A stretch of 64,000 nt of DNA from positions 64,020-128,019 of IMG/VR virus record IMGVR_UViG_3300042197_000820. One strand, 5' to 3'. This document shows, piece after piece, positions 1 through 64,000 of the stretch. The stretch comes from a virus. Position 1 is the first letter of the stretch; the number at the start of each line of letters is the position of its first letter. The notes under the pieces were generated by a model that was not told where the DNA came from, did no database searches, and saw nothing but the letters and a program-made list of their open reading frames with translations. The position numbers and the translations under genes were made by a program.

Positions 1-653
1 GCATTATTGGCAGTTAATGAGACAAAATATGTTGCGATTCCGTCGTCGTCTATTGAGCTAGCTCTTGCTAACCCTTGTCCACCTTGAGCCGTTGGAGCAT
101 AGATGCTTCCAAGATCGTTATGCATTCTAATAGCATATTGAGTTTCTTTCAATGCTGGTGGGAGTTCAATGGTAGGAGGTTGAGCCGAGTTGTCGATACC
201 TTGGTCTAGTCTAACAAACTTAGTTCCCTGTGAAGGGTTAAATCCATTAAGAATACCGGTTTGGTTTTGCAAGGATGCGTTTGTAGAAGTAGTATTATCT
301 ACAGTAACAATAAAAACATTACTTGTATGTCGTTCGTTCTGAACATCCAACTCGTTCAACTTTAACACAGGTAGATAGAAAAGGTCAAAACGATTAATAG
401 ACATAAGCTTAGATTTTAGGAAAGATGAGTTGTTCGTAAATGATTCAAGGATTGGAGTTTGTTTAATAGCCAAATCATAATAAGCCGAACCGCTTGGATG
501 ATTAGCATTATACAGACTATAATCTATTTCGTCATCTCCAAGAGCAAAAGCTGTGATCTGAAAACTACCATCACCTCTTGCTAGTCTCATACGCCCTACA
601 TCGGTCAATACGGCGTCTAATATAATATCGCCTGAGTTATCTAAGAATGCCAT
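1..653 (-). CDS. Truncated structural (baseplate-associated) protein; runs off the left edge
   Basis: Not in the ORF track. ATG at 653 follows GGGGAG; it translates MAFLDNSGDIILDAVLTDVGRMRLARGDGSFQITAFALGDDEIDYSLY. The N-terminus resembles the 8283..9476 protein. Confidence 0.8.
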   Translation of the reverse strand, partial: MAFLDNSGDIILDAVLTDVGRMRLARGDGSFQITAFALGDDEIDYSLYNANHPSGSAYYDLAIKQTPILESFTNNSSFLKSKLMSINRFDLFYLPVLKLNELDVQNERHTSNVFIVTVDNTTSTNASLQNQTGILNGFNPSQGTKFVRLDQGIDNSAQPPTIELPPALKETQYAIRMHNDLGSIYAPTAQGGQGLARASSIDDDGIATYFVSLTANN

Positions 654-670
654 TTTATCTCCCCTGCATT

Positions 671-678
671 ATAAGTAG
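671..678 (-). promoter_or_regulatory. Putative phage promoter motif CTACTTAT
   Basis: Intergenic, 18 nt upstream of ATG 653; one of about 10 copies of CTAnTTA. Confidence 0.6.
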
Positions 679-711
679 TGTTATCAATAAATAAAATCTT
701 CTCTGCTCAGA

Positions 712-2790
712 TCAAACCACTCTAGTTGTTGGGCAGTTGTCTTTTGGATCCTCGATTGTAGAAGTCGGTGTGACGTTAATATCTAACATTTTTCCAGTGT
801 CAATCGAAGTAAATCTTACCTTGAATCTCTTACCCCATACTGGGTTTTCAATCGATTTTGTAAGCTTTAAGTTTCTGACGGCATCTCTAGCAGATTTAAT
901 ACCCAACTCATCTATCAGTTCAGTAGCTGCTGAGTTGATATCTGTCTGGGTTGTTTGCAATGACAACAAGAACATCCTACGCATTTCAACTTTATCAGTG
1001 ATTAACTTAGGTATGTCAAAGTCTACAACTCTAATAAATGGGAATATAGCACCACCGTCATTTATCATCTGTACTTGGAAAATCTTTGAAGGATTTGAGA
1101 TGTTTTTATTTATATCGACTGTTCTAAATATATAGTAATAAACTTTATTTGGAACTAAAGTATGTTCTTCCGATATTCCATTTGAGTAGGTCTCTCTATC
1201 AATATCTCTTATAATAGAAGTATTTCTATTCGTGCTATATTTACCTTGATAGTTTTTAAAGGTAAATCTAGTCCCATTAGCAAAGTCACTATATGTTTTA
1301 GGATGAAAATCTATTCTAAATCCTTCATAGTAAAGGACTGTAGGATCTCCTTCAAAATCAAAAAGTGCATCTGGTTGGAGTCCTCTAGAGCTAGCTAAAA
1401 GTTGAATATACGAAGTATCCGTGGAAGTTATTGGTATGAACTTGGTAGTATATCTTCCTGCCATAGTGTTGAGATTAATCAAAATTTTATTATCAACGTC
1501 CTTAAAAGGTATAAACTGTACGTCTGGAGCCACTGGTAGCTCTGCGTTCACTTTACCAGAAGCAAAGAAATATGGCACCTCGTAAATCATCGGTCTCGCT
1601 ACAGTATTAGCTAAGAAAGATATTTTACAAGTTTCTTCCTCTTTAGGAGGGCACTCACATCCTATCTTGATTTTGTCCTGTACTGGTCCCGGAAAAGAAT
1701 TTATTGGATATTTTGAGGGATCGCAAGCAGCATTTTTAGAATCTAGTTCCATAACACTGCTGAAAAGTACCGTGTTGCTCTCATAATCTATCTGGAATGG
1801 GTTACTAGTAACAGTAACGGCTCCAATCCTTTCTAGCGTTCTAGCAATGGAGTTGGCCATTCTGCGATACATAGAAGACATCCTAACGAATGGACCACTT
1901 TTATTGAGAATGCTAAGTAGCATAACAAAATCTGCTCCATTTATTGAAGCAACCTCTGGGAAAAGAGGATCTGTAGTAGAAGGTAAAGTGGCCCTAAACT
2001 GATCAAAGAAATCGGTGATTAAGGCTGAAGCTTGTTGGGAGTTAGGATCAATAGTTGTATTTCCTTGATTATATAGAATATTCAAGGATTCAACAAATGC
2101 ATTTTGCAGTTGTTGCAGATCTGCCAAGGTCAAAGCGTTGAGAGATAAATCTATCCCTTGAGATGCTAAGATGTTTTCTATTCTTTCTCTGATTAACTGA
2201 TCCTTTGGATCCGGTAATCCATAACGTATGCTTTTGTCCAATGTAATAGAACTGACCACCTTACATGGGTCATTTGCATCGTCTGAGCAGCTACACAGCA
2301 ACCGAACTGTTATACAACCATCTTTCACATAGTTAATCAGTTTTGTGAGAAGGGAACTTATTGCTATCTCATCAAAACCAGCATTTTGCATAGTGCCATC
2401 TAGACAGCTATTAAACATCTCAGTAAGAGTAGAGTTAGCTCCATCTGGACCTTGTACCGTCAGAAGATTCTTGAGTTCTGTCGGTATATCTAAAAATGGT
2501 GTAAGATTAGCTGTTGTTAGCTCTGGGATCAGTGGATTATCCAATATTGGTCTTCCATCTGGACCTAGCGTAACAGAACCACTATCACCAGAAGTTTTAC
2601 CAACACATCCATAAGGATTTATCATAAGCATTAGTTTTAAATCTTGTGTATTTGGAGCGCACACAAAACTATAGTCTAAAGCTGCGGACTTCAGGGCAAA
2701 ATCATATGCCAAATCGTATGTTAATCCAGATTGTAATCCAGATGCATAATAAGTTGCCATTTTTGTTATAAATTCAATACCTGAAGCCAT
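712..2790 (-). CDS. Putative virion structural protein with a C-terminal beta-sandwich (FN3/Ig-like) region
   Basis: 692-aa ORF in the baseplate operon; the segment LVPNKVYYYIFRTVD..N.SNPS resembles an FN3 tyrosine corner. Confidence 0.5.
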   Translation of the reverse strand: MASGIEFITKMATYYASGLQSGLTYDLAYDFALKSAALDYSFVCAPNTQDLKLMLMINPYGCVGKTSGDSGSVTLGPDGRPILDNPLIPELTTANLTPFLDIPTELKNLLTVQGPDGANSTLTEMFNSCLDGTMQNAGFDEIAISSLLTKLINYVKDGCITVRLLCSCSDDANDPCKVVSSITLDKSIRYGLPDPKDQLIRERIENILASQGIDLSLNALTLADLQQLQNAFVESLNILYNQGNTTIDPNSQQASALITDFFDQFRATLPSTTDPLFPEVASINGADFVMLLSILNKSGPFVRMSSMYRRMANSIARTLERIGAVTVTSNPFQIDYESNTVLFSSVMELDSKNAACDPSKYPINSFPGPVQDKIKIGCECPPKEEETCKISFLANTVARPMIYEVPYFFASGKVNAELPVAPDVQFIPFKDVDNKILINLNTMAGRYTTKFIPITSTDTSYIQLLASSRGLQPDALFDFEGDPTVLYYEGFRIDFHPKTYSDFANGTRFTFKNYQGKYSTNRNTSIIRDIDRETYSNGISEEHTLVPNKVYYYIFRTVDINKNISNPSKIFQVQMINDGGAIFPFIRVVDFDIPKLITDKVEMRRMFLLSLQTTQTDINSAATELIDELGIKSARDAVRNLKLTKSIENPVWGKRFKVRFTSIDTGKMLDINVTPTSTIEDPKDNCPTTRVV

Positions 2791-2793
2791 TTA

Positions 2794-4887
2794 TCACCTT
2801 CTTCTAGTTCCGCCGTAAGTTCCACCACCTATTGGGGGTGGCGCAGGGGGATTGACATTTGGACCACCTAACGGAGTATTACCAGCTTGGAAAGTAGGAA
2901 CTGGTGAGCTTTGTTCTATCATTCCAGTTGGGGTAGTTGTTGGGGTAGCTGGGAGTGGATCAAAATCCATTGTTCTCTCAACACATGGTAAGTTCATATT
3001 ACCTACGTTCGTATAATAATACTCATTCTCTAATACTATTACATAAGCTGTAACCAAATAAGTATAATACTGATTATTTTTAATCTGAGAATCGACATAG
3101 TTTATAACTTGTTCTTTGTCATTATTAAAGAACCATATCTCTTGTATCGGTTCTGAAGATATGATACTTTGGATTGAACCGTAGAGTGTGAAGTCAGTTA
3201 TTTCATTCATCGAAGCAAAAGCTGGGGCCGAGAAGGCCGCGTACTTGGAGATCTTATAAGCCATTACCTCTTTGTGGGGTTGGGCACCTTTCAACAACTC
3301 AGGGTAAGAGCGGGTATATTGTTTTACTACATTTGTAACTTTAGCATGTAAGGCCGTTGTAGCTAATGCATATGCAGCAAATGGTGTATCAGTTCCAGAA
3401 GTAGCTTTTGCAACCCTTGTCTGTTCATTAATGATGCTAGAATCTAAAGGTAGATAATCTACCACAGAGGTAGCTGGTGCCATACCTGTTGAAATATTTT
3501 TGATTCTTTCGCCTATTTTAAGAACCCACTCATAATATTCCCAAGATTGTAGAGTGGCGTCATCTTCTTGGACTAAAGCGGATATATAAGAACTATTTCT
3601 TTTTCTTTTACCAAGCGTCTGTTTATAAACATTGAACTGAGATTCTTGTCTTATTGAAGGGGTCTCTTGCATATGTCTCATAGCTACGCCTTCAAGTCCT
3701 ACTTGTTGCATTGATTCCGCTAAAGGTCCAGTTGCTTTAAGCGGAAAGTTGATCTTAGCATAATATGGCACTAGCTGCTCAAACGGGTAAAACTTATTTA
3801 TTAATGGTAGCGTTTCGGCTAAAACATACAGAACCTTACTATCATTTTTGTAGTTTCTAAATAACAAAACTAGTTTTTGTTCAAAGCATTCTAGTTCTTC
3901 TCTAAGCGAAACAATGACTGGATTTACTTTCTTATTTAGAATCGCCTCATAGTAGTTAAAAAGTTTTGTCTCTCCTCCAATCGCGTTAAGACCAAGCTGT
4001 GGTGTATCACTAGCAATATACTGATCATATGTTTTGGCTTCATAGTTATGAACAAACTTAACATCGGCATTTAAAGTAAAATCTTGTTCTGATCCGACAG
4101 CCGCTTCAGTTTCCAGTAAAGTAGCTATTTCACTATCAAAATAACTATCCCTATATGTTCTAACTTTGTAAGATAATCTCGCTGGTACCTGTACTTGTAC
4201 TGCTCCTATACTCGTATCAATAGCAGTAGTTAGTCTGGTAACAGCATCCGTTAAGGCTTTGCCGTAGGACAAGTAACTTAAGTCAACTCCAATCTCTGCT
4301 AGTCTTTCAGTTGTAGGAAGACCGGCATCAGATATAAGAAGGACAGTTAGTGGAGTTACTGCGCCTACTCGTTGTACGGTTAGAACATTATTTTGATCTG
4401 CGGGGTTAAGGAATGTAAACCCAGATTCAATATCTTGTATTCTTAAAGGATCAAATCCAAATACTTTGTCTATTACAAGGTTTGGATCTGACATATCGGC
4501 ACCGTAAAGGTAACGATACCAACAAGGTGTACAGTTTGGGTAAGGCCCAAAGTAAGCCTCATCCGCCTGTAGAGTAATCGGAGTGCTGTGTATAACAGAA
4601 GGTATATTCTTTAATGTGCTAAAGGTGTGAGTTTTACCGAATCTAATCTTAAAAGGGAAAGTTTTATTTTCTTGAAAATCAAGATTAGCTTTCTTTACGG
4701 TTAAAATCGATTCTTCTATAACTCGACCATTCGGTAGCCTAAGATACCAATAGTTTCCTATAGCTTGTCTAAACCTATCTATTTCTGATCTGGCAATAAA
4801 GTTTACTCTACTATCAGGTGGAGGCATAGGCGGAAGCTGTCTAATATTATTCTTATTAACAAAAATGAACTTTTGAGTTATTTTCAT
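2794..4887 (-). CDS. Putative virion structural protein with an FN3-like C-terminal region and a Pro/Thr-rich tail
   Basis: 697-aa ORF; YVDSQIKNNQYYTYLVTAY motif; low-complexity C-terminus PATPTTTPTG...PPAPPP. Confidence 0.5.
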   Translation of the reverse strand: MKITQKFIFVNKNNIRQLPPMPPPDSRVNFIARSEIDRFRQAIGNYWYLRLPNGRVIEESILTVKKANLDFQENKTFPFKIRFGKTHTFSTLKNIPSVIHSTPITLQADEAYFGPYPNCTPCWYRYLYGADMSDPNLVIDKVFGFDPLRIQDIESGFTFLNPADQNNVLTVQRVGAVTPLTVLLISDAGLPTTERLAEIGVDLSYLSYGKALTDAVTRLTTAIDTSIGAVQVQVPARLSYKVRTYRDSYFDSEIATLLETEAAVGSEQDFTLNADVKFVHNYEAKTYDQYIASDTPQLGLNAIGGETKLFNYYEAILNKKVNPVIVSLREELECFEQKLVLLFRNYKNDSKVLYVLAETLPLINKFYPFEQLVPYYAKINFPLKATGPLAESMQQVGLEGVAMRHMQETPSIRQESQFNVYKQTLGKRKRNSSYISALVQEDDATLQSWEYYEWVLKIGERIKNISTGMAPATSVVDYLPLDSSIINEQTRVAKATSGTDTPFAAYALATTALHAKVTNVVKQYTRSYPELLKGAQPHKEVMAYKISKYAAFSAPAFASMNEITDFTLYGSIQSIISSEPIQEIWFFNNDKEQVINYVDSQIKNNQYYTYLVTAYVIVLENEYYYTNVGNMNLPCVERTMDFDPLPATPTTTPTGMIEQSSPVPTFQAGNTPLGGPNVNPPAPPPIGGGTYGGTRRR

Positions 4888-4899
4888 GTTAGAACCGCT

Positions 4900-7800
4900 T
4901 TAATGAATAATCTTTGAGTAGGCAACTGGAGTCCCGCTCTTATAAGTAGTCTTTTGACTCATTATCGATTGCAACTTGTCATCTATAGCTTTTTCAAGAT
5001 TTGCCATAGCCTTTACACTCGTATCATTCATTGGTCTAACTAGATTGGGATTGCTTCTCAATGCCTGCAATAGAGTATCAGATCTAACAACAAAATACTC
5101 ATTGTATATTACGCTCTCAATATAACTTGGATTCAATCCTATACTTTCATTATAGAGGGGTAATATCCTACAAAACAATATTTTATTTCTTTGTAATGCA
5201 TCCGATGTCATATCATTCCATTGTAAAGATCCAAGATTGTCTGGTCTTATAGAAGCATATTGTAGTTTAACCACAATACCAAATAAATTTTGAAGCAGTA
5301 TCACGTTTGACGGATTAGTTAGTTCTCCAAATGTTTGAACAAACTGATTGAACTTGGATGCTGGGAGGTTTCTAAGCTTGTATGCTTGCAAGGGTGGTGG
5401 TAAGTCGGAAAGGCTAGCGGCATCTATATTTTGTCCAAGTGTTACCAGATCTGTTTGACCCAGCTTAGTGATACCATTTACTACGATGTCCTCTGTGCTA
5501 CTAAGAATATTATCTAGTTTACCAGAGTAATCAGTAGATTGCCTAACGCTATTTCCAAATGTATTGATATTATCCTCTTTGAAAGAACCGTGATCGCGCA
5601 GATATACGTCCGCAAGATCGTAAACATTATCTGATTCTATATCTGACGAACTGAAACTAAAATCATTTCCCGCGACTTGTATCGAGGCAGGGATATTAGA
5701 AAGTGACTCAAGTATCGTAAACAAACTAGATTTCTTAGTTGGCTTTCCCTGTGCTGCAACGTTTGTCTTTTTTACTTTTTCTTTTAATACAGCATCGAAA
5801 CCGGGAATAGATGAGAAATCGATTATTTCATCTACACCTATGATCCTGTTAGGTGTAAGATAAAAGCTAGTTTTTTCTTTAATCAGAGATTCTGTTGGCC
5901 CAAATCCAGTATCAGCGTTCCAAAACTTCCTAATCTCTTGAGCAGACCGCTCCGAGAGGTCTTTACCTGATAGGAGAGTGTTATCTTTCGTTCCATTAGC
6001 TGTAGTATTAATGAAATCCACTCCTACATCGGATTTCCTATATAAAATCTGCGACTTTAGAGATGTAGTAGCCAGAGAGTTTCTTCTTCTTAACTTAGAA
6101 AGTCCCCCCGAAGATTTAGAAACTTCTACCAGAGTATTCGTTGGATTTCCCGAAGATAAAAGTAAATCTTTTAGTGTATTTATTAAAGTATGTAAAACTT
6201 TAAAAAACATGTTATTTTTGTCGGTTGATGAGCGAGGATTACCTAGATTAATCATATAATCTAAATATCTTGCTGAGTTGAACCCATCATTTGGCAGAGC
6301 TTTTAAAATCTTGTTACTTAAGGCTAATACATTTTTGAACTTATCCTTAATAGTTGTAAGGATTTTTTGTGAATCAAACTTCCCATCTTTTATAGCTTTG
6401 CGATTAATCGACAGGTTTTCATAAAGCGATTCTAGTTGTACTACTGCATTTTCTAGCTCGTATGTATGAGATTTCAAGAATATTACAGACGGATCTTCAA
6501 ATACAAAGTCTACTCTGTATGCATATTCGCCTGATGTATAAGATCTATCTAGAATCTGTAACATTCTTACATCGCGAGATATACTCGGGAACTCCCTGAA
6601 CTTAGACAGAAATGTAGTGTTACCGTTCTTGTCAACAGTAGTATCGTCTGGTAATGGGTTTTCTTTATAGTATGTGTTTTGTCTTAAGAATGAAACTCGG
6701 TTCCTAGGACGATTACTCCTAGTCTCATTAATCTTTATATCCTTACTAGAATCTAGAAGGTCTAGTTTGTAAAACTCAGCAGATGATATTGGTTGGTTTG
6801 CATATATATCACCAAGTTGTAGGTTCTTGATGAACGAGTTGTCGGATATTAGTTTTGTGTGGTTGTACAACAAAAACATTGAAATAGAATCTTGGGAGGT
6901 ATTGGTAGCATAAAACTTGTAAGAAGCATCGGTATTATCAACGGTTGAGTTGTATTTGGCAATGCTATCATATATATTATTTGAACAAAAACCTATTATT
7001 TGATTGTAAATATTAGAATTTTGAACGTTTCCGATAGGAACTACTACTCTTTGAACTGGTACTGGAGATAGTGCTGTGCCCGGTTTGAAAGTGGCAAATC
7101 CTGTCGGTGTACTTTGTATTGGCAAAGATGTAACTTGCTGTCCTCTGGTACTTTGGCCCAAAGAAACATATGTTGTTCCTTTTGTTCTAACTTTACCATT
7201 GTGGACCACTATCAGTTCCTTTATGGGACCAGTGTATACACCACTTGGTAGACTAAAATTTGGTATCTGATAATGCTGGTTAAATGTTAACTCATCGAAT
7301 CTAATAAAGTTAAATAATGTAAGATGTTTAATATTTTTTGGTATTTTGAAACTGAACTTTTTCTGGAACTGATAAGCTCTAGCTATTTTTGGCATGACGG
7401 GCAAGACGCCGCCGACAACAGGTTCTGCTCTTGACATCACTATTGGATTCACAAAGAGTGAGCCATTGACAAGAGACTCGACTTTATCAGTAGTCATATC
7501 CATGAAGCTCGTTTCTTGTAAGTAAGCTCCCGGTTGTCCTGCTTCAAATTTAGCCTGTAATACGGGTATAGAAGAGTAAACTTGATCGATCATGCCTCCT
7601 TCCACCATCTTGGTTATTAATGGATCCGTGCTTACCAACAAACATAGAGTATAGAACTGCTGTGGACTATTTGTTGGTGAATGGCAACATGTATCACACT
7701 CGGGATCAAAGAAGACTTTACCCTTCGGTGGAGGAGGAGAAGTTTGTAAAGAACCGGGATACGGACTAGGTGGCAAAGGAGATGTAGCTGGATTTCCTGT

Positions 7801-8292
7801 TATTGCTGGGATAGGACCAGGATTTATTGGTGCTGTAGCAATACCTGCTGTACCAGTAGATTGATCTTCTGGTAATAGGCAGCTTACTGTAGTAGGGCTT
7901 GAAGGAGTGGTATCAGCAGTTGGAGTTGAACCAGTGTTTACATCAAAAGTCCCAAAAGGATTTTCTAGAGTATTGCCGTTAGAGGGTGGAATAAGTGTCG
8001 GACTTCTAACTATGTCTTTAGTAGTAGAATCTGATTCTTCTTCATTAACTCCTTCGTGATCATTTGTATTGCCACTATTATCATTGTTACCAGAGCCTTT
8101 TACTAGATCTTCATAAGAAGTCAAGCCGTAGCTAGAAACTTCACCAGATTCGTAAGTGGAATCGGTCAAGACTAGTTCAACTTCTAATCTTTCATCCTCC
8201 AGTTTAACCTCGCCAATATCCGACAGATCAGATACGCTGTTAGTAGCTAAACTTTTACCAGTTCCCGAGTCAAATGCAAAACTTACCGGCAT
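4900..8292 (-). CDS. Large hypothetical virion protein with a Pro/Thr/Ser-rich N-terminal linker
   Basis: 1130-aa ORF overlapping the upstream gene; located in the structural operon. Confidence 0.6.
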   Translation of the reverse strand: MPVSFAFDSGTGKSLATNSVSDLSDIGEVKLEDERLEVELVLTDSTYESGEVSSYGLTSYEDLVKGSGNNDNSGNTNDHEGVNEEESDSTTKDIVRSPTLIPPSNGNTLENPFGTFDVNTGSTPTADTTPSSPTTVSCLLPEDQSTGTAGIATAPINPGPIPAITGNPATSPLPPSPYPGSLQTSPPPPKGKVFFDPECDTCCHSPTNSPQQFYTLCLLVSTDPLITKMVEGGMIDQVYSSIPVLQAKFEAGQPGAYLQETSFMDMTTDKVESLVNGSLFVNPIVMSRAEPVVGGVLPVMPKIARAYQFQKKFSFKIPKNIKHLTLFNFIRFDELTFNQHYQIPNFSLPSGVYTGPIKELIVVHNGKVRTKGTTYVSLGQSTRGQQVTSLPIQSTPTGFATFKPGTALSPVPVQRVVVPIGNVQNSNIYNQIIGFCSNNIYDSIAKYNSTVDNTDASYKFYATNTSQDSISMFLLYNHTKLISDNSFIKNLQLGDIYANQPISSAEFYKLDLLDSSKDIKINETRSNRPRNRVSFLRQNTYYKENPLPDDTTVDKNGNTTFLSKFREFPSISRDVRMLQILDRSYTSGEYAYRVDFVFEDPSVIFLKSHTYELENAVVQLESLYENLSINRKAIKDGKFDSQKILTTIKDKFKNVLALSNKILKALPNDGFNSARYLDYMINLGNPRSSTDKNNMFFKVLHTLINTLKDLLLSSGNPTNTLVEVSKSSGGLSKLRRRNSLATTSLKSQILYRKSDVGVDFINTTANGTKDNTLLSGKDLSERSAQEIRKFWNADTGFGPTESLIKEKTSFYLTPNRIIGVDEIIDFSSIPGFDAVLKEKVKKTNVAAQGKPTKKSSLFTILESLSNIPASIQVAGNDFSFSSSDIESDNVYDLADVYLRDHGSFKEDNINTFGNSVRQSTDYSGKLDNILSSTEDIVVNGITKLGQTDLVTLGQNIDAASLSDLPPPLQAYKLRNLPASKFNQFVQTFGELTNPSNVILLQNLFGIVVKLQYASIRPDNLGSLQWNDMTSDALQRNKILFCRILPLYNESIGLNPSYIESVIYNEYFVVRSDTLLQALRSNPNLVRPMNDTSVKAMANLEKAIDDKLQSIMSQKTTYKSGTPVAYSKIIH

Positions 8293-9476
8293 CCTGTACC
8301 TCCTGCGTTATCTTGACATCCCGGTGTTGTACTGGTAACTCCGGGAGCAACTTCTGCTACTACCATTTCGTTAGGATTGTAGCTTAGATTACGATCTGGA
8401 CATTCGATATCATAGTCTAATCTGATATTATTGCCCTTTGCTATTGCACCGTTAGCTAAAGTGCAGACTAGTTCGTCTGGTATCTGTCTATCCAACTGAA
8501 CGTTGAAATAGTTCTCGACTAAATCAGACTGCTGCGTATTATATAAATCGGTGTTCTCATTTCCATAAATCAGGTTAGATTGCAAAATATTTATTCTTTC
8601 TGTGGACAAGGAAGGTTTTAAGAATCCATTCTCGTCAACATCATCGATAGGACTTATCATCTGTAGCTTTTTCAGCGTATAACTACCACTATCTTGAACA
8701 TATTCAAATATTTCTACATTAAAGTTTTTGTTTTTGTACTCGACACCCTCTTGAAACAAATCTAATGCTATAAAGTTAGATTCTAATACTATCCTGCTAC
8801 CGTCTTCAAAAACTGGCGTTTCTCTCATCGAGTTATACAATGAAGTAATATTAGTGTTTGTTTGTGTTTCTCCTAGTTTAGAAACAAAGTCGGACCCAGA
8901 TGGTACTATTGAAATAACATTTTTAAGCTCTACTTCGATTTGTGGTATCTTGAGATATCCATACTCTGTTGCATAACTGTTGGCCGAAGACGAGATGTTT
9001 GATCTAAGCATGGTTAGATCAAAAGACGGATATCTGTCAGTTGTATTTCTAACAGTACCTATTTTACTTCTTACTAAATGTTGCAGTTCTCTGGTTTTTT
9101 GAGAGTATCTGGCATTTTTTGCCATTAGAAGTTGTATTTTATTTTCTATTTTGGTGTCAACTTCTGTCATCGAGTCTAAAGGATCTAAATATACATTTGC
9201 ATTATATTCGGTAGCTGCATCGTATTCTGACAGGTATGTTTTAGCTTCTTCAAGACGAACGTGTGGTTTGAGATAGATTGTGTTGTCAACGATTCTACCC
9301 ACTATATCTTTCTGTTCTTCTGTAGTAAGACCACCGTATGAACCATCATATAGTATTTCATCATCTGAAAACGAGTAGTACACTGGTTTAAGCTTTCCAA
9401 TAGAGTATAAATATTTACCCCATTCGGTAAGTTCAATATCTATTACTTCTTGTTTATCGTCAAAAAACTGAGCCAT
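8283..9476 (-). CDS. Baseplate-associated structural protein, paralogous at the N-terminus to the 1..653 ORF
   Basis: IDIELTEWGKYLYSIG...SFSDDEILYD aligns with LDAVLTDVGRMRLARG...ALGDDEIDYS. Confidence 0.55.
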   Translation of the reverse strand: MAQFFDDKQEVIDIELTEWGKYLYSIGKLKPVYYSFSDDEILYDGSYGGLTTEEQKDIVGRIVDNTIYLKPHVRLEEAKTYLSEYDAATEYNANVYLDPLDSMTEVDTKIENKIQLLMAKNARYSQKTRELQHLVRSKIGTVRNTTDRYPSFDLTMLRSNISSSANSYATEYGYLKIPQIEVELKNVISIVPSGSDFVSKLGETQTNTNITSLYNSMRETPVFEDGSRIVLESNFIALDLFQEGVEYKNKNFNVEIFEYVQDSGSYTLKKLQMISPIDDVDENGFLKPSLSTERINILQSNLIYGNENTDLYNTQQSDLVENYFNVQLDRQIPDELVCTLANGAIAKGNNIRLDYDIECPDRNLSYNPNEMVVAEVAPGVTSTTPGCQDNAGGTGCR

Positions 9477-9488
9477 CTTGCACCTATA

Positions 9489-9496
9489 CTAAGTAG
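9489..9496 (-). promoter_or_regulatory. Putative phage promoter motif CTACTTAG
   Basis: Intergenic, 13 nt upstream of ATG 9476. Confidence 0.5.
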
Positions 9497-9508
9497 GGTC
9501 CAGACATA

Positions 9509-12500
9509 TTATCTGGTCCTAGTCTTTGGGGTCAAAGTTATGTTTGGCTGTGTTGTTTGACCGATTGTTTGATTAGTTGTTGTTTGGAACTGTTGAGGTA
9601 CTTGAGCGGACGTAGGAGTTAGCAACGTAGTATTTTGTACCGATGGGGCGGTAGGTGCTACGGCAACTGTTGTAGTAGAGCTAATATTTGGGTTAACTCC
9701 GATACCTGTAATACCGATTCCCTGTCCGACTAATCCGCCTATGGGAATAGATGGTTTTGCGATTACTTCGAAATCCATTTTACCAAACTCAATCAGTGAG
9801 AAGTTATCATAAGGCCAGTTGTAAGAATATCTTTCTTGAACAGCATTGGAACGATTTCCAACCTGCGTCCTAAAAGAAGTAAATCTTGGATCTGGATTAG
9901 ATCTCTTACCGAGTTGTTTGTCTTCGAAGTTAGTTTTGGCGCGTTGTTTGACTTTGAAGACTAGCCATTTTAAGTTAGCATTAGCGTTACCCTCAGTGGC
10001 TCTAAATGCATCAAGTATCTCGTATCCACTCAAGTCGTGTGATATTGTTGATTCAGAAAACTCTACTTTATTTCCTATCTCTGGAGCAATATTCTGCCAC
10101 ATTTTTACAAGATCATTTTGTGAGAATGTGTGAGAGAACTCAAAGACATACATAGAAATAGGGGCATAGTTCAAATCGTTTTCCTCATAGTTATAAAAAT
10201 CAAAAGTAGGAGGGAAAACATATTTTCTCATTTTTCTATACAGATCTATCAAAGACTTACCGGGTTCCACAGGTATAGAGGGCTTGTAACTAGGATTATC
10301 TGCCATTTTTCTAGCTTCTACTGCTACTGGCCTATTGAGTTCAAAGAACTTTCTCTTGCCTTGACTTTCAACAAATGGTACCGCAACGACGGCTTCATAA
10401 ACAGTTTTGGACTTCCCAATATCACCAACCCTCGTAGACTTCTTACGGAACTTTACGATATCCAATAGAGAAGCCATTTGAGAACTTGCTCCGTAAATAT
10501 TCTTAATAGCAGTTGGCATACTTTCTTTTAGACGATTATTAATCCAAACGTTTTCGATTGGTGAAACTTCTAAGAAAATACCCTTATCTGGTGAGTCGGG
10601 TACAACTCCAAACTGATGCCACATACCAACAGCAACAGACTCAGATGCAACTGTTGGAAGCGTCAAAGATTGAGTGCCAATAGAGGAAGTAAAGTTTAGA
10701 ACAGGTGTTTCAAATTTTGGTTGGATTACCCAAATGTGATCATTGGACGATTTATCTTCTTTAATAGTTGTCGGGTTGCCATTGGCATCAAAATCAACAG
10801 ATTTAACTGGTACTTTGGAGAAGAGATTTATAGATGAAGTTAGTTGCATCGCAAAACGATTTGCATATTCTCCATATGGATGATTGTCGTATAGATTACC
10901 CCTTACCCAATCAGAACCAGAATCAACCCTCCAACAAACGACCCTACTATCGCCAAAAATGTCGTCAAGGGTATGGGTTGTTTGAGAGGCAGTAAAGATA
11001 ATGTCTGCCCATGCTTCACCGTCGTAGTAAGGAGGGGTGAAGGCTAAATCATACGCGAACAAACTATCTGGTCTTGCTGATGATGTATAAGAGCCAGTAT
11101 CTACATATTTTCTAGCTGCCATTGGAGGACCAAAAGCAGAAGGTCTAGAATACATGGTTAAGCTTTCTCTCAGGTCCGTTTGAGTAAACGAGTTCTGTGG
11201 TGTAGGATAGTTGTTACTAAAGATGCGTGGTACATTGGTGCTTCTGCGTAGTCTAACTCTCATAGAGTAATATGTTCCCGGTGTAAAGCCGGTAAACTTA
11301 GATTGTGGATCAGATACGAGACTAGCCATTTCACCTTTATCTAAGTAAAAGTCTACTACTTCAGCTAGGAAGTTATTAGCCATTAGTTCGTACAAATCAT
11401 CACCATTACCATCCCAACTGGCGCTTAGAACGAGAGAGGCACTTGGATGGGGTTCCATATCAACGAATCTAACATCCTTTAGATATGATTTTGGATCATA
11501 TATAGCTTCAAATGGGATTCTTAAATCAAATCCATTCATTCCACCAGAGCCGGTACCAAGTAAATAATATTCTGTATAACTTCCAGTAGAAGCAACAGTC
11601 TCACTTGGAGTTCCTGGGGCACCTGTTAGATCTGCATTCTGTATTTGTACTTTATCGAATGAAGCCGTATAAATAGGATAGTCTACTGCGATACCAGATT
11701 TGATAGTATTATACAGAATACCGGGAGCAAACAAAGGAGTGTAAAGCGGACGGAGTTTAATGTTATCTGCTCCACTAGTTAAACTGCCTGTGTCCGAACC
11801 TCTAGACTGTATAAATGAACCATACGATTTTGAAAACTGGAATGCTAAATCAACTGTTCTCTCCGAAGGATAGAAACCATCGTATGGAATAAACTTCTTT
11901 AAACCTTTAAACTTAAGTTTTATTGACTCTGGTTCTACGATTCCTTTGAGTTCATTTAAAGTTTCTTCTAGATTTTCGAAAAGATCCGATGTAGCATAAA
12001 CCTTATAAAAATCTGTGTCTAGGCTACTAGAAGCAACTGTTGCACTAGATGTTATAGCACAGACTCCGAATATATCAAACATCCCAAGATTTTCTGACAA
12101 GAAGTTGCCTTGTTTCTTGTTAACATAATAATCAATAAAGTTTGATATTCTAAACTCTGGTAGTATTGAGTAAGACTGATTGTGTGGTCTCAGATCTTCT
12201 GCGAATCCGCCGTATGTATCATAGAAAGGATCAGTCGGTTGTTCTACAAACTCTCCATTATTATTAAAATACCCAGACTTGTTATTAGCTTCCCACTTAG
12301 TTACACCTCCAAAAATAGTTGCGTTTCCAAGAGGGTAAGCGTCTGGGAAAGATCCGAGGTTGCCAAGAGAACCGGTTGTTGTATTTGTAACGGAAAGTGT
12401 TGGTGTAAAAGAAAAAGCCGATCCTAAGAAATGTTTTCTTGAGTACAGTGGAGCTAATCGCAGAGATGCTTTAGAATCGGTGGTCCCTGTATGAACTAAA

Positions 12501-15500
12501 TAATAGTTATTCTGCAATATACCTTCTCGGTAGTCTGCACCTTGTGCGTTTGTAATACCAAACGTCAAGCTGCTAACGGTTTCAAAGTTTGTTGATGCAT
12601 CCAACGCCCAAGAGCTTTGGCTTATTGCAGTCAAAGAACCATTTGTAACCATAGCCTTTTTGGTTGCAAACCCCTTGATATTTCTATCGGTTCTAGAAGA
12701 ACGCCAGAAGTTATTATCAAAGTTTATTCTCTTTCTGATTATATCTAGGCTTTGGTATGCTGACGATGGGTATACCATGTCCGCAAATAAAACGTTTCTA
12801 AGATCTATATTCTTGTTAGATTCAAGGAAGGATCTTATCTGTTTAACTTTATCAGAGTTTTCGTTCCTAATATTCAAAATACTATTAAGTTGTTCATTTG
12901 TAAAATGTGATACTTCATTGTTGACAGAAAGATTTATAATCAGATTTGTATTATCTGAGCCTGCTGTGAAAAGCATTGAAAATGGTTTATTGTCCAGTTC
13001 TACACATGGCTCTATAAACGTGTAAGTTTTTGGGAGCTTCTTTATTATCTGCGTTCCAAGGGTGTCCGAGATAACTGTTGTCAGAAGTTCTACGTCATCA
13101 ACAGTATGCGAAATGGTATTAGTAGATTTTAGTTTTTTGATGTACTTCTTATCACCGTGACGTACTTGATACCAACTAGACTTTGCAAACTTACCGCCTC
13201 TTGTTGCTATAATAGAGTTCAATATATAGGCATTGTTAGTATTGATTGATGTTGGAACAAGTGAAGGATTGATATAGTTGTTAACACTAGCAGTCGTATC
13301 TAAGCCTAAAGTCATCGTATCTAGGTCGAATGGATCAACTATATTGGTTGTCATTCCATTAAAGCCAGTTCTTAGTTGCGAGTTAGCGACTACGGAATAT
13401 CCAGTTGTAACTCCATCTATAAATCCAAATACATTTTTTCCGGTTGAAGTTGTGGCATAACTTACAATCGAAGAAGCGGTAACAAATGTTATTGCAGAGT
13501 TTACCCCAAGAGAAGATGAGTATTTGCCATCTACTGCCACAAAACCTGATGGCACTTCACCCGCTGTTGTTACCGGGAAACTATTATATGTAATAGCTGC
13601 ATCAGTAATCCATGAGTAATGCAAATCGTTTCTCGGGATCTGATGTTGAACAAAATAGTTATCCGAGATAGAAGAACTAAAATACGAACTATCGGTTTGT
13701 TCCAAAACTCCAAGCTTGTTTCTGTAAACACCGTGGAATGATGCTGTACCGCTGTAATCAGCAACCACCGGTATTGAACCACTAGTTAGTCCATTTATTT
13801 CAGAACGAGTTGTCAAGAATGTCCTAAGTGGCAGTCTAACAGAAAGATTCCTGAACGGTAGAGCATTATAGACGCTATATTCACCGTGAGCGGCATCTAG
13901 ACCGGGACCACCTAGATTATCTCCCATTGTAGCTGGATCGCCGGGGGCCGAGAAACGTTGCACAATCACGTTTTTATTCGTTGTGCGTGCTAACTTTGTA
14001 TAATCAGAAGTGCCGCTAACAGCCCATGAGCCAACTGTAGAAGCGTTGAAAGGAGTATCGTTGAAAGATAGATCGTTTTCACTTCTACCAGTTGTCGAAA
14101 CAATATCTAGAGCAAGATTGTAGTTACCAGCGACTGTAGAAGTAGAACCAGTAGAGTGCGCTATGTTTGCAAGGTTTACTGGTCTCTTTGCCATACCATC
14201 TCTGGACACAGTAGTTCTTGGTTTTGTAATATCACGATTTGTTATTGTGATAATACCAGAAGTTAGATTCATATCATAAGCTTCTGGTCTAGTATTGGAG
14301 TCGTATTGGTTTAGCTCAACGTGTCTATGTGCATGACCACCAACATACCTTTCGGTGAATGGACCTTGCATTGGAACCTCAAAGTCCATGTCATATACAT
14401 CTGAGTGGTGTCCAACAATATCAAAACGCTTTCCCGTACCAAATCCTGCTATTAGTTGGGCTTGATAACCTGTATTTGGTACCCCAGAAGAAGCACTCAT
14501 GAAAGTGAATGGAAGTACCGAATATGCTCCAATCTGAGTTGTGCCGAACGTAGCGCGGAACTTCATTCTCACTTTCTTAAGTTCAATCGGAGTTTTTACA
14601 GGTTCTAGCAGTTTGATTGTGCTGATGTCTTTGCAATCTTCTTGTTCCTCAAAGTTGTCGAGAACTAAGGTTGCGCCGCTGAGACTAGCAACAATGGCCT
14701 TCCAGACTTTAGTAACAAATCCCTTTGGAGCATTTAGACCAACAAATAAGACTTGTTCCACTACTTGTGAGAACTTTGAATCCAAAGACATATCAAAGTT
14801 ATAAAGTTGTGTAAATCTGCGTACTGAGTAATCAGAACCATAGTATGCTGTTCCGTCTGGTTTGGCTAGAAGAGGACCAGAACCAGATGTATGGGTAGTT
14901 ACAGTTCTTCTTATATTTTCTCTCTGTGCGTCTATTACAGAGTTCCCAGAAGTTATGACAGTTCCGTTACGTTCTGCTCTACGATTCCACCAATAACAGT
15001 TCTCGTTCTCCACATTAGCGATTGGATGGTAACCACGATTCCAAGGATACAACATTTCGGCAATACCGAATACACGACCTTCGTAGTTACGATTTTTATA
15101 TTTCAGAAGCGGATAGTTGTACTTGTAGTGGTTTCTTTCTAGTATATGACTTTCGATAACATTAGTAACTCTATCACCGGCATCAGCAGTGATTGGAACT
15201 AGCTGTCGTAGCATCTCCGACAAAGATTGGTCAATCCAGCGGTAATAACTAAAATATCTATCTACATCGATTATATTACCAATCTTCCTAAAATACAGCT
15301 CTCTCAGGTTATTCAGTTCTTTGTGTTCTTCTCTGTATCTTTGAGCAGGTTGATGGTATAGATTATTCAGTTCTTTTAAAGAAGAAAACATATTTAGCAT
15401 GTCTTTCGAGACATTTCTAAATGGACTTTTCTCAAACGAAAAATAGTAGTTTACAGGAAGAATCTCTTTTGTAAATGTTTCGTCATCTGTTGCAGGAGTT

Positions 15501-18500
15501 TGTATTAGATCATAACTGTTTATCTCATCTGGTAGCGATTGTTCAGCAAAGTTTATATATTCTTTGCTTATAACTGTACTATCTGATGCTGGGAAGTTAC
15601 TTGCTTTTCCGCTGTATATAACATTAGTTATATCCGAAATCTGACCAAAAAGTGATTTAGAGTAAGAACCTGATGAGATATCGAATACTGAAAACTCTCC
15701 AGATGTATCCGAGCCAGTAACAGAAGCAAAATCCCAATGTAAAGCTAGAGTTTCTATCTGCGGAACATATGTACCTGACACCACTGACTGATTCAAAAAT
15801 GCATTTCTTGCAGCATTTGGCATACCATAAGAAATAGGGTTTTGTGCGTGAAAGTCAATCGTATCGCTGTCTAAAGGATACAACCAATGTCTTAACGAAC
15901 CGATTCTGACATCTGTTTTTACGTCTGCTGAGCCTGTTATATTGTTCCTGTGTGCGCCCGCGTAAAATCTCTTTGGAGTAGAAGATAGTGTTTTACCTTG
16001 ATCATAAGTTAAAGATTGAGTTAAATAGAATGAATCTATAACTATATCTAGTTCTTTATTAACTCCATAAAACTCAAGTGTGTATGTACCACTTACACTA
16101 CCAGTTATCCCTTCGGCATGTAGGAACTTGTCTGGTCTTAAAGTGATAGCAAAATTCCATTTTTTATTGTCATAAACGGAATAAAAAATGCTGCTTGTTA
16201 AATATACGTTTGTTGTTCCACCGATTGTACCAGTCAATATAAAAGAAGCATCAACCGATTCTGTGTTTGTTCTTGAACTATAAACTTTCAGATTCGTTTC
16301 ATTTGCAGGAAAAGTGAAATCTGTCGGTGCTGCTGTATTAGCTTGGTGAAAACCAACTATAGAAGATGTGGTATGCAGAGTAAAGAAATATCCCGCATCT
16401 GCAAACTTTGGTTTCTTTGGAAATATAGCTTCTGTTTCAGTTGTAAAACCAACTTCTCTTAAGTTAAAAGTAGTTAGATTTCCCGAAACATAGGAGTTGT
16501 TTCCCGGAGTATGATGAATACTAGCATCAAAGTAGGCTGGATTGTGGAAGTTAACAAACTTCTTTCCTATCGATGGGAAATCATATCGATTATCGTACTT
16601 ATATCTTGTATTGTTTGGATATATTGAAATATTAACAAGATCGTCATCTACACCAAAGTTTCTTATTAAGTTTCTAAAAGACTTCTGTGTACCCTTTGAC
16701 TTGTAGATGTAGACCAAGTTGTTGTATACATTCTGATATACTTGATTTTTAATGTCTGTTAGTTCTTCTTCAAATACTTTCTGAGAGTCTGTGTTCAGAA
16801 TCTTCTCGTATAGCTTAGCATTTTCGAAAATATTTGGACTGACAAATCCCTGATTTGCCAGAAGTTCCGAGGAGAATGGTATCGGTTTCCCGTAACTTGC
16901 GCTAATGTATTCCTTATTTTTGAGCTTATTTAGCGAATCTATGGATAGATACATTTCATCTAGTTGATAAGCCATTATCTGTGTTAGATTGAAAAGATTA
17001 CCATTGTAAGTACCCTCAGAATCTGTAGCACGATCCTCGTCTATAATCCAAGAGGGCATAGAACCGTATAGAGATGAAATATTTTGGCTATCATGCTCGC
17101 TTCCAGAAGCCAATAGCTCTTCTCTAAGAGAAACAACGCTTGGATGTGTTTCTCTAATGACTGGATCTAGGTACTCATAGTTTGTTGCATTTGACAGAAC
17201 CATAGCAGAGCCGGTAGATCTTGCAGATGTACCGGGGTATCCGTACCAGATACCATTGCTAATACGTCCAGAGTAGTCCAACACTGTTGAATCGATGGAA
17301 GTGTCTCCGACTATACCCTCGTTAAACTTATAATAGACACCTAGTTCGGTATTAGAGATATCAGTGTTTGTACCACCGCCAACTTGTGTTCTATAGTAGA
17401 AACTTATCTCCTTTTCATCGCGGACTGATTTCCAGTACCTGAACTCGTCTAAAGACGCGGATAGTTTTCCGTATCCTGTCATATTGATACCGTGATAAGT
17501 ACTACCAGATGGACTTGTCTTTAAGGCACCAATAGATGCTACCATCGCACCATCTACAGTATTCATTGCTTTACCAGCAAATGTACTCAAATATTCACGG
17601 CTACCATTTACATATGCCTTAACTGCCAAATCACTTCCGGTATTCTGGAATGTAAAAGCATAGTGTCTCCAAGTATTGTCACTAAGACTTGAAGTTGTAA
17701 AGTTTGTTATAGAGATGGTCTGGTTGATACTGACTGACCCAGAGGACATCTCAAAATAGAAAGTCGATAATCCATCGGCAGAACCAGTAAGACCTAACAG
17801 AAGTCTTCCATATCCAGAACTAGAAGATACCTCGCTATTCCATAAATCGAATATTACCTCTTTTTCATTTGAAGTGGTAGAATATCCGCTCTTCTTTAAC
17901 CAGAACTCTACAGTTGCACCGTATGAAGGATTGATAAGGAGGTTGTTAGTCCTTGTACCCGTTCTTCCATCAGGTAGTCTAGAAGCTGTTGCGTAAACAT
18001 CCGTCTGATATTTGTTGGCATCATCAAATGTTTCTGCCAAGGGATTCCCTATCATACCTTGAGAAGCGGTGTGCGGTCCTCCAAATAAATAAATATATTC
18101 TTTGGAGGTTGGGTTACCGTAGCCTCCTACTTTTCCACCACTAAAGTTGTAGTTGTTGGTAGATAGAGTAATAAAACCGTTATATCTTGGATATCTTTTA
18201 TCTAGTAAATAAAGTTCTAGATAAGTACATTTTTCTAGGTATTCATTAAGTTCTTTCTTGGAGCCGTCGTATGGGAACTCATTTAAAATATTAGTTATTG
18301 ATGAAGAGTAATAGTTTTCAGCAGATCCAAACTTCACAAAGTTTTTTGGATCTGAGAAATCACTAAGCGGAACAAATCTCTGGGTAGCTCGATATTTTGC
18401 GGCGATATTATCATACGACTCAGCATACAGATATATATCGCTGCTATTGGTATCGGTTACAGGTACTGTGTTCTTTTTTTGGAGTTCGAATAAATCTTTG

Positions 18501-18508
18501 ATGCTCAT
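9509..18508 (-). CDS. Giant baseplate wedge protein (T4 gp7 / P2 gpI-like core) with two LamG/ConA-like domains
   Basis: 2999 aa. IYKSKGTQKSFRNLIRNFG is a gp7/gpI-type motif. LamG signatures: TVEFWLK...WRHYAFTF...AYVNG...SLDEFRYW, and KWNFAITL...IGSLRHW. It lies just downstream of gp6. Confidence 0.7.
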   Translation of the reverse strand: MSIKDLFELQKKNTVPVTDTNSSDIYLYAESYDNIAAKYRATQRFVPLSDFSDPKNFVKFGSAENYYSSSITNILNEFPYDGSKKELNEYLEKCTYLELYLLDKRYPRYNGFITLSTNNYNFSGGKVGGYGNPTSKEYIYLFGGPHTASQGMIGNPLAETFDDANKYQTDVYATASRLPDGRTGTRTNNLLINPSYGATVEFWLKKSGYSTTSNEKEVIFDLWNSEVSSSSGYGRLLLGLTGSADGLSTFYFEMSSGSVSINQTISITNFTTSSLSDNTWRHYAFTFQNTGSDLAVKAYVNGSREYLSTFAGKAMNTVDGAMVASIGALKTSPSGSTYHGINMTGYGKLSASLDEFRYWKSVRDEKEISFYYRTQVGGGTNTDISNTELGVYYKFNEGIVGDTSIDSTVLDYSGRISNGIWYGYPGTSARSTGSAMVLSNATNYEYLDPVIRETHPSVVSLREELLASGSEHDSQNISSLYGSMPSWIIDEDRATDSEGTYNGNLFNLTQIMAYQLDEMYLSIDSLNKLKNKEYISASYGKPIPFSSELLANQGFVSPNIFENAKLYEKILNTDSQKVFEEELTDIKNQVYQNVYNNLVYIYKSKGTQKSFRNLIRNFGVDDDLVNISIYPNNTRYKYDNRYDFPSIGKKFVNFHNPAYFDASIHHTPGNNSYVSGNLTTFNLREVGFTTETEAIFPKKPKFADAGYFFTLHTTSSIVGFHQANTAAPTDFTFPANETNLKVYSSRTNTESVDASFILTGTIGGTTNVYLTSSIFYSVYDNKKWNFAITLRPDKFLHAEGITGSVSGTYTLEFYGVNKELDIVIDSFYLTQSLTYDQGKTLSSTPKRFYAGAHRNNITGSADVKTDVRIGSLRHWLYPLDSDTIDFHAQNPISYGMPNAARNAFLNQSVVSGTYVPQIETLALHWDFASVTGSDTSGEFSVFDISSGSYSKSLFGQISDITNVIYSGKASNFPASDSTVISKEYINFAEQSLPDEINSYDLIQTPATDDETFTKEILPVNYYFSFEKSPFRNVSKDMLNMFSSLKELNNLYHQPAQRYREEHKELNNLRELYFRKIGNIIDVDRYFSYYRWIDQSLSEMLRQLVPITADAGDRVTNVIESHILERNHYKYNYPLLKYKNRNYEGRVFGIAEMLYPWNRGYHPIANVENENCYWWNRRAERNGTVITSGNSVIDAQRENIRRTVTTHTSGSGPLLAKPDGTAYYGSDYSVRRFTQLYNFDMSLDSKFSQVVEQVLFVGLNAPKGFVTKVWKAIVASLSGATLVLDNFEEQEDCKDISTIKLLEPVKTPIELKKVRMKFRATFGTTQIGAYSVLPFTFMSASSGVPNTGYQAQLIAGFGTGKRFDIVGHHSDVYDMDFEVPMQGPFTERYVGGHAHRHVELNQYDSNTRPEAYDMNLTSGIITITNRDITKPRTTVSRDGMAKRPVNLANIAHSTGSTSTVAGNYNLALDIVSTTGRSENDLSFNDTPFNASTVGSWAVSGTSDYTKLARTTNKNVIVQRFSAPGDPATMGDNLGGPGLDAAHGEYSVYNALPFRNLSVRLPLRTFLTTRSEINGLTSGSIPVVADYSGTASFHGVYRNKLGVLEQTDSSYFSSSISDNYFVQHQIPRNDLHYSWITDAAITYNSFPVTTAGEVPSGFVAVDGKYSSSLGVNSAITFVTASSIVSYATTSTGKNVFGFIDGVTTGYSVVANSQLRTGFNGMTTNIVDPFDLDTMTLGLDTTASVNNYINPSLVPTSINTNNAYILNSIIATRGGKFAKSSWYQVRHGDKKYIKKLKSTNTISHTVDDVELLTTVISDTLGTQIIKKLPKTYTFIEPCVELDNKPFSMLFTAGSDNTNLIINLSVNNEVSHFTNEQLNSILNIRNENSDKVKQIRSFLESNKNIDLRNVLFADMVYPSSAYQSLDIIRKRINFDNNFWRSSRTDRNIKGFATKKAMVTNGSLTAISQSSWALDASTNFETVSSLTFGITNAQGADYREGILQNNYYLVHTGTTDSKASLRLAPLYSRKHFLGSAFSFTPTLSVTNTTTGSLGNLGSFPDAYPLGNATIFGGVTKWEANNKSGYFNNNGEFVEQPTDPFYDTYGGFAEDLRPHNQSYSILPEFRISNFIDYYVNKKQGNFLSENLGMFDIFGVCAITSSATVASSSLDTDFYKVYATSDLFENLEETLNELKGIVEPESIKLKFKGLKKFIPYDGFYPSERTVDLAFQFSKSYGSFIQSRGSDTGSLTSGADNIKLRPLYTPLFAPGILYNTIKSGIAVDYPIYTASFDKVQIQNADLTGAPGTPSETVASTGSYTEYYLLGTGSGGMNGFDLRIPFEAIYDPKSYLKDVRFVDMEPHPSASLVLSASWDGNGDDLYELMANNFLAEVVDFYLDKGEMASLVSDPQSKFTGFTPGTYYSMRVRLRRSTNVPRIFSNNYPTPQNSFTQTDLRESLTMYSRPSAFGPPMAARKYVDTGSYTSSARPDSLFAYDLAFTPPYYDGEAWADIIFTASQTTHTLDDIFGDSRVVCWRVDSGSDWVRGNLYDNHPYGEYANRFAMQLTSSINLFSKVPVKSVDFDANGNPTTIKEDKSSNDHIWVIQPKFETPVLNFTSSIGTQSLTLPTVASESVAVGMWHQFGVVPDSPDKGIFLEVSPIENVWINNRLKESMPTAIKNIYGASSQMASLLDIVKFRKKSTRVGDIGKSKTVYEAVVAVPFVESQGKRKFFELNRPVAVEARKMADNPSYKPSIPVEPGKSLIDLYRKMRKYVFPPTFDFYNYEENDLNYAPISMYVFEFSHTFSQNDLVKMWQNIAPEIGNKVEFSESTISHDLSGYEILDAFRATEGNANANLKWLVFKVKQRAKTNFEDKQLGKRSNPDPRFTSFRTQVGNRSNAVQERYSYNWPYDNFSLIEFGKMDFEVIAKPSIPIGGLVGQGIGITGIGVNPNISSTTTVAVAPTAPSVQNTTLLTPTSAQVPQQFQTTTNQTIGQTTQPNITLTPKTRTR

Positions 18509-18510
18509 TA

Positions 18511-19971
18511 CTACTCTACTCTAAACTTGAAAGTCTCGGGTTGTTCAACATAAGATCCGATAGATCCGTTGTAATAAGAGAACTTTATAGCATAACTATA
18601 ACCGGCTTCAAAAAGATTCGTATCTAAATCAAAATAGTTTCCTTCTGAGTCGTAGGAAAGTGCCGTATGTTGTGTGCTGCCTGTTCCGTAAGCTATTACG
18701 TCCAGATCGTCTATAACGCGATAAACCTTATATGAACCGCTTTCTACAATGGAGGCAACAGGTGTTGCTGTCGCAACCGTATAGACTGTAGGAGTCCAGT
18801 TTCTAGGTCTTGCGTAAACTCTAAATCTTTCTGTTTGCCCCCTTGTATAAGTAGGTTTGAGATTTGTTATTTGAGTAGTAAACTGTTCTGCATTGGCCGA
18901 AGATTCTCCAGCCAGAACTTGTGGTTCTATTGAACCTGTGAAGTATTGGGTAGTTAGATTTCCGTTGTGCCATACGTCGAAAATCGTTTCTAATGGGGTT
19001 GTGGCAGCGGTTAGTGCAAAGCTAGCCGAGTAGATACCCGTAGACACCCAGCCGCCTGTAACAACCGTTGGAGAGCCTGCTGTAACGCTTATTCCATCAG
19101 CCACAAGGGTCAATGCCGAGGCGGTCGGAACGGTCGAACCAGAGAAAACCGATACATAGACGTTACCCGTTCCAACGGCTGGAATATTCCTGAGAATACC
19201 ACGATGGTAGTTATAAAAGTAGATTGTATTTAGATTTTCGGCTGCGGTAGACAAAGAACTACTGTAGAAGAAGTTAGCTCTTTTATCTTTTTTAGCACTA
19301 TTGAAGCGTGCTTCGATTACTGGTCTTCTGAAGAAGAACTCTGACGATCTTGCAAAAAACCTTTTAGTGTAAAGAGAAGTAGTCGGCGCGCTCTCGGCAG
19401 AACCAGAGATCTTTATAAGTAATCCATCATTTGGTTTCGTACCAGCTAACCATTGTTCCACTATATCACTAACATTTACTAGTAGATCTTCGGTCCCATC
19501 AGTTCCGAAAGATTGAGTGAATACTGGAGTAGAGTAATAATCTCCCCCTTCGGATACCCACCCAGCCGTCGCACTGGCACTAATCCAGTTAGAAACATCT
19601 GAGTCTGAGTAGTCATCTAAATCTAATCCTCGGCCTTCTGTCCAAGAACCGCTAACTGCTCTTATTTCTAGATCATAGTTTCTTGGTACCGAGTAAGCGT
19701 GGGCTGCATTAGTCATTTTAAGATAAAAAGAAACGTTTCCAGAAGCAGCTAATAAACCAGATGATCTATCTGTTGTCATCTGATTAGTATCGAACTGTAT
19801 TAGCATTCTGCTTTTTTCTATAGAAGAACTAGAAGCCTGTCCATAAATAACAAAAGTCTCCAAGACATCTGCGAGTCCTGTATTAGAACCAGTTGCCCTC
19901 GTTATCAAATCGCCCTTAAAAGCGTTTGATATTGTATTATCTTTTGTAGCATTGTAACGTTTTATGGCCAT
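18511..19971 (-). CDS. DNRLRE-like beta-sandwich domain virion protein
   Basis: ATKDNTI...SRMLIQFD...VSGSWTEG...VSDIVEQWLAGTKPNDGLLIK...RPVIEA pattern typical of DNRLRE domains. Confidence 0.65.
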   Translation of the reverse strand: MAIKRYNATKDNTISNAFKGDLITRATGSNTGLADVLETFVIYGQASSSSIEKSRMLIQFDTNQMTTDRSSGLLAASGNVSFYLKMTNAAHAYSVPRNYDLEIRAVSGSWTEGRGLDLDDYSDSDVSNWISASATAGWVSEGGDYYSTPVFTQSFGTDGTEDLLVNVSDIVEQWLAGTKPNDGLLIKISGSAESAPTTSLYTKRFFARSSEFFFRRPVIEARFNSAKKDKRANFFYSSSLSTAAENLNTIYFYNYHRGILRNIPAVGTGNVYVSVFSGSTVPTASALTLVADGISVTAGSPTVVTGGWVSTGIYSASFALTAATTPLETIFDVWHNGNLTTQYFTGSIEPQVLAGESSANAEQFTTQITNLKPTYTRGQTERFRVYARPRNWTPTVYTVATATPVASIVESGSYKVYRVIDDLDVIAYGTGSTQHTALSYDSEGNYFDLDTNLFEAGYSYAIKFSYYNGSIGSYVEQPETFKFRVE

Positions 19972-21782
19972 TATTCAACAACTCCTACTAAATCTAGATC
20001 AGAATATTTTAGTTCCATACATACATTCTTCGGAACTATCAAATAAGTTCCGTCTGGAGATAAAGCTGAGTTAAAATCAAAACTATTTGATGAGTAATAG
20101 CCGTCAACTCTTGGTACTATTTTGACTTTTTTAGAATCTATAACTCCCCTTACTTGCTTGTTTAAAACAGAATAAACTTCAGAGATAGAAATCATCTGTC
20201 CAAAATAGCCGGGTCTTGCAAAATGTTGTGCTAGTTTTGTTTTGGCATCAGCTAAAACTTGTTGTTTATCATAGATTTTGTCTACTAAAATAGTAAACTC
20301 TACACCATAGTTTACGACGATACCATCAAGTATATCAATGGTGTCGTGCATCATCTTATATCTATTCAGCCAGTTTTTAAGATTTTCTTTTAAAATACCC
20401 GTTGCTAACTCTAGTTTCCCATTGATATCGCTGGCAAGGACAAAGAGGTTGATATTTCTTTTAAACGAGTTTGAATCTTTATATGCAGCGGCGCGAGCAA
20501 TAGAACCAAACTTAGCTGGCATTGCATACGAAACAGATTCTAAATCTTGTTGAGTTACCGCCCTATGTTGTGTGGCAAAATAAGAACTAGATCTTGCTCT
20601 TATTTCGTCGGTGGTCATGAGTGTGCTTTGTCCAACAATCGGCTCTTCATTTACGAGTTCTACGCTACTCCTGATCGTTCTTACCACATCGGATGCTAGT
20701 GAAGGTTCATCTGTGAACTCTAGTATTGCATCGACTACTCTCGTTAAACGACCCACTGGTACGTTGACAGTATCACTTTCATTGTATCTATAGGTTATTG
20801 TTAGAGTAGTGTCAGAAGGAGATACACCGAGTTTATCGGAAAGCATCAGTTTATTTGGATCAAATCCTTGTTCTGTTTCGTAATCACGGCCATATCTATT
20901 CAGTAAAACACTATTGGGTTCGGCATAACTTGGATTATTTAGTGTGTCTTCGGAACCAAAACCAAACTGTAAGTATGGAACTCCCTCTCTAGTCATCTCA
21001 AATGTGAATCTTCTTGGGACTGAGAAAGGTCTTAAGATTGATGGAACTACTGTTTTATCGATCCCTTTATTCTCTATCTCTCTATATACTACATTTTGTG
21101 TCAGATAATCTACTTCGTAATATTCATGGCCCTCATTATCAAGAACCTGTATTATTTCATTAATGTTACGTCCGCTTAACGATACTCGTTTAAACTTCTC
21201 AAAAGATCCAACTTGAACTATTTCTGTTCCCAATCTGCCAGAGATAACTTTACCAGATTTTCTCAAAGCATAATAGGTTGGTATACCAGTAACTGTATTT
21301 ATTCTGGCTGGTACTATATCTGTGTCTGGTGTATCAAATCTAACATCGTCTAACAAAGTAAATGTTGCGTTAGTGGCACTACTAAATACGGAGTTTTTCT
21401 TTAGTATTGGAAAATAAGATCTGTCTGGGCCACTCAAGGGAGAAGTTGAGTTAGCAGGTATCAAAACATAAAAAACTGCCAATCCAGATGAACTTGATGG
21501 TCCCTTAAACTTGAAACCGTTCTGTTCAGCTAGTTTCTTGACATTATTATATTCTACAGCAGTTGACAAAAAAGATTCATTAGCTTGATAGTCTAGGTAA
21601 AATGATAAAATATCTCCAACATAGGATACACTGTCTAGCATCAAAGCACCAAAGCTAGCATCGCTAAAGTCTTTGAACGAATCTGGGTAGTATCTCCTTG
21701 CGAACTCAACCAAATCAGTTTTGATTGTTTGGAAATCTCTGGAACTGTATTTGATTAATGGTCTTTTAGGATTACTACTCAT
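19971..21782 (-). CDS. Baseplate wedge subunit (T4 gp6 / baseplate J-like)
   Basis: YSSRDFQTIKTDLVEF, DFSDASFGALMLD, LSFYLDYQANESFLSTA, LQFGFG, QHRAVTQQD are gp6-family motifs. Confidence 0.9.
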   Translation of the reverse strand: MSSNPKRPLIKYSSRDFQTIKTDLVEFARRYYPDSFKDFSDASFGALMLDSVSYVGDILSFYLDYQANESFLSTAVEYNNVKKLAEQNGFKFKGPSSSSGLAVFYVLIPANSTSPLSGPDRSYFPILKKNSVFSSATNATFTLLDDVRFDTPDTDIVPARINTVTGIPTYYALRKSGKVISGRLGTEIVQVGSFEKFKRVSLSGRNINEIIQVLDNEGHEYYEVDYLTQNVVYREIENKGIDKTVVPSILRPFSVPRRFTFEMTREGVPYLQFGFGSEDTLNNPSYAEPNSVLLNRYGRDYETEQGFDPNKLMLSDKLGVSPSDTTLTITYRYNESDTVNVPVGRLTRVVDAILEFTDEPSLASDVVRTIRSSVELVNEEPIVGQSTLMTTDEIRARSSSYFATQHRAVTQQDLESVSYAMPAKFGSIARAAAYKDSNSFKRNINLFVLASDINGKLELATGILKENLKNWLNRYKMMHDTIDILDGIVVNYGVEFTILVDKIYDKQQVLADAKTKLAQHFARPGYFGQMISISEVYSVLNKQVRGVIDSKKVKIVPRVDGYYSSNSFDFNSALSPDGTYLIVPKNVCMELKYSDLDLVGVVE

Positions 21783-21796
21783 TTAACACCGCCTTA

Positions 21797-21804
21797 TTAA
21801 ATAG
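21797..21804 (-). promoter_or_regulatory. Putative phage promoter motif CTATTTAA
   Basis: Intergenic, 15 nt upstream of ATG 21782. Confidence 0.55.
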
Positions 21805-21818
21805 ATGATTTTAGATTT

Positions 21819-22190
21819 TTATACTGTTATCTCTATTGATTGATTTGTAGAAGAACCAATATTGTAAATCATTTTTACTCGTATGGCATTATTATTAACT
21901 AAGTCGTCAGACACAGTTAACGAGACAATAGATACCGCAGGTATGTATGTATTCATCTGCGACAGAATCCTCTCTCTAATAGTACTTTTTACTGATGCTG
22001 AGAGTGGTTCGTGCAAGTAGTTTCTCAAACCTACACCGAATCTTGCATCCATCATTCTCTCACCGGGACTAGTCAAAAATAACATTTTTATATTCTGCTT
22101 TACAACAGTATTGATGTTTTTATTTAACGCAAATGCTCCGTCTAGATCTGAAAGAGTTAGTGGTAACTTTGGAGAATAGCCTTCTGCCAT
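21819..22190 (-). CDS. Baseplate gp25-like (GPW/gp25) sheath-initiator subunit
   Basis: VKQNIKMLFLTSPGERMMDARFGVGLRNYLHEP is the gp25 signature. Confidence 0.9.
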   Translation of the reverse strand: MAEGYSPKLPLTLSDLDGAFALNKNINTVVKQNIKMLFLTSPGERMMDARFGVGLRNYLHEPLSASVKSTIRERILSQMNTYIPAVSIVSLTVSDDLVNNNAIRVKMIYNIGSSTNQSIEITV

Positions 22191-22205
22191 TATAAATCCT
22201 CTAGA

Positions 22206-22213
22206 ATAAGTAG
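22206..22213 (-). promoter_or_regulatory. Putative phage promoter motif CTACTTAT
   Basis: Intergenic, 16 nt upstream of ATG 22190 and followed by an AGAGGA RBS. Confidence 0.6.
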
Positions 22214-22219
22214 TTATGA

Positions 22220-25200
22220 TTAGCCGTTGTTGGCTGAACCGTTCCCATTAGTTGGATCTGGTACTAGCCTCTTAGAGTTACCTGTGCCTATAATATCAAT
22301 CAAGTCTCCAAGTCCCTCCCTATCCTGTGGTCTTATACGATTTGCGGCCAAAATATCATTCTGTATATCGGATATCATAACCAAAGTTTCCTTTGTAATA
22401 TTACGAATACCAAATGTTTTTGTTTGCTCGATCAACTCTGTTGTTATCATTTCTTCATTTTCATCTCCTTCGCCTCGGTAGTTGAGGTCAAAAGAGTTAT
22501 AAGAAGAATAGAACACTTTTCTCAAAGTTGTATAGAAAGGAAGTAATATGTCTTTTTCTTTCCTAGGGAAAACTTTGTTATTTACACGACCAATACCGCC
22601 CCAATCAATAGCAGAACCAATAGAGGGAGTGAAAGCTTTTGTTGCATATATCGCACTCAAAGAAGCAAAATACCGTAATGGTATAGCATAATCAAACATC
22701 TTCTTATAATCTTCGGAACAAATCATTTCATTGAATAGCCTAACATCTAGTTGTCTTGTAAGCGGGGAATGATCGATCCAAGATTTCTTATCTGACCCCT
22801 TGCTAAGCTCTCTGCCCAAGCTATCTGGGCTTATAATATTAGAGGTTACAGCACTAGTAAGAGAAGTATCATTATTAAGATTACTAATATAGGAATCGTA
22901 TATGTTCTTAAGATCTGCAAATGTCCAATCTACTTCTATTTCGTTCTTAAAAATCGGAATGCCATATCCGGTTTCTTTACTAAAAGCCTTAAGATATCTT
23001 ACTTTATCAGCAATAGGAATACCATCACTCAAAGATTGTAAATAGGTAACGTCTTCTGACGAAGGACTAGCTGTATAAACCTCTCTTACAACTGCATCTT
23101 GCATATACCTGTGGAACCCTTCTTCAAACGTAATATCAGAATCTGGCTGCATTAGCAACATTCTAACACCATATCTAAAAGTTCCAAACTTGAAGAATAG
23201 TTTAGCCGACATACTCATTGCATTTGATGTGGAAGATGAGATCTGTTCCAATGAATCAAAGAAACCGCTACTGCCTAACCAATATATAAATGTACTTAAG
23301 CTGCTTGGACCACTGAACACTCCTTCTGTTAGCGGAGTAGCAGCAATACCATATCTACTTCCTAAGAAGTTGTATAACGCTATATCTATTAGTTGTTTAA
23401 CCTGTGAAAATAGTGGGCTAGTTTGACTAGGCATCTCAGTTAAAGGCTCAAGATTTATGTAGTGTTCTAAGGTTATTGGTAGAGGAGTTTGGCTGAAAAC
23501 AAGAGGCATGTTGGTCGCACTCTCACCACCGATTATGTAGTTGTCAGTTCCTAGTTTCTGGAACTCTGCACCGTCAGTGGCCATAACCTTGTATTTCTTT
23601 AGTTTACTTTCAGGAGCCATATTACCCGTACTACTCTCAACGTTTAAAGAAACTCCTTGATTGTCCTCTATTCTTTTAATAACGTTTTCTAGATTCTGAG
23701 AATATTGAAAAACAATCATGTCTTCGAATAACTTTCGGTCTATTGCCTTAGTGTCCTCTGGGGATAAAATGAAATCATTACTAAGTCTATTTCTCTTTTC
23801 TAACTCAATACCATTTATAATCTTTGGAGTTAAAAACTCTGGATTGAACTTTAGGTAGTCTACATCAGTAAGTTCCGACTGGTTCTTCAGGTATTCTCTT
23901 ACTGTTGTACGAATCTGTAAATCTGATGGGTCATTGAAGTTGAAGTTTGGAGTGTAAACCGGTTCTTTCGGATCGCTATTCAATCTGCAAGTATCATCTG
24001 GATGTGGTTGCTTATTATACAGTCTGTTGAAGAAGAAACCATTTAGATTCCTATCGTTATTAGCTTCCTCAGTACCATAAAGATAAGAATAGTTTAAATC
24101 ACTGGTAAGCAGATTGCCTACCGAATATAAGAATGCTGGGTGGTGGGAGTACACATTTCGTAAATGTGATGTCTTATCGGAGGCTGCTAGATCTTCGCCA
24201 TTTTGAACAAACGGACCACCATTGACAGGAGTTGCTATAATATTTGATTCTTTTACTAAAGTAGGATTCAAAATGCTCAGTTGTTGAGATATTCTTTCTA
24301 ACTCAGTTTTAAATCTTCTTCTAAGCAAGAGATCAAACAATGATTCACAGTCCTGCATTATGAGATTCCAATACTGCTTTTGTAAAGAAATCTGTGTTTC
24401 TCTTCTTTGTTTAGCAGTATTAAGAGTGTTGTTCATTCCTCTGAAACTTCCTTGCGTGTTAACAAGACCAGTTGTTATAGTTCCTAGAGGATATCCCGGT
24501 GTTTCAAACTTACCTATTTCTTCAAATGCATTAAAATATGCCTTCTCGGCATCTGTCAAACCACTATCAGGTAATCCAGATTTCCAAATATTTGCTTTCC
24601 TAAGTATTTGGCTAAGTATTTGTTGTTCGGATTGTGAGAGTTCTAAATCTTTTGCGTCTTTTCTTCTAAGCATGATAGTGACATAAATCTCCATTATCAT
24701 GTAGAAAAATCTCTTATTTTTACTAAGTTCTGTGGCTTGTCTAGGTCCAGCTTCAACGGCATAATCCTTGAATCTTTGCACCAGAAAGTCATAATATACA
24801 TTATCAAATATATTATCATTTACTACAACACTGTTCATAAACGAAAATGCTTTATAATAATGCTCAAAACAAAATACTCTTATCATCATATCGATAAGAC
24901 CGGACATGCTAACCATAGATGATTTTTTTACGATTAAATCAAATGGAACTTGATTACTGTAGTCTTTTGATTGCCTAGTTTCTTCTTTTATCTTCGTGTA
25001 AAGTCTAGCAGCTTCATTGGCGATACCAGCGAAATCAGGCACCGGATTTTTAGGTGGATTGGAAGTCTCGTTAGATTCTCTAGTATAGAGATTATATAAT
25101 CCATTCCAATCATCAGTTAGTTTCTTATATACATAAAAACTAGGACTGTCTTCGGTACCACCAAATCTTGTAGGATCTACAGGATCTAACATTCCTGTGA

Positions 25201-28200
25201 TTGTATTAGTGTGCAAGAGATTTAGTGTGTTGATTCTTTCGTCATCAAAACCAATATTAAAAGTTTTTCCGTTAAGTGCCGGGAGTTTCATTATCCCGTC
25301 CAAGAATGTGTTGGAAGTGTGACGATACAAATCCTTTACGAGATATTCAACATATTTAGTCGCTTGTGGAATAGTAGAAGGATCAATATTTAAGTTATTC
25401 CGAATACCTTTAAGAACTATGTCTGCGAAGACGGCTGCTTGAGGAGATGTGTCGGTACCTTCTAGATTGTAAAGAGATTGTACTTCTATTGAAGAGACTG
25501 TGTTCTCATTTATGGGAATGTAATAGTCATTTGGTTCTTTAACAACCTCTTGATATTCGATAGTCTTATCAGAAGACATAAAGTTTGCTGCTCTAGAGAT
25601 TGTATTAGATACTTCATTTTGCTGAAGTTGGTATTCATTGGCGTTTAGCTGAGTGCTGTTAAAAGTTTTAACGGTAGAGGGATACAGATCAATGATTTTG
25701 GTTCTTATACTTAAGTTTGTAGCTTCTCCTTCATTGATAGGAAAGATGAAAAAGTTATAGCTCTTTGTCCTGTAGTTAGGACTACCAGAAATAGTATTTG
25801 AGCTTTCTTTGCTGCTTATTCTTCTAGAATATTCAGGTAATGTAGGAGGTGCTTTCTTGTCTCTCGTTATTAAAGCTACGCTCTGTTCTAACCCCTTAAC
25901 ATCATTGTATGAGTTACTTATAACACCGGGACCACTAAAACCTGCCGGATTTAATATATTTTCCTTATTTCGCAAAACCCATTCTGGAACGTAAATAGGT
26001 TTCTTGAACTGGTACGATTTGGTGGATAGGTTGGTTTGTCGAGTGCCCGGTATAGTTAAGTCCTCTATATAACTTTCTTTTAAGTCGTATATACCAGTAT
26101 AACTTAGACCTCTTATGCCTGATCCTACATCTCCTATTATTTCAAACAGTTCTGGGTATCCTACAGGGAAGGTTGATGCGTTTTGATCTATAAAACTATT
26201 AAACTGGTCAGTATTGAGTGATTTTATTTTTTGTATTCTCTGTTTAACGGTTTCCGTCAGCAAGGCTGAGTCTGTTGAAAAAAGACCAGTTTTCTTGCGT
26301 GTAATCGAATCAAGATTACAAAACTCTTCTAAGTTTGTCCTCATCCAACTTGATAGTTGTTTAGCCTTATAGGAGACTTTAGGATAGTCTTTTGATAGTT
26401 CGGTCACTGGAGCAGACTGGTTATTTGCGCTAGCTTCAATCGAGGCTGCAAGTTGTGAGACTGCGGCTTCTGACGCCAGACTGTTGTTTATGATTTCTTC
26501 CACTTTCTGATATGATGGATAAGCTAGACCATTCTTACCGCTTAGAAGGCGGCTAATAAATCCTCTGTCTCCAATCATATTTGAATCTAAAGTTTCCACA
26601 ACCGGTTCAAATGCCTCGGTATATATACGGACTAGCTCTTGATTTATGAAATCAGTTACTATTTCTATAGAGTTATTTGGACCGCAGTTCGGCTCTCCAG
26701 TTTGTATGAGAGGTATCATACTATCTATCGGATTATCATCGTTTAAAAGATCTAAAAACTTTTGAGCTTGAAGATTAGTTATCTCACAAACCTTATTTAT
26801 TTGTATCTCTATGTCAGATTGATCCAATCCTCTTTCAGATAGTAACGAAACACGAAGATTATTATATAAACTGTAATACTCTGGAGTTGCACAGAAAATA
26901 CCGTTTACAGGTAGATCTACCTCTGTTAATATCATATCGCAACCGGGATCAGCAAATGTTGATATAGAACCAAAAAATCTTACAATATCATCCATCTCTT
27001 TGCTGAATCCAGCATCGGGGTACCTTACGTCAATGATATTTCTTATTATCTCTAGAGTTGGTAAAGTGGGATTACCCGACAATAGCTCACAATATTCTCT
27101 TTCTGTCAATACGCTAGTCGTAAGTGAAATGAACTCGTTTAAGGTAGCGATATCGATACCGTTATATAGACCCACAGAGTTGGCAATATTAGCTAATAGT
27201 TCGGCAATAGAATCTATATTTATTCCTCTAGGGAGAGAACGATATCTTTGTCTAATATCATCAGCTATTTTTCTAGCTGCATCTAAAGGATCGACAGTTC
27301 TGTTTTGATCTTCTGGACCGAGTTCTTCGTTGGGTACTATTTTAGCTGCTAGCTGGGCGCAAGAAATATCTGGTATTAAGCTTTGTAGATATGCTAAAAC
27401 CATCTTGAACAAGATAGTCGTTGCAATATAGAAGGTAGAAGACAAAGTGGCTAATAAAGCTGTTTCCACTAGCTCTAGTCGATTTGGAACTTGTATCTTC
27501 GGTAGATTCTTTTTACCTAGTTTTGCTGGTTTGAATCCACGGAAAAAGTTATCGATTGCTTTACCCAAGTCTCTATATTTATGGAACATCTCCGGTTCTG
27601 GGAGTTTGCAGTTTTCTAACCCGTCGAATAAGGACTGCAAATCATCTTGGGCACCAGTAACTAAGTTAGTTAAATCTTCTGACAGGCTAGAAAGTGATAT
27701 ATCACCTAACAAATCCCCGTTTGCATCGCGAGATACTAGCTTTAGATCTAAGCCAAGCTTTCCATTTTGCATAAAGCTAATCGATGCACTACTCACCTTT
27801 TTAAAAGTTTCAGGATCTGTAGTATCTATCGAGTCAGGATTAGTAATAACTAAAATCTCATCCCAACTAACAACTGACGCTAACGACTCTGGTAGGTCTG
27901 GTTGGGATTTAATATGATCTAAGAAAGCTTGTTGTATTTTAGAATCAAACTGGCTTGATGTAAGTATCGAGCTTAAAAATCTAGAGACTAATGTAAAGGT
28001 ATTTGATGCTTCTTGGAAGTTCTTGTCTTTGATTGATTCAAATAGCTTTTCCATAAGAACATCTGGGCTTAAGTTTTTAAGATATTCTTCGACATTAAAC
28101 TGTGTAAGTTGTTCGATTGGGATAGACCTCGCGATTGATGCTAAACCTATGTATCCTAACAACTTTAAGCCATTCAAACCGAAAGCTTCCAGTAGTCTTT

Positions 28201-28639
28201 CACGGGCTTCGCGACCAGAATCCGTCTTAGAAAAGAAACCATTATCAGTATCTTTTGACAACACAACGTTTTCAGTTAAGGAATCTACTAAATCATTAAG
28301 TACTTCCGCTAGTGGGTCATTAGCACTTAGATTTGCGTCATCTACTAGTAAAGCTTTTAAAGACTTTTTAGTTGGATTTCTTAGGAGTTCGTCTTCTTTT
28401 ATTTTATCCGAGTACGATTTAAAAGGATTCTTATTGTACTCATTTGCGAATGGTTCCAAGCCTTGTTCTCTAAGATCTTGTAGGACATCATTCAGCACTT
28501 GAGTCGCAAAATCTTTCAAGAATCTTGTTCTTGGAGCTTGCAGCGGATTGTTTGAGCTACTAACCGGATCGTATTGTATCGGTGGGTATCTTAGTGTTGC
28601 AGCAAACTCTTTAAAGTTAGTACCTTTCTTATTAGACAT
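22220..28639 (-). CDS. Very large hypothetical protein, probably virion-associated
   Basis: 2139-aa ORF between the spike genes and gp25; acidic and apparently mostly helical; no motif recognised. Confidence 0.65.
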   Translation of the reverse strand: MSNKKGTNFKEFAATLRYPPIQYDPVSSSNNPLQAPRTRFLKDFATQVLNDVLQDLREQGLEPFANEYNKNPFKSYSDKIKEDELLRNPTKKSLKALLVDDANLSANDPLAEVLNDLVDSLTENVVLSKDTDNGFFSKTDSGREARERLLEAFGLNGLKLLGYIGLASIARSIPIEQLTQFNVEEYLKNLSPDVLMEKLFESIKDKNFQEASNTFTLVSRFLSSILTSSQFDSKIQQAFLDHIKSQPDLPESLASVVSWDEILVITNPDSIDTTDPETFKKVSSASISFMQNGKLGLDLKLVSRDANGDLLGDISLSSLSEDLTNLVTGAQDDLQSLFDGLENCKLPEPEMFHKYRDLGKAIDNFFRGFKPAKLGKKNLPKIQVPNRLELVETALLATLSSTFYIATTILFKMVLAYLQSLIPDISCAQLAAKIVPNEELGPEDQNRTVDPLDAARKIADDIRQRYRSLPRGINIDSIAELLANIANSVGLYNGIDIATLNEFISLTTSVLTEREYCELLSGNPTLPTLEIIRNIIDVRYPDAGFSKEMDDIVRFFGSISTFADPGCDMILTEVDLPVNGIFCATPEYYSLYNNLRVSLLSERGLDQSDIEIQINKVCEITNLQAQKFLDLLNDDNPIDSMIPLIQTGEPNCGPNNSIEIVTDFINQELVRIYTEAFEPVVETLDSNMIGDRGFISRLLSGKNGLAYPSYQKVEEIINNSLASEAAVSQLAASIEASANNQSAPVTELSKDYPKVSYKAKQLSSWMRTNLEEFCNLDSITRKKTGLFSTDSALLTETVKQRIQKIKSLNTDQFNSFIDQNASTFPVGYPELFEIIGDVGSGIRGLSYTGIYDLKESYIEDLTIPGTRQTNLSTKSYQFKKPIYVPEWVLRNKENILNPAGFSGPGVISNSYNDVKGLEQSVALITRDKKAPPTLPEYSRRISSKESSNTISGSPNYRTKSYNFFIFPINEGEATNLSIRTKIIDLYPSTVKTFNSTQLNANEYQLQQNEVSNTISRAANFMSSDKTIEYQEVVKEPNDYYIPINENTVSSIEVQSLYNLEGTDTSPQAAVFADIVLKGIRNNLNIDPSTIPQATKYVEYLVKDLYRHTSNTFLDGIMKLPALNGKTFNIGFDDERINTLNLLHTNTITGMLDPVDPTRFGGTEDSPSFYVYKKLTDDWNGLYNLYTRESNETSNPPKNPVPDFAGIANEAARLYTKIKEETRQSKDYSNQVPFDLIVKKSSMVSMSGLIDMMIRVFCFEHYYKAFSFMNSVVVNDNIFDNVYYDFLVQRFKDYAVEAGPRQATELSKNKRFFYMIMEIYVTIMLRRKDAKDLELSQSEQQILSQILRKANIWKSGLPDSGLTDAEKAYFNAFEEIGKFETPGYPLGTITTGLVNTQGSFRGMNNTLNTAKQRRETQISLQKQYWNLIMQDCESLFDLLLRRRFKTELERISQQLSILNPTLVKESNIIATPVNGGPFVQNGEDLAASDKTSHLRNVYSHHPAFLYSVGNLLTSDLNYSYLYGTEEANNDRNLNGFFFNRLYNKQPHPDDTCRLNSDPKEPVYTPNFNFNDPSDLQIRTTVREYLKNQSELTDVDYLKFNPEFLTPKIINGIELEKRNRLSNDFILSPEDTKAIDRKLFEDMIVFQYSQNLENVIKRIEDNQGVSLNVESSTGNMAPESKLKKYKVMATDGAEFQKLGTDNYIIGGESATNMPLVFSQTPLPITLEHYINLEPLTEMPSQTSPLFSQVKQLIDIALYNFLGSRYGIAATPLTEGVFSGPSSLSTFIYWLGSSGFFDSLEQISSSTSNAMSMSAKLFFKFGTFRYGVRMLLMQPDSDITFEEGFHRYMQDAVVREVYTASPSSEDVTYLQSLSDGIPIADKVRYLKAFSKETGYGIPIFKNEIEVDWTFADLKNIYDSYISNLNNDTSLTSAVTSNIISPDSLGRELSKGSDKKSWIDHSPLTRQLDVRLFNEMICSEDYKKMFDYAIPLRYFASLSAIYATKAFTPSIGSAIDWGGIGRVNNKVFPRKEKDILLPFYTTLRKVFYSSYNSFDLNYRGEGDENEEMITTELIEQTKTFGIRNITKETLVMISDIQNDILAANRIRPQDREGLGDLIDIIGTGNSKRLVPDPTNGNGSANNG

Positions 28640-28654
28640 ATTTGTTCCTTATCT

Positions 28655-28662
28655 ATAACTAT
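28655..28662 (-). promoter_or_regulatory. Degenerate copy of the promoter motif (ATAGTTAT)
   Basis: Intergenic, 16 nt upstream of ATG 28639, with an AAGGA RBS between. Confidence 0.35.
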
Positions 28663-28684
28663 AACCTTAGTACGTTATTTTATC

Positions 28685-31042
28685 TCAAATCTCTTCTGGC
28701 CTTAGATATTGTATAATAGTGTCTAAGTTCATTAGATAGTTTAGTATAGTTGGATTTTTGAATGGTTCTTCTAGCTCTAGGGCTGTTAAATCACCAACAC
28801 CTAAGCCAGACTTCCAAACTAGATTAGTTGGTGGTCTTGATGTAGTTGCTAGTTGTATTCTTAACAACTTTATATTATTACCGGGGATTATCTTTGTTCC
28901 TAATACCGAGTTATTTGTGGTTGGTGGAGAAGGAGATGATTTTGGTTGTGGGTTTTTTACCTGTTTAGCGCCGCGTATAATAGAGCTTCCTTCAATAGTT
29001 TCGGGAAGTTTTGTAGGATCAGCGGGTGTAAAACTATAAACAAGAGTAATCTTATCCTCAATCCCATATTGTCCTTCTTTTTTGAGAGATAAATCCTCCA
29101 GTACCTCGATAGAGTTTTTACTCATCAACTTTGTGAAAACAGGTCTGACTAGTTTAAATATCTTTAAATCCTGCTTTATTTTATCGGTTTTTAACTGTTC
29201 AAATATATTATCTGAAAGAATAGAAGGATTTAAATTTTGGTATGACTCGCCAAATGTTATTTTCCACAAAGCATGATCAAACGTGTATCTTTTTAGAATA
29301 TTTTCGAATATTTGCAGGTATCTAAAAAACTCTTCTATCGTGAATATTTGAATCTTAACATAGTTACCTTCTTGGATTATACCGGTATCTGTAAATCTTG
29401 GTGCGGTAGCGATCTGCGATATTGTATTTACTTCGTTCTCATCTAAGGAATAAAGTATTTTGGAAGGTCTGAATCTGCGAGGTTCTATATAAATGTCTTC
29501 TGTCGTTACAAATACATTTTGATCGATTCCAACTTCAGAAGGATCCTCTGGTAGTTGCAGAGAAAACTTTTCATTCAGAATGCGATATGCATCTAGCTTG
29601 TAACTATCAGCATTTGTTGCAAGTTGTTTTAGATTTTCTTCTATCACATCATAAGAAATATAATATTTCCTTTTATTCGAATCGTGATATGGCTCTCTTC
29701 TATCCTTCTTGCGCCAATCATCTAAAAATGTCTTAAACCCATTATTATCGCGATTTGTACAAGGATTTGGTATTATTGGATCTTGCACAGGATTGCACAG
29801 AACTAGCTTTTCTTTTTGAGTAGCTTCAAATAACGTTGTGTATTGTTCTTCGATAGATTTAAGCCTTTCGTACTCTTCTATTTGAGCTTGTAAGATGGCT
29901 TGTCTTTCAGCTATGAGGGCAAGAACATCTTCCGATAATCTAAGACCATTTAAAGATTCTTTTAGTAAAGTAATACTGTTAGTAATAGCAAGAATAAGAA
30001 TAGCGATCCTTCTTAACGCCTCTGGGTTTATCCTACCGGCGAAGGGGTTCGTGTAATAATCACTGCTTGTTACTCGCGCTAGGGCTGTTGAAAAATAACC
30101 CAATGCTCTATCAAGTTCTGATATGCTATTTAAAGCCCCGAGTTCATCTACTAAAACTGTACTTGCTTGGAAAGGGTTTAAAACCTCAAGTTGTTCGAAG
30201 GAAAGATTTCCTAAATCGTAAGCATATGCTAAAGGATAATCTTCTTTGTACTTCTTGATACATTCTGGATACTGTAAGCACATATTAAAAAACGTATATT
30301 GTTCGCTATAGTCTGGTGTCAAATATCCGCTTGGTACGTTGCCTCCTTCGCGAGAAGGTATATTATCTATCGCTCTAGCCCTAGCATCTGGTCCATATGA
30401 TTCAACTGCTTGAGCGAAAGAAAGCTCCGCACTTGTTTGTTGACCACTAACTATAAAAGTTTTGACAGGGCCGCCGCCCCGGCATGTCAGACTAGAATAC
30501 TTTTCACCTGTCAAATCCACTTCTTGTAGTTCGGCTCCAGACGAAACACGCACAGCACTTCTAAGAAAGATAAAAGCCAGATTTAGATTATTTTGGATTA
30601 TCCTGTCAGTTAAACCGTCTGGACTTCCTCTAAAAACCCATCCTTCGTGGTCTAAGCTATAATCGTAAAATCTATCGTCATATTGATCTATACGTTCACC
30701 AGTATTTGTAATCCAATATGGGTCTAGTGAACTGTTGTGTGCAATAATGCTGTCGATCAAAGGGGTACCAGCTTCGGCTATATCAAACATGAGTCCATAA
30801 ACGGATCTAACTAAGCTCTGAAGTGTCTCGTAGTTTTCAGTTGTTTGAGTTTCAACAGCCCTCGGAAGGATAAAAGACCTGTATATACCAGTTATTTGTT
30901 CATCTTTATCTAAAATAAGTTTATAGTTAGCACATTCAACGAAAGGCAATCCATAAAGTCCATAGCATTCACCTCCGAGATTACCGGGTATAGAACCACC
31001 ATAGTTCGTTTCAGGAGTGTAAGGATTATATTCATTTGCCAT
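28685..31042 (-). CDS. Hypothetical protein with a central coiled coil, probably virion-associated
   Basis: 785-aa ORF directly downstream of the spike gene. Confidence 0.65.
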   Translation of the reverse strand: MANEYNPYTPETNYGGSIPGNLGGECYGLYGLPFVECANYKLILDKDEQITGIYRSFILPRAVETQTTENYETLQSLVRSVYGLMFDIAEAGTPLIDSIIAHNSSLDPYWITNTGERIDQYDDRFYDYSLDHEGWVFRGSPDGLTDRIIQNNLNLAFIFLRSAVRVSSGAELQEVDLTGEKYSSLTCRGGGPVKTFIVSGQQTSAELSFAQAVESYGPDARARAIDNIPSREGGNVPSGYLTPDYSEQYTFFNMCLQYPECIKKYKEDYPLAYAYDLGNLSFEQLEVLNPFQASTVLVDELGALNSISELDRALGYFSTALARVTSSDYYTNPFAGRINPEALRRIAILILAITNSITLLKESLNGLRLSEDVLALIAERQAILQAQIEEYERLKSIEEQYTTLFEATQKEKLVLCNPVQDPIIPNPCTNRDNNGFKTFLDDWRKKDRREPYHDSNKRKYYISYDVIEENLKQLATNADSYKLDAYRILNEKFSLQLPEDPSEVGIDQNVFVTTEDIYIEPRRFRPSKILYSLDENEVNTISQIATAPRFTDTGIIQEGNYVKIQIFTIEEFFRYLQIFENILKRYTFDHALWKITFGESYQNLNPSILSDNIFEQLKTDKIKQDLKIFKLVRPVFTKLMSKNSIEVLEDLSLKKEGQYGIEDKITLVYSFTPADPTKLPETIEGSSIIRGAKQVKNPQPKSSPSPPTTNNSVLGTKIIPGNNIKLLRIQLATTSRPPTNLVWKSGLGVGDLTALELEEPFKNPTILNYLMNLDTIIQYLRPEEI

Positions 31043-31043
31043 T

Positions 31044-32078
31044 TTAGTTAACCTTATTCTTGCTACTCATAATAGAAACTGGTGCCATACCATCTAGATA
31101 TTTCTTTTTGAACTTAGCCATGTTTTCTTTAAATGTAATCATCTGAGTACTGATTTCCTGTGCTGTTCTGCTTGCTTTTATAGATCTTGCTTGTTTTATT
31201 GCAACATCAGCCTCTATAGATACCAAAGCACCATCAATAGTCTTAGAACCGGGATGTATATGGCTGCTTAAGGACTTATCGAAATCTTGTTGGATTATCA
31301 CCATGCTATCTAACAATGAGGAGACATCAGTAACAATGTCAGCTAACTCTGTAATACAAGAAGCCAGATTCTTTCCTAAAACCATAGGCTGTAGTGTGCT
31401 GTCATCATTCCCAGCAATAATATCTATACCATAGCTAGAAAGTGTTTTACCAATACCACCAACTTGTTCTCTGACAAATGGACCTGTTACAAGTTTTATA
31501 TTTTCTCTAGCGATTATTCTAACGCTATCAGCTTTTACACCAATACCAGATTTTGCTACTGAACTTAAAGAACCTCTTGCGAGTTCATAGTTATTGTCTA
31601 TATCTGTAAGTTGTGAAATATAAATGCCAGCAGCATCAGTTTTAAGATTATTATCAGAAATAACTTCTGCTTTTCCCTTCAAATCTGGTGGCATAGCTTT
31701 TCCAGCGATTATATAAATCGAACCAGCATTTGTAGCTCCTAAGTTGCCATATCCGCTACTTTTACTTGCTGGTCTATCTCGGCCTATAATAATAAATGCA
31801 TTATTATCATTTTTAAGTACTTTTTCATAATCCGCTGTATTATGCTCAGGAACATGTTCTTTGATTGCATCGCCATTCAAACCACCACGAAAAGTTCTAT
31901 TCTTATGTAAAGGATCGTTCTGTACTAATCTAGCATATTCTGGAAAGTAGTTTGGTTCATGCATCTTTCTAGATGATGCAAGCAAACGTATCCTTCCTTT
32001 TGTGGAAGGTACATCATCAAAGACAGATCCAGCCGACATACCGCTTTTAAATACATTTTCGGATTCTGATTTAGACAT
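31044..32078 (-). CDS. Central spike C-terminal (beta-helix) protein, gp5-C / gpV-like, lacking the OB-fold
   Basis: Short beta-strand repeats (IIIGRD, SIYIIAG, IYISQ, IGVKADSVRIIARENIKLVT), QPMVLG, and an HxH apex motif (SHIHP); located upstream of gp25 and gp6. Confidence 0.6.
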   Translation of the reverse strand: MSKSESENVFKSGMSAGSVFDDVPSTKGRIRLLASSRKMHEPNYFPEYARLVQNDPLHKNRTFRGGLNGDAIKEHVPEHNTADYEKVLKNDNNAFIIIGRDRPASKSSGYGNLGATNAGSIYIIAGKAMPPDLKGKAEVISDNNLKTDAAGIYISQLTDIDNNYELARGSLSSVAKSGIGVKADSVRIIARENIKLVTGPFVREQVGGIGKTLSSYGIDIIAGNDDSTLQPMVLGKNLASCITELADIVTDVSSLLDSMVIIQQDFDKSLSSHIHPGSKTIDGALVSIEADVAIKQARSIKASRTAQEISTQMITFKENMAKFKKKYLDGMAPVSIMSSKNKVN

Positions 32079-32092
32079 TTATAACTCCGATA

Positions 32093-32100
32093 ATAAATAG
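32093..32100 (-). promoter_or_regulatory. Putative phage promoter motif CTATTTAT
   Basis: Intergenic, 15 nt upstream of ATG 32078, with a GGAG RBS between. Confidence 0.6.
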
Positions 32101-32119
32101 AGATTAATATTATATATTA

Positions 32120-33406
32120 TTATAGTTGAGTGTATTCATTACCACTTACACTATTCTTGAGAATATTAGCACATGTGGAAATCAACCCATTTGTTCCGGG
32201 CCAATCCCAAGAACCTGCACTAGCTGCGTGTGAACCAGCAACTGAGAATGATTTAAATGCCGTGTTATTCATGTTAGTCATGCGAATATTTTCGGGCATC
32301 AAGATACCCTGATTTATAACTCTGAACGGTGGGGAGAAGCCTCTGAACGGGCTACTTGATCCAACATAGAAGTTATCAATATCGTCACCCGTTTTGCTTA
32401 TATTATTCCCGTGGTTAGGGGATTTCATAATCCAAAAATATTGTGCTTGTGGAAATAATCTTTTTAGTTCTTCGTGAATACCACCAATCGATTTTTTAAC
32501 ACTAGCTGGGTTGAATCCGTCATTTCCACCTATGTTTATTATTATACCATTGTTGGCTATTCCAGCATAGTTTTCCACAAGTGCGTTTTTCAAACCCAAT
32601 AGTTGACATCCCGCACCGCCGCCGCCATTTAATAAATCAGCCGCTCTTGTACCAGCACATTGCAGATTAGTACCAGCAATAGAAGTAGATGTGCCTGCTT
32701 TTCCGCAAGCTTTTGTACCTATTGGCTTAGACATGGAAGCACCTATAAATAAACCGGGACCAGTCTGGGCACCACCGGGATCAGCAGGGACTCCAGTATC
32801 ACTAAATGAATCACCCGCTCCGCCACCGCCGGTACCACCGCCGCCAGTAACAGTGATTTTAATGTAAGAATTTACGTCTTTCTTGATAAATACTTCTTTT
32901 ATAATCCCACTTGACATTGTGATTTTATCTTGGAACTCTACGAGTAGCACATCTCCTACTTGTATATTACCTACCATCTTTCCTTTTAAATCATCCAGAG
33001 GCGCATAAAACTTACCGGTGTGATTTCTTATCCTAGTTACATCTTTAGTGGGTAAAATAATATTTCCTGTACTTAGATCTACAACACTATCAGGATCAGG
33101 TATCGCTCCATCCATATCCTGCATCCTACCTATAACACAAACAAAAGTTCTCGTACCATATGAATCTAGCAGTTGTTTGTGTCCAAGATTAATATCGGAT
33201 GGCATTTTAATGTCGTTATCGACAGCTATAACTTCTACTAATCTTTCTTTAGGATTTACTTTGGTCGTTGCAAATATATTAGACCGTGTAGTATCTTTCA
33301 TGGCAGAGAGTGGATCTGCTGCTATTGTACCTAGATCATGAACCCTATTCTTTGGTTTTCTATCCGGTGGTACAAAAAAATCAACAGGATATTTATTTCC
33401 GCTCAT
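32120..33406 (-). CDS. gp5/VgrG-type OB-fold domain + Gly linker + SGNH/GDSL hydrolase-like domain
   Basis: IQVGDVLLVEFQD (OB-fold signature); GGGGTGGGGAG linker; FIGASM (block I), INIGGND (block III), AGSHA (block V-like). Confidence 0.6.
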   Translation of the reverse strand: MSGNKYPVDFFVPPDRKPKNRVHDLGTIAADPLSAMKDTTRSNIFATTKVNPKERLVEVIAVDNDIKMPSDINLGHKQLLDSYGTRTFVCVIGRMQDMDGAIPDPDSVVDLSTGNIILPTKDVTRIRNHTGKFYAPLDDLKGKMVGNIQVGDVLLVEFQDKITMSSGIIKEVFIKKDVNSYIKITVTGGGGTGGGGAGDSFSDTGVPADPGGAQTGPGLFIGASMSKPIGTKACGKAGTSTSIAGTNLQCAGTRAADLLNGGGGAGCQLLGLKNALVENYAGIANNGIIINIGGNDGFNPASVKKSIGGIHEELKRLFPQAQYFWIMKSPNHGNNISKTGDDIDNFYVGSSSPFRGFSPPFRVINQGILMPENIRMTNMNNTAFKSFSVAGSHAASAGSWDWPGTNGLISTCANILKNSVSGNEYTQL

Positions 33407-33409
33407 TTT

Positions 33410-34861
33410 CTAACCCTTAAGATAGGCTAAATCTGAATCTGTCGCAGCCGCACAAGCTATCATTCTAGCAATAACGAACGCTCCTGTTCCATACGAACCG
33501 CCACAGGTTTTTCTGTCTATAGCGGCCCAAGCATTGGCAAGATCATTATTATTTTTAAAGTTCAGGAATCTCTGTTCTTTACCGCCTTCGCCACCATTAT
33601 AATACGACATTGCTACAGCAGCAGCAGCAGATTCTGATAGCCCTTTACCTTTTGCTCGGTTCCAAGCTGACAAAAATACTTTTTTTATGACTTTAGAAGT
33701 CCATAGTGGATCGTTTGGATTCCAAGTACCTATCTCCTCAAACATGGCATAAATATCGTGTGCAGTGGCATCGATTTGAACTGGGCCGAACCCATAGTTA
33801 CAATATTTACTGGTACATGTAGCTGACCATCCTTTCTCTGGGATGGTGTGCCAGTTGTCGTAAGTTTTACCTTTTATTTTTGAGCTTCGTGGCTTTCTAG
33901 CTGATACCAACCCAGATCCATTTAAATGATAGCCAGTGTTTCCTCCTTCTTTGATATACTTTGCACCGCCTTCGTGTATCGAGATAGCAGCAATAATCGC
34001 TGGTGGGACTTCTGGGGTAAGTCGAATAACTTCTTTCATCCATTTCATAACCTCGGGATTTGTAAATACATTTTTATGTGAACTAAGATCGCTACAAGGT
34101 GGGTCAAATCTACCTTCACATTGGGACGCACCAATATTATTACTATAACAAAATGGATCTTCACCGAAAATAGCAGCAGCGTTCAATGGACCAAACTGAG
34201 TTGCTAAGTCTCCACTAAGTGCTGGTCCATTAGGACACCCAACTATAGGCTGGCCCGTTATGGTCAAGCCGGATTCATCACCGCCGCCGTCGCCGCCGCC
34301 GATTTGTTGCCAAGTTGAAAGGTCTTTTTTGAGATAAACATCTTTTATAACACCATTATTTCTTAAAAGTTTATCTTGATATTCAACTACAAGCCAATCA
34401 CCAACTTGTATATTTAAGGCACCTTTTCCCTGTATATCCTCCAGTGGAGCATAAAACTTTCCAACATTTGCTCGTAATCTGGTTGTTTCTTTAAAAGGTA
34501 TGGTTATGGTAGTACCATCTGGAGATTCATAAGTTTGGTCTGGATCTGGTACTGCCCCGTCCTGATCTATCAGTCTGCATATAGCAGAAATCCAAGTTCT
34601 TGTTCCATATTGGTTAGCTACAGATGTATTACCAAAATAGTTAAGATCGCTTGGAAGTTTAACAGCTATATCCACAGCTAAAACTTCTGCTAATCTTTCT
34701 CCCTCTTGAAATCCCTCAGTTTCAAAAAAAGAAGCTCTATACGACTCTTTTATTGCTCGTAAGGGATCTTGAGATAAAGAGTCAATATCCTGGGTTCTTA
34801 ACTTATCTCTAGAACCGGGAGAAACTAAAGCATCTATTGGTGCCTTAAAAGATTCAGCCAT
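33410..34861 (-). CDS. gp5/VgrG-type OB-fold domain + Gly linker + goose-type lysozyme (GH23)-like domain
   Basis: Likely start is ATG 34861 after GGAGG. Motifs: IQVGDWLVVEYQD; GGGDGGG linker; VPPAIIAAISIHE (catalytic Glu), GFGPVQID, YYNGG, IDRKTCGGSY. Confidence 0.7.
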   Translation of the reverse strand: MAESFKAPIDALVSPGSRDKLRTQDIDSLSQDPLRAIKESYRASFFETEGFQEGERLAEVLAVDIAVKLPSDLNYFGNTSVANQYGTRTWISAICRLIDQDGAVPDPDQTYESPDGTTITIPFKETTRLRANVGKFYAPLEDIQGKGALNIQVGDWLVVEYQDKLLRNNGVIKDVYLKKDLSTWQQIGGGDGGGDESGLTITGQPIVGCPNGPALSGDLATQFGPLNAAAIFGEDPFCYSNNIGASQCEGRFDPPCSDLSSHKNVFTNPEVMKWMKEVIRLTPEVPPAIIAAISIHEGGAKYIKEGGNTGYHLNGSGLVSARKPRSSKIKGKTYDNWHTIPEKGWSATCTSKYCNYGFGPVQIDATAHDIYAMFEEIGTWNPNDPLWTSKVIKKVFLSAWNRAKGKGLSESAAAAVAMSYYNGGEGGKEQRFLNFKNNNDLANAWAAIDRKTCGGSYGTGAFVIARMIACAAATDSDLAYLKG

Positions 34862-34862
34862 A

Positions 34863-35156
34863 TTAATTCCCTCCGTCATTCTGGAGTAGATCGAAAATCT
34901 TATCTTTATCCAGTTCGGTGATATCAGCAGCGGCGGTTTCTCGCTTCTGGAGTATCATGGCAATCTTTACAAGTTGTTCATTCGAACGTTGCAGCGTTTC
35001 TACATATTTTGCTGCAACGGAACCGGCAAACTTGTGATTTTCTTCGTCTTTGGCTAAAAGACGCATAACATCGTCAAGAAGCTCCCTTGTAACTTCTCTA
35101 TCATCTTCGATGTTCTTAATGGCACTAGCTATGTGTTTATCTACTTCATTACTCAT
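34863..35156 (-). CDS. Small helical hypothetical protein
   Basis: Likely start is ATG 35156, in an ATGA overlap with the sigma gene stop. Confidence 0.7.
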   Translation of the reverse strand: MSNEVDKHIASAIKNIEDDREVTRELLDDVMRLLAKDEENHKFAGSVAAKYVETLQRSNEQLVKIAMILQKRETAAADITELDKDKIFDLLQNDGGN

Positions 35157-35851
35157 AGATCTTGGTCCCAATCCTTTCGAAACTCTTGATAGTTTACTTT
35201 GAGCCTTTTGAGAGAAGAGACAACCTGCTTTGTATTTAGGCCGGTAATCTCTCTTAGGTATAAGTAAATAGCTTTCTTATTAAAAATCTCGATTTCATGG
35301 GCTGATTCAAATAACACTTGTATAGCTTTGATTACTTTCTCATCGTTTGGCTTATCAGATTCTTCCATCCAATCAATCATGTTGGCACGAAGATTATCGA
35401 TAAGTTCGTTATGTTCTCTAACGTTCTCGTATGGATTATCTTCTGATAAGAACCGTAGCTCTAAATCCTTTGGCATCTCTTGAATGTCAAGTTCCGTCTG
35501 ATTCTTCTTGGATTTTCTCTTGACCTTATGTATGAACCAGTTCTTGGTTATAACTGAAAAATAAGAGAAAGCTTTTGAGCCTTGACTTACATCGTACTTA
35601 TCAAGTATTGTGATAAGCCAAATCTTGCATTCATCACGAAGGTAATCGATGTTTGGTAATGTGGTAAACTTATAAGTAAAGACAATCTTATCTACCATCT
35701 CATCGAAAGCAGGACCAATCAACTTTACATAAAGATCGGTTCTAACCCTTTTGTCGTTTGTCGCGACGTACTCAAGAATCGCGTTTTCGTGTTCCTGCGT
35801 AAAATACTTCTTGGTTGGCTTTGTACTGCGGCTCATTCTCTGCTTCTTCAT
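35153..35851 (-). CDS. Phage sigma factor (T4 gp55-like, sigma region 2)
   Basis: LDKYDVSQGSKAFSYFSVITKNWFIH is a region 2.3/2.4-like motif. Likely start is 35851 or 35854, after AGAGGA. Confidence 0.7.
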   Translation of the reverse strand: MKKQRMSRSTKPTKKYFTQEHENAILEYVATNDKRVRTDLYVKLIGPAFDEMVDKIVFTYKFTTLPNIDYLRDECKIWLITILDKYDVSQGSKAFSYFSVITKNWFIHKVKRKSKKNQTELDIQEMPKDLELRFLSEDNPYENVREHNELIDNLRANMIDWMEESDKPNDEKVIKAIQVLFESAHEIEIFNKKAIYLYLREITGLNTKQVVSSLKRLKVNYQEFRKDWDQDL

Positions 35852-36173
35852 CATCTTCCTCTTGTTCGTCAGGAAGATCTTGCAATGGCTCATTGGTCAA
35901 GTCCATGATTTCAGAGAACTGCTCGATCTTCGATGTGAAATACATACCATGTTCTAACAAACCGCCAAGTGTTTCGTCACCATAGAAGCTCTCTAGTTCG
36001 TAGAGACTCTTTAAGTGTGAAGTAAAACTTACTGCTTCGTTATTAAGTTCAGTAATGTTCTTTGATACAAAGTTGATGTTCTTAAGCAAAAATCGTATGT
36101 AGGCTACAAGCCCTACGATAAATGCAAGAGATAGTAAGAAAGCTATTGTCCAGCTATTGATCTCAACTATCAT
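35772..36173 (-). CDS. Small protein with an N-terminal transmembrane helix and an acidic tail
   Basis: Hydrophobic WTIAFLLSLAFIVGLVAYI segment followed by a coiled-coil-like segment. Confidence 0.65.
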   Translation of the reverse strand: MIVEINSWTIAFLLSLAFIVGLVAYIRFLLKNINFVSKNITELNNEAVSFTSHLKSLYELESFYGDETLGGLLEHGMYFTSKIEQFSEIMDLTNEPLQDLPDEQEEDDEEAENEPQYKANQEVFYAGTRKRDS

Positions 36174-36420
36174 CTTCGTACTCCTTGGCCAAAGACCTCT
36201 TTTCTTCTATAAGGTCTTTCTTGGTTTGTTCTATGTATTCTATAACAAGCTGACCCGGCTTTGACAAGGAAGATTTAGAACTTTTGCAAAATAAATCTGA
36301 TAGTTGTCTTTCTAGCTTACCGCTCTGGCCACAATCACAATAGTCAACTGACTCTGATATACCGTGTACCAGAGTCAGCGACTTATCGCATTTTTGGCAG
36401 AGATAATCATACCTCGGCAT
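36163..36420 (-). CDS. FmdB-family zinc-ribbon protein
   Basis: MPRYDYLCQKC...CDCG...LERQLS. Confidence 0.85.
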   Translation of the reverse strand: MPRYDYLCQKCDKSLTLVHGISESVDYCDCGQSGKLERQLSDLFCKSSKSSLSKPGQLVIEYIEQTKKDLIEEKRSLAKEYEDDS

Positions 36421-36422
36421 GA

Positions 36423-36629
36423 TCAGTCTTCCTCTTCAGATTTCTCATAGTTGTAGGATTTAGGCTTTGGCATGTTTCTGTAACCAATATCATAATCTTC
36501 TTCGGGTATTCTCTTAATGTCCTTTGTCTTCTTATCGCACGGACATATTCTAGGTGGTTTTTCCCAGAGATTATACATTACTTGATATGTTTTAAAACAT
36601 TCAAAGCATTGAAAGTACCCAGTTCTCAA
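36423..36629 (-). CDS. Small zinc-ribbon protein (FmdB-like)
   Basis: CFEC...CPC; TTG start after GAGGA. Confidence 0.6.
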   Translation of the reverse strand: MRTGYFQCFECFKTYQVMYNLWEKPPRICPCDKKTKDIKRIPEEDYDIGYRNMPKPKSYNYEKSEEED

Positions 36630-36630
36630 C

Positions 36631-36828
36631 TCAATCCTCTAGTTCTTCGCCAAAAGAATCGTCTTCAAGTTTGACGATTGGTGGATTCATAACCATCAAA
36701 CCTTGGTCTGATAGCCTAAACTTAAAACCCTTTAAAACAGGGACTATATCCGATTGCTCCATTAAAGACTTTTGTAGTGCCATCATTAAAGCACCGATTG
36801 CTTGATCAGCTAGATTCATTTCATTCAT
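36631..36828 (-). CDS. Small hypothetical protein
   Basis: 65 aa; ATGA overlap with gmd; AGGAG upstream. Confidence 0.65.
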   Translation of the reverse strand: MNEMNLADQAIGALMMALQKSLMEQSDIVPVLKGFKFRLSDQGLMVMNPPIVKLEDDSFGEELED

Positions 36829-37796
36829 TTTATTACTCCTTTGTATTCTTCATCATACATCATCTTAGCTAGTTCGACAAACTTGACTTTTGGCTCCCAA
36901 CCTAAATGGTTTTTAGCCTTTGTATAATCACCCAACAAAAATGGTACTTCATGTGGGCGATAAAGCCTAGGATCTATCTCAACATGTTTATCTATATTAA
37001 GTTCAGCATGTTCAAAAACTTCATGTAAAAACTCACGAACTGTATGGGTTTCACCAGTAGCTATTACATAATCGTCTGGATTATCTTGCTGTAACATTAG
37101 CCACATTGCTTCGACGTAATCGCCAGCAAATCCCCAATCGCGTTTAGCGTCTAGGTTTCCTAGGAAAAGTTTGTCTTGTAGTCCAGCCTTGATTCTTGCT
37201 GCTGCGAGCGTGATCTTTCTGGTTACAAATGTTTCGCCGCGTCTGGGAGATTCGTGATTAAAAAGAATACCAGATGTACAAAACATGCCGTAGGACTTAC
37301 GATAGTTCCTCATTAGGTTATGCGCGAATACTTTTGCATTAGCATAAGGAGAGGCGGGCATCAAGATACTATCTTCATTAAATGGATAGTTTGGGTTATC
37401 ACCGTACATTTCTGAGGATGATGCTTGATAAAGCTTTACTTCTTTTACATCCCTGAAGTTTCTTATGGCTTCGACAATACCTAGAGTGCCGTTTACTATA
37501 GTGTTGATTGTAGAAGCTGGTACGTCGAAAGATACTCTAACGTGCGATTGTGCAGCTAAGTTATAGACTTCATCTGGTTTATACTTTTGAAGAAGCCTAT
37601 AAAATGACATGGGATCATCCAACTCAAAGTATTCTAACTTGAAGTTTTTATTTTCGAATACAGAATCGATTCTTTCAGTTGCTATCAAGGAAGTTCTTCT
37701 TTTTAGACCAACGACCTTATATCCCTTGGCTAATAACAACTCCGTCAAATAAGAGCCGTCTTGTCCAGTGACACCAGTTATAAATGCTGTTTTCAT
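36825..37796 (-). CDS. gmd: GDP-mannose 4,6-dehydratase
   Basis: ITGVTGQDGSYL, YNLAAQSHVRVSF, YQASSSEMYG, SPYANAK, FNHESPRRGETFVTRKI. Confidence 0.97.
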   Translation of the reverse strand: MKTAFITGVTGQDGSYLTELLLAKGYKVVGLKRRTSLIATERIDSVFENKNFKLEYFELDDPMSFYRLLQKYKPDEVYNLAAQSHVRVSFDVPASTINTIVNGTLGIVEAIRNFRDVKEVKLYQASSSEMYGDNPNYPFNEDSILMPASPYANAKVFAHNLMRNYRKSYGMFCTSGILFNHESPRRGETFVTRKITLAAARIKAGLQDKLFLGNLDAKRDWGFAGDYVEAMWLMLQQDNPDDYVIATGETHTVREFLHEVFEHAELNIDKHVEIDPRLYRPHEVPFLLGDYTKAKNHLGWEPKVKFVELAKMMYDEEYKGVIK

Positions 37797-38698
37797 ATAA
37801 CACCTCTTATATTCGGATACATACTTTTAACCCACTCACAGGTTTCTTGCAAGCCTTTTTTAAAAGAAGTATAATATTCTGGTTTCCATCCGAGATCTAT
37901 GAGCTTTTGATTTGAACTTGGTTTTCTAAACTGACCGGACGGCTTATCTGTCCTCCAGATTATCCTTCCATCATATTCAAATGTCTCACATACCATTTCA
38001 ACGACTTCTTTTATGGAATGTTCTTCTGTGTTCCCAATATTAATCGGATGTTCACCGTCATAGTTATCTAATAAAAACAATAAGATCCTTGCTATGTCGT
38101 CAGAATAAGTGAACTCTCGCAAAGGTGTTCCATCTCCCCAGCATTCAATAGAAGAATGGTTATTTAACTTAGCCTCCCACACTTTCCTGATTAGCGATGG
38201 AATAACATGTCCATTATTCAAATCAAAGTTATCATTTTTTCCATACAGGTTATTTGGGATTGCTGTTATAAAGTTACAGCCATATTGCTGTCTATATGCC
38301 CTAGACATTACATCAACCATTCTTTTAGCATATGCATAGCCAAAGTTAGAAGGATGTGGAGGTCCGAGGTGTAGTTGATCTTCAGTTAGTGGATAGGTGA
38401 CATAAGCAGCGTCTGGGTAGACGCAGGTGGACAGTAACGAAACTACTTTCTTTGCTTTTCCGAAACAAGCAGAATCTAATAGTTTATTATTTATTATTGA
38501 GTTTTCAACGTAAAAGTCAGCCACATTATCTGTATTAGACTTCACGCCACCAACTCTTGCCGCCAAATGAATGATATACTTATCCTTTATTTCAAAGTCT
38601 AAATCATGAAATCTTTTTTTATCTAGATATTCTGCTTCAGGTATAATCCTCCTAAATGAAGACCCTACCATACCAGTACCACCAGTGATCAAAAACAT
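37793..38698 (-). CDS. fcl: GDP-L-fucose synthase (epimerase/reductase)
   Basis: GGTGMVG, HLAARVGG, LSTCVYP, SNFGYAYAK, HVIPSLI, WGDGTPLREF. Confidence 0.92.
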   Translation of the reverse strand: MFLITGGTGMVGSSFRRIIPEAEYLDKKRFHDLDFEIKDKYIIHLAARVGGVKSNTDNVADFYVENSIINNKLLDSACFGKAKKVVSLLSTCVYPDAAYVTYPLTEDQLHLGPPHPSNFGYAYAKRMVDVMSRAYRQQYGCNFITAIPNNLYGKNDNFDLNNGHVIPSLIRKVWEAKLNNHSSIECWGDGTPLREFTYSDDIARILLFLLDNYDGEHPINIGNTEEHSIKEVVEMVCETFEYDGRIIWRTDKPSGQFRKPSSNQKLIDLGWKPEYYTSFKKGLQETCEWVKSMYPNIRGVI

Positions 38699-38699
38699 T

Positions 38700-39344
38700 T
38701 TACTTTCTCTTTAGGTATAAGGCATCGCCCCAAGGATGGTTTGACCACATCTTAGTTTCAACTCTTTCAAAACCATATTGTCTCAAAAAACTATCAATCT
38801 CTGAAACCAAAGCGCAGTTTTGATAGACATACTCCGTATTTATTTCGGTATATATCGCCTTTACATCCGAAAGATAGTCAGTGGAACCCTTTAGAGCCAA
38901 CAGTTCCGCTCCTTGTATATCTAGATTAATAAAATCAATCTTTTTATTTCCTAGATCACTCATTATTTTGTTTATCGTTTTAGTCTTTATAGTCTTCTTA
39001 TCACAATAATGTACGTCTTGAAATAACGAGGAGTGTATTCCAAGATTTAAAATAGAAGATGATTGACCATTATTTGCAATATTAAACTGTGTTTCTATGT
39101 CATCGATGTCACTTACTAGTGCATTTACGATGACATTCTTTTCATCACTAACATTATCTCGTAGAAATCGAGCTAGTTCCTCATTTGCTTCAACCCATAT
39201 TACAGATTCTACACCGTTAGAAAAGTAAGCATCCTTTTCCTCTGCACGGTGCGCTCCAACATGAAGAATGTTCTTGAATCTAACTTGATATCTTTCTTGT
39301 ATTTCATCAAACGGTATAAGCATATTTAACTCCTTTTTTACCAA
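38700..39344 (-). CDS. FkbM-family methyltransferase
   Basis: LHVGAH, WVEAN, SSSIL, NLDIQGAELLALKG, WGDALY. Confidence 0.9.
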   Translation of the reverse strand: MVKKELNMLIPFDEIQERYQVRFKNILHVGAHRAEEKDAYFSNGVESVIWVEANEELARFLRDNVSDEKNVIVNALVSDIDDIETQFNIANNGQSSSILNLGIHSSLFQDVHYCDKKTIKTKTINKIMSDLGNKKIDFINLDIQGAELLALKGSTDYLSDVKAIYTEINTEYVYQNCALVSEIDSFLRQYGFERVETKMWSNHPWGDALYLKRK

Positions 39345-40102
39345 GATAAAAGCATTTTTCTTTGCAGTTCACTATTCTTCCATTCTCCTATCTTTATATA
39401 ACCATCTTGTAAATCTATTTTTTTTAGTTGTATATCGGTATCGGTTAACATGGTGGGATTTAGATGCTCGTTCAAATACAAATCAGTATGAATAAATGAT
39501 TTTATGTTCTTCGAACATAAAGCAACTGCAACTGCAAAAGTACCAACTCCTGATGAGGCAATATGTTTAGCCGACATAAGAGTAGCAAGGTCTTCGTGTA
39601 AGCTTCCTCCCTGGATCCTCACTTTGGGGTGGCGGGCTAGTTCCTTAATAATGGGATTATCCCCTCTGTCAGAGACTATTATAGCCTCTTCAAACTGTTG
39701 TAAAATGGATTCGTAGTAGGATAGAGGGTTTTGTACATATGTGTTGGGGGGCCTTGAGCTAAAGATATCCCCTGCCCGTATATGTAGAACAACTGTATCC
39801 TCTCCCATAGGTTCATGGTTTGGCAGATTTAATGAATCACTTATGTACTCTAAGCATATGTTTCTTCTTTGGGCGTTTAAATCATCAATATTGCAATCAA
39901 AATCTTTTTCATCTGTATTATAAAAGAAAAACCTATTACTGCTTACAATACCTTCGCCAAAGAATACTGGACTCGTCTTGATTATGGAATGATGCAGGGG
40001 ATAATAGTTAGCACGTTTTAAACTACAATAATAAAGAGCATTGGAAACTTGTTGTATATTATTCCCAAATCTACCATACCATTGACTTACAGTTGGCGTC
40101 AA
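39338..40102 (-). CDS. GT11-like (alpha-1,2-fucosyltransferase-like) glycosyltransferase
   Basis: GRFGNNIQQ, LHIRAGD (HxRxGD), SSGVGTF; located next to gmd/fcl. Confidence 0.7.
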   Translation of the reverse strand: MTPTVSQWYGRFGNNIQQVSNALYYCSLKRANYYPLHHSIIKTSPVFFGEGIVSSNRFFFYNTDEKDFDCNIDDLNAQRRNICLEYISDSLNLPNHEPMGEDTVVLHIRAGDIFSSRPPNTYVQNPLSYYESILQQFEEAIIVSDRGDNPIIKELARHPKVRIQGGSLHEDLATLMSAKHIASSGVGTFAVAVALCSKNIKSFIHTDLYLNEHLNPTMLTDTDIQLKKIDLQDGYIKIGEWKNSELQRKMLLSW

Positions 40103-40695
40103 GTCATCTTCCTAAGATCTGAATCTTTCAGGCGTTCCTTCTCTGCTCTAATCGTAGGGCATCGATTACCAGTCTTATATACTAAATCGTAAAAAATCAT
40201 CATACAAGCCACTTCAACGGTATGGAAGTATTTTGCATGTATTGAAAGCTCTGGGACTCCAACTGGTAATATATTTGATTTTTCACCAGAGATTAAGTAT
40301 GTTTCGAATCCTCGTTGGTTGGACCACTCTAATGCATTGATAACATTAGCTGAGTTTCCTGAACAGCTAAGTCCGATGACTAATACTTCTTCTTCTCTAT
40401 CAACTTTAGTTACCGTTTCAAGCCATCTTACAAAAAGATTGTTGTAACCATGATCATTTGCATTTGAAGTTATAAATCCTACACTATCAAAAGAATATAC
40501 TACCTTATCTGGTACAAGCCTAGTCATATCAGTAGCCGCGTGAGAAGCGACAAAATGTAGACCGCCATTACCGATGAAATAAATCTTTTTTGCCTTATTT
40601 ACTTTTCCAACGAGAGAATAATATTCGTCTGTTTGTACCAAATGCCTAAACTTGTTATCGATATCTTCAAAATCTACTTGGTCTTGTTGCACCAT
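40099..40695 (-). CDS. SIS-domain phosphosugar isomerase (GmhA-like)
   Basis: IYFIGNGG...ASH, ANDHGY, GLSCSGNSANVINA. Confidence 0.85.
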   Translation of the reverse strand: MVQQDQVDFEDIDNKFRHLVQTDEYYSLVGKVNKAKKIYFIGNGGLHFVASHAATDMTRLVPDKVVYSFDSVGFITSNANDHGYNNLFVRWLETVTKVDREEEVLVIGLSCSGNSANVINALEWSNQRGFETYLISGEKSNILPVGVPELSIHAKYFHTVEVACMMIFYDLVYKTGNRCPTIRAEKERLKDSDLRKMT

Positions 40696-40698
40696 CGT

Positions 40699-41868
40699 CT
40701 AAATCTCCATAAATATTGTATTTATTTTATCCATAAATAAATCTGCATCTGCTTTAGATAACTTCAAGTTAGGTCTCAAGCGAATAGTTTTAGCAGAAGT
40801 TTTATTAGTTAGTATACCATGATTAAGCATTTTTGTAAAGAAAATATTTCTAGTTTTTTCATCCTCAAAATGCATAGACATTAGGAATCCGATATTTTGA
40901 AACTTGAAAGCTCCATTTGTAGAAATATTATTTTTGACATATTCAGACATTGTTGACACATTATCCATGATATTGTATGTATCGTAGGCTTTCATAATGT
41001 ATGTACACCTTACCATATCTAACAAATCTCCTGCCCAAGTTGGCTCCAACATATAGCTATTTACGAATATTTCTGAGTATTTTTCAGTTGCCATAATACC
41101 AGAAGTCTGTGTTTTTTTACCAAACACCACTATGTCGGGTATTATCTGTAATGTCTCAAAATACCACAACTTACCAGTAACTGCAAACCCTGTCTGGATC
41201 TCATCTAATATGAAAGGAATATCGTGGGTCTTGCATATTATATTGATTTTTCTTATGTATTCTGGATCCAGCAAGATATCTCCTGCCGAGCATTGTATTG
41301 GCTCCACCAAGATAGCAGTTATGTCATGATTATCAATAGCTGTCTTGATTGCCTGTGAACCATCCTCCATGTTTACTGTAATAACATGGCTAGCCGGGAA
41401 TGGCAGAACTCTATTAGAGAAGTGACTATCTCTAGAAGTGCAAAATCCACCATACCCGTTTATACCGTGAAAACTATTAGAAATACAAAGTATCTTGGGA
41501 TTTTTATGTTTTTTATATAGAATGGCTGTCTTTATTGCCGCTTCAATAGCGAGGGATCCTGTACAACAATAGTGGAAATATTTATAGTTCTTGTTTGTTC
41601 CAAACGAAGAGAATTTTTGATCAAATTCAATAGATTGTTCTGTTTGAAATTCACAATTACTAACTTTCCACTTTGATATGTCTCGCATTTGTTGTTCAAA
41701 CGATTCATCGAATACTGAATCATTATATCCGAGTGGTAGAGAAGAATACATACTAAAAAGATCCAGCATATATCTATTAGTATTTTTGTCAAATAAGTAG
41801 CTGCCTTTAGATCTCTGGAAGTCTACATTCACGTTCAACGAGCTATTATTGGTAATATTCTTAATCAT
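40699..41868 (-). CDS. Class III PLP aminotransferase (lysine 6-aminotransferase-like)
   Basis: LDLFSMYSSLPLGYN, TGSLAIEAAIK, SFHG, EPIQ, ILDEIQTG, FGKK (PLP Lys). Confidence 0.9.
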   Translation of the reverse strand: MIKNITNNSSLNVNVDFQRSKGSYLFDKNTNRYMLDLFSMYSSLPLGYNDSVFDESFEQQMRDISKWKVSNCEFQTEQSIEFDQKFSSFGTNKNYKYFHYCCTGSLAIEAAIKTAILYKKHKNPKILCISNSFHGINGYGGFCTSRDSHFSNRVLPFPASHVITVNMEDGSQAIKTAIDNHDITAILVEPIQCSAGDILLDPEYIRKINIICKTHDIPFILDEIQTGFAVTGKLWYFETLQIIPDIVVFGKKTQTSGIMATEKYSEIFVNSYMLEPTWAGDLLDMVRCTYIMKAYDTYNIMDNVSTMSEYVKNNISTNGAFKFQNIGFLMSMHFEDEKTRNIFFTKMLNHGILTNKTSAKTIRLRPNLKLSKADADLFMDKINTIFMEI

Positions 41869-42505
41869 AGTTAACCTTAACTAAAACACCATGTATCAAG
41901 GTTTCGTAATCGAGTGATATTTTAAGCTTATTTTCATGAAACATACTGATGATTTTTTCCTCATCCAAATCTGTAAAGTTATTCTCTACAGACTTCCTCT
42001 GCTTATTGCATGGCAGATGTATTAATGCTCTACCATCTTTCTTTAAAATTCTAGAAAAAGTGTGTATCAGTTTCTGTAGAACGTCCACTTCTGTCCTTAC
42101 CAGTGTATCAATAGAAAATATAAAATCTACTGTTTGATCTTGAATGTTTGGTAGCTCAAATCCATTAGTTAAATGAAAAGATATTTTATCATTCTTTAGT
42201 TTATTCTTAATATACTCTCCACTCTCTTCAAATATATCAGAACATATGACGTTTTTTGCAGATAGAAAATATTTTGTCCATTTACCCGCATAGCTTCCAT
42301 AATCAAGTATAACAGTATTCTCGTTAATATATCGTAGAACTAAATCATCTTTTATCTTTCTATAGTTTCCAAGATAGTTGTTGCAACTAGTTTTTGCTTC
42401 TACATCTTCTGGGTTCCCCCAGACATAACCTTCGTGGTCTAGGTTTTGTGAGATTCTATTAGCCCACTTGGTCTTTTGTTCTTCTACACTATGTCCTGTT
42501 GACAT
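41861..42505 (-). CDS. Class I SAM-dependent methyltransferase
   Basis: ILDYGSYAG, VDFIFSID, RILKKDG. Confidence 0.85.
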   Translation of the reverse strand: MSTGHSVEEQKTKWANRISQNLDHEGYVWGNPEDVEAKTSCNNYLGNYRKIKDDLVLRYINENTVILDYGSYAGKWTKYFLSAKNVICSDIFEESGEYIKNKLKNDKISFHLTNGFELPNIQDQTVDFIFSIDTLVRTEVDVLQKLIHTFSRILKKDGRALIHLPCNKQRKSVENNFTDLDEEKIISMFHENKLKISLDYETLIHGVLVKVNYD

Positions 42506-42893
42506 TCTGTACTTCCTCTAACGCACTATTCCAGTTAGTAAACTTGATTGCTTTGTCATCGATGTAACAAACAGCTCTTGGCTTCTCTGCTGTTACATCA
42601 GAGACAAACTTTTTCATATCATACTTTTCTAACCATTCCCAGACTAGTTCAGTACCAGTTTTACCGTTAATAAGCATCCTATCTTTTCTAGCCTTCGCAG
42701 TATAGACTATAATCTCAAACTCTTTGCTAATAGATTCTAGGGCCTCATATGCTCCGTCGATAGGTGTATCATAGATAGTACCATCGTAAAACCCTTTAGA
42801 GTTTTTATGAATCACACCATCAAAATCAATGGCTATCTGATAGGTTTCATCTGGGTAAGAGTGTTCTCTTATATTTTCTGGAGTATTATTCAA
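42489..42893 (-). CDS. HAD-superfamily phosphatase (capless)
   Basis: IAIDFDGVI, IVYTA, EKP..YIDDKA. Confidence 0.85.
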   Translation of the reverse strand: MNNTPENIREHSYPDETYQIAIDFDGVIHKNSKGFYDGTIYDTPIDGAYEALESISKEFEIIVYTAKARKDRMLINGKTGTELVWEWLEKYDMKKFVSDVTAEKPRAVCYIDDKAIKFTNWNSALEEVQNVNRT

Positions 42894-44029
42894 TTCCTAT
42901 GGTCTCCGTCTGGATATACATGAGGAACATCTTCTCTGCTAACGGCCAGCCTAACTGCCGGTTTATCACCTATAGCTGTTATCTTATGCACCTTGCCCTT
43001 CGGTATGAATACAATATCACCCTTTTTGATATTATGGGTGGCATTCTCCACTTCCCATTCCCACTCGCCATCGAGGATATACCACCATTCATTCCAATCT
43101 GGATGGAAATGTCTGCGGTTGCCTTCTCCCGGCATTTGTTGAATAACAGTTGCACTATTGTTTTCAGTATTTACGACTCTCTTACTCCAAGAGTTAGAAA
43201 CACCAAACTTGCTACGAATATCAGATATATTTACTTTAAGATGATTAGCATCATGTAAATCGTTTACAGAAACTCCATCTTTTACTAAGATATTGGGTAC
43301 ATCGGCTTCTGAGTGGTATTCGCCATAGAATTGTGGTTTATAGTTTCTGATACCTTCTAGGTTTCTAGCAACAAGATCGGCAATGATAAAATCTTCTTCG
43401 TGATGTATGTCAAGAGTTTCGATCCCGTCCACTTCGTAAAAACCTACATTTCCAATAAAAGTTCTTGGTTTTAAATCTTCACTTATATTAGTGAGTGCGC
43501 TAGTTCTCCACCCTGTTATGCCCCAACATACCTCTTGAACTGGCTTAAGTTTCTGAGACTGTGTGAATAGGTGATCAAAATCGAAGTTTACAGGACTATT
43601 ATCTTTTAGGATCATTTCCTGTTCCGTCTTAATAGATACAAGAGTGTCAAAGTTTGATTGGCACATCTCTGTGACAAACCCTTTGATTGTTTCAGGTTTT
43701 GTGAACGGAGATGTGGAATGTAACATAAAAATGTAATCTGACTCTACAGAAGAACAGAAATCATTAATAAAATGTTCATGCGTGATTGTGGGGTCACTTA
43801 AAGATTCCTCTCTCTTATAAAACTTAACTCCTAACTCTTCTGCAATAGAGCGAAATACATCTGACGATGAATTGATATATATTTCGTCAAATATGCCGCT
43901 CTGTTTAGCAGATTCTATTACATATGCCGGTAGTATTTTGTTGTTCAAAAGTCTTATATTCTTGTTCTTGCATCTTTGACTTCCTAGTCGTAGAGGTATA
44001 ACAGCAACTATTTTATTTCCATTTAACAT
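42890..44029 (-). CDS. CMP-ulosonate synthetase (NeuA/KdsB-like cytidylyltransferase) fused to a C-terminal cupin
   Basis: VIPLRLGSQRCKNKNI, HSTSPF, LDIHHEED; cupin HFHPDWNEWWYILDG...PKGKVH. Confidence 0.85.
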   Translation of the reverse strand: MLNGNKIVAVIPLRLGSQRCKNKNIRLLNNKILPAYVIESAKQSGIFDEIYINSSSDVFRSIAEELGVKFYKREESLSDPTITHEHFINDFCSSVESDYIFMLHSTSPFTKPETIKGFVTEMCQSNFDTLVSIKTEQEMILKDNSPVNFDFDHLFTQSQKLKPVQEVCWGITGWRTSALTNISEDLKPRTFIGNVGFYEVDGIETLDIHHEEDFIIADLVARNLEGIRNYKPQFYGEYHSEADVPNILVKDGVSVNDLHDANHLKVNISDIRSKFGVSNSWSKRVVNTENNSATVIQQMPGEGNRRHFHPDWNEWWYILDGEWEWEVENATHNIKKGDIVFIPKGKVHKITAIGDKPAVRLAVSREDVPHVYPDGDHRN

Positions 44030-44630
44030 AATTTATCAAGCTCCCGATTTTTTCTATTTCTACTTTAACTATATCTCCATCTTTCAGATGGATTTTTCTA
44101 CAACCTGCCGACGCTCCCGTGATGATTATATCATCTTCCTCAAGAGTAATATATTTACTAGCATAGCTTATGCATTTGTAAATATCATAGTATAAATCCG
44201 ACGTATTACAATCCTGTACTATGTTTCCGTTAACATAACTCGTAACTCTAAGATTAGTTACATCTGTATCAGGAGATATTAACGTGTCCCCTAGTGGTAG
44301 AAAGGTATCACAGCATTTTCCATAAGCTAAATCTTCAGACCTTTTAAGTATATTTGTACGATTGACATCGTTGCATATAGAGTAGCCTTTTATATGCTTA
44401 TGAGCTTCTTCATAAGTTACGTTATTAGTTCTTTTAGATATAACAACTGCTAGCTCCGACTCGGCCCATATATATTTGGTATCGGATGGAACAATAATAT
44501 CTGTTTCATTTCCAGTAATACAGTTATTACTTTTGATAAATAATACAGGAGTTCTTTTTCTTTTATTGAACATACAACGATGATTTCCACCAAATCCTAG
44601 GATGATATTTGGTTTTTTAATCGTAGTCAT
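44013..44630 (-). CDS. Fumarylacetoacetate hydrolase (FAH) family protein
   Basis: PVLFIKS, ESELAVVI, GYSICNDV, GKCCDTFLPLG, DIIITG, GDIVKVEIEKIGSLIN. Confidence 0.9.
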   Translation of the reverse strand: MTTIKKPNIILGFGGNHRCMFNKRKRTPVLFIKSNNCITGNETDIIVPSDTKYIWAESELAVVISKRTNNVTYEEAHKHIKGYSICNDVNRTNILKRSEDLAYGKCCDTFLPLGDTLISPDTDVTNLRVTSYVNGNIVQDCNTSDLYYDIYKCISYASKYITLEEDDIIITGASAGCRKIHLKDGDIVKVEIEKIGSLINYVKWK

Positions 44631-45370
44631 TGTATTAAATCCAGACTATTTTCATAACTTTCGAATCTGGGATCAGACAAAAAGATTCCTAACTGTCGAT
44701 CAACTGATATACGCTTATCTTGATTAAAAAGATTGTACTTAAAATGTCTAAACTGCTTGTCAGGATCGTGCTTGCTATTATGCCTAAACATCTGTATTAT
44801 ATCTTGTTTAGAAAATGTTTCGTATCCTGTCTGATACAAAGATCTATAAAAATCAATACCTGTTATGTATAACTCTGCTAAATCTGAACTTAGCAAGTCG
44901 CAGATCGCAACCATTCCAGAGTTCAAATGACACCCAATATTATGTTTTGTGCTGTAATATGGTTCATTTGGTATAAGTCTGACGTTAACATTACTGTTAT
45001 TAAGTGTATCATGTACGTTATGTGCTACCGATGCATTATAAAAGTCTTCTGACTCTGGGTAAGTTGTTGAAACAAACTTGATCTTGTTTTGTTCCCAAAG
45101 TCGGTAATCAACCTCTAGCTTACCAGTTCTCGGATGACTTGCGTTGATATATCCGGTAGAAAAACAAGCATATAGTATATCTGTTCTATTACCGATATAT
45201 TCCTCTTGTCCCTCAAGATGTGACACTGCACGATTCAGCCTGACAACTACATCGTAACTATCAATGCAATCGCCATTCTTCTCTTTGAGGACCGTATCCG
45301 AGGGACCAACCAGAACAACTCGCTTACCAGCTAAATATTTCTTGTAGTCTTCTTCATGAACTATCGGCAT
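44627..45370 (-). CDS. GT29-like (sialyltransferase-like) glycosyltransferase
   Basis: VVLVGPS...IDSYDVVVRLN...IGNRTD (sialylmotif L-like), NSGMVAI...LYITGIDFY (motif S-like), and a downstream His. Confidence 0.7.
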   Translation of the reverse strand: MPIVHEEDYKKYLAGKRVVLVGPSDTVLKEKNGDCIDSYDVVVRLNRAVSHLEGQEEYIGNRTDILYACFSTGYINASHPRTGKLEVDYRLWEQNKIKFVSTTYPESEDFYNASVAHNVHDTLNNSNVNVRLIPNEPYYSTKHNIGCHLNSGMVAICDLLSSDLAELYITGIDFYRSLYQTGYETFSKQDIIQMFRHNSKHDPDKQFRHFKYNLFNQDKRISVDRQLGIFLSDPRFESYENSLDLIQ

Positions 45371-46155
45371 ATTACATCACTCCAATAAGACATCTTAAGT
45401 TTACTCATATTATATCTTATATTAATCATCTTGTCGTACTCTGTCAATAAAAAATCTTCTGTTACTTGTTCCCAAGAATCGATCAACAATATGGGTAAAT
45501 CAGAAAACTCATTCATATGTATGCTTTTCAGTACTATAGGGATTGACCTTAAATATAAAGATTCCCAAGTCCTATGGCAGTCTACACCATTTCCTCTGGG
45601 AGATATAACAAACTTATGGCGTGAGATGTCGTTATAATATTCCTTCCAATCAAGATTACTTTTGAACGTGACCCAGCTTTTATCTCTAAATAAGTCGATC
45701 ACTAGATTTCTCTCGGATCGATATGTTGTTGGGTTGATGTTCAAATATACAAGCTTATCGTGTTCTTGTTTCTGTGCAGACAGTTCAATAATATATTCTT
45801 TTTTGGAAAATCCATTTTGTGGTAAAGTAGAATATCTTCCAAACTGGCTCTGAGCGTTGAAAACCGGTTCAAAGTTTTCTAGTCCAATAGGCAAAGAAAT
45901 GAGATTATCATTATTAAAATCTTTATTTTGACAAAACCAAGTCCTTGCCCTAGGACCAAAATCATATACTTCTTTAGTTATATGATAATCACTATTATGA
46001 GTTATAAAAGTGTCTACTATTTTTCCTTTGTATTCAGGAATATAATCAGTCTTACAAAATACTATATTGTCTGTGTTCGATTCATTAATGAATCTATTAC
46101 CACATATGTAGTCGTCTTCATCGACCTCATAGTTTAACAAACTTTCTTCTAGCAT
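45361..46155 (-). CDS. Exostosin/GT47-like glycosyltransferase
   Basis: HKFVISPRGNGVDCHRTWESLYLRSIPIV; likely start is ATG 46155. Confidence 0.7.
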   Translation of the reverse strand: MLEESLLNYEVDEDDYICGNRFINESNTDNIVFCKTDYIPEYKGKIVDTFITHNSDYHITKEVYDFGPRARTWFCQNKDFNNDNLISLPIGLENFEPVFNAQSQFGRYSTLPQNGFSKKEYIIELSAQKQEHDKLVYLNINPTTYRSERNLVIDLFRDKSWVTFKSNLDWKEYYNDISRHKFVISPRGNGVDCHRTWESLYLRSIPIVLKSIHMNEFSDLPILLIDSWEQVTEDFLLTEYDKMINIRYNMSKLKMSYWSDVICR

Positions 46156-46913
46156 TTGGAGGCTAAAATGTCCTCTACTAGTTTGTCTATCTGGTTCTTG
46201 TATTGTGAATATGGACGAATAGAGTGACAATCATAAAACTCGTTTCTGTCAAGCATAGATGTATCATAAACGAAGTTACTTCTGTCTAGTCTATGTCCGT
46301 ATCTACCGCCATCTCTTTCAATAAATTTAATATTATTATAGCCAATATTGATTTTTTGAAGTATCTTGTTAGTTGCATACTGTTCGTCAGCAAACCAACT
46401 AGTTTTACCTGTTAGGTGACCACCGGGATCAGAACCCAGATTACTTGAATGTACTTGCCAAGCTGACATTTCCCAATCTAATGGAAGATCTAATACATCC
46501 GTAAATACAGAACCTTTGGCTATATGATAACAGGAGGGGAACTTCTTATATTCCCCAATAGAGGGATCCAAGTGAACATAACTGTTATCTTCAATAGAAC
46601 TTACTCTATCTAAAAAGTATTCCCTAGAAATAGGAAACATATCAATGTCTGATATAGCCCAAGTCGTTTCTGGCTCAGTTGAGGGATGAAAATATCTAAC
46701 CCATAAAGTCTGCAAGTATACTGGTACTCCTTCCACTGGTTTGTACTTGTACACTTCACCGTATTCTGTCGTTGGTTCATATTCTGAGTCTGACACATAC
46801 AGTAATACGGGGGTAATACCAAACTTTTCCTTCCATACTCTTGACACAAGTGGCCAGAAATCTAAATAAAATGGATTGTCGTCACTTGAAACTATAGCTT
46901 TATCTATTTTCAT
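46149..46913 (-). CDS. Putative glycosyltransferase (GT-A-like, DxD)
   Basis: YLDFWP, ISDIDMFP, PSCYH, WFADE; located within the glycan cluster. Confidence 0.45.
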   Translation of the reverse strand: MKIDKAIVSSDDNPFYLDFWPLVSRVWKEKFGITPVLLYVSDSEYEPTTEYGEVYKYKPVEGVPVYLQTLWVRYFHPSTEPETTWAISDIDMFPISREYFLDRVSSIEDNSYVHLDPSIGEYKKFPSCYHIAKGSVFTDVLDLPLDWEMSAWQVHSSNLGSDPGGHLTGKTSWFADEQYATNKILQKINIGYNNIKFIERDGGRYGHRLDRSNFVYDTSMLDRNEFYDCHSIRPYSQYKNQIDKLVEDILASKC

Positions 46914-47767
46914 TTGATGTCCTCGTCTTTTATATGGCTCGTAGCAGAAGAGCTTCTACTCCAGTCCCAATCTTCTCTTACCATCTTATTATATTCCCAG
47001 ATATTTGTCAAGAATTTAGTATTTATTTGTTTTTGATTCAAAACATGTATTAAAGAGTTAATATCTTTAGGAAAACAGGTACCTCCGAATCCTCTCTGTC
47101 CATCTGGTCCGGGTACCTTGGTATGAGAACGACCAATCCTTTCATCTGTGCATACGCCTTCAACTACATTCTCATATTCACATTCAAATGCTTGGCATGT
47201 ATCATATACTAAGTTGAAATAAGAAACTTTCATTGCAAGAAACGTATTAGCAAAATATTTAATCATTTCAGATTCTTTACTTTTAACAACCTGTGTTTTA
47301 GAAAATGGTTGTATAGATTCAAAGAACTCTATTAGGTTACTGTCTATTTGCAAGATATCAGAACCAATAATATTTCTGGTTGACTTAGCGAAATCTTCTA
47401 CGGCGTTAGCTGCTGTAAGAAACTCGGGATTATGTATTATCTTTAAGTCCTTCCTTTTCTCTTGCAGCCTGCTTGTAGTACCGATTGGAACTGTTGATTT
47501 AATAGCTATAATACAATCTACACCAAGTGGAATATTTTCAAAAAAATACTCCAAAATACTCAGATCGCACTCAGCACCCTCGGCTGTCTTCATAGGTGTT
47601 GGAAGACATATGAAAACTAGATCACAATCCCAGATTTGTTCTAGGCTATGCGTGCTTTTCTCTGGTGTGGTGTCGTATACTAAAGTCTCATATTTTGTTG
47701 AAACCGACTGTCTTACAGCATTACCGACAAACCCATTTCCTACAATCCCAATCTTACTTATTGTCAT
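46910..47767 (-). CDS. ugd: UDP-glucose/GDP-mannose 6-dehydrogenase (short form lacking the C-terminal domain)
   Basis: GNGFVG, ICLPTP, IKSTVPIG, HNPEFL, EMIKY, GFGGTCFPKD (catalytic Cys). Confidence 0.9.
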   Translation of the reverse strand: MTISKIGIVGNGFVGNAVRQSVSTKYETLVYDTTPEKSTHSLEQIWDCDLVFICLPTPMKTAEGAECDLSILEYFFENIPLGVDCIIAIKSTVPIGTTSRLQEKRKDLKIIHNPEFLTAANAVEDFAKSTRNIIGSDILQIDSNLIEFFESIQPFSKTQVVKSKESEMIKYFANTFLAMKVSYFNLVYDTCQAFECEYENVVEGVCTDERIGRSHTKVPGPDGQRGFGGTCFPKDINSLIHVLNQKQINTKFLTNIWEYNKMVREDWDWSRSSSATSHIKDEDIK

Positions 47768-48653
47768 TTATCCACTCCTCTAATCTAACGGTTGGCTCCC
47801 ACCCAAGCAAAGTAGAAATTTTAGTAATATTGGCTTTAGTAATACGTGATTCTCCGATCCTGGCGGGTATGTGTTCGTGTCCACCTCCGATCATTTGTAC
47901 TAACTCCAAAACACTGTGATTCATGCCAGTTCCCACATTCAAAACTTGTCCAAGGATATCAGGATTTTCAGATGTTGCCGCAAGTATATTAGCTCTCACT
48001 ACATCTCTAACGTGTGTGAAGTCTCTTCTCTGTAAACCATCTCCAACAACAGTCATATTTTTACCTTCTCTTGCTTGTTTAATAAACAAACCAATAACTG
48101 GTGCATATTGACCTCTTGTTGGATGCCGTTCACCATATACATTGAAATATCTGAATATTACCGTCTCCAGATTGAATAGATTATAATACATCTTACAAAG
48201 ATATTCACCCGAAACTTTTGATACTGAGTACGGGTTTAGGCAATCATCCGGCATGTCTTCTCGTAGAGGCGGCTCGTTTTTTAGTCCATAGGCAGAACTA
48301 GTAGATGAGTATACAACTCTTTTAACTCCTGTCTCTCTTGCAGCTTGGAGTACATTGCATGTACCAAGCACATTTGTCATAACTGCTTTAGAAGGATCCA
48401 ATATAGCTGGTTGGATTCTGGCTTCTGCGGCTAAATGGAAGACATATTCGACATTCTCCATAACTCTTTTAAGACTTTGAAAATCGCATATGTCTATCTT
48501 ATGATTTTCCGCTCTATCGTTCCAATAGAAACTTTCGTGAGCATCGGAAGATTCATTGTCTACCACAACAACATGATACCCTTGCTGGATCAACTCGTCT
48601 ACCAAGTTAGAGCCAATGAATCCGGCCCCACCGGTTACTAATACTTTCTTCAT
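47754..48653 (-). CDS. NAD-dependent nucleotide-sugar epimerase/dehydratase (GalE/WbpP-like SDR)
   Basis: TGGAGFIGS, HLAA, SSTSSAYG, YSVSK, RYFNVYG, GDGLQRRDF. Confidence 0.92.
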   Translation of the reverse strand: MKKVLVTGGAGFIGSNLVDELIQQGYHVVVVDNESSDAHESFYWNDRAENHKIDICDFQSLKRVMENVEYVFHLAAEARIQPAILDPSKAVMTNVLGTCNVLQAARETGVKRVVYSSTSSAYGLKNEPPLREDMPDDCLNPYSVSKVSGEYLCKMYYNLFNLETVIFRYFNVYGERHPTRGQYAPVIGLFIKQAREGKNMTVVGDGLQRRDFTHVRDVVRANILAATSENPDILGQVLNVGTGMNHSVLELVQMIGGGHEHIPARIGESRITKANITKISTLLGWEPTVRLEEWINDNK

Positions 48654-49453
48654 TTCGTTTGTTCCTGTAAAAATCTAAAATATCCAAATTTTGATTCTCT
48701 TGGCATCAAAACCCTTTCTGGTGTAGTGGTTTTAAGTTCTAAATGAGGGTCAAACACCTTAAATGTTTGCCAATCTCCATATTTATTAGCTCTATCTAAA
48801 TCAAATCTTTGGTGCTTATCATACTTGTGAATCATTATCGAAAATATCGATTGGTCACATCGATGCTGTATACATTTGCCATCAATACCATCTGGTTTAT
48901 CTACACCGACATTTGGTAGAAGTGCATCCGGTGTTTTGGAATAGTAGTACATTTCTTCTATCATATTACGATTAGACTGATCGATCTGATATACCTGAAA
49001 TCCGGCCCAATATTGTGGCATGATCTCCGATCCCTCTGAACCATCAATAGTACTAAAACACTTTTTAGTAGTCCAATATTGATTACTTAGAATTTCTTGT
49101 GGATATGGCAAGAATAAGGAGCCTTCTTCTAAATCATTTTCAATATTATTAGCAGAAGAAACAAAGCAATTTGCTGAGTCTGAGTAGATGAACTTGTCAC
49201 TTCTACTCACAACGTCATTCAGAGCATATGTCTTATAAAAAAATGCTCCCGGTTCATAAGCGTATTCGGTGATTTCAGGAATCCTTATTAGATTAACATT
49301 TTTTAGTTGCCTAAAATAATCTAACTCTATTTCGCTTATCTGGCCAAAATGGTAAAGATAGATATTCTGATCGTATGAATGAAACTTATAACTTCTTAAA
49401 AGATTTAAAGCATTTTTAGCAAACTTGCCATTAAAAACAGTTACTAAATCCAT
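48650..49453 (-). CDS. DUF1647-like putative glycosyltransferase
   Basis: FFYK, YSDSA, WAGF, HRCDQSIFS. Confidence 0.55.
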   Translation of the reverse strand: MDLVTVFNGKFAKNALNLLRSYKFHSYDQNIYLYHFGQISEIELDYFRQLKNVNLIRIPEITEYAYEPGAFFYKTYALNDVVSRSDKFIYSDSANCFVSSANNIENDLEEGSLFLPYPQEILSNQYWTTKKCFSTIDGSEGSEIMPQYWAGFQVYQIDQSNRNMIEEMYYYSKTPDALLPNVGVDKPDGIDGKCIQHRCDQSIFSIMIHKYDKHQRFDLDRANKYGDWQTFKVFDPHLELKTTTPERVLMPRESKFGYFRFLQEQTK

Positions 49454-49455
49454 CT

Positions 49456-51450
49456 TTATTTACTCTTGTATTGAGTCATATATTGCTTAAATACTTTCTT
49501 TTCTTCTTGCCTTTTAACATCATTGTTTTCTTTACTAGTGCTTATACCCTTTGGATTATAATAATATACTCCCAATATCTCTGGGTGCTTGATAAACTGT
49601 TCTCCAGCGAAAGCACATTTCAACCAGAAATCCCAATCCCCAGCAGACCGATAAGTTGTATCAAAAAAACCATGTTTTTCGTGCAGAGATCTGCGCCACA
49701 TTGGATTATTATGAGGCAGGTTTCCTCTAAGCATTGCTTCCTTCGAGAAAGTTTCGAAGTTATATCTTTGTGTCCCATCTGGTATTTCTTCAAACATGGT
49801 ATTTGGTTTGTGAACTACATATGAGTCGTTATATACAACAGAATATTCCGGGTTAGCGGCTAGAAGCTTAGCTTGTTTTTCAATACCATTATTAATCCTA
49901 CGGTCATCGCAGTTAATGTTTGTAATGAACTCGCCGGTTGACATCTGGATTGCTTTGTTCCAAGTATCGTAAATACCACCGTCTTCTTCAAGACGCTTGT
50001 ATATAATATTATTTGGATATTTATCAATGTACTTCTGGATCACTTGCTCTTCGTAGTCATCTCCAGTTCTATTGGCATTCAAGATAATCCACTCGCACTT
50101 ATCCTGAAATACTGTTTGTCTGGTAACATCTTCCATAAGTTGTTCAATGTGTTCTCCTGCATCAAATACAGAAGTTACTAGCGAAATCTTTGGAAGCTGT
50201 TCTGTTGTAATAATAACCGGAGGTTTGACACGGGAACCATATACACTTTCGATAACTGAATGTTCTATTTTAGTGGAGTTGAAAGCTTGTTCTATATTCT
50301 TAGCCACCACTCTCGATCTTTCTAGCCATTTCTTGTACTTAGTTCTTGCCTGACGTACCCTCTGTTTGTAAGACGCTTCTATAGGAAAACACCAAGAAGA
50401 ATCTTCTTGGACAACTCCATCCCAGACTGCTTCCTTTTGAACTCTTCCAAGTGTGAAGTCAACAGGTAAGAATCCTTTTGTTAGTTCTCCCTTTTCGTTT
50501 GGATACATTAGAAAATCTAACTCCCCTGACCAGCCGGGAGCAACGATTGGTTTACCGGTCTGAGCAAACTCAAACAAAGGTAGTCCAAATCCCTCGCCGT
50601 GGGTGGCTGTGACCATGCACTTGATAGCAGGATGGACGTAGAGACTCTTCATTTCTGCCTCGCTCATATCGCCGTGCAGAAGTTTTAGGGAGCATTTCCG
50701 TTTGGCTGGATCTTGTTTGATTGAGTGCAGAAGAGCGGTCAAACGATTTTGTGTGAACTCCCTATCCATAATGTTATTACGACGATGACTTGTCTTTACA
50801 ACAAGCACAACATCTTCTTCCCAGTTTTCTTCTAACCACCAGCGAATGGCGTTGTCCATATTCTTTCTTGGACCCCATTGACCGACGAGGATGTAAGCAA
50901 AGTCGTCTTCCCAAAGTCCAAGTTTATCTGCAAAGTCTGGGATTGTTTCAATATCATCGCGAACAGGGTAAGGGATAACTTCGATTGGTGCTAACAACTT
51001 TAATGTTATTGGATTACCAAACTGATCCTGTCCTTGATAAGTCGTGTTTTCAAATCCTTGTTTTGCAAACTGTGATGGTACTATGATCCTGTTCATTTCG
51101 TTACATTTCTGTAACCATTCCGGAGATACCTTCGTAGTTTCTATTCCAGCAGTTACACCAATATTTATTGAGGCCATTCTCTCAAACTCATTGGGAATAC
51201 ATATTTGAACCGAGATTTCAAAAGCTGTTTTTTGCTGCAATAATGGTTGTGTTAATGCTATTCTATTATCAACCCAAGACCTGAAATCACTAGGATCAGA
51301 AGTCCAGCCAGTGTGCCCCCAACCTGTTGGTATAATGTAGGTCTCAAAGAGGTCTTCTCTTTGTCTTAAAGCTCGCAAAATCATTCTAGCATGTTCACCA
51401 TACCCACTCTGCGATAGTACTGGACCTCTTACTATTACTCGTTTTTTCAT
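49456..51450 (-). CDS. Bifunctional glycosyltransferase: GT4-like (GT-B) N-terminal + GT2 (GT-A) C-terminal
   Basis: SGYG, THGEGFGLPLFE, then ISLVTSVF, GIYDTWNK, INCDD, SAGDWDFW. Likely start is ATG 51450 (ATGA overlap). Confidence 0.9.
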   Translation of the reverse strand: MKKRVIVRGPVLSQSGYGEHARMILRALRQREDLFETYIIPTGWGHTGWTSDPSDFRSWVDNRIALTQPLLQQKTAFEISVQICIPNEFERMASINIGVTAGIETTKVSPEWLQKCNEMNRIIVPSQFAKQGFENTTYQGQDQFGNPITLKLLAPIEVIPYPVRDDIETIPDFADKLGLWEDDFAYILVGQWGPRKNMDNAIRWWLEENWEEDVVLVVKTSHRRNNIMDREFTQNRLTALLHSIKQDPAKRKCSLKLLHGDMSEAEMKSLYVHPAIKCMVTATHGEGFGLPLFEFAQTGKPIVAPGWSGELDFLMYPNEKGELTKGFLPVDFTLGRVQKEAVWDGVVQEDSSWCFPIEASYKQRVRQARTKYKKWLERSRVVAKNIEQAFNSTKIEHSVIESVYGSRVKPPVIITTEQLPKISLVTSVFDAGEHIEQLMEDVTRQTVFQDKCEWIILNANRTGDDYEEQVIQKYIDKYPNNIIYKRLEEDGGIYDTWNKAIQMSTGEFITNINCDDRRINNGIEKQAKLLAANPEYSVVYNDSYVVHKPNTMFEEIPDGTQRYNFETFSKEAMLRGNLPHNNPMWRRSLHEKHGFFDTTYRSAGDWDFWLKCAFAGEQFIKHPEILGVYYYNPKGISTSKENNDVKRQEEKKVFKQYMTQYKSK

Positions 51451-52715
51451 ACTATTTCCCTCATTTCCCAAGCTTGGTAGTTTTGTCTTGTATCCCAAGA
51501 ACCGTGTTTATTAATAACATGTTCAAAGATTTCAAGCCACTGTTTTTGGAAGTTTTCAAAGCTATAGTTTTTTAGTACATGCTTACGTCCGTCGAGACCT
51601 ATTTCCTTACGACCTTCTCTAGTCATGGTATGTGACATGATTAGAGCATGTATGAAATCTTCTTTAGATATTCTATCTTCGTAAATATATGGAACATCCT
51701 GAGAGCCTATGATAGCTTTCGAAGCAGGCTCAATAGGATATCCAAAATAGTTTCCTTCCTCGTCCTTAACTTGTTCCTGTAGTCCTCCGGTCATATTTAC
51801 AATGATTGGTGTTCCGCACGAAAGAGATTCTAATGTTGCTAGTCCAAACCCTTCCGCATCAGAAATATTTATCGTGAAATCCACGGCATTATACATAACG
51901 GCTAAATCATGAGGTTGTACCTTGTCTCTTGAAATCATAACAGTTCCATCGCCTAGTTGGAGTTCCCTCACAATCGTATCTAGATCTTGTCCGTTCGGAT
52001 CTTTTGAGTCAGTGTGCAATATTAATCTAACGTTTTCTCTCCCGACTTTATCAGCGAACTCTTTAAACCACCAAATCAAAGATCCAGACATCTTGCGGCG
52101 AGCATTTCTATTATTCCAGAAAAAAACTGTTTTATTTTTATGATCTTTTCCGAAATGATTTTCTCTAACAGAATCGATAAAGTCTTTATCCATAGGCTTA
52201 AAAACATCAGTATCGACTGCATGAGGAATATATTTAGTTTCTACTTCTGGGGCAACATTCCTAACGATCTCATCAGTTACTTTTGAGATAGTAGCGATAA
52301 AATCATTAGATTCATAAAAGTTTTTATTAAATCTTGGAAGAGGGAAGTTATCCCAAACATGATAGTAAATCATAGGAACAAGTGAACGAATCTCGTTTTC
52401 CATATCCCAGAGCCATACATAAAATCGTGGGTCTGTCATGAACCAAAGAACATCTGGCTTGTGGGTCCAGAGCAAAGAACGTACCATTTCCTGCGTGCCA
52501 TAACCATCGACAGGAAAAATAGTCAAATCTTCTCCCCATTGTTCGGTCCTCTGGGGATTGTAATCGGCGTGCTTCACGGCACCACCAAAACAAATGATTT
52601 GGTACTTACCGGTTTTTAAAAGTGTTTCGATGACATATCTTGTTTGAGTTCCTACACCCGATGGAGCATATGGGTGATCAGATATTATAAATATCTTTTT
52701 CTTTCTTTCTATCAT
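51447..52715 (-). CDS. GT4-family glycosyltransferase
   Basis: SGVG, IPHAVD, NRNARRK, SDAEGFGLATLESLSCGTP. Confidence 0.9.
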   Translation of the reverse strand: MIERKKKIFIISDHPYAPSGVGTQTRYVIETLLKTGKYQIICFGGAVKHADYNPQRTEQWGEDLTIFPVDGYGTQEMVRSLLWTHKPDVLWFMTDPRFYVWLWDMENEIRSLVPMIYYHVWDNFPLPRFNKNFYESNDFIATISKVTDEIVRNVAPEVETKYIPHAVDTDVFKPMDKDFIDSVRENHFGKDHKNKTVFFWNNRNARRKMSGSLIWWFKEFADKVGRENVRLILHTDSKDPNGQDLDTIVRELQLGDGTVMISRDKVQPHDLAVMYNAVDFTINISDAEGFGLATLESLSCGTPIIVNMTGGLQEQVKDEEGNYFGYPIEPASKAIIGSQDVPYIYEDRISKEDFIHALIMSHTMTREGRKEIGLDGRKHVLKNYSFENFQKQWLEIFEHVINKHGSWDTRQNYQAWEMREIV

Positions 52716-52722
52716 TCATTCC

Positions 52723-53493
52723 TCATTTGCAGTTTTCAGTTTTATAGAATGGACAGAACTTACACGAAGTTCTATTCTTATAAAACTTTTGTCTTTCTAT
52801 GTTTATAATCGCATTTCGTAATGCTGTCAAGGCATTATTGATCTTTTTTTCTCCGCTTGTAACTCGGAAAATCTCAACGTTATCCTTCTTAGCTGTTCTC
52901 TTCAGCAATCCGAAGTAAGTCTCAATATTCTTTGGATCAATATTATGTTTCTTGGCCCAGAAATGTTTGTAAAATGTCAACTGATAGGAGATAATCTTAT
53001 CTGACTTCTTTTGAGCATCCCAACCCCAAGAACAGGTCTTCCAATCAATAATGTGGTATTTTCCGTCTGGCGTCTTGATAATAAAATCGATGAAGCCTTT
53101 GAACTTTATCTCGGAGCCTTCGATCTCCTCCATCAAGTCCTCTTCTGTCACGACGACTTCGAAACCGGGAAACTTCTTCTGTAATGCAGGCAGATAAGAC
53201 GAAATGATTCCTTTTGCTTGAGGAATCATAGCATCATATTCTTGCTGGTTTACAGAGATACCTTCTGAGAGGAGCTTATTCTTTCCGTCTTCGAAGATCT
53301 CTAGAAAATGCTTTTCAGGATCAAAGCTTTCGGGTTGACCTACACTATTCTCACAAACACTATGAATAGCAGTCCCAAAAATAGTATAGAGGGATCCAGT
53401 GAATCCCTCTAAGTTATCGATGTATTTTAGTTTGTGATGAAAGGCACATTCAGACCAAAGCTTAAACTCTGAGAAAGAGATATGCCCTTTCAC
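52723..53493 (-). CDS. PD-(D/E)XK Cas4/RecB-like exonuclease with a probable 4Fe-4S cluster
   Basis: SECAF, GTAIH, KGFID, IIDWKT, QLTFY, and C-terminal CKFCPFYKTENC. Confidence 0.85.
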   Translation of the reverse strand: MKGHISFSEFKLWSECAFHHKLKYIDNLEGFTGSLYTIFGTAIHSVCENSVGQPESFDPEKHFLEIFEDGKNKLLSEGISVNQQEYDAMIPQAKGIISSYLPALQKKFPGFEVVVTEEDLMEEIEGSEIKFKGFIDFIIKTPDGKYHIIDWKTCSWGWDAQKKSDKIISYQLTFYKHFWAKKHNIDPKNIETYFGLLKRTAKKDNVEIFRVTSGEKKINNALTALRNAIINIERQKFYKNRTSCKFCPFYKTENCK

Positions 53494-53783
53494 GTTCCCT
53501 CCGAAGGTTCTTCTACAGTTCCTTCGGAATCTTGTTCTGCCGACTGCACTTCACGCTCAACATCGTCTAGTGCTTGACGGTAGCCACGAATCCAGTTTTC
53601 CTCGGCAAGTGCCAAAACAAAATGTGGAAACTCTTCAGCCATAACTTCCACAATCATTTCTACCGTTACTTCTCGATTTTCTGGATTTAACTTATTACCA
53701 ACGTACTCTACAATCATCTTTTGTAGTGGAGTTTCGGGTGCTACTGCCGACTTTAGCAATGGATTTTCTTCTTCGTTAGACAT
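53490..53783 (-). CDS. Hypothetical protein
   Basis: 97 aa with an AAGGA RBS; tiles with its neighbours. Confidence 0.7.
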   Translation of the reverse strand: MSNEEENPLLKSAVAPETPLQKMIVEYVGNKLNPENREVTVEMIVEVMAEEFPHFVLALAEENWIRGYRQALDDVEREVQSAEQDSEGTVEEPSEGT

Positions 53784-53792
53784 TTTACTTCC

Positions 53793-55175
53793 TTATAGTA
53801 CTTTAGCAGCTATCGTTGCAACATCGGAACGCTCGCCCTTGCGAAGTGTAACGTGTCCAGCGATTGAGAACTCTTTTAGTTTTTCTACTGCGTGGGTTAG
53901 ACCAGATGATGTTTCATTTATGTAAATGTTATCGATCTGCTCAACGTCACCAGTTAGAACAATCTTGGTGTTCTCGCCTACTCTAGTCAATATAGTCTTA
54001 ATCTCATGGCTTGTCAAGTTCTGGGCTTCATCAATAATGATAAAAGCATTGGAGATCGAGCGACCACGGATGTAAGTCAAAGCTTCCATCTCAATAAGTC
54101 CATTTGCAATATATTGGTCAAGTGTCGTTTGGTCATCACCGGTCAAAAACTTTAGGTTGTCTTGGACAGGTGCTAACCAAGGAGCCATTTTCTCTTGCAT
54201 TGTACCGGGAAGGAATCCAATATCTTTACCCATCGGCATGACAGGACGAGAAACTACAAGCTTTTTGTAAATGCCGTTATTTAACGTCACTGGCTTCCTA
54301 GAGGAAGCGAGTTCCGTGACGGACATTGATGTGATTACCTGTTGAAGTCCCGCCGCAATGGCTATCAGGGTCTTACCTGAGCCTGCTTTACCCACAAGTG
54401 AGACAACCTTGATTTCAGGATCCATTAGGAGGTCCAAAGCAAATAGTTGTTCTTTGTTTTTTGCCTTAATACCAGAGATTGGATTCTTAGGTTCGTTGAC
54501 TCTCTTCAATGGATAATCACGGCCACGAAAACGTGCGATTGCTGTCTTCTTATCGTTTGCTGATGAGATAAGCATTAAGTATTGGTTTGGATGAAGCAAA
54601 TCTTGTTGTTCATCTTCCAAATACATCTTCTCTCCAGAGTAGAACTGATCGATAAACTGATCGTCTACAAGAACATCTGCTAAGCCAGAATACAAATCGC
54701 TTTGATTCTCGATAATCTTATCATTGGTATAATCCTCCGTTGTCAAACCAACAGAGTTACCAATAACTCGCATATTGATATCGTTTGAAACAAGAATGAC
54801 TTTCTTCTTTGGATCTTCGCGAGAGATCTGTACCGCTGTAGCGATGATCAAATGATCTGGGACTTCTCTGTCAAGCTCCATAGGAAAACTTTCATTCCAA
54901 AAAGTATCATCCTTACCTAAGCTAATAACTTGGAGGATTCCCTTACCCTTACCCAAACGAACACCTTTATCTAGATCTCCTCTTTCGCGCATTCCATCGA
55001 GGGCGCGAATGATAGACCTAGCATTGATGCCAACGCTATCCTGTCTCTTCTTATGCTTGTCGATTTCTTCCAAAACCTTGATAGGTAAAACGATGTCGTT
55101 ATTACCGTACTTTTGAATGCTCTCGGAGTCTGTTAGACAAGCACTTGTATCGAGAACGTATGTTTTCTTAGCCAT
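53793..55175 (-). CDS. phoH: PIN-PhoH fusion protein (PhoH2/YlaK type)
   Basis: PIN: YVLDTS, VLEEID, VPDHLI, SNDINMR. PhoH: GKAGSGKT, IGFLPG, RGRS, IIDEAQN, GDVEQID. Confidence 0.93.
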   Translation of the reverse strand: MAKKTYVLDTSACLTDSESIQKYGNNDIVLPIKVLEEIDKHKKRQDSVGINARSIIRALDGMRERGDLDKGVRLGKGKGILQVISLGKDDTFWNESFPMELDREVPDHLIIATAVQISREDPKKKVILVSNDINMRVIGNSVGLTTEDYTNDKIIENQSDLYSGLADVLVDDQFIDQFYSGEKMYLEDEQQDLLHPNQYLMLISSANDKKTAIARFRGRDYPLKRVNEPKNPISGIKAKNKEQLFALDLLMDPEIKVVSLVGKAGSGKTLIAIAAGLQQVITSMSVTELASSRKPVTLNNGIYKKLVVSRPVMPMGKDIGFLPGTMQEKMAPWLAPVQDNLKFLTGDDQTTLDQYIANGLIEMEALTYIRGRSISNAFIIIDEAQNLTSHEIKTILTRVGENTKIVLTGDVEQIDNIYINETSSGLTHAVEKLKEFSIAGHVTLRKGERSDVATIAAKVL

Positions 55176-55187
55176 TATATTGTACCT

Positions 55188-55472
55188 TTACCACTTTAGG
55201 ATTTGAGCTGAATCTACCCAAACAACAGTTGTTTCTTTATTACGATTTATCAGATCGTCACAACCGTCGATGTAAGTAGTTTTAACCTTGATGGCTGTCA
55301 ACTTTCTATTTGAAGGATCAAACCAAGGCAAGGTGTCAACTATTGTATCCTTTGTAATGATACAGGTACGATTTCTGATTGGGTACCAGTAGTTATACTG
55401 TCCTAACTCTGACAGGTGGCACGGAACACCACCCCTAACCATATTAGTTCTAGTAGGAAATCCGAAACTCAT
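55188..55472 (-). CDS. Hypothetical protein
   Basis: 94-aa ORF tiling between its neighbours. Confidence 0.65.
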   Translation of the reverse strand: MSFGFPTRTNMVRGGVPCHLSELGQYNYWYPIRNRTCIITKDTIVDTLPWFDPSNRKLTAIKVKTTYIDGCDDLINRNKETTVVWVDSAQILKW

Positions 55473-55895
55473 TTATTTTCCTTTTGCGGCATTTGCATTG
55501 GCAACCATTTCTGAACTGCTTTGGATTTTACCGCCGCCGATTTCCCAAAGCATCGTAATACCTAGTTCATCACAAACCGCCATTTCTGGCGTGTTCTTAT
55601 TAGTCCTGTCACCACCGTTGGCAAAGTATGTTGGCCTCAATCGCCGGATTGCTTCGCAAACGGATCCGTCAGAATCATCGACAGCTTCGACCCTATCGAC
55701 TTCTGCGTATCCTTCGATTATTTCCTTACGCTCTGTCCAAGGCATAAAGATATAACCTTTCTTGCGAAGCAACCAAGCATCAGAGTTTGCTACAACAATA
55801 ACCTTACCATATTTGGCAGCTTCTTTGATCATTCGAAGATGACCGATATGAAGTGGATCGAATCCACCAGAAACCATTATTGTTTTTTCACTCAT
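55473..55895 (-). CDS. HIGH-family cytidylyl/adenylyltransferase (TagD/RfaE-II-like)
   Basis: SGGFDPLHIGH, NSDAWL.RKKG, FANGGDR, KIQSSS. Confidence 0.9.
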   Translation of the reverse strand: MSEKTIMVSGGFDPLHIGHLRMIKEAAKYGKVIVVANSDAWLLRKKGYIFMPWTERKEIIEGYAEVDRVEAVDDSDGSVCEAIRRLRPTYFANGGDRTNKNTPEMAVCDELGITMLWEIGGGKIQSSSEMVANANAAKGK

Positions 55896-56079
55896 TTATA
55901 TTTTCCATTAGGCAGATAGCAAGTTCAACCGGTTCTTCGACAACCAGCTTCTCAACTATGCCTAATGACAGTATAACATATGTCACGACGGTTGCAATAG
56001 TCGAACCAAAAATAGTTCCCAAAACAAATGAGAAATATTGTTTTACCATGAATCTAATATTTGAGACTATGCTGCTCAT
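55888..56079 (-). CDS. Small membrane protein
   Basis: Hydrophobic segment FSFVLGTIFGSTIATVVTYVILSLGIV. Confidence 0.55.
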   Translation of the reverse strand: MSSIVSNIRFMVKQYFSFVLGTIFGSTIATVVTYVILSLGIVEKLVVEEPVELAICLMENINE

Positions 56080-56086
56080 ATCAGTA

Positions 56087-56094
56087 ATAACTAG
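56087..56094 (-). promoter_or_regulatory. Putative phage promoter motif CTAGTTAT
   Basis: Immediately downstream of the hsp20 terminator and upstream of a long gap-free gene run. Confidence 0.55.
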
Positions 56095-56099
56095 CCGCC

Positions 56100-56129
56100 A
56101 AAATAAAAAGAGGAGGCCGAAGCCTCCTC
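56100..56129 (-). terminator. Rho-independent terminator of hsp20
   Basis: Minus strand GAGGAGGC-TTCG-GCCTCCTC followed by TTTTTATTTT: a perfect 8-bp stem with a C(UUCG)G tetraloop. Confidence 0.92.
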
Positions 56130-56135
56130 AAAAAA

Positions 56136-56552
56136 TCAGTTCACGGTTATCTTTCGTGATCTAGATTCTGTTGGTTGTAGCGGGGGCGCTACGATTGTTA
56201 GAATCCCGTTTGAATAACTAGCTGCAATACTATTCGCGTCTAGATGAGATGGGATTCTCCAACGACGAGTGAATGAGTTCACAAATGCATTGGAACCTTC
56301 TGGTTTATTATAAGAAATAGCAAGGATTCCTTTTTCGTAGGAAACGTCAATATCACTTCTTTCTGCGCCGGGTGTGCTTAGGGTAAGAGTAACTGACCCA
56401 TCCTCGTTCTTGCGCTCAGTAGAATAAATCCTATCCATGTTATCCCTCAAACCAAAACTATCGCCTGTAAATAGGTTGTCAAGCAACCTATCGAGCGGTG
56501 CAGAGTCAAAAAAGTTCCCCACTCTAGTTGGGGTTGCGATTGCTGTATACAT
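56136..56552 (-). CDS. Small heat shock protein (Hsp20/alpha-crystallin)
   Basis: PGAERSDIDVSYEKGILAI, SFTRRWRIP, IAASYSNGILTIVAP. Confidence 0.92.
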   Translation of the reverse strand: MYTAIATPTRVGNFFDSAPLDRLLDNLFTGDSFGLRDNMDRIYSTERKNEDGSVTLTLSTPGAERSDIDVSYEKGILAISYNKPEGSNAFVNSFTRRWRIPSHLDANSIAASYSNGILTIVAPPLQPTESRSRKITVN

Positions 56553-56554
56553 AA

Positions 56555-56610
56555 AAACCTCCTGTTATCTACAGCTTAGACACGGCTACTGTAGCGTCAA
56601 CAGGAGGTTT
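56555..56610 (-). promoter_or_regulatory. RBS-sequestering hairpin in the hsp20 5' leader, with a possible internal sigma70-type promoter
   Basis: Perfect 12-bp inverted repeat AAACCTCCTGTT / AACAGGAGGTTT containing the SD; inner CTACAG/CTGTAG pair; TTGACG-N16-TAAGCT inside. Confidence 0.75.
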
Positions 56611-56612
56611 GA

Positions 56613-56966
56613 TTATTTCTCAAAAAATCTTTCTATTCCAAATCGATTCTTGAGTTCATAAAACTTTATTTCTGGAAGTCCCAGGAAGTTCATTGCCTCG
56701 CCCTGAGTTCTAGAAGCTGAATATGCAAACTTGAATACTGCTTCTCTGACTATATCTGTGATGGCATTCCAAATAGGGACTCCGTAGAGTCTGTTGTTTA
56801 TTGGACGGGAAGATATCTCTAACTTTAGAGCTACCAAGTCTTCTAAAGGCAGATTAGAAAGCATGGCTTCAAACTCATCGTTTGATTTACCTTCTTTGCG
56901 AAGCTTAGAAGAGATAGAATAGTTTTTGTATTTTCCCTTATAAACTCGCTCTCTCTTCCAATGCAT
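56613..56966 (-). CDS. Hypothetical protein with a possible C-terminal Fis-type helix-turn-helix
   Basis: TQGEAMNFLGLPEIKFYELKNRFG resembles an HTH_8 pattern. Confidence 0.5.
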   Translation of the reverse strand: MHWKRERVYKGKYKNYSISSKLRKEGKSNDEFEAMLSNLPLEDLVALKLEISSRPINNRLYGVPIWNAITDIVREAVFKFAYSASRTQGEAMNFLGLPEIKFYELKNRFGIERFFEK

Positions 56967-57781
56967 CAGATTTTCACTTGAGGTGCTTGTGGGTTAGCAT
57001 TTAGCTCTGATTCGAAACGATCAAAGTAGAGCATCAAGTTCTTAAGTAGATAAGTTTTGAACACAGAGCGTTCTGAGACACCACCATCTTTGACAAGTTC
57101 TGGATATGCTTGCGATAGCTCAGGTACTTTGTCGGTGGAAACACGGCTGTCTGGATCAATCTTCTTAAACATATCAGCAATCTGCTTCGATACAGAGTTC
57201 ATTGTTTCCATTGCTTGCTGACGACCTGTAGTGTCTAATCCCTTATCATTCAGACCTAGGTTTTGTGAAAACTCTTCTTCTGGTGATAACTCAGGCTCTG
57301 CCTCTTCGGGTTCTTCTTCAGGTTCGATTTCGATGAAACCTTCAGGTGGTGGATCATCATCACCAAGATCGATATTGATCTCTTCTTCTAGTTCTCCTTC
57401 TGAACTTACTGTATCACTTTGCTCACCGGGACTAGCTGACTCGGTGTCCATGATATCCTCTACGGAAGCAAGAACATGAGCCTTGTAAGAATCTCTTTGC
57501 TTAATATCTGTCGTTAAAGACTTGTAAGCTGACTGAACAACTGGTACAATATTACGAAGCAAGTCACGAAGGAAGTTCATAGCTGTAATATCAAGCGGAG
57601 CATCGGGTGAAGCCGAGCCTGTCTTAGCCTCAAGTTGTAAAGATTTTGTCTTGATCACTTGACCAAGGATGTGAATCTCCTTATTATTAGATTGTAATCC
57701 TTCAGTGATCTTCTTCTTTAGAAATCCTCTGATAGCTTTTCTAAGCATTTGTTCTTCTAGTATTTCTTGTCTGCTGATCAT
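56966..57781 (-). CDS. Acidic hypothetical protein, candidate internal head protein
   Basis: 271 aa with multiple L/I-x-E sites (ILEE, ITE, LEE) and an acidic low-complexity centre. Confidence 0.6.
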   Translation of the reverse strand: MISRQEILEEQMLRKAIRGFLKKKITEGLQSNNKEIHILGQVIKTKSLQLEAKTGSASPDAPLDITAMNFLRDLLRNIVPVVQSAYKSLTTDIKQRDSYKAHVLASVEDIMDTESASPGEQSDTVSSEGELEEEINIDLGDDDPPPEGFIEIEPEEEPEEAEPELSPEEEFSQNLGLNDKGLDTTGRQQAMETMNSVSKQIADMFKKIDPDSRVSTDKVPELSQAYPELVKDGGVSERSVFKTYLLKNLMLYFDRFESELNANPQAPQVKI

Positions 57782-57806
57782 GTAGTGATTCCTTATTATT
57801 GACTAT

Positions 57807-57814
57807 ATAAATAG
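57807..57814 (-). promoter_or_regulatory. Putative phage promoter motif CTATTTAT
   Basis: Intergenic, 26 nt upstream of ATG 57781. Confidence 0.6.
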
Positions 57815-57821
57815 TTTTATA

Positions 57822-59876
57822 TTATTTCTTTTTTGGTAGTGATTTTTTAGGTTTTGATTTAGTAGTGGTTAATGGTTCTGAAAAACCACCAACTGATCCA
57901 ACCATAGCTGACATTTCATCTAGTATTTCTATATCTTCTTCGACCTCTTTAGATTCTCTAGATACTTCAGCCAGAATGTCTTCGAACATTTGGTTCATAA
58001 CTTCAGCTATTTCACTTGGCATCATTATGTTATAAACCATTCTTCTGTCATCTTCTTCTAAGAAATCAGGTAAGTAAGCAACTAGTTGTTCTTCCTTATC
58101 TTCTCTACTCAGATTTGTATCTGCTATTATAGCTCTCAGTTGTTTAGCTGAGATCTCGCCTTGTGGACCAGTGATAGCAGGAATAACGACAGCCTCTAGT
58201 GATTCTAGAGTTGGATTCTTTTCCAAGAAAGGAGCAGCATTCAACTTAGCAAATCTATCAGCATCCTTTGAAGATACTGCAAAATACAGTTTTGCTCTTG
58301 GACTAAACTGTTCTTTTTCAGCATAAGTAAACGCCGCTGTTAAAGGACTTGGAAGCTCAGATCCAATCGCCATTGCTCTATCAGCTAGACCAGCGGCAGC
58401 AATGTAAATATTGAATATCTCAGCAGCTTTCGCAGCATTCAGGTTCATTCTGACAGAAGCTGCGCTCTTCGGATCCGAAACAAATACAAGTACTTTATCA
58501 AACTTCTTTGCTAGATATTCTACAACTGCCATGTGACCTTTATGTGGTGGTTTGAAAGATCCAGCGAATACACCAACAGTTTGAGTTGAACCATCGGTCT
58601 CTGGTATTATTTCGATTGATTCGTTCTCATCTAGTTTTTGTAGTGGTGGTACATTGCCGCGACCATACTTGAATAGACCAAGTAGCTGATTCATGGGGGC
58701 AAAGTTACCAGTGAACTTATAGCTGTGTCCATCATAAGCAAACACGAATCCTTCGGCAGCGGTACTGATATTCTCGACAGACTTTAGTTTCTCCATCTGC
58801 TTCTTAAGGATTTCCATTGCTTCTTCGTTGTCTGATGACTCGATAGCATCTACGGCTTTTGATACTTCACCACGAAGTCTCTCAACTTCCTTCTTGTTAT
58901 CAAGAACGAATGCTGATTCTAGTGTTTTTAGCATTTCTACCGAGAAGTCATGAACAACTTCTTCGATTGGTCTAATCAGGGCTGACATGATGATTGGAGC
59001 TTTCCCAATAAACTCCTTGACTGTTTGCGCTTCTTCTTTGCTAAGCCCATCAGTCACTTGTTTGATTGACACACCCTTGACATTTAGGATACGCTTGATC
59101 AAAGCAGCTTTTTTATCTTCTGGCAAAGCTGGCAATCTCTTATCGATTGTCAGACCAAGACGAACCACGATATAATCACCTATAGTCTCATTGTCAGAAA
59201 CGCCGTATTCGTTCATAACAGCCTCTAGGCGGTCGATAGCTGATTGGAGAACAGTCTTATCATCCAGAGCCTTTAGACGCCTTATAGCATCAAATGCGAC
59301 TCCGTACTCTGACTTCTTTTCGTCTTGCACACGTTCCAAAGCTTTCTCTAGTTTGACAGCATTGTCGGTAACATCACGATCTGTTTTGTTTCCGGTTTCT
59401 CGGTCGAACTCTGCACCACCAAGGCGGTGGATTGACAAAGTTTTGATATCATAGTTGATAACATTTGCAGTACGAGGATCTTGGATTTCACAGTTATAAT
59501 AGATGTTAGTGTCTGGACCAAAGATCTCGATTTGTTCTTCTTCTGAAAACATACTAACTGCTTCTTCGAAAGCAGATAGAGCTTCAGAGAATGTAAACTC
59601 CAAAGCTCCACGACCACCAAACTTCTGAGCTAGTTGAGAGGCATCAAGACCACCATCTTTGACATTTCCTTTGTTACGCGCACCTTTGGCTTTGCCGGTT
59701 TTTACGTCATAAGAAATAAATAAGTTTTGACCATCAGTTTTCTCGGTTCCTTCCAACTCGCCATTTGCGGCCTTGGTAAAGACATCTTTGATTTGAGAAA
59801 ATGATAAGCCATAGTTATCATAAAGGTGGCTCATGTGTCCAGCGACACCGCCTTCTAATAAAAGCTCAGAAGTCAT
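57822..59876 (-). CDS. Fusion of an ATP-dependent ligase-superfamily (RNA-ligase-like) domain and an HxGH nucleotidyltransferase domain
   Basis: Likely start is ATG 59876 after GAGGA. GHMSH; TEKTDGQN (motif I KxDG), AEGFVF (motif IV), YKFTG (motif V); second domain FAGSFKPPHKGH...ISAKQLR. Confidence 0.7.
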   Translation of the reverse strand: MTSELLLEGGVAGHMSHLYDNYGLSFSQIKDVFTKAANGELEGTEKTDGQNLFISYDVKTGKAKGARNKGNVKDGGLDASQLAQKFGGRGALEFTFSEALSAFEEAVSMFSEEEQIEIFGPDTNIYYNCEIQDPRTANVINYDIKTLSIHRLGGAEFDRETGNKTDRDVTDNAVKLEKALERVQDEKKSEYGVAFDAIRRLKALDDKTVLQSAIDRLEAVMNEYGVSDNETIGDYIVVRLGLTIDKRLPALPEDKKAALIKRILNVKGVSIKQVTDGLSKEEAQTVKEFIGKAPIIMSALIRPIEEVVHDFSVEMLKTLESAFVLDNKKEVERLRGEVSKAVDAIESSDNEEAMEILKKQMEKLKSVENISTAAEGFVFAYDGHSYKFTGNFAPMNQLLGLFKYGRGNVPPLQKLDENESIEIIPETDGSTQTVGVFAGSFKPPHKGHMAVVEYLAKKFDKVLVFVSDPKSAASVRMNLNAAKAAEIFNIYIAAAGLADRAMAIGSELPSPLTAAFTYAEKEQFSPRAKLYFAVSSKDADRFAKLNAAPFLEKNPTLESLEAVVIPAITGPQGEISAKQLRAIIADTNLSREDKEEQLVAYLPDFLEEDDRRMVYNIMMPSEIAEVMNQMFEDILAEVSRESKEVEEDIEILDEMSAMVGSVGGFSEPLTTTKSKPKKSLPKKK

Positions 59877-59884
59877 GTGAATCC

Positions 59885-60088
59885 TCACTTAGCTTTGACA
59901 GCTTTGGTTACTTTAGCTACTGGTTTAGCAGCAACTGGTTCTTCTACTTCGACAACAGGAACTGGTTCTTCTGCTACAACTGGTTGTTCTACAACAACTT
60001 CTGGAGCAGGAGCAGCAACTGGTGCTACCACTTCTTCGCTTCTGGCGGCTAATCCGGCCAAAAACATCCTTCTTTTCTTTCGTCCCAT
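59885..60088 (-). CDS. Small Ala/Val/Pro/Glu-rich protein with a basic N-terminus
   Basis: AAGGAG RBS and promoter motif upstream; MGRKKRR start. Confidence 0.65.
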   Translation of the reverse strand: MGRKKRRMFLAGLAARSEEVVAPVAAPAPEVVVEQPVVAEEPVPVVEVEEPVAAKPVAKVTKAVKAK

Positions 60089-60103
60089 AATAAACTCCTT
60101 TAG

Positions 60104-60111
60104 ATAAATAG
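60104..60111 (-). promoter_or_regulatory. Putative phage promoter motif CTATTTAT
   Basis: Intergenic, 16 nt upstream of ATG 60088. Confidence 0.6.
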
Positions 60112-60114
60112 TGG

Positions 60115-61716
60115 TCAGCCGGTCGAGGTTACCGAACCTGTTGTTGACCTTCCTCTCAAACTTAGAACACCGGGAGTTCCCAAGAAGAAAGGTACCTGCT
60201 CAGCGTTTCTGTCGTATTGGTTAGATTTTGAGTATGTATTAATATTGTAGTTAGCACTATAAGACACACTACCTAAACTCTGTGTGTAAGCATAAGCACC
60301 CGTTGGAATAGGGTCTGGTACATAGGAATCAATCCTATACATATAAAACTTACTAGGAATATCAATGTAAACTTTATTTCCACTACCTGTTACATAATCC
60401 CTAGCGCAGATTGTTAAAGTATCGTTGTCCGAAGCACTAACAATAGTGTTCAAAGTATAGTTAATCGGATCAGTGACAGCACCAACACCTGTCCTTCCTT
60501 GGTAAACTACCGTTCCATCAGTACAGTTGGTACATCCTCTTCTAATCTGGAACTGTACACCCGCATCAGAAGAAACGTTGGAGTTATATACTTTAATATC
60601 ATAAGATAAATGGTACAGACCTCCACTTGGGATAGTAATCAAACCAGAACCCGAGTTAAATGTTAGTTCTACGACGGAATCAGGTTCATCAGTTCCATCC
60701 ATGAAAGAATATGCTAGAAGATTTGAACTTGCAGTCGTTGAAATAAAACTTGAAGTAGAAGCATTAAAAGAAATAGCCATCATGGCATTTCTAGGGACTT
60801 TGACAATACTGAAAGTCGTTCCCTGCTTTGCAGTAAATCCTGTTGCACCATTGGTATCAGTCGTTAGTTGTATACCAATGGGTGCTGGTACCATAACTCC
60901 ATCAACAGTAGAAAGATTGACGAATGTTCTTTGATCAACGGCAGTTGCAGTATCTAGATATAGAGTTCTTTCCGCAATAGAAAAGCCACCACCGGGAAAT
61001 GAACCAACATTAATGCTCTCAGTCATCCAGTTGTCGCCAGATGTTGCATCATCGATTATATTGGTGTGCAACATGTAATAGGAACCAGTATTCTGGAGTG
61101 TGAAGGTTCCGTTTACTAGATTCGGTTCAATAGTTATCGTGGAAGAACCAGTGATGTAATCAGTACCGCTGGAGCCTGAAAAATACGATACTACTGCTCC
61201 GGTCAAAGCTGTAGTAGTAGTTTGTCTAGTACTATAGGCATAATCAGATTCTATCTTTCTTATAATAAGATTAGAGCCGCTAAGAAAAGAGTTAGTACCA
61301 GCAGTAGTAGTGGATGTTATTTTTATTCCATCATTAGCAGACATACTGACTAATGTATGGAAAGTCCTTTCAGCGCCAAAAGCATAATCACCGTAATCGT
61401 ATCTAGCAGCACCGGTATAAAATACTATATTATTCTTGTATATTTTAATAGTTCTGGTATAGTCTGTGGTTCCCGGTGTAACTAGAGATTCACCACGACC
61501 CCAAATAGAGTTGAGAATAATCTGATAAATACCGCCTTGGGAAGCTGTAAAAGTACCACCACTAGTATCATAAGTTATCGAAGAACTTAAAACATTATAT
61601 CCAAATCCATTTGTACTATAAGAGGAAGAAGCAAAAATATTTGTTTCCGAAGCTCCAAAGTTATTAGACTCAGACAGTGAGGTTATGCTTATGAATGGTG
61701 GTATAGAAATAGCCAT
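60115..61716 (-). CDS. Virion surface protein with three tandem C1q/BclA-CTD-like domains
   Basis: Repeats GTFTASQGGIYQI / GTFTLQNTGSYYM / GLITIPSGGLYHL at about 150-aa spacing; Ser/Thr/Gly-rich. Confidence 0.65.
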   Translation of the reverse strand: MAISIPPFISITSLSESNNFGASETNIFASSSYSTNGFGYNVLSSSITYDTSGGTFTASQGGIYQIILNSIWGRGESLVTPGTTDYTRTIKIYKNNIVFYTGAARYDYGDYAFGAERTFHTLVSMSANDGIKITSTTTAGTNSFLSGSNLIIRKIESDYAYSTRQTTTTALTGAVVSYFSGSSGTDYITGSSTITIEPNLVNGTFTLQNTGSYYMLHTNIIDDATSGDNWMTESINVGSFPGGGFSIAERTLYLDTATAVDQRTFVNLSTVDGVMVPAPIGIQLTTDTNGATGFTAKQGTTFSIVKVPRNAMMAISFNASTSSFISTTASSNLLAYSFMDGTDEPDSVVELTFNSGSGLITIPSGGLYHLSYDIKVYNSNVSSDAGVQFQIRRGCTNCTDGTVVYQGRTGVGAVTDPINYTLNTIVSASDNDTLTICARDYVTGSGNKVYIDIPSKFYMYRIDSYVPDPIPTGAYAYTQSLGSVSYSANYNINTYSKSNQYDRNAEQVPFFLGTPGVLSLRGRSTTGSVTSTG

Positions 61717-61719
61717 TAT

Positions 61720-62616
61720 TTAAATGTGATCCTTGGAATCGTGTATTGTTTTTTTAAACAATTTTAAATACCTTTTCATTAGTACTATAAAATCGTCGCC
61801 AGCTTCCTTCATCATCTTTATGTACTTTTCTTTCTCTGGTAAATTATTTCTAGATGCAATAGCTTCTGGTTCACTAGCAAAATTTAAGTAATTTAATATT
61901 TTTTTATAAGATCGATTAGAAGGTATCTTTGATAAAAAATCTGTTTTAAGTTTATTCATATCTATCTCCATATCTTGTGGATAGATTTTGTGATAAAGAT
62001 ATGCATATTGTTTAGCGTGAGCAGATACTTCTCCACTTTTAGTAAGATATAATATTATATCTATTATTGTATTGTCTTCTAATTTCCCTCCAAAATCTAC
62101 TATGTGTTGTAATTCATGTTGTATAGTTGATAGTAATGGAATTATATGTTCGCTACCATCTCTAATCAGATCCCACCCTATTTCCAATGAAATAATCTTT
62201 TTTTGTTGTTCTCCCGGCCATTGCATTGTTTCTAAACCTGCCTCATCTCGTTGCCCATTAAATTTCAATTCAAACGTATTATCTAAATTTGGTAAAAGTT
62301 TTTTAATTTCTTCTGGTACTGGAAGTGTTATGGCATAACCTTTTAGAATTGCATCATGAGGAAAAGAAATGGAATTATTTTTTTGAAATTTTAAAAGCTC
62401 TGATTTATCCATATCTTTATGAATTTTTAAAGACTCAATAAGTTGAGTTATAATACTTTTTATAATTAAATATAATTTTTTAATACCCATATTTTGTTCT
62501 GGGGTTAATTCGCTCACAACCTCTTTTAACTTCCTTTTAGATGTTGGAACGAACTTCTCCATAAGCATATTGTATACTTGTTCTCCCCGCCAGTTCTGGT
62601 AGTCTAGCTTAGGCAT
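61720..62616 (-). CDS. HExxH zinc-metalloprotein-like cargo behind a 32-aa leader
   Basis: TIQHELQH...YLTKSGEVSAH; AT-rich body. Confidence 0.6.
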   Translation of the reverse strand: MPKLDYQNWRGEQVYNMLMEKFVPTSKRKLKEVVSELTPEQNMGIKKLYLIIKSIITQLIESLKIHKDMDKSELLKFQKNNSISFPHDAILKGYAITLPVPEEIKKLLPNLDNTFELKFNGQRDEAGLETMQWPGEQQKKIISLEIGWDLIRDGSEHIIPLLSTIQHELQHIVDFGGKLEDNTIIDIILYLTKSGEVSAHAKQYAYLYHKIYPQDMEIDMNKLKTDFLSKIPSNRSYKKILNYLNFASEPEAIASRNNLPEKEKYIKMMKEAGDDFIVLMKRYLKLFKKTIHDSKDHI

Positions 62617-62622
62617 TTTAGT

Positions 62623-63342
62623 TTATTTCTTACCTTTTTTAGAAGCATTATGTTTGGCTTGTGCAATCACATCGCGTCTGGTAACATCATTTAACGGTGG
62701 GGTATTATTTGCAAGATCTTTATCATCAAGATTCTCTTCTTCGGTTTTTTCGTCTTCTTCTGATTCTTCGACTTCCTCGACAAGTCTTTTCTTGCTAGCT
62801 GAAACAAAACGCTCCATAAGCATTCCGAAGATTTCTTCGTTTTTCCATTCATTTAATGATTTCATTGGATTCTCCTGTAATGTTTGAGGTTCTACACTTG
62901 ATTGCAAGTACTTTTTCATGCTATCGGGGTCTTCTTTGTAAAGATCTTCCCATTTTCTGAAGCACATGTTGCCTTTTTCGTAAGCTTCACGTTCCATTTC
63001 GTTCATGTGAGCGTCTTTCTGGGCGTATCCTTCTTCGGTTGACTCAAAGCCGGTCAAATCACCACGACAAGCTTGCAAATGATGCACAAGTTCATGCGAA
63101 ATCGATCTCATAATGTCTTTTGGGTGTCTTCCGTATGTAAAAACGGAAACAATCATCTTTTCTGGGTCGTAAAAAGCTGTTTTTCCGAGGATTTCTGCCT
63201 TGTCTAGCTCACGATCAAGCAGTTTTATGACAGGATCCTTATCGAATCCAAGTTCTTCCTTTGCAAAAGGCAAAAACATTCTCAAAAGCTTGATCATGCC
63301 TCTGAACTTGTTCGGAGAATAGTTGTAAATCTTAAAACCCAT
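62623..63342 (-). CDS. HExxH zinc-metallopeptidase-like protein with a probable in-frame internal start at 62865
   Basis: Likely start is ATG 63342 after GGAG. DIMRSISHELVHHLQ...MEREAY. Internal AGGAG lies just upstream of ATG 62865. Confidence 0.7.
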   Translation of the reverse strand: MGFKIYNYSPNKFRGMIKLLRMFLPFAKEELGFDKDPVIKLLDRELDKAEILGKTAFYDPEKMIVSVFTYGRHPKDIMRSISHELVHHLQACRGDLTGFESTEEGYAQKDAHMNEMEREAYEKGNMCFRKWEDLYKEDPDSMKKYLQSSVEPQTLQENPMKSLNEWKNEEIFGMLMERFVSASKKRLVEEVEESEEDEKTEEENLDDKDLANNTPPLNDVTRRDVIAQAKHNASKKGKK

Positions 63343-63366
63343 TCGAAAAATCTCCAAAATACCTGT

Positions 63367-63374
63367 ATAACTAG
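63367..63374 (-). promoter_or_regulatory. Putative phage promoter motif CTAGTTAT
   Basis: 25 nt upstream of ATG 63342; overlaps the upstream TAG stop. Confidence 0.5.
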
Positions 63375-63574
63375 TTTTCGTCTTCTACTTTATGTAGTAT
63401 TGCGAGAAGAATCTGCTTGTATTCTTGAGTTTCGACGCAATAGACCTTAGCGATCAAGACTTCTCGACCGCCTTTTAGCTCTTTTTTGATTTCGTGGATG
63501 ATTCCAACCGTTCTTTTCTTTATTTTCTTGAGATCAGTCCACCACACTAGATCTCCGATCTGGAAATCCTTCAT
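63371..63574 (-). CDS. Small SH3/KOW-like beta-barrel protein
   Basis: MKDFQIGDLVWW...VGIIHEI; the start is uncertain (63574 or 63604). Confidence 0.5.
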   Translation of the reverse strand: MKDFQIGDLVWWTDLKKIKKRTVGIIHEIKKELKGGREVLIAKVYCVETQEYKQILLAILHKVEDEN

Positions 63575-63587
63575 TTTTCCGAATGTT

Positions 63588-63950
63588 TTATGGAGTGCCT
63601 TCATCGGTTTTCTTAGCATGTATGGCCGAAATGGTAGATCTGGCATAATCTACTTGGCTCTGTATCCTTTCTAATACATCAGTAAGTAGAAAGTCAACAT
63701 CTTCTGGAGCTAGATTATTGCTATCCATGTCGGCTCTGACACGTTTTAGAAAGTTATCCACCATATCGTGCATAGCTGTGACTAGAGCTTCATAGGGTTG
63801 GTGTTTATAAGAAGTAGATGAGTAGGCTGCTGGAACTTCCCCAGACTTATAAACGTTTTCTTTTAGCTTTTCGGTACTCTCTGCGATTCTCTGTTGTCCT
63901 TCACCGGGGAAAGATAACAAGATTTCTTTATAGTTCTTAGCGTTTATCAT
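63588..63950 (-). CDS. Hypothetical protein
   Basis: 120 aa; ATGA overlap with the upstream ORF; contains IAE and LKE sites. Confidence 0.65.
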   Translation of the reverse strand: MINAKNYKEILLSFPGEGQQRIAESTEKLKENVYKSGEVPAAYSSTSYKHQPYEALVTAMHDMVDNFLKRVRADMDSNNLAPEDVDFLLTDVLERIQSQVDYARSTISAIHAKKTDEGTP

Positions 63951-64000
63951 CGTAAATCCCCAGCGTTAGGAGTCAATGGTACTTCACCATTGTTTTGATC
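63947..64000 (-). CDS. C-terminal end of a CDS running in from the right edge
   Basis: Open frame DQNNGEVPLTPNAGDLR* whose TGA overlaps the ATG at 63950. Confidence 0.45.
   Translation of the reverse strand, partial: DQNNGEVPLTPNAGDLR

Follow-up and report, generated by a model that had tools for sequence, protein, structure and literature searches.

Two adjacent genes of an uncultured, T4-like phage harbored diverged copies of one peptide of about 30 residues, which, judged from sequence comparison, is probably a tag of the T4 kind that directs a protein into the head and is then removed. The locus is best explained, with somewhat more confidence than doubt, as two adjacent leader and cargo units whose leader would be a prohead-loading tag cut by a gp21-type protease. 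The window analyzed here (64,000 nt) is half of the 128-kb record of this phage (G000). The record encodes a homologue of capsid protein Gp23 and a prohead protease of the gp21 type (G000 47047-47655; PF03420, Peptidase_S77, 105.6 bits at G000 47134-47568; E 2.5e-54 against PHROG 207), and its portal and protease genes both match PHROGs. The features of the locus were as follows.

62623..63342, minus strand: gene for a putative small zincin with HELVH and a downstream Glu; domain at about residues 1-150, then a disordered linker, a leader-like module and an acidic tail.
62872..62876, minus strand: Shine-Dalgarno word AGGAG, separated by 6 nt from the internal ATG downstream of it; read from the sequence.
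62623..62865, minus strand: 80-aa ORF nested in frame, comprising the leader-like module and the acidic tail; translation from ATG 62865 is predicted.
62776..62865, minus strand: W-type leader module, copy 1, MKSLNEWKNEEIFGMLMERFVSASKKRLVE; LME and LVE sites.
62521..62616, minus strand: W-type leader module, copy 2, MPKLDYQNWRGEQVYNMLMEKFVPTSKRKLKE, the first 32 residues of the 298-aa protein; LME and LKE sites.
61720..62520, minus strand: AT-rich foreign cargo whose alpha/beta domain contains QHELQH and the conserved motif GEVxAHAKQxAY.
61720..62740, minus strand: recently transferred block of ~1 kb comprising the end of the upstream tail, spacer, leader and cargo.

The 298-aa protein (61720..62616, minus strand) and the upstream 244-aa protein (62623..63357 as annotated, minus strand) displayed 11 of 22 identities and 18 of 22 positives in BLASTP (E=3e-6; residues 9-30 of the former against 171-192 of the latter). 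A 12-mer, CTCCATAAGCAT, was found at 62557 and 62812 and was unique to those two positions genome-wide. Both leaders end in L-x-E: the 298-aa protein has LKE (residues 30-32) and the upstream gene has LVE (residues 28-30, numbered from its internal Met). Each copy displayed a second site, LME, 12 residues before. The common peptide, the common 12-nt stretch, the L-x-E ends and a Shine-Dalgarno sequence proper to the internal segment (AGGAG 62876-62872, ATG 62865) had all been announced in the original prediction and were recovered here. Among 44 distinct family modules, the Glu of [LI]-x-E was encountered at +17 in 36 and at +28, +30 or +31 in 34, against a background of 0.029 per position; the +17 site was missing in eight modules and both sites in four. 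L/I-x-E is a short motif.

Queried with the leader, the 128-kb record yielded these two places only, and a motif profile run on its six frames recovered the same two (E 3e-13 and 1e-10, the next at E 1.3). The DNA of the two copies was identical at 48 of 96 positions and matched at 13 of 32 third codon positions, which is incompatible with a recent local duplication. Conservation of the peptide at 11 of 22 residues despite so few third-position matches points to purifying selection on the leader peptide.

The upstream gene likely starts at the ATG at 63342 (MGFKIYNY), where its homologues begin. It belongs to a zincin family of 1367 proteins (E<=0.01) in which H83, E84, H87, H88 and E117 were invariant. 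In the AF2 model the domain was confident, residues 151-160 were disordered and residues 163-179 formed an isolated helix. Foldseek returned a weak match of the domain to Wss1 (E 8e-3, probability 0.98, TM 0.50) and another to AQ_1354 (E 1e-2); neither Pfam nor PHROGs produced a match of the 244-aa protein above cut-off. The N-terminal domain can be compared with minimal zincins (Wss1/SprT-like, YbeY-like) through the invariant H83, E84, H87 and E117. In a tblastn search of phage records, the 244-aa protein matched Flavobacterium phage immuto only (four records), in which a 907-aa NMNAT fusion protein includes the zincin. The zincin is not the prohead protease and lies outside the head module, the S77 gene being a separate one ~79 kb away.

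The location of the upstream copy inside a longer gene was stated correctly in the original prediction, but this placement is not accidental. A GGAG, GAGG or AGGA word preceded the internal Met (62865-62863, minus strand) at -16 to -5 in 45 of 45 distinct family loci, against 1500 of 15393 (9.7 %) for all codons and 23 of 457 (5.0 %) for other in-frame Met codons. The Shine-Dalgarno sequence was kept in different reading frames, and AGGAG was also present in L006, L008 and L009, three related contigs. Family members devoid of the regex motif, many of which bear a second leader type, displayed a Shine-Dalgarno-preceded Met at the same place in 17 of 24 cases. The longer gene holds, in its own frame, a ribosome-binding site and a start codon that are both conserved. 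The module also occurred on its own: split forms in which it opens its own ORF were found in L243, L201 and L242, free-standing module genes in L194, L215 and L232, and 73 of the best 150 profile matches were proteins starting at the module Met, composed of leader and acidic tail without zincin. Because the internal Met is conserved together with its Shine-Dalgarno sequence and the module occurs as a separate gene, the upstream copy is, on this comparative evidence, the start of a nested or fused "leader + acidic tail" gene. With more than 1300 clusters in the family, initiation at the conserved nested start is a concrete prediction for ribosome profiling or N-terminal proteomics.

The cargo of the 298-aa protein is a putative zinc metallopeptidase of no recognized family, with H167, E168, H171 and E196 invariant among its homologues. 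In its AF2 model, pLDDT stayed under 50 over residues 1-35, where residues 9-22 form a helix, and was about 90 in the body, so that the leader is modeled as a flexible extension ahead of a confidently folded cargo. No match above cut-off was obtained for this protein in Pfam or PHROGs, and tblastn against phage records found none; Foldseek against PDB yielded none at E<=0.001 for the cargo fold, and the best score of a VIA wide search (Z 5.2) covered helical segments only. Homology of the cargo to the upstream zincin was considered and dropped (hhalign probability 16 %, 36 columns), as was homology to the second HExxH region of the immuto fusion (1.7 %, 17 columns).

The genome as a whole avoids AATT, with 57 sites against 1028 expected from base composition and 721 from a second-order Markov model (ratio 0.08); it was the sole strongly depleted 4-mer palindrome. 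Islands rich in AATT lie at 41.6-49.2 kb of the window. The body of the 298-aa gene (61720-62520) carried 18 sites, located from 61760 to 62507, and the leader (62521-62616) none, although a count of zero in 96 nt is not significant alone (0.6 expected). GC was 0.41 in the leader versus 0.28 in the body and GC3 0.53 versus 0.18, and the ratio of C- to T-ending codons was 5:1 over codons 1-34 and 10:64 over codons 35-298 (Fisher p=7e-4). The AATT counts and the break near 62520 thus conformed to what had been claimed, and the body is compositionally foreign. As none of the 18 sites has been lost, entry of the cargo into this AATT-avoiding genome was very recent; the AATT contrast provides a rare internal clock for cargo capture.

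The composition junction at ~62515 was not, however, the edge of the latest transfer. Across the block 61720..62740, identity to L008 was 93-100 % in each 60-nt bin; L008 shows no avoidance of AATT (117 sites in 11 kb). The flanks resembled L006, the closest relative, which lacks the 298-aa gene and contains no AATT in 8.6 kb: identity per 60-nt bin was 90-100 % from 64000 to 63100 and 83-100 % from 60340 to 59000. Homology to L006 stops exactly at the 3' edge of the motif, 62799. The diverged block is bounded at one edge by the conserved leader module and at or near the other by the next gene, which is conserved at its 5' end. The body arrived together with the leader, the spacer between the two genes and the terminal part of the upstream gene. 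Between the window and the orthologue in L009, the leader was identical at 29 of 34 residues and cargo residues 61-298 at only 116 of 238. The motif DNA was 90-93 % identical across four relatives that are diverged elsewhere.

Reuse of the leader on other cargos depended on its type. A word-index search for this exact leader among 5.8 billion proteins, covering the 163-522 aa range, returned two matches, both orthologues; since this exact leader was found on no other cargo, the term "reusable" fails for it. Beyond this exact leader, the W-type module was almost always located ahead of acidic tails of one family. A related 14-residue leader, MKLLLENWRKYLNE, hereafter canonical, is widely shared. 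Among the matches listed, it headed 175 distinct proteins, ended in [LI]-x-E in 159 of them (Glu at position 14, a position left free by the search pattern) and was preceded by a stop within 15 codons upstream in 145; the 93 complete proteins carried cargos falling into 61 clusters. It was located in at least 151 IMG/VR stretches, and synonymous sites vary within it. Three complete genomes harbored three to nine copies each, versus none for the control pattern. Gp21 was present in four of five large records bearing the canonical leader. The present record contained one gene of canonical type (a weak profile match, E 0.22, confirmed by the pattern) and three genes with the second leader type. 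The latter stands in for the W-type in the zincin family; in this genome, it is also found at the front of the gene immediately upstream of the protease gene. Members of the cargo family displayed five different N-termini, each common to neighboring genes of its own contig; distant homologues carried leaders other than the W-type.

The zincin was a single-copy gene in four of five leader-bearing records and was situated 2-3 kb away from leader genes in three complete genomes. Canonical-leader genes were near the zincin at 21 of 80 loci (0.30 per 5 kb, versus 0.08-0.22 genome-wide). The link between both genes is modest. No isolate in the phage collection carried the leaders or genes of the locus in DNA and tblastn searches, and no DNA match was found among phage records for window positions 57000-64000. 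Searches of the literature for the leader strings gave spurious matches only, and none of the papers listed for marine phages or cyanophages contained the phrase "capsid targeting sequence".

The tag reading is supported by comparison, since the related canonical leader occurs on many cargos with its L-x-E end. What the sequences show is the layout of the locus, the nested start signal, its mosaic history, the exchange of leaders within the cargo family and the fixed positions of L/I-x-E; targeting to the head, cleavage and injection are what we infer. In the first unit, nested in the conserved single-copy zincin gene, AGGAG and ATG 62865 would start an in-frame product whose helical leader of 30 residues is followed by a hypervariable acidic tail, the same sequence doubling as the C-terminal part of the full-length zincin. 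In the second, a diverged leader copy of 32 residues precedes the AT-rich foreign HExxH domain, and this whole unit was acquired very recently, through recombination with a related phage that is free of AATT avoidance. The W-type leader may be the long form, in this lineage, of short N-terminal propeptides heading many unrelated proteins in related phages. It would bind the prohead core and thereby bring the protein into the head; its removal after L/I-x-E (LME and LKE or LVE) would fall to the gp21-type protease, and the cargo would exit with the DNA at infection. Counted against this reading were a leader longer (30-32 residues) than the T4 capsid targeting sequence and internal in the full-length zincin, as well as two copies per 128 kb, a single cargo family, a location outside the head module and the lack of a late-promoter signal. 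TATAAATA, the late-promoter word of T4, gave seven matches versus 7.9 expected, none close to the locus, and sigma-70 and terminator scans returned no informative signal on expression timing.

Reportedly, the polymorphic internal-protein loci of T-even phages (Repoila et al., 1994) have leader-coding DNA flanking the exchanged genes. Like them, the present locus displayed a conserved leader-coding stretch that bounds the exchanged segment and a gene present or absent among close relatives; unlike them, the latest exchange moved the leader together with the cargo, and the right edge of the near-identical block was the conserved start of the next gene, without a second leader. Lambda C and Nu3 are in-frame nested head genes. 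In T4, an internal start yields a short gp21 (PMC9026906). As in both cases, the internal Shine-Dalgarno sequence and ATG predict a shorter product with a common C-terminus; in contrast to them, the longer enzyme here is a small zincin and no serine prohead protease, it is encoded outside the head module and its short product is a prediction.

According to PMC9026906, gp21 cleaves after L/I-X-E and capsid targeting sequences are propeptides of 10-19 residues. Those of T4 IPI-III and Alt are removed by gp21 (Mullaney and Black 1996, as described in PMC9026906; PMC3012670) and, according to PMC3012670, are the sole conserved part of diverse T-even internal proteins. The leaders studied here share with them a gp21 homologue in the phage, the L/I-x-E end and the exchange of cargo genes between relatives; the N-terminal position on otherwise unrelated, fast-changing proteins is clear in relatives, whereas this genome has two copies of the leader, one of them nested or internal. 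They differ in their length of 30-32 residues with two candidate sites, in that one copy opens a nested gene inside the zincin gene, and in their acidic tails, T4 internal proteins being described as basic.

Three other explanations were weighed, each of them improbable. The leader could be a recombination scar, a crossover stretch translated by chance at the front of an imported gene and devoid of any targeting role; this would account for the well-conserved motif DNA in four otherwise diverged relatives, for the end of L006 homology at 62799 and for two genome copies with a leader confined to a single cargo family. It is nevertheless unlikely, since the copies are 50 % identical in DNA with saturated third positions and still encode a conserved peptide, the leader is conserved to a greater extent than the cargo when the window is compared with L009, and both the L/I-x-E positions and the internal start are maintained; besides, a crossover role and a tag role are compatible. 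Alternatively, the module might belong to the metallopeptidases, as a pro-segment or latency helix or as the recognition site of the zincin acting as leader-removing enzyme. Both window proteins indeed possess an intact HExxH-plus-Glu with the module adjoining each domain, and the copy number and proximity of the zincin in leader-bearing genomes fit this idea. It was given a similarly low probability, given the free-standing modules without zincin (73 of the best 150 matches), the unrelated leaders on cargo homologues, a helix undocked in the AF2 models, though at low confidence, and two HExxH domains without demonstrable homology.

The leader might also be an address or docking tag for another destination, such as a phage or host partner, the membrane or a non-prohead assembly. 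It would leave the same signature of a portable tag on many unrelated cargos in relatives and agrees with genes situated outside the head module. This too appears unlikely, as the fixed L/I-x-E end fits the specificity of gp21 (PMC9026906), gp21 accompanies the leader in most large records as well as in this genome, and the second leader type heads the gene next to that of the protease. The prohead-loading tag hence remained the preferred reading.

Should the leaders prove to be capsid-loading tags, aquatic uncultured T4-like phages would bring in with their DNA a much larger and more diverse set of proteins than the three or four of T4, and such proteins would be recognizable from sequence alone. 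A broader scheme, which we regard as rather doubtful, is that marine T4-like phages run modular cargo loading with interchangeable leaders of the W-type, MKLLLENWRKYLNE and MKLT.AQLK.II.EE types, and that the conserved single-copy zincin is part of this system. Through the gene nested in its own, the enzyme would have an address in common with a separately made partner, as lambda C does with Nu3, bringing a metalloprotease and a fast-evolving acidic protein into the head for delivery; the 298-aa gene would then be a foreign enzyme just after its capture beneath the local leader. Cargos observed under the leaders included kinase/zeta-toxin-like, NUDIX and 2H-phosphoesterase-like proteins and metallopeptidases.

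The window derives from an uncultured T4-like myovirus. The linear 128-kb IMG/VR record (G000) to which it belongs (window = G000:C1:64020-128019) was 70 % complete as estimated by CheckV, and all long ORFs of the window lay on the minus strand. The record encoded a gp21-type prohead protease (Peptidase_S77, 105.6 bits), a Gp23-type capsid protein, a portal protein, a baseplate wedge protein, PhoH and a block of sugar-nucleotide and glycosyltransferase genes. A DNA search with region 57000-64000 retrieved no match in the phage record collection. Two very long ORFs (2999 and 2139 aa; window 9509-18508 and 22220-28639) were located beside baseplate-like genes.

Three features of the window are considered here:

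61720..62616, minus strand: 298-aa protein, a 32-residue leader followed by a cargo body with HExxH
62623..63357, minus strand: 244-aa protein, a probable zincin encoded directly upstream
62623..62865, minus strand: putative nested gene within the zincin gene

The original prediction held that the two adjacent proteins have a leader peptide of about 30 residues in common. BLASTP agreed, returning a single common segment (11/22 identities, 18/22 positives, E=3e-6), and the 12-mer said to be shared by both genes occurred in the genome at 62557 and 62812 only. Whether searched with the leader itself or with a profile of its motif, the 128 kb contained this W-type leader, hereafter long module, at exactly two places, in the 298-aa and 244-aa genes. 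The two leader-coding stretches were identical at 48/96 nt and matched at only 13/32 third positions; the pair is therefore old and held similar at the protein level, and did not arise by fresh duplication.

The 244-aa protein belonged to a large family (1367 clusters at E<=0.01), with relatives encoded on 530 viral-contig stretches. In this protein a probable small zincin over the N-terminal ~150 residues, with invariant H83, E84, H87, H88 and E117, was followed by a disordered linker, the long module and a hypervariable, mostly acidic tail. The zincin domain was modelled confidently by AF2 and its fold weakly matched Wss1/YbeY-like proteins. The only cultured phage found with this zincin was Flavobacterium phage vB_FspM_immuto_2-6A (L007 3381-6104), where a 907-aa fusion protein placed it after a nucleotidyltransferase/NMNAT-like region and contained another HExxH (HEIEH) beyond. 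In the window, the gene three positions downstream encoded 688 aa and included a cytidylyltransferase-like domain.

The long module (consensus M-S-x-K-[DE]-W-K-N-x-E-L-x-x-L-L-x-E-x-W-G-F) was opened by a Met at about residue 150 in 103/120 proteins among the matches listed. GGAG, GAGG or AGGA was found at -16..-5 of this Met in 45/45 non-identical loci, compared to 1500/15393 (9.7 %) of all codons and 23/457 (5.0 %) of other Met codons from the same genes. In the window, AGGAG lay 6 nt upstream of the internal ATG at 62865, as had been predicted. This AGGAG was kept whether it was read as K-G-E, K-G-A, E-R-R or Q-E, indicating that selection acts on nucleotides. In 17/24 family members without the regex motif, a Met preceded by an SD occupied the corresponding position, and in many of them it opened a different, Q-type peptide (M..QLR..IR..I.E). 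The module was also encountered detached from the zincin. Among four short forms, three (L243, L201 and L242, the latter read by eye) had a zincin gene that ended and a module that began a separate ORF, while three further loci (L194, L215, L232) combined a zincin bearing a LysM-type tail with a free-standing gene for module and tail at another position of the locus. A module profile scanned against 1.84 billion representatives gave 443 matches at E<=0.001; among the top 150, 73 began with the module and were devoid of zincin, 56 carried it behind a zincin, 18 had it internally without visible HExxHH, probably as truncated proteins, and three fell outside the regex. The conserved Met and SD, the independence from reading frame and the split or free-standing forms argue that a gene begins with the long module; in the window this predicted nested gene spans 62623..62865. 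The predicted internal segment with its own SD therefore retains the SD, but is better described as a conserved gene start.

The 298-aa gene was imported into this genome recently, judging from comparison with relatives. In 60-nt bins, identity between the window and the closest one, L006, was 90-100 % across 64000-63100 and 83-100 % across 60340-59000. L006 lacked the 298-aa gene, its two flanking genes being 9 nt apart with nothing in between. Homology to L006 ended where the long module has its 3' edge (62799), a mosaic boundary; the module DNA (62860-62801) was 90-93 % identical in 4/4 relatives compared. From ~62740 to 61720 the window was instead 93-100 % identical per 60-nt bin to another relative, L008; besides leader and cargo, this block therefore takes in the spacer and the last part of the upstream tail. 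The downstream 533-aa gene (60115-61716), with a weak C1q-domain match and no AATT, was mosaic: its last ~240 nt were 83-95 % identical to L006 per 60-nt bin, and the remainder was ~80 % identical to L008 and ~55-65 % to L006.

A compositional break inside the 298-aa gene had also been predicted and was confirmed. AATT was absent from the leader and occurred 18 times in the body, GC3 dropped from 0.53 to 0.18 at about codon 35, and the ratio of C- to T-ending codons shifted there from 5:1 to 10:64 (p=7e-4). Among 800-nt windows, both genome-wide extremes, lowest GC (0.276) and most AATT (17), fell on this gene. The record as a whole displayed 57 AATT sites, where base composition predicts 1028 and a Markov model 721 (ratio 0.08), a ~12- to 18-fold under-representation; strong depletion was restricted to AATT, all other 4-mer palindromes having ratios of at least 0.67. 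L006 likewise had no site in 8.6 kb (65 expected), whereas L008 showed no avoidance (117 sites in 11 kb) and carried this gene too, with all 18 sites in common. The junction at ~62515 was already present in L008 and is older than the transfer into the window genome. Avoidance was common to G000 and L006 and absent in L008-L010, which suggests that only part of the phage clade is exposed to a host restriction activity directed at AATT. The window had 27 further sites outside the 298-aa gene, of which 15 clustered in the sugar-nucleotide/glycosyltransferase block (41612-49168), which may represent further recent imports.

The whole 298-aa protein matched only four protein clusters, and a scan of JGI metagenomes added 14 loci. 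An orthologue in L009 was more similar in the leader (29/34 identities) than in the cargo (116/238, residues 61-298). More distant homologues had the body in common from ELTPEQN on, including invariant HExxH and GE..AH.KQ.AY motifs, and began differently:

N-termini of distant cargo homologues, with the contigs encoding them
MKLLLENWRKYLNE: L012, L015, L016, L017, L021
MIKLKDILNE: L011
MLNFYEFYMLME: L013, L014
MMLIMERFDRFINEE: L018

In most of these contigs (L012 and L018 excepted), unrelated neighbour genes opened with a peptide identical or similar to that of the cargo homologue. Leaders have been swapped across the cargo family. AF2 gave pLDDT <50 for residues 1-35 of the 298-aa protein, where residues 9-22 formed a lone helix, and ~90 for the body; structure searches (PDB Foldseek and a wide VIA search) identified no fold for the cargo.

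A related canonical leader of 14 residues, sought with the degenerate pattern M-K-x-L-x-E-N-W-R-x-[FY]-L (position 14 left free), was detected on at least 151 IMG/VR stretches. The matches listed, together with the metagenome loci, provided 175 distinct proteins; among these, 145 were preceded by an in-frame stop no more than 15 codons away and 159 displayed Glu at position 14, creating [LI]-x-E at 12-14, while in several of the remainder this motif was shifted by one residue. Codons varied freely at synonymous positions (six codons at Arg9, for example). The 93 complete cargos among the matches listed formed 61 BLASTP clusters; eight of 60 representatives scanned had a Pfam match at E<=1e-4, the families being Zeta_toxin/AAA kinase, AAA_33, NUDIX, PGDYG, tRNA_lig_CPD, and Pkinase and Transglut_core3, the last two scoring under the curated cut-off. 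Four of five large canonical-leader records, including 3/3 complete ones, encoded gp21, and four of five had a single zincin. The three complete genomes contained nine, four and three canonical copies (reversed control pattern, 0), with the zincin within 2-3 kb of leader genes; over 80 loci, 21 had a leader gene near the zincin, a modest enrichment.

The leader had been proposed to act as a reusable T4-like capsid-packaging and cleavage tag. Passages of PMC9026906 describe cleavage by gp21 after L/I-X-E, capsid targeting sequences as propeptides of 10-19 residues, and redundant sites in propeptides of related giant phages; a passage of PMC3012670 describes diverse T-even internal proteins in which only the capsid targeting sequence is conserved. 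Numbered from the internal Met, 36 of 44 distinct long modules had an [LI]-x-E Glu at +17 and 34 had one at +28, +30 or +31; 40 had at least one site, and each window copy had both. Background frequencies per position were 0.029 for tails and 0.006 for the zincin domain. Reusability was upheld for the leader class, but not for the window version: a word-index search over 5.8 billion proteins (163-522 aa) found the exact window leader on no other cargo, and tails behind the long module were mostly acidic. The window locus lay far from the head genes, promoter and terminator scans found no expression-timing signal there, and we found no published description of the leader peptides.

Leader starts were also encountered repeatedly, as arrays, within single genomes. 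In G001, a complete 203-kb record, five adjacent leader genes (17813-21554) had identical first 24 nt, suggesting that the leader was duplicated or underwent gene conversion within this genome. In G000, the sole canonical-type leader (MMASMKLIMENWTKFVVSE) opened a 189-aa gene lying 2.6 kb ahead of the window (61444-60875). A second leader type, MKLT.AQLK.II.EEV or similar, opened three G000 proteins outside the window (48410-47826, 13614-13075 and 59423-58884), positions 12-14 reading [ILM]-x-E in each. One of these genes was directly upstream of the prohead protease gene, and one cargo weakly matched PHROG families annotated as DNA-binding protein and starvation-inducible transcriptional regulator. 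A pattern for this type matched no fewer than 144 IMG/VR stretches; among the matches listed, as many as five copies occurred in 2.7 kb.
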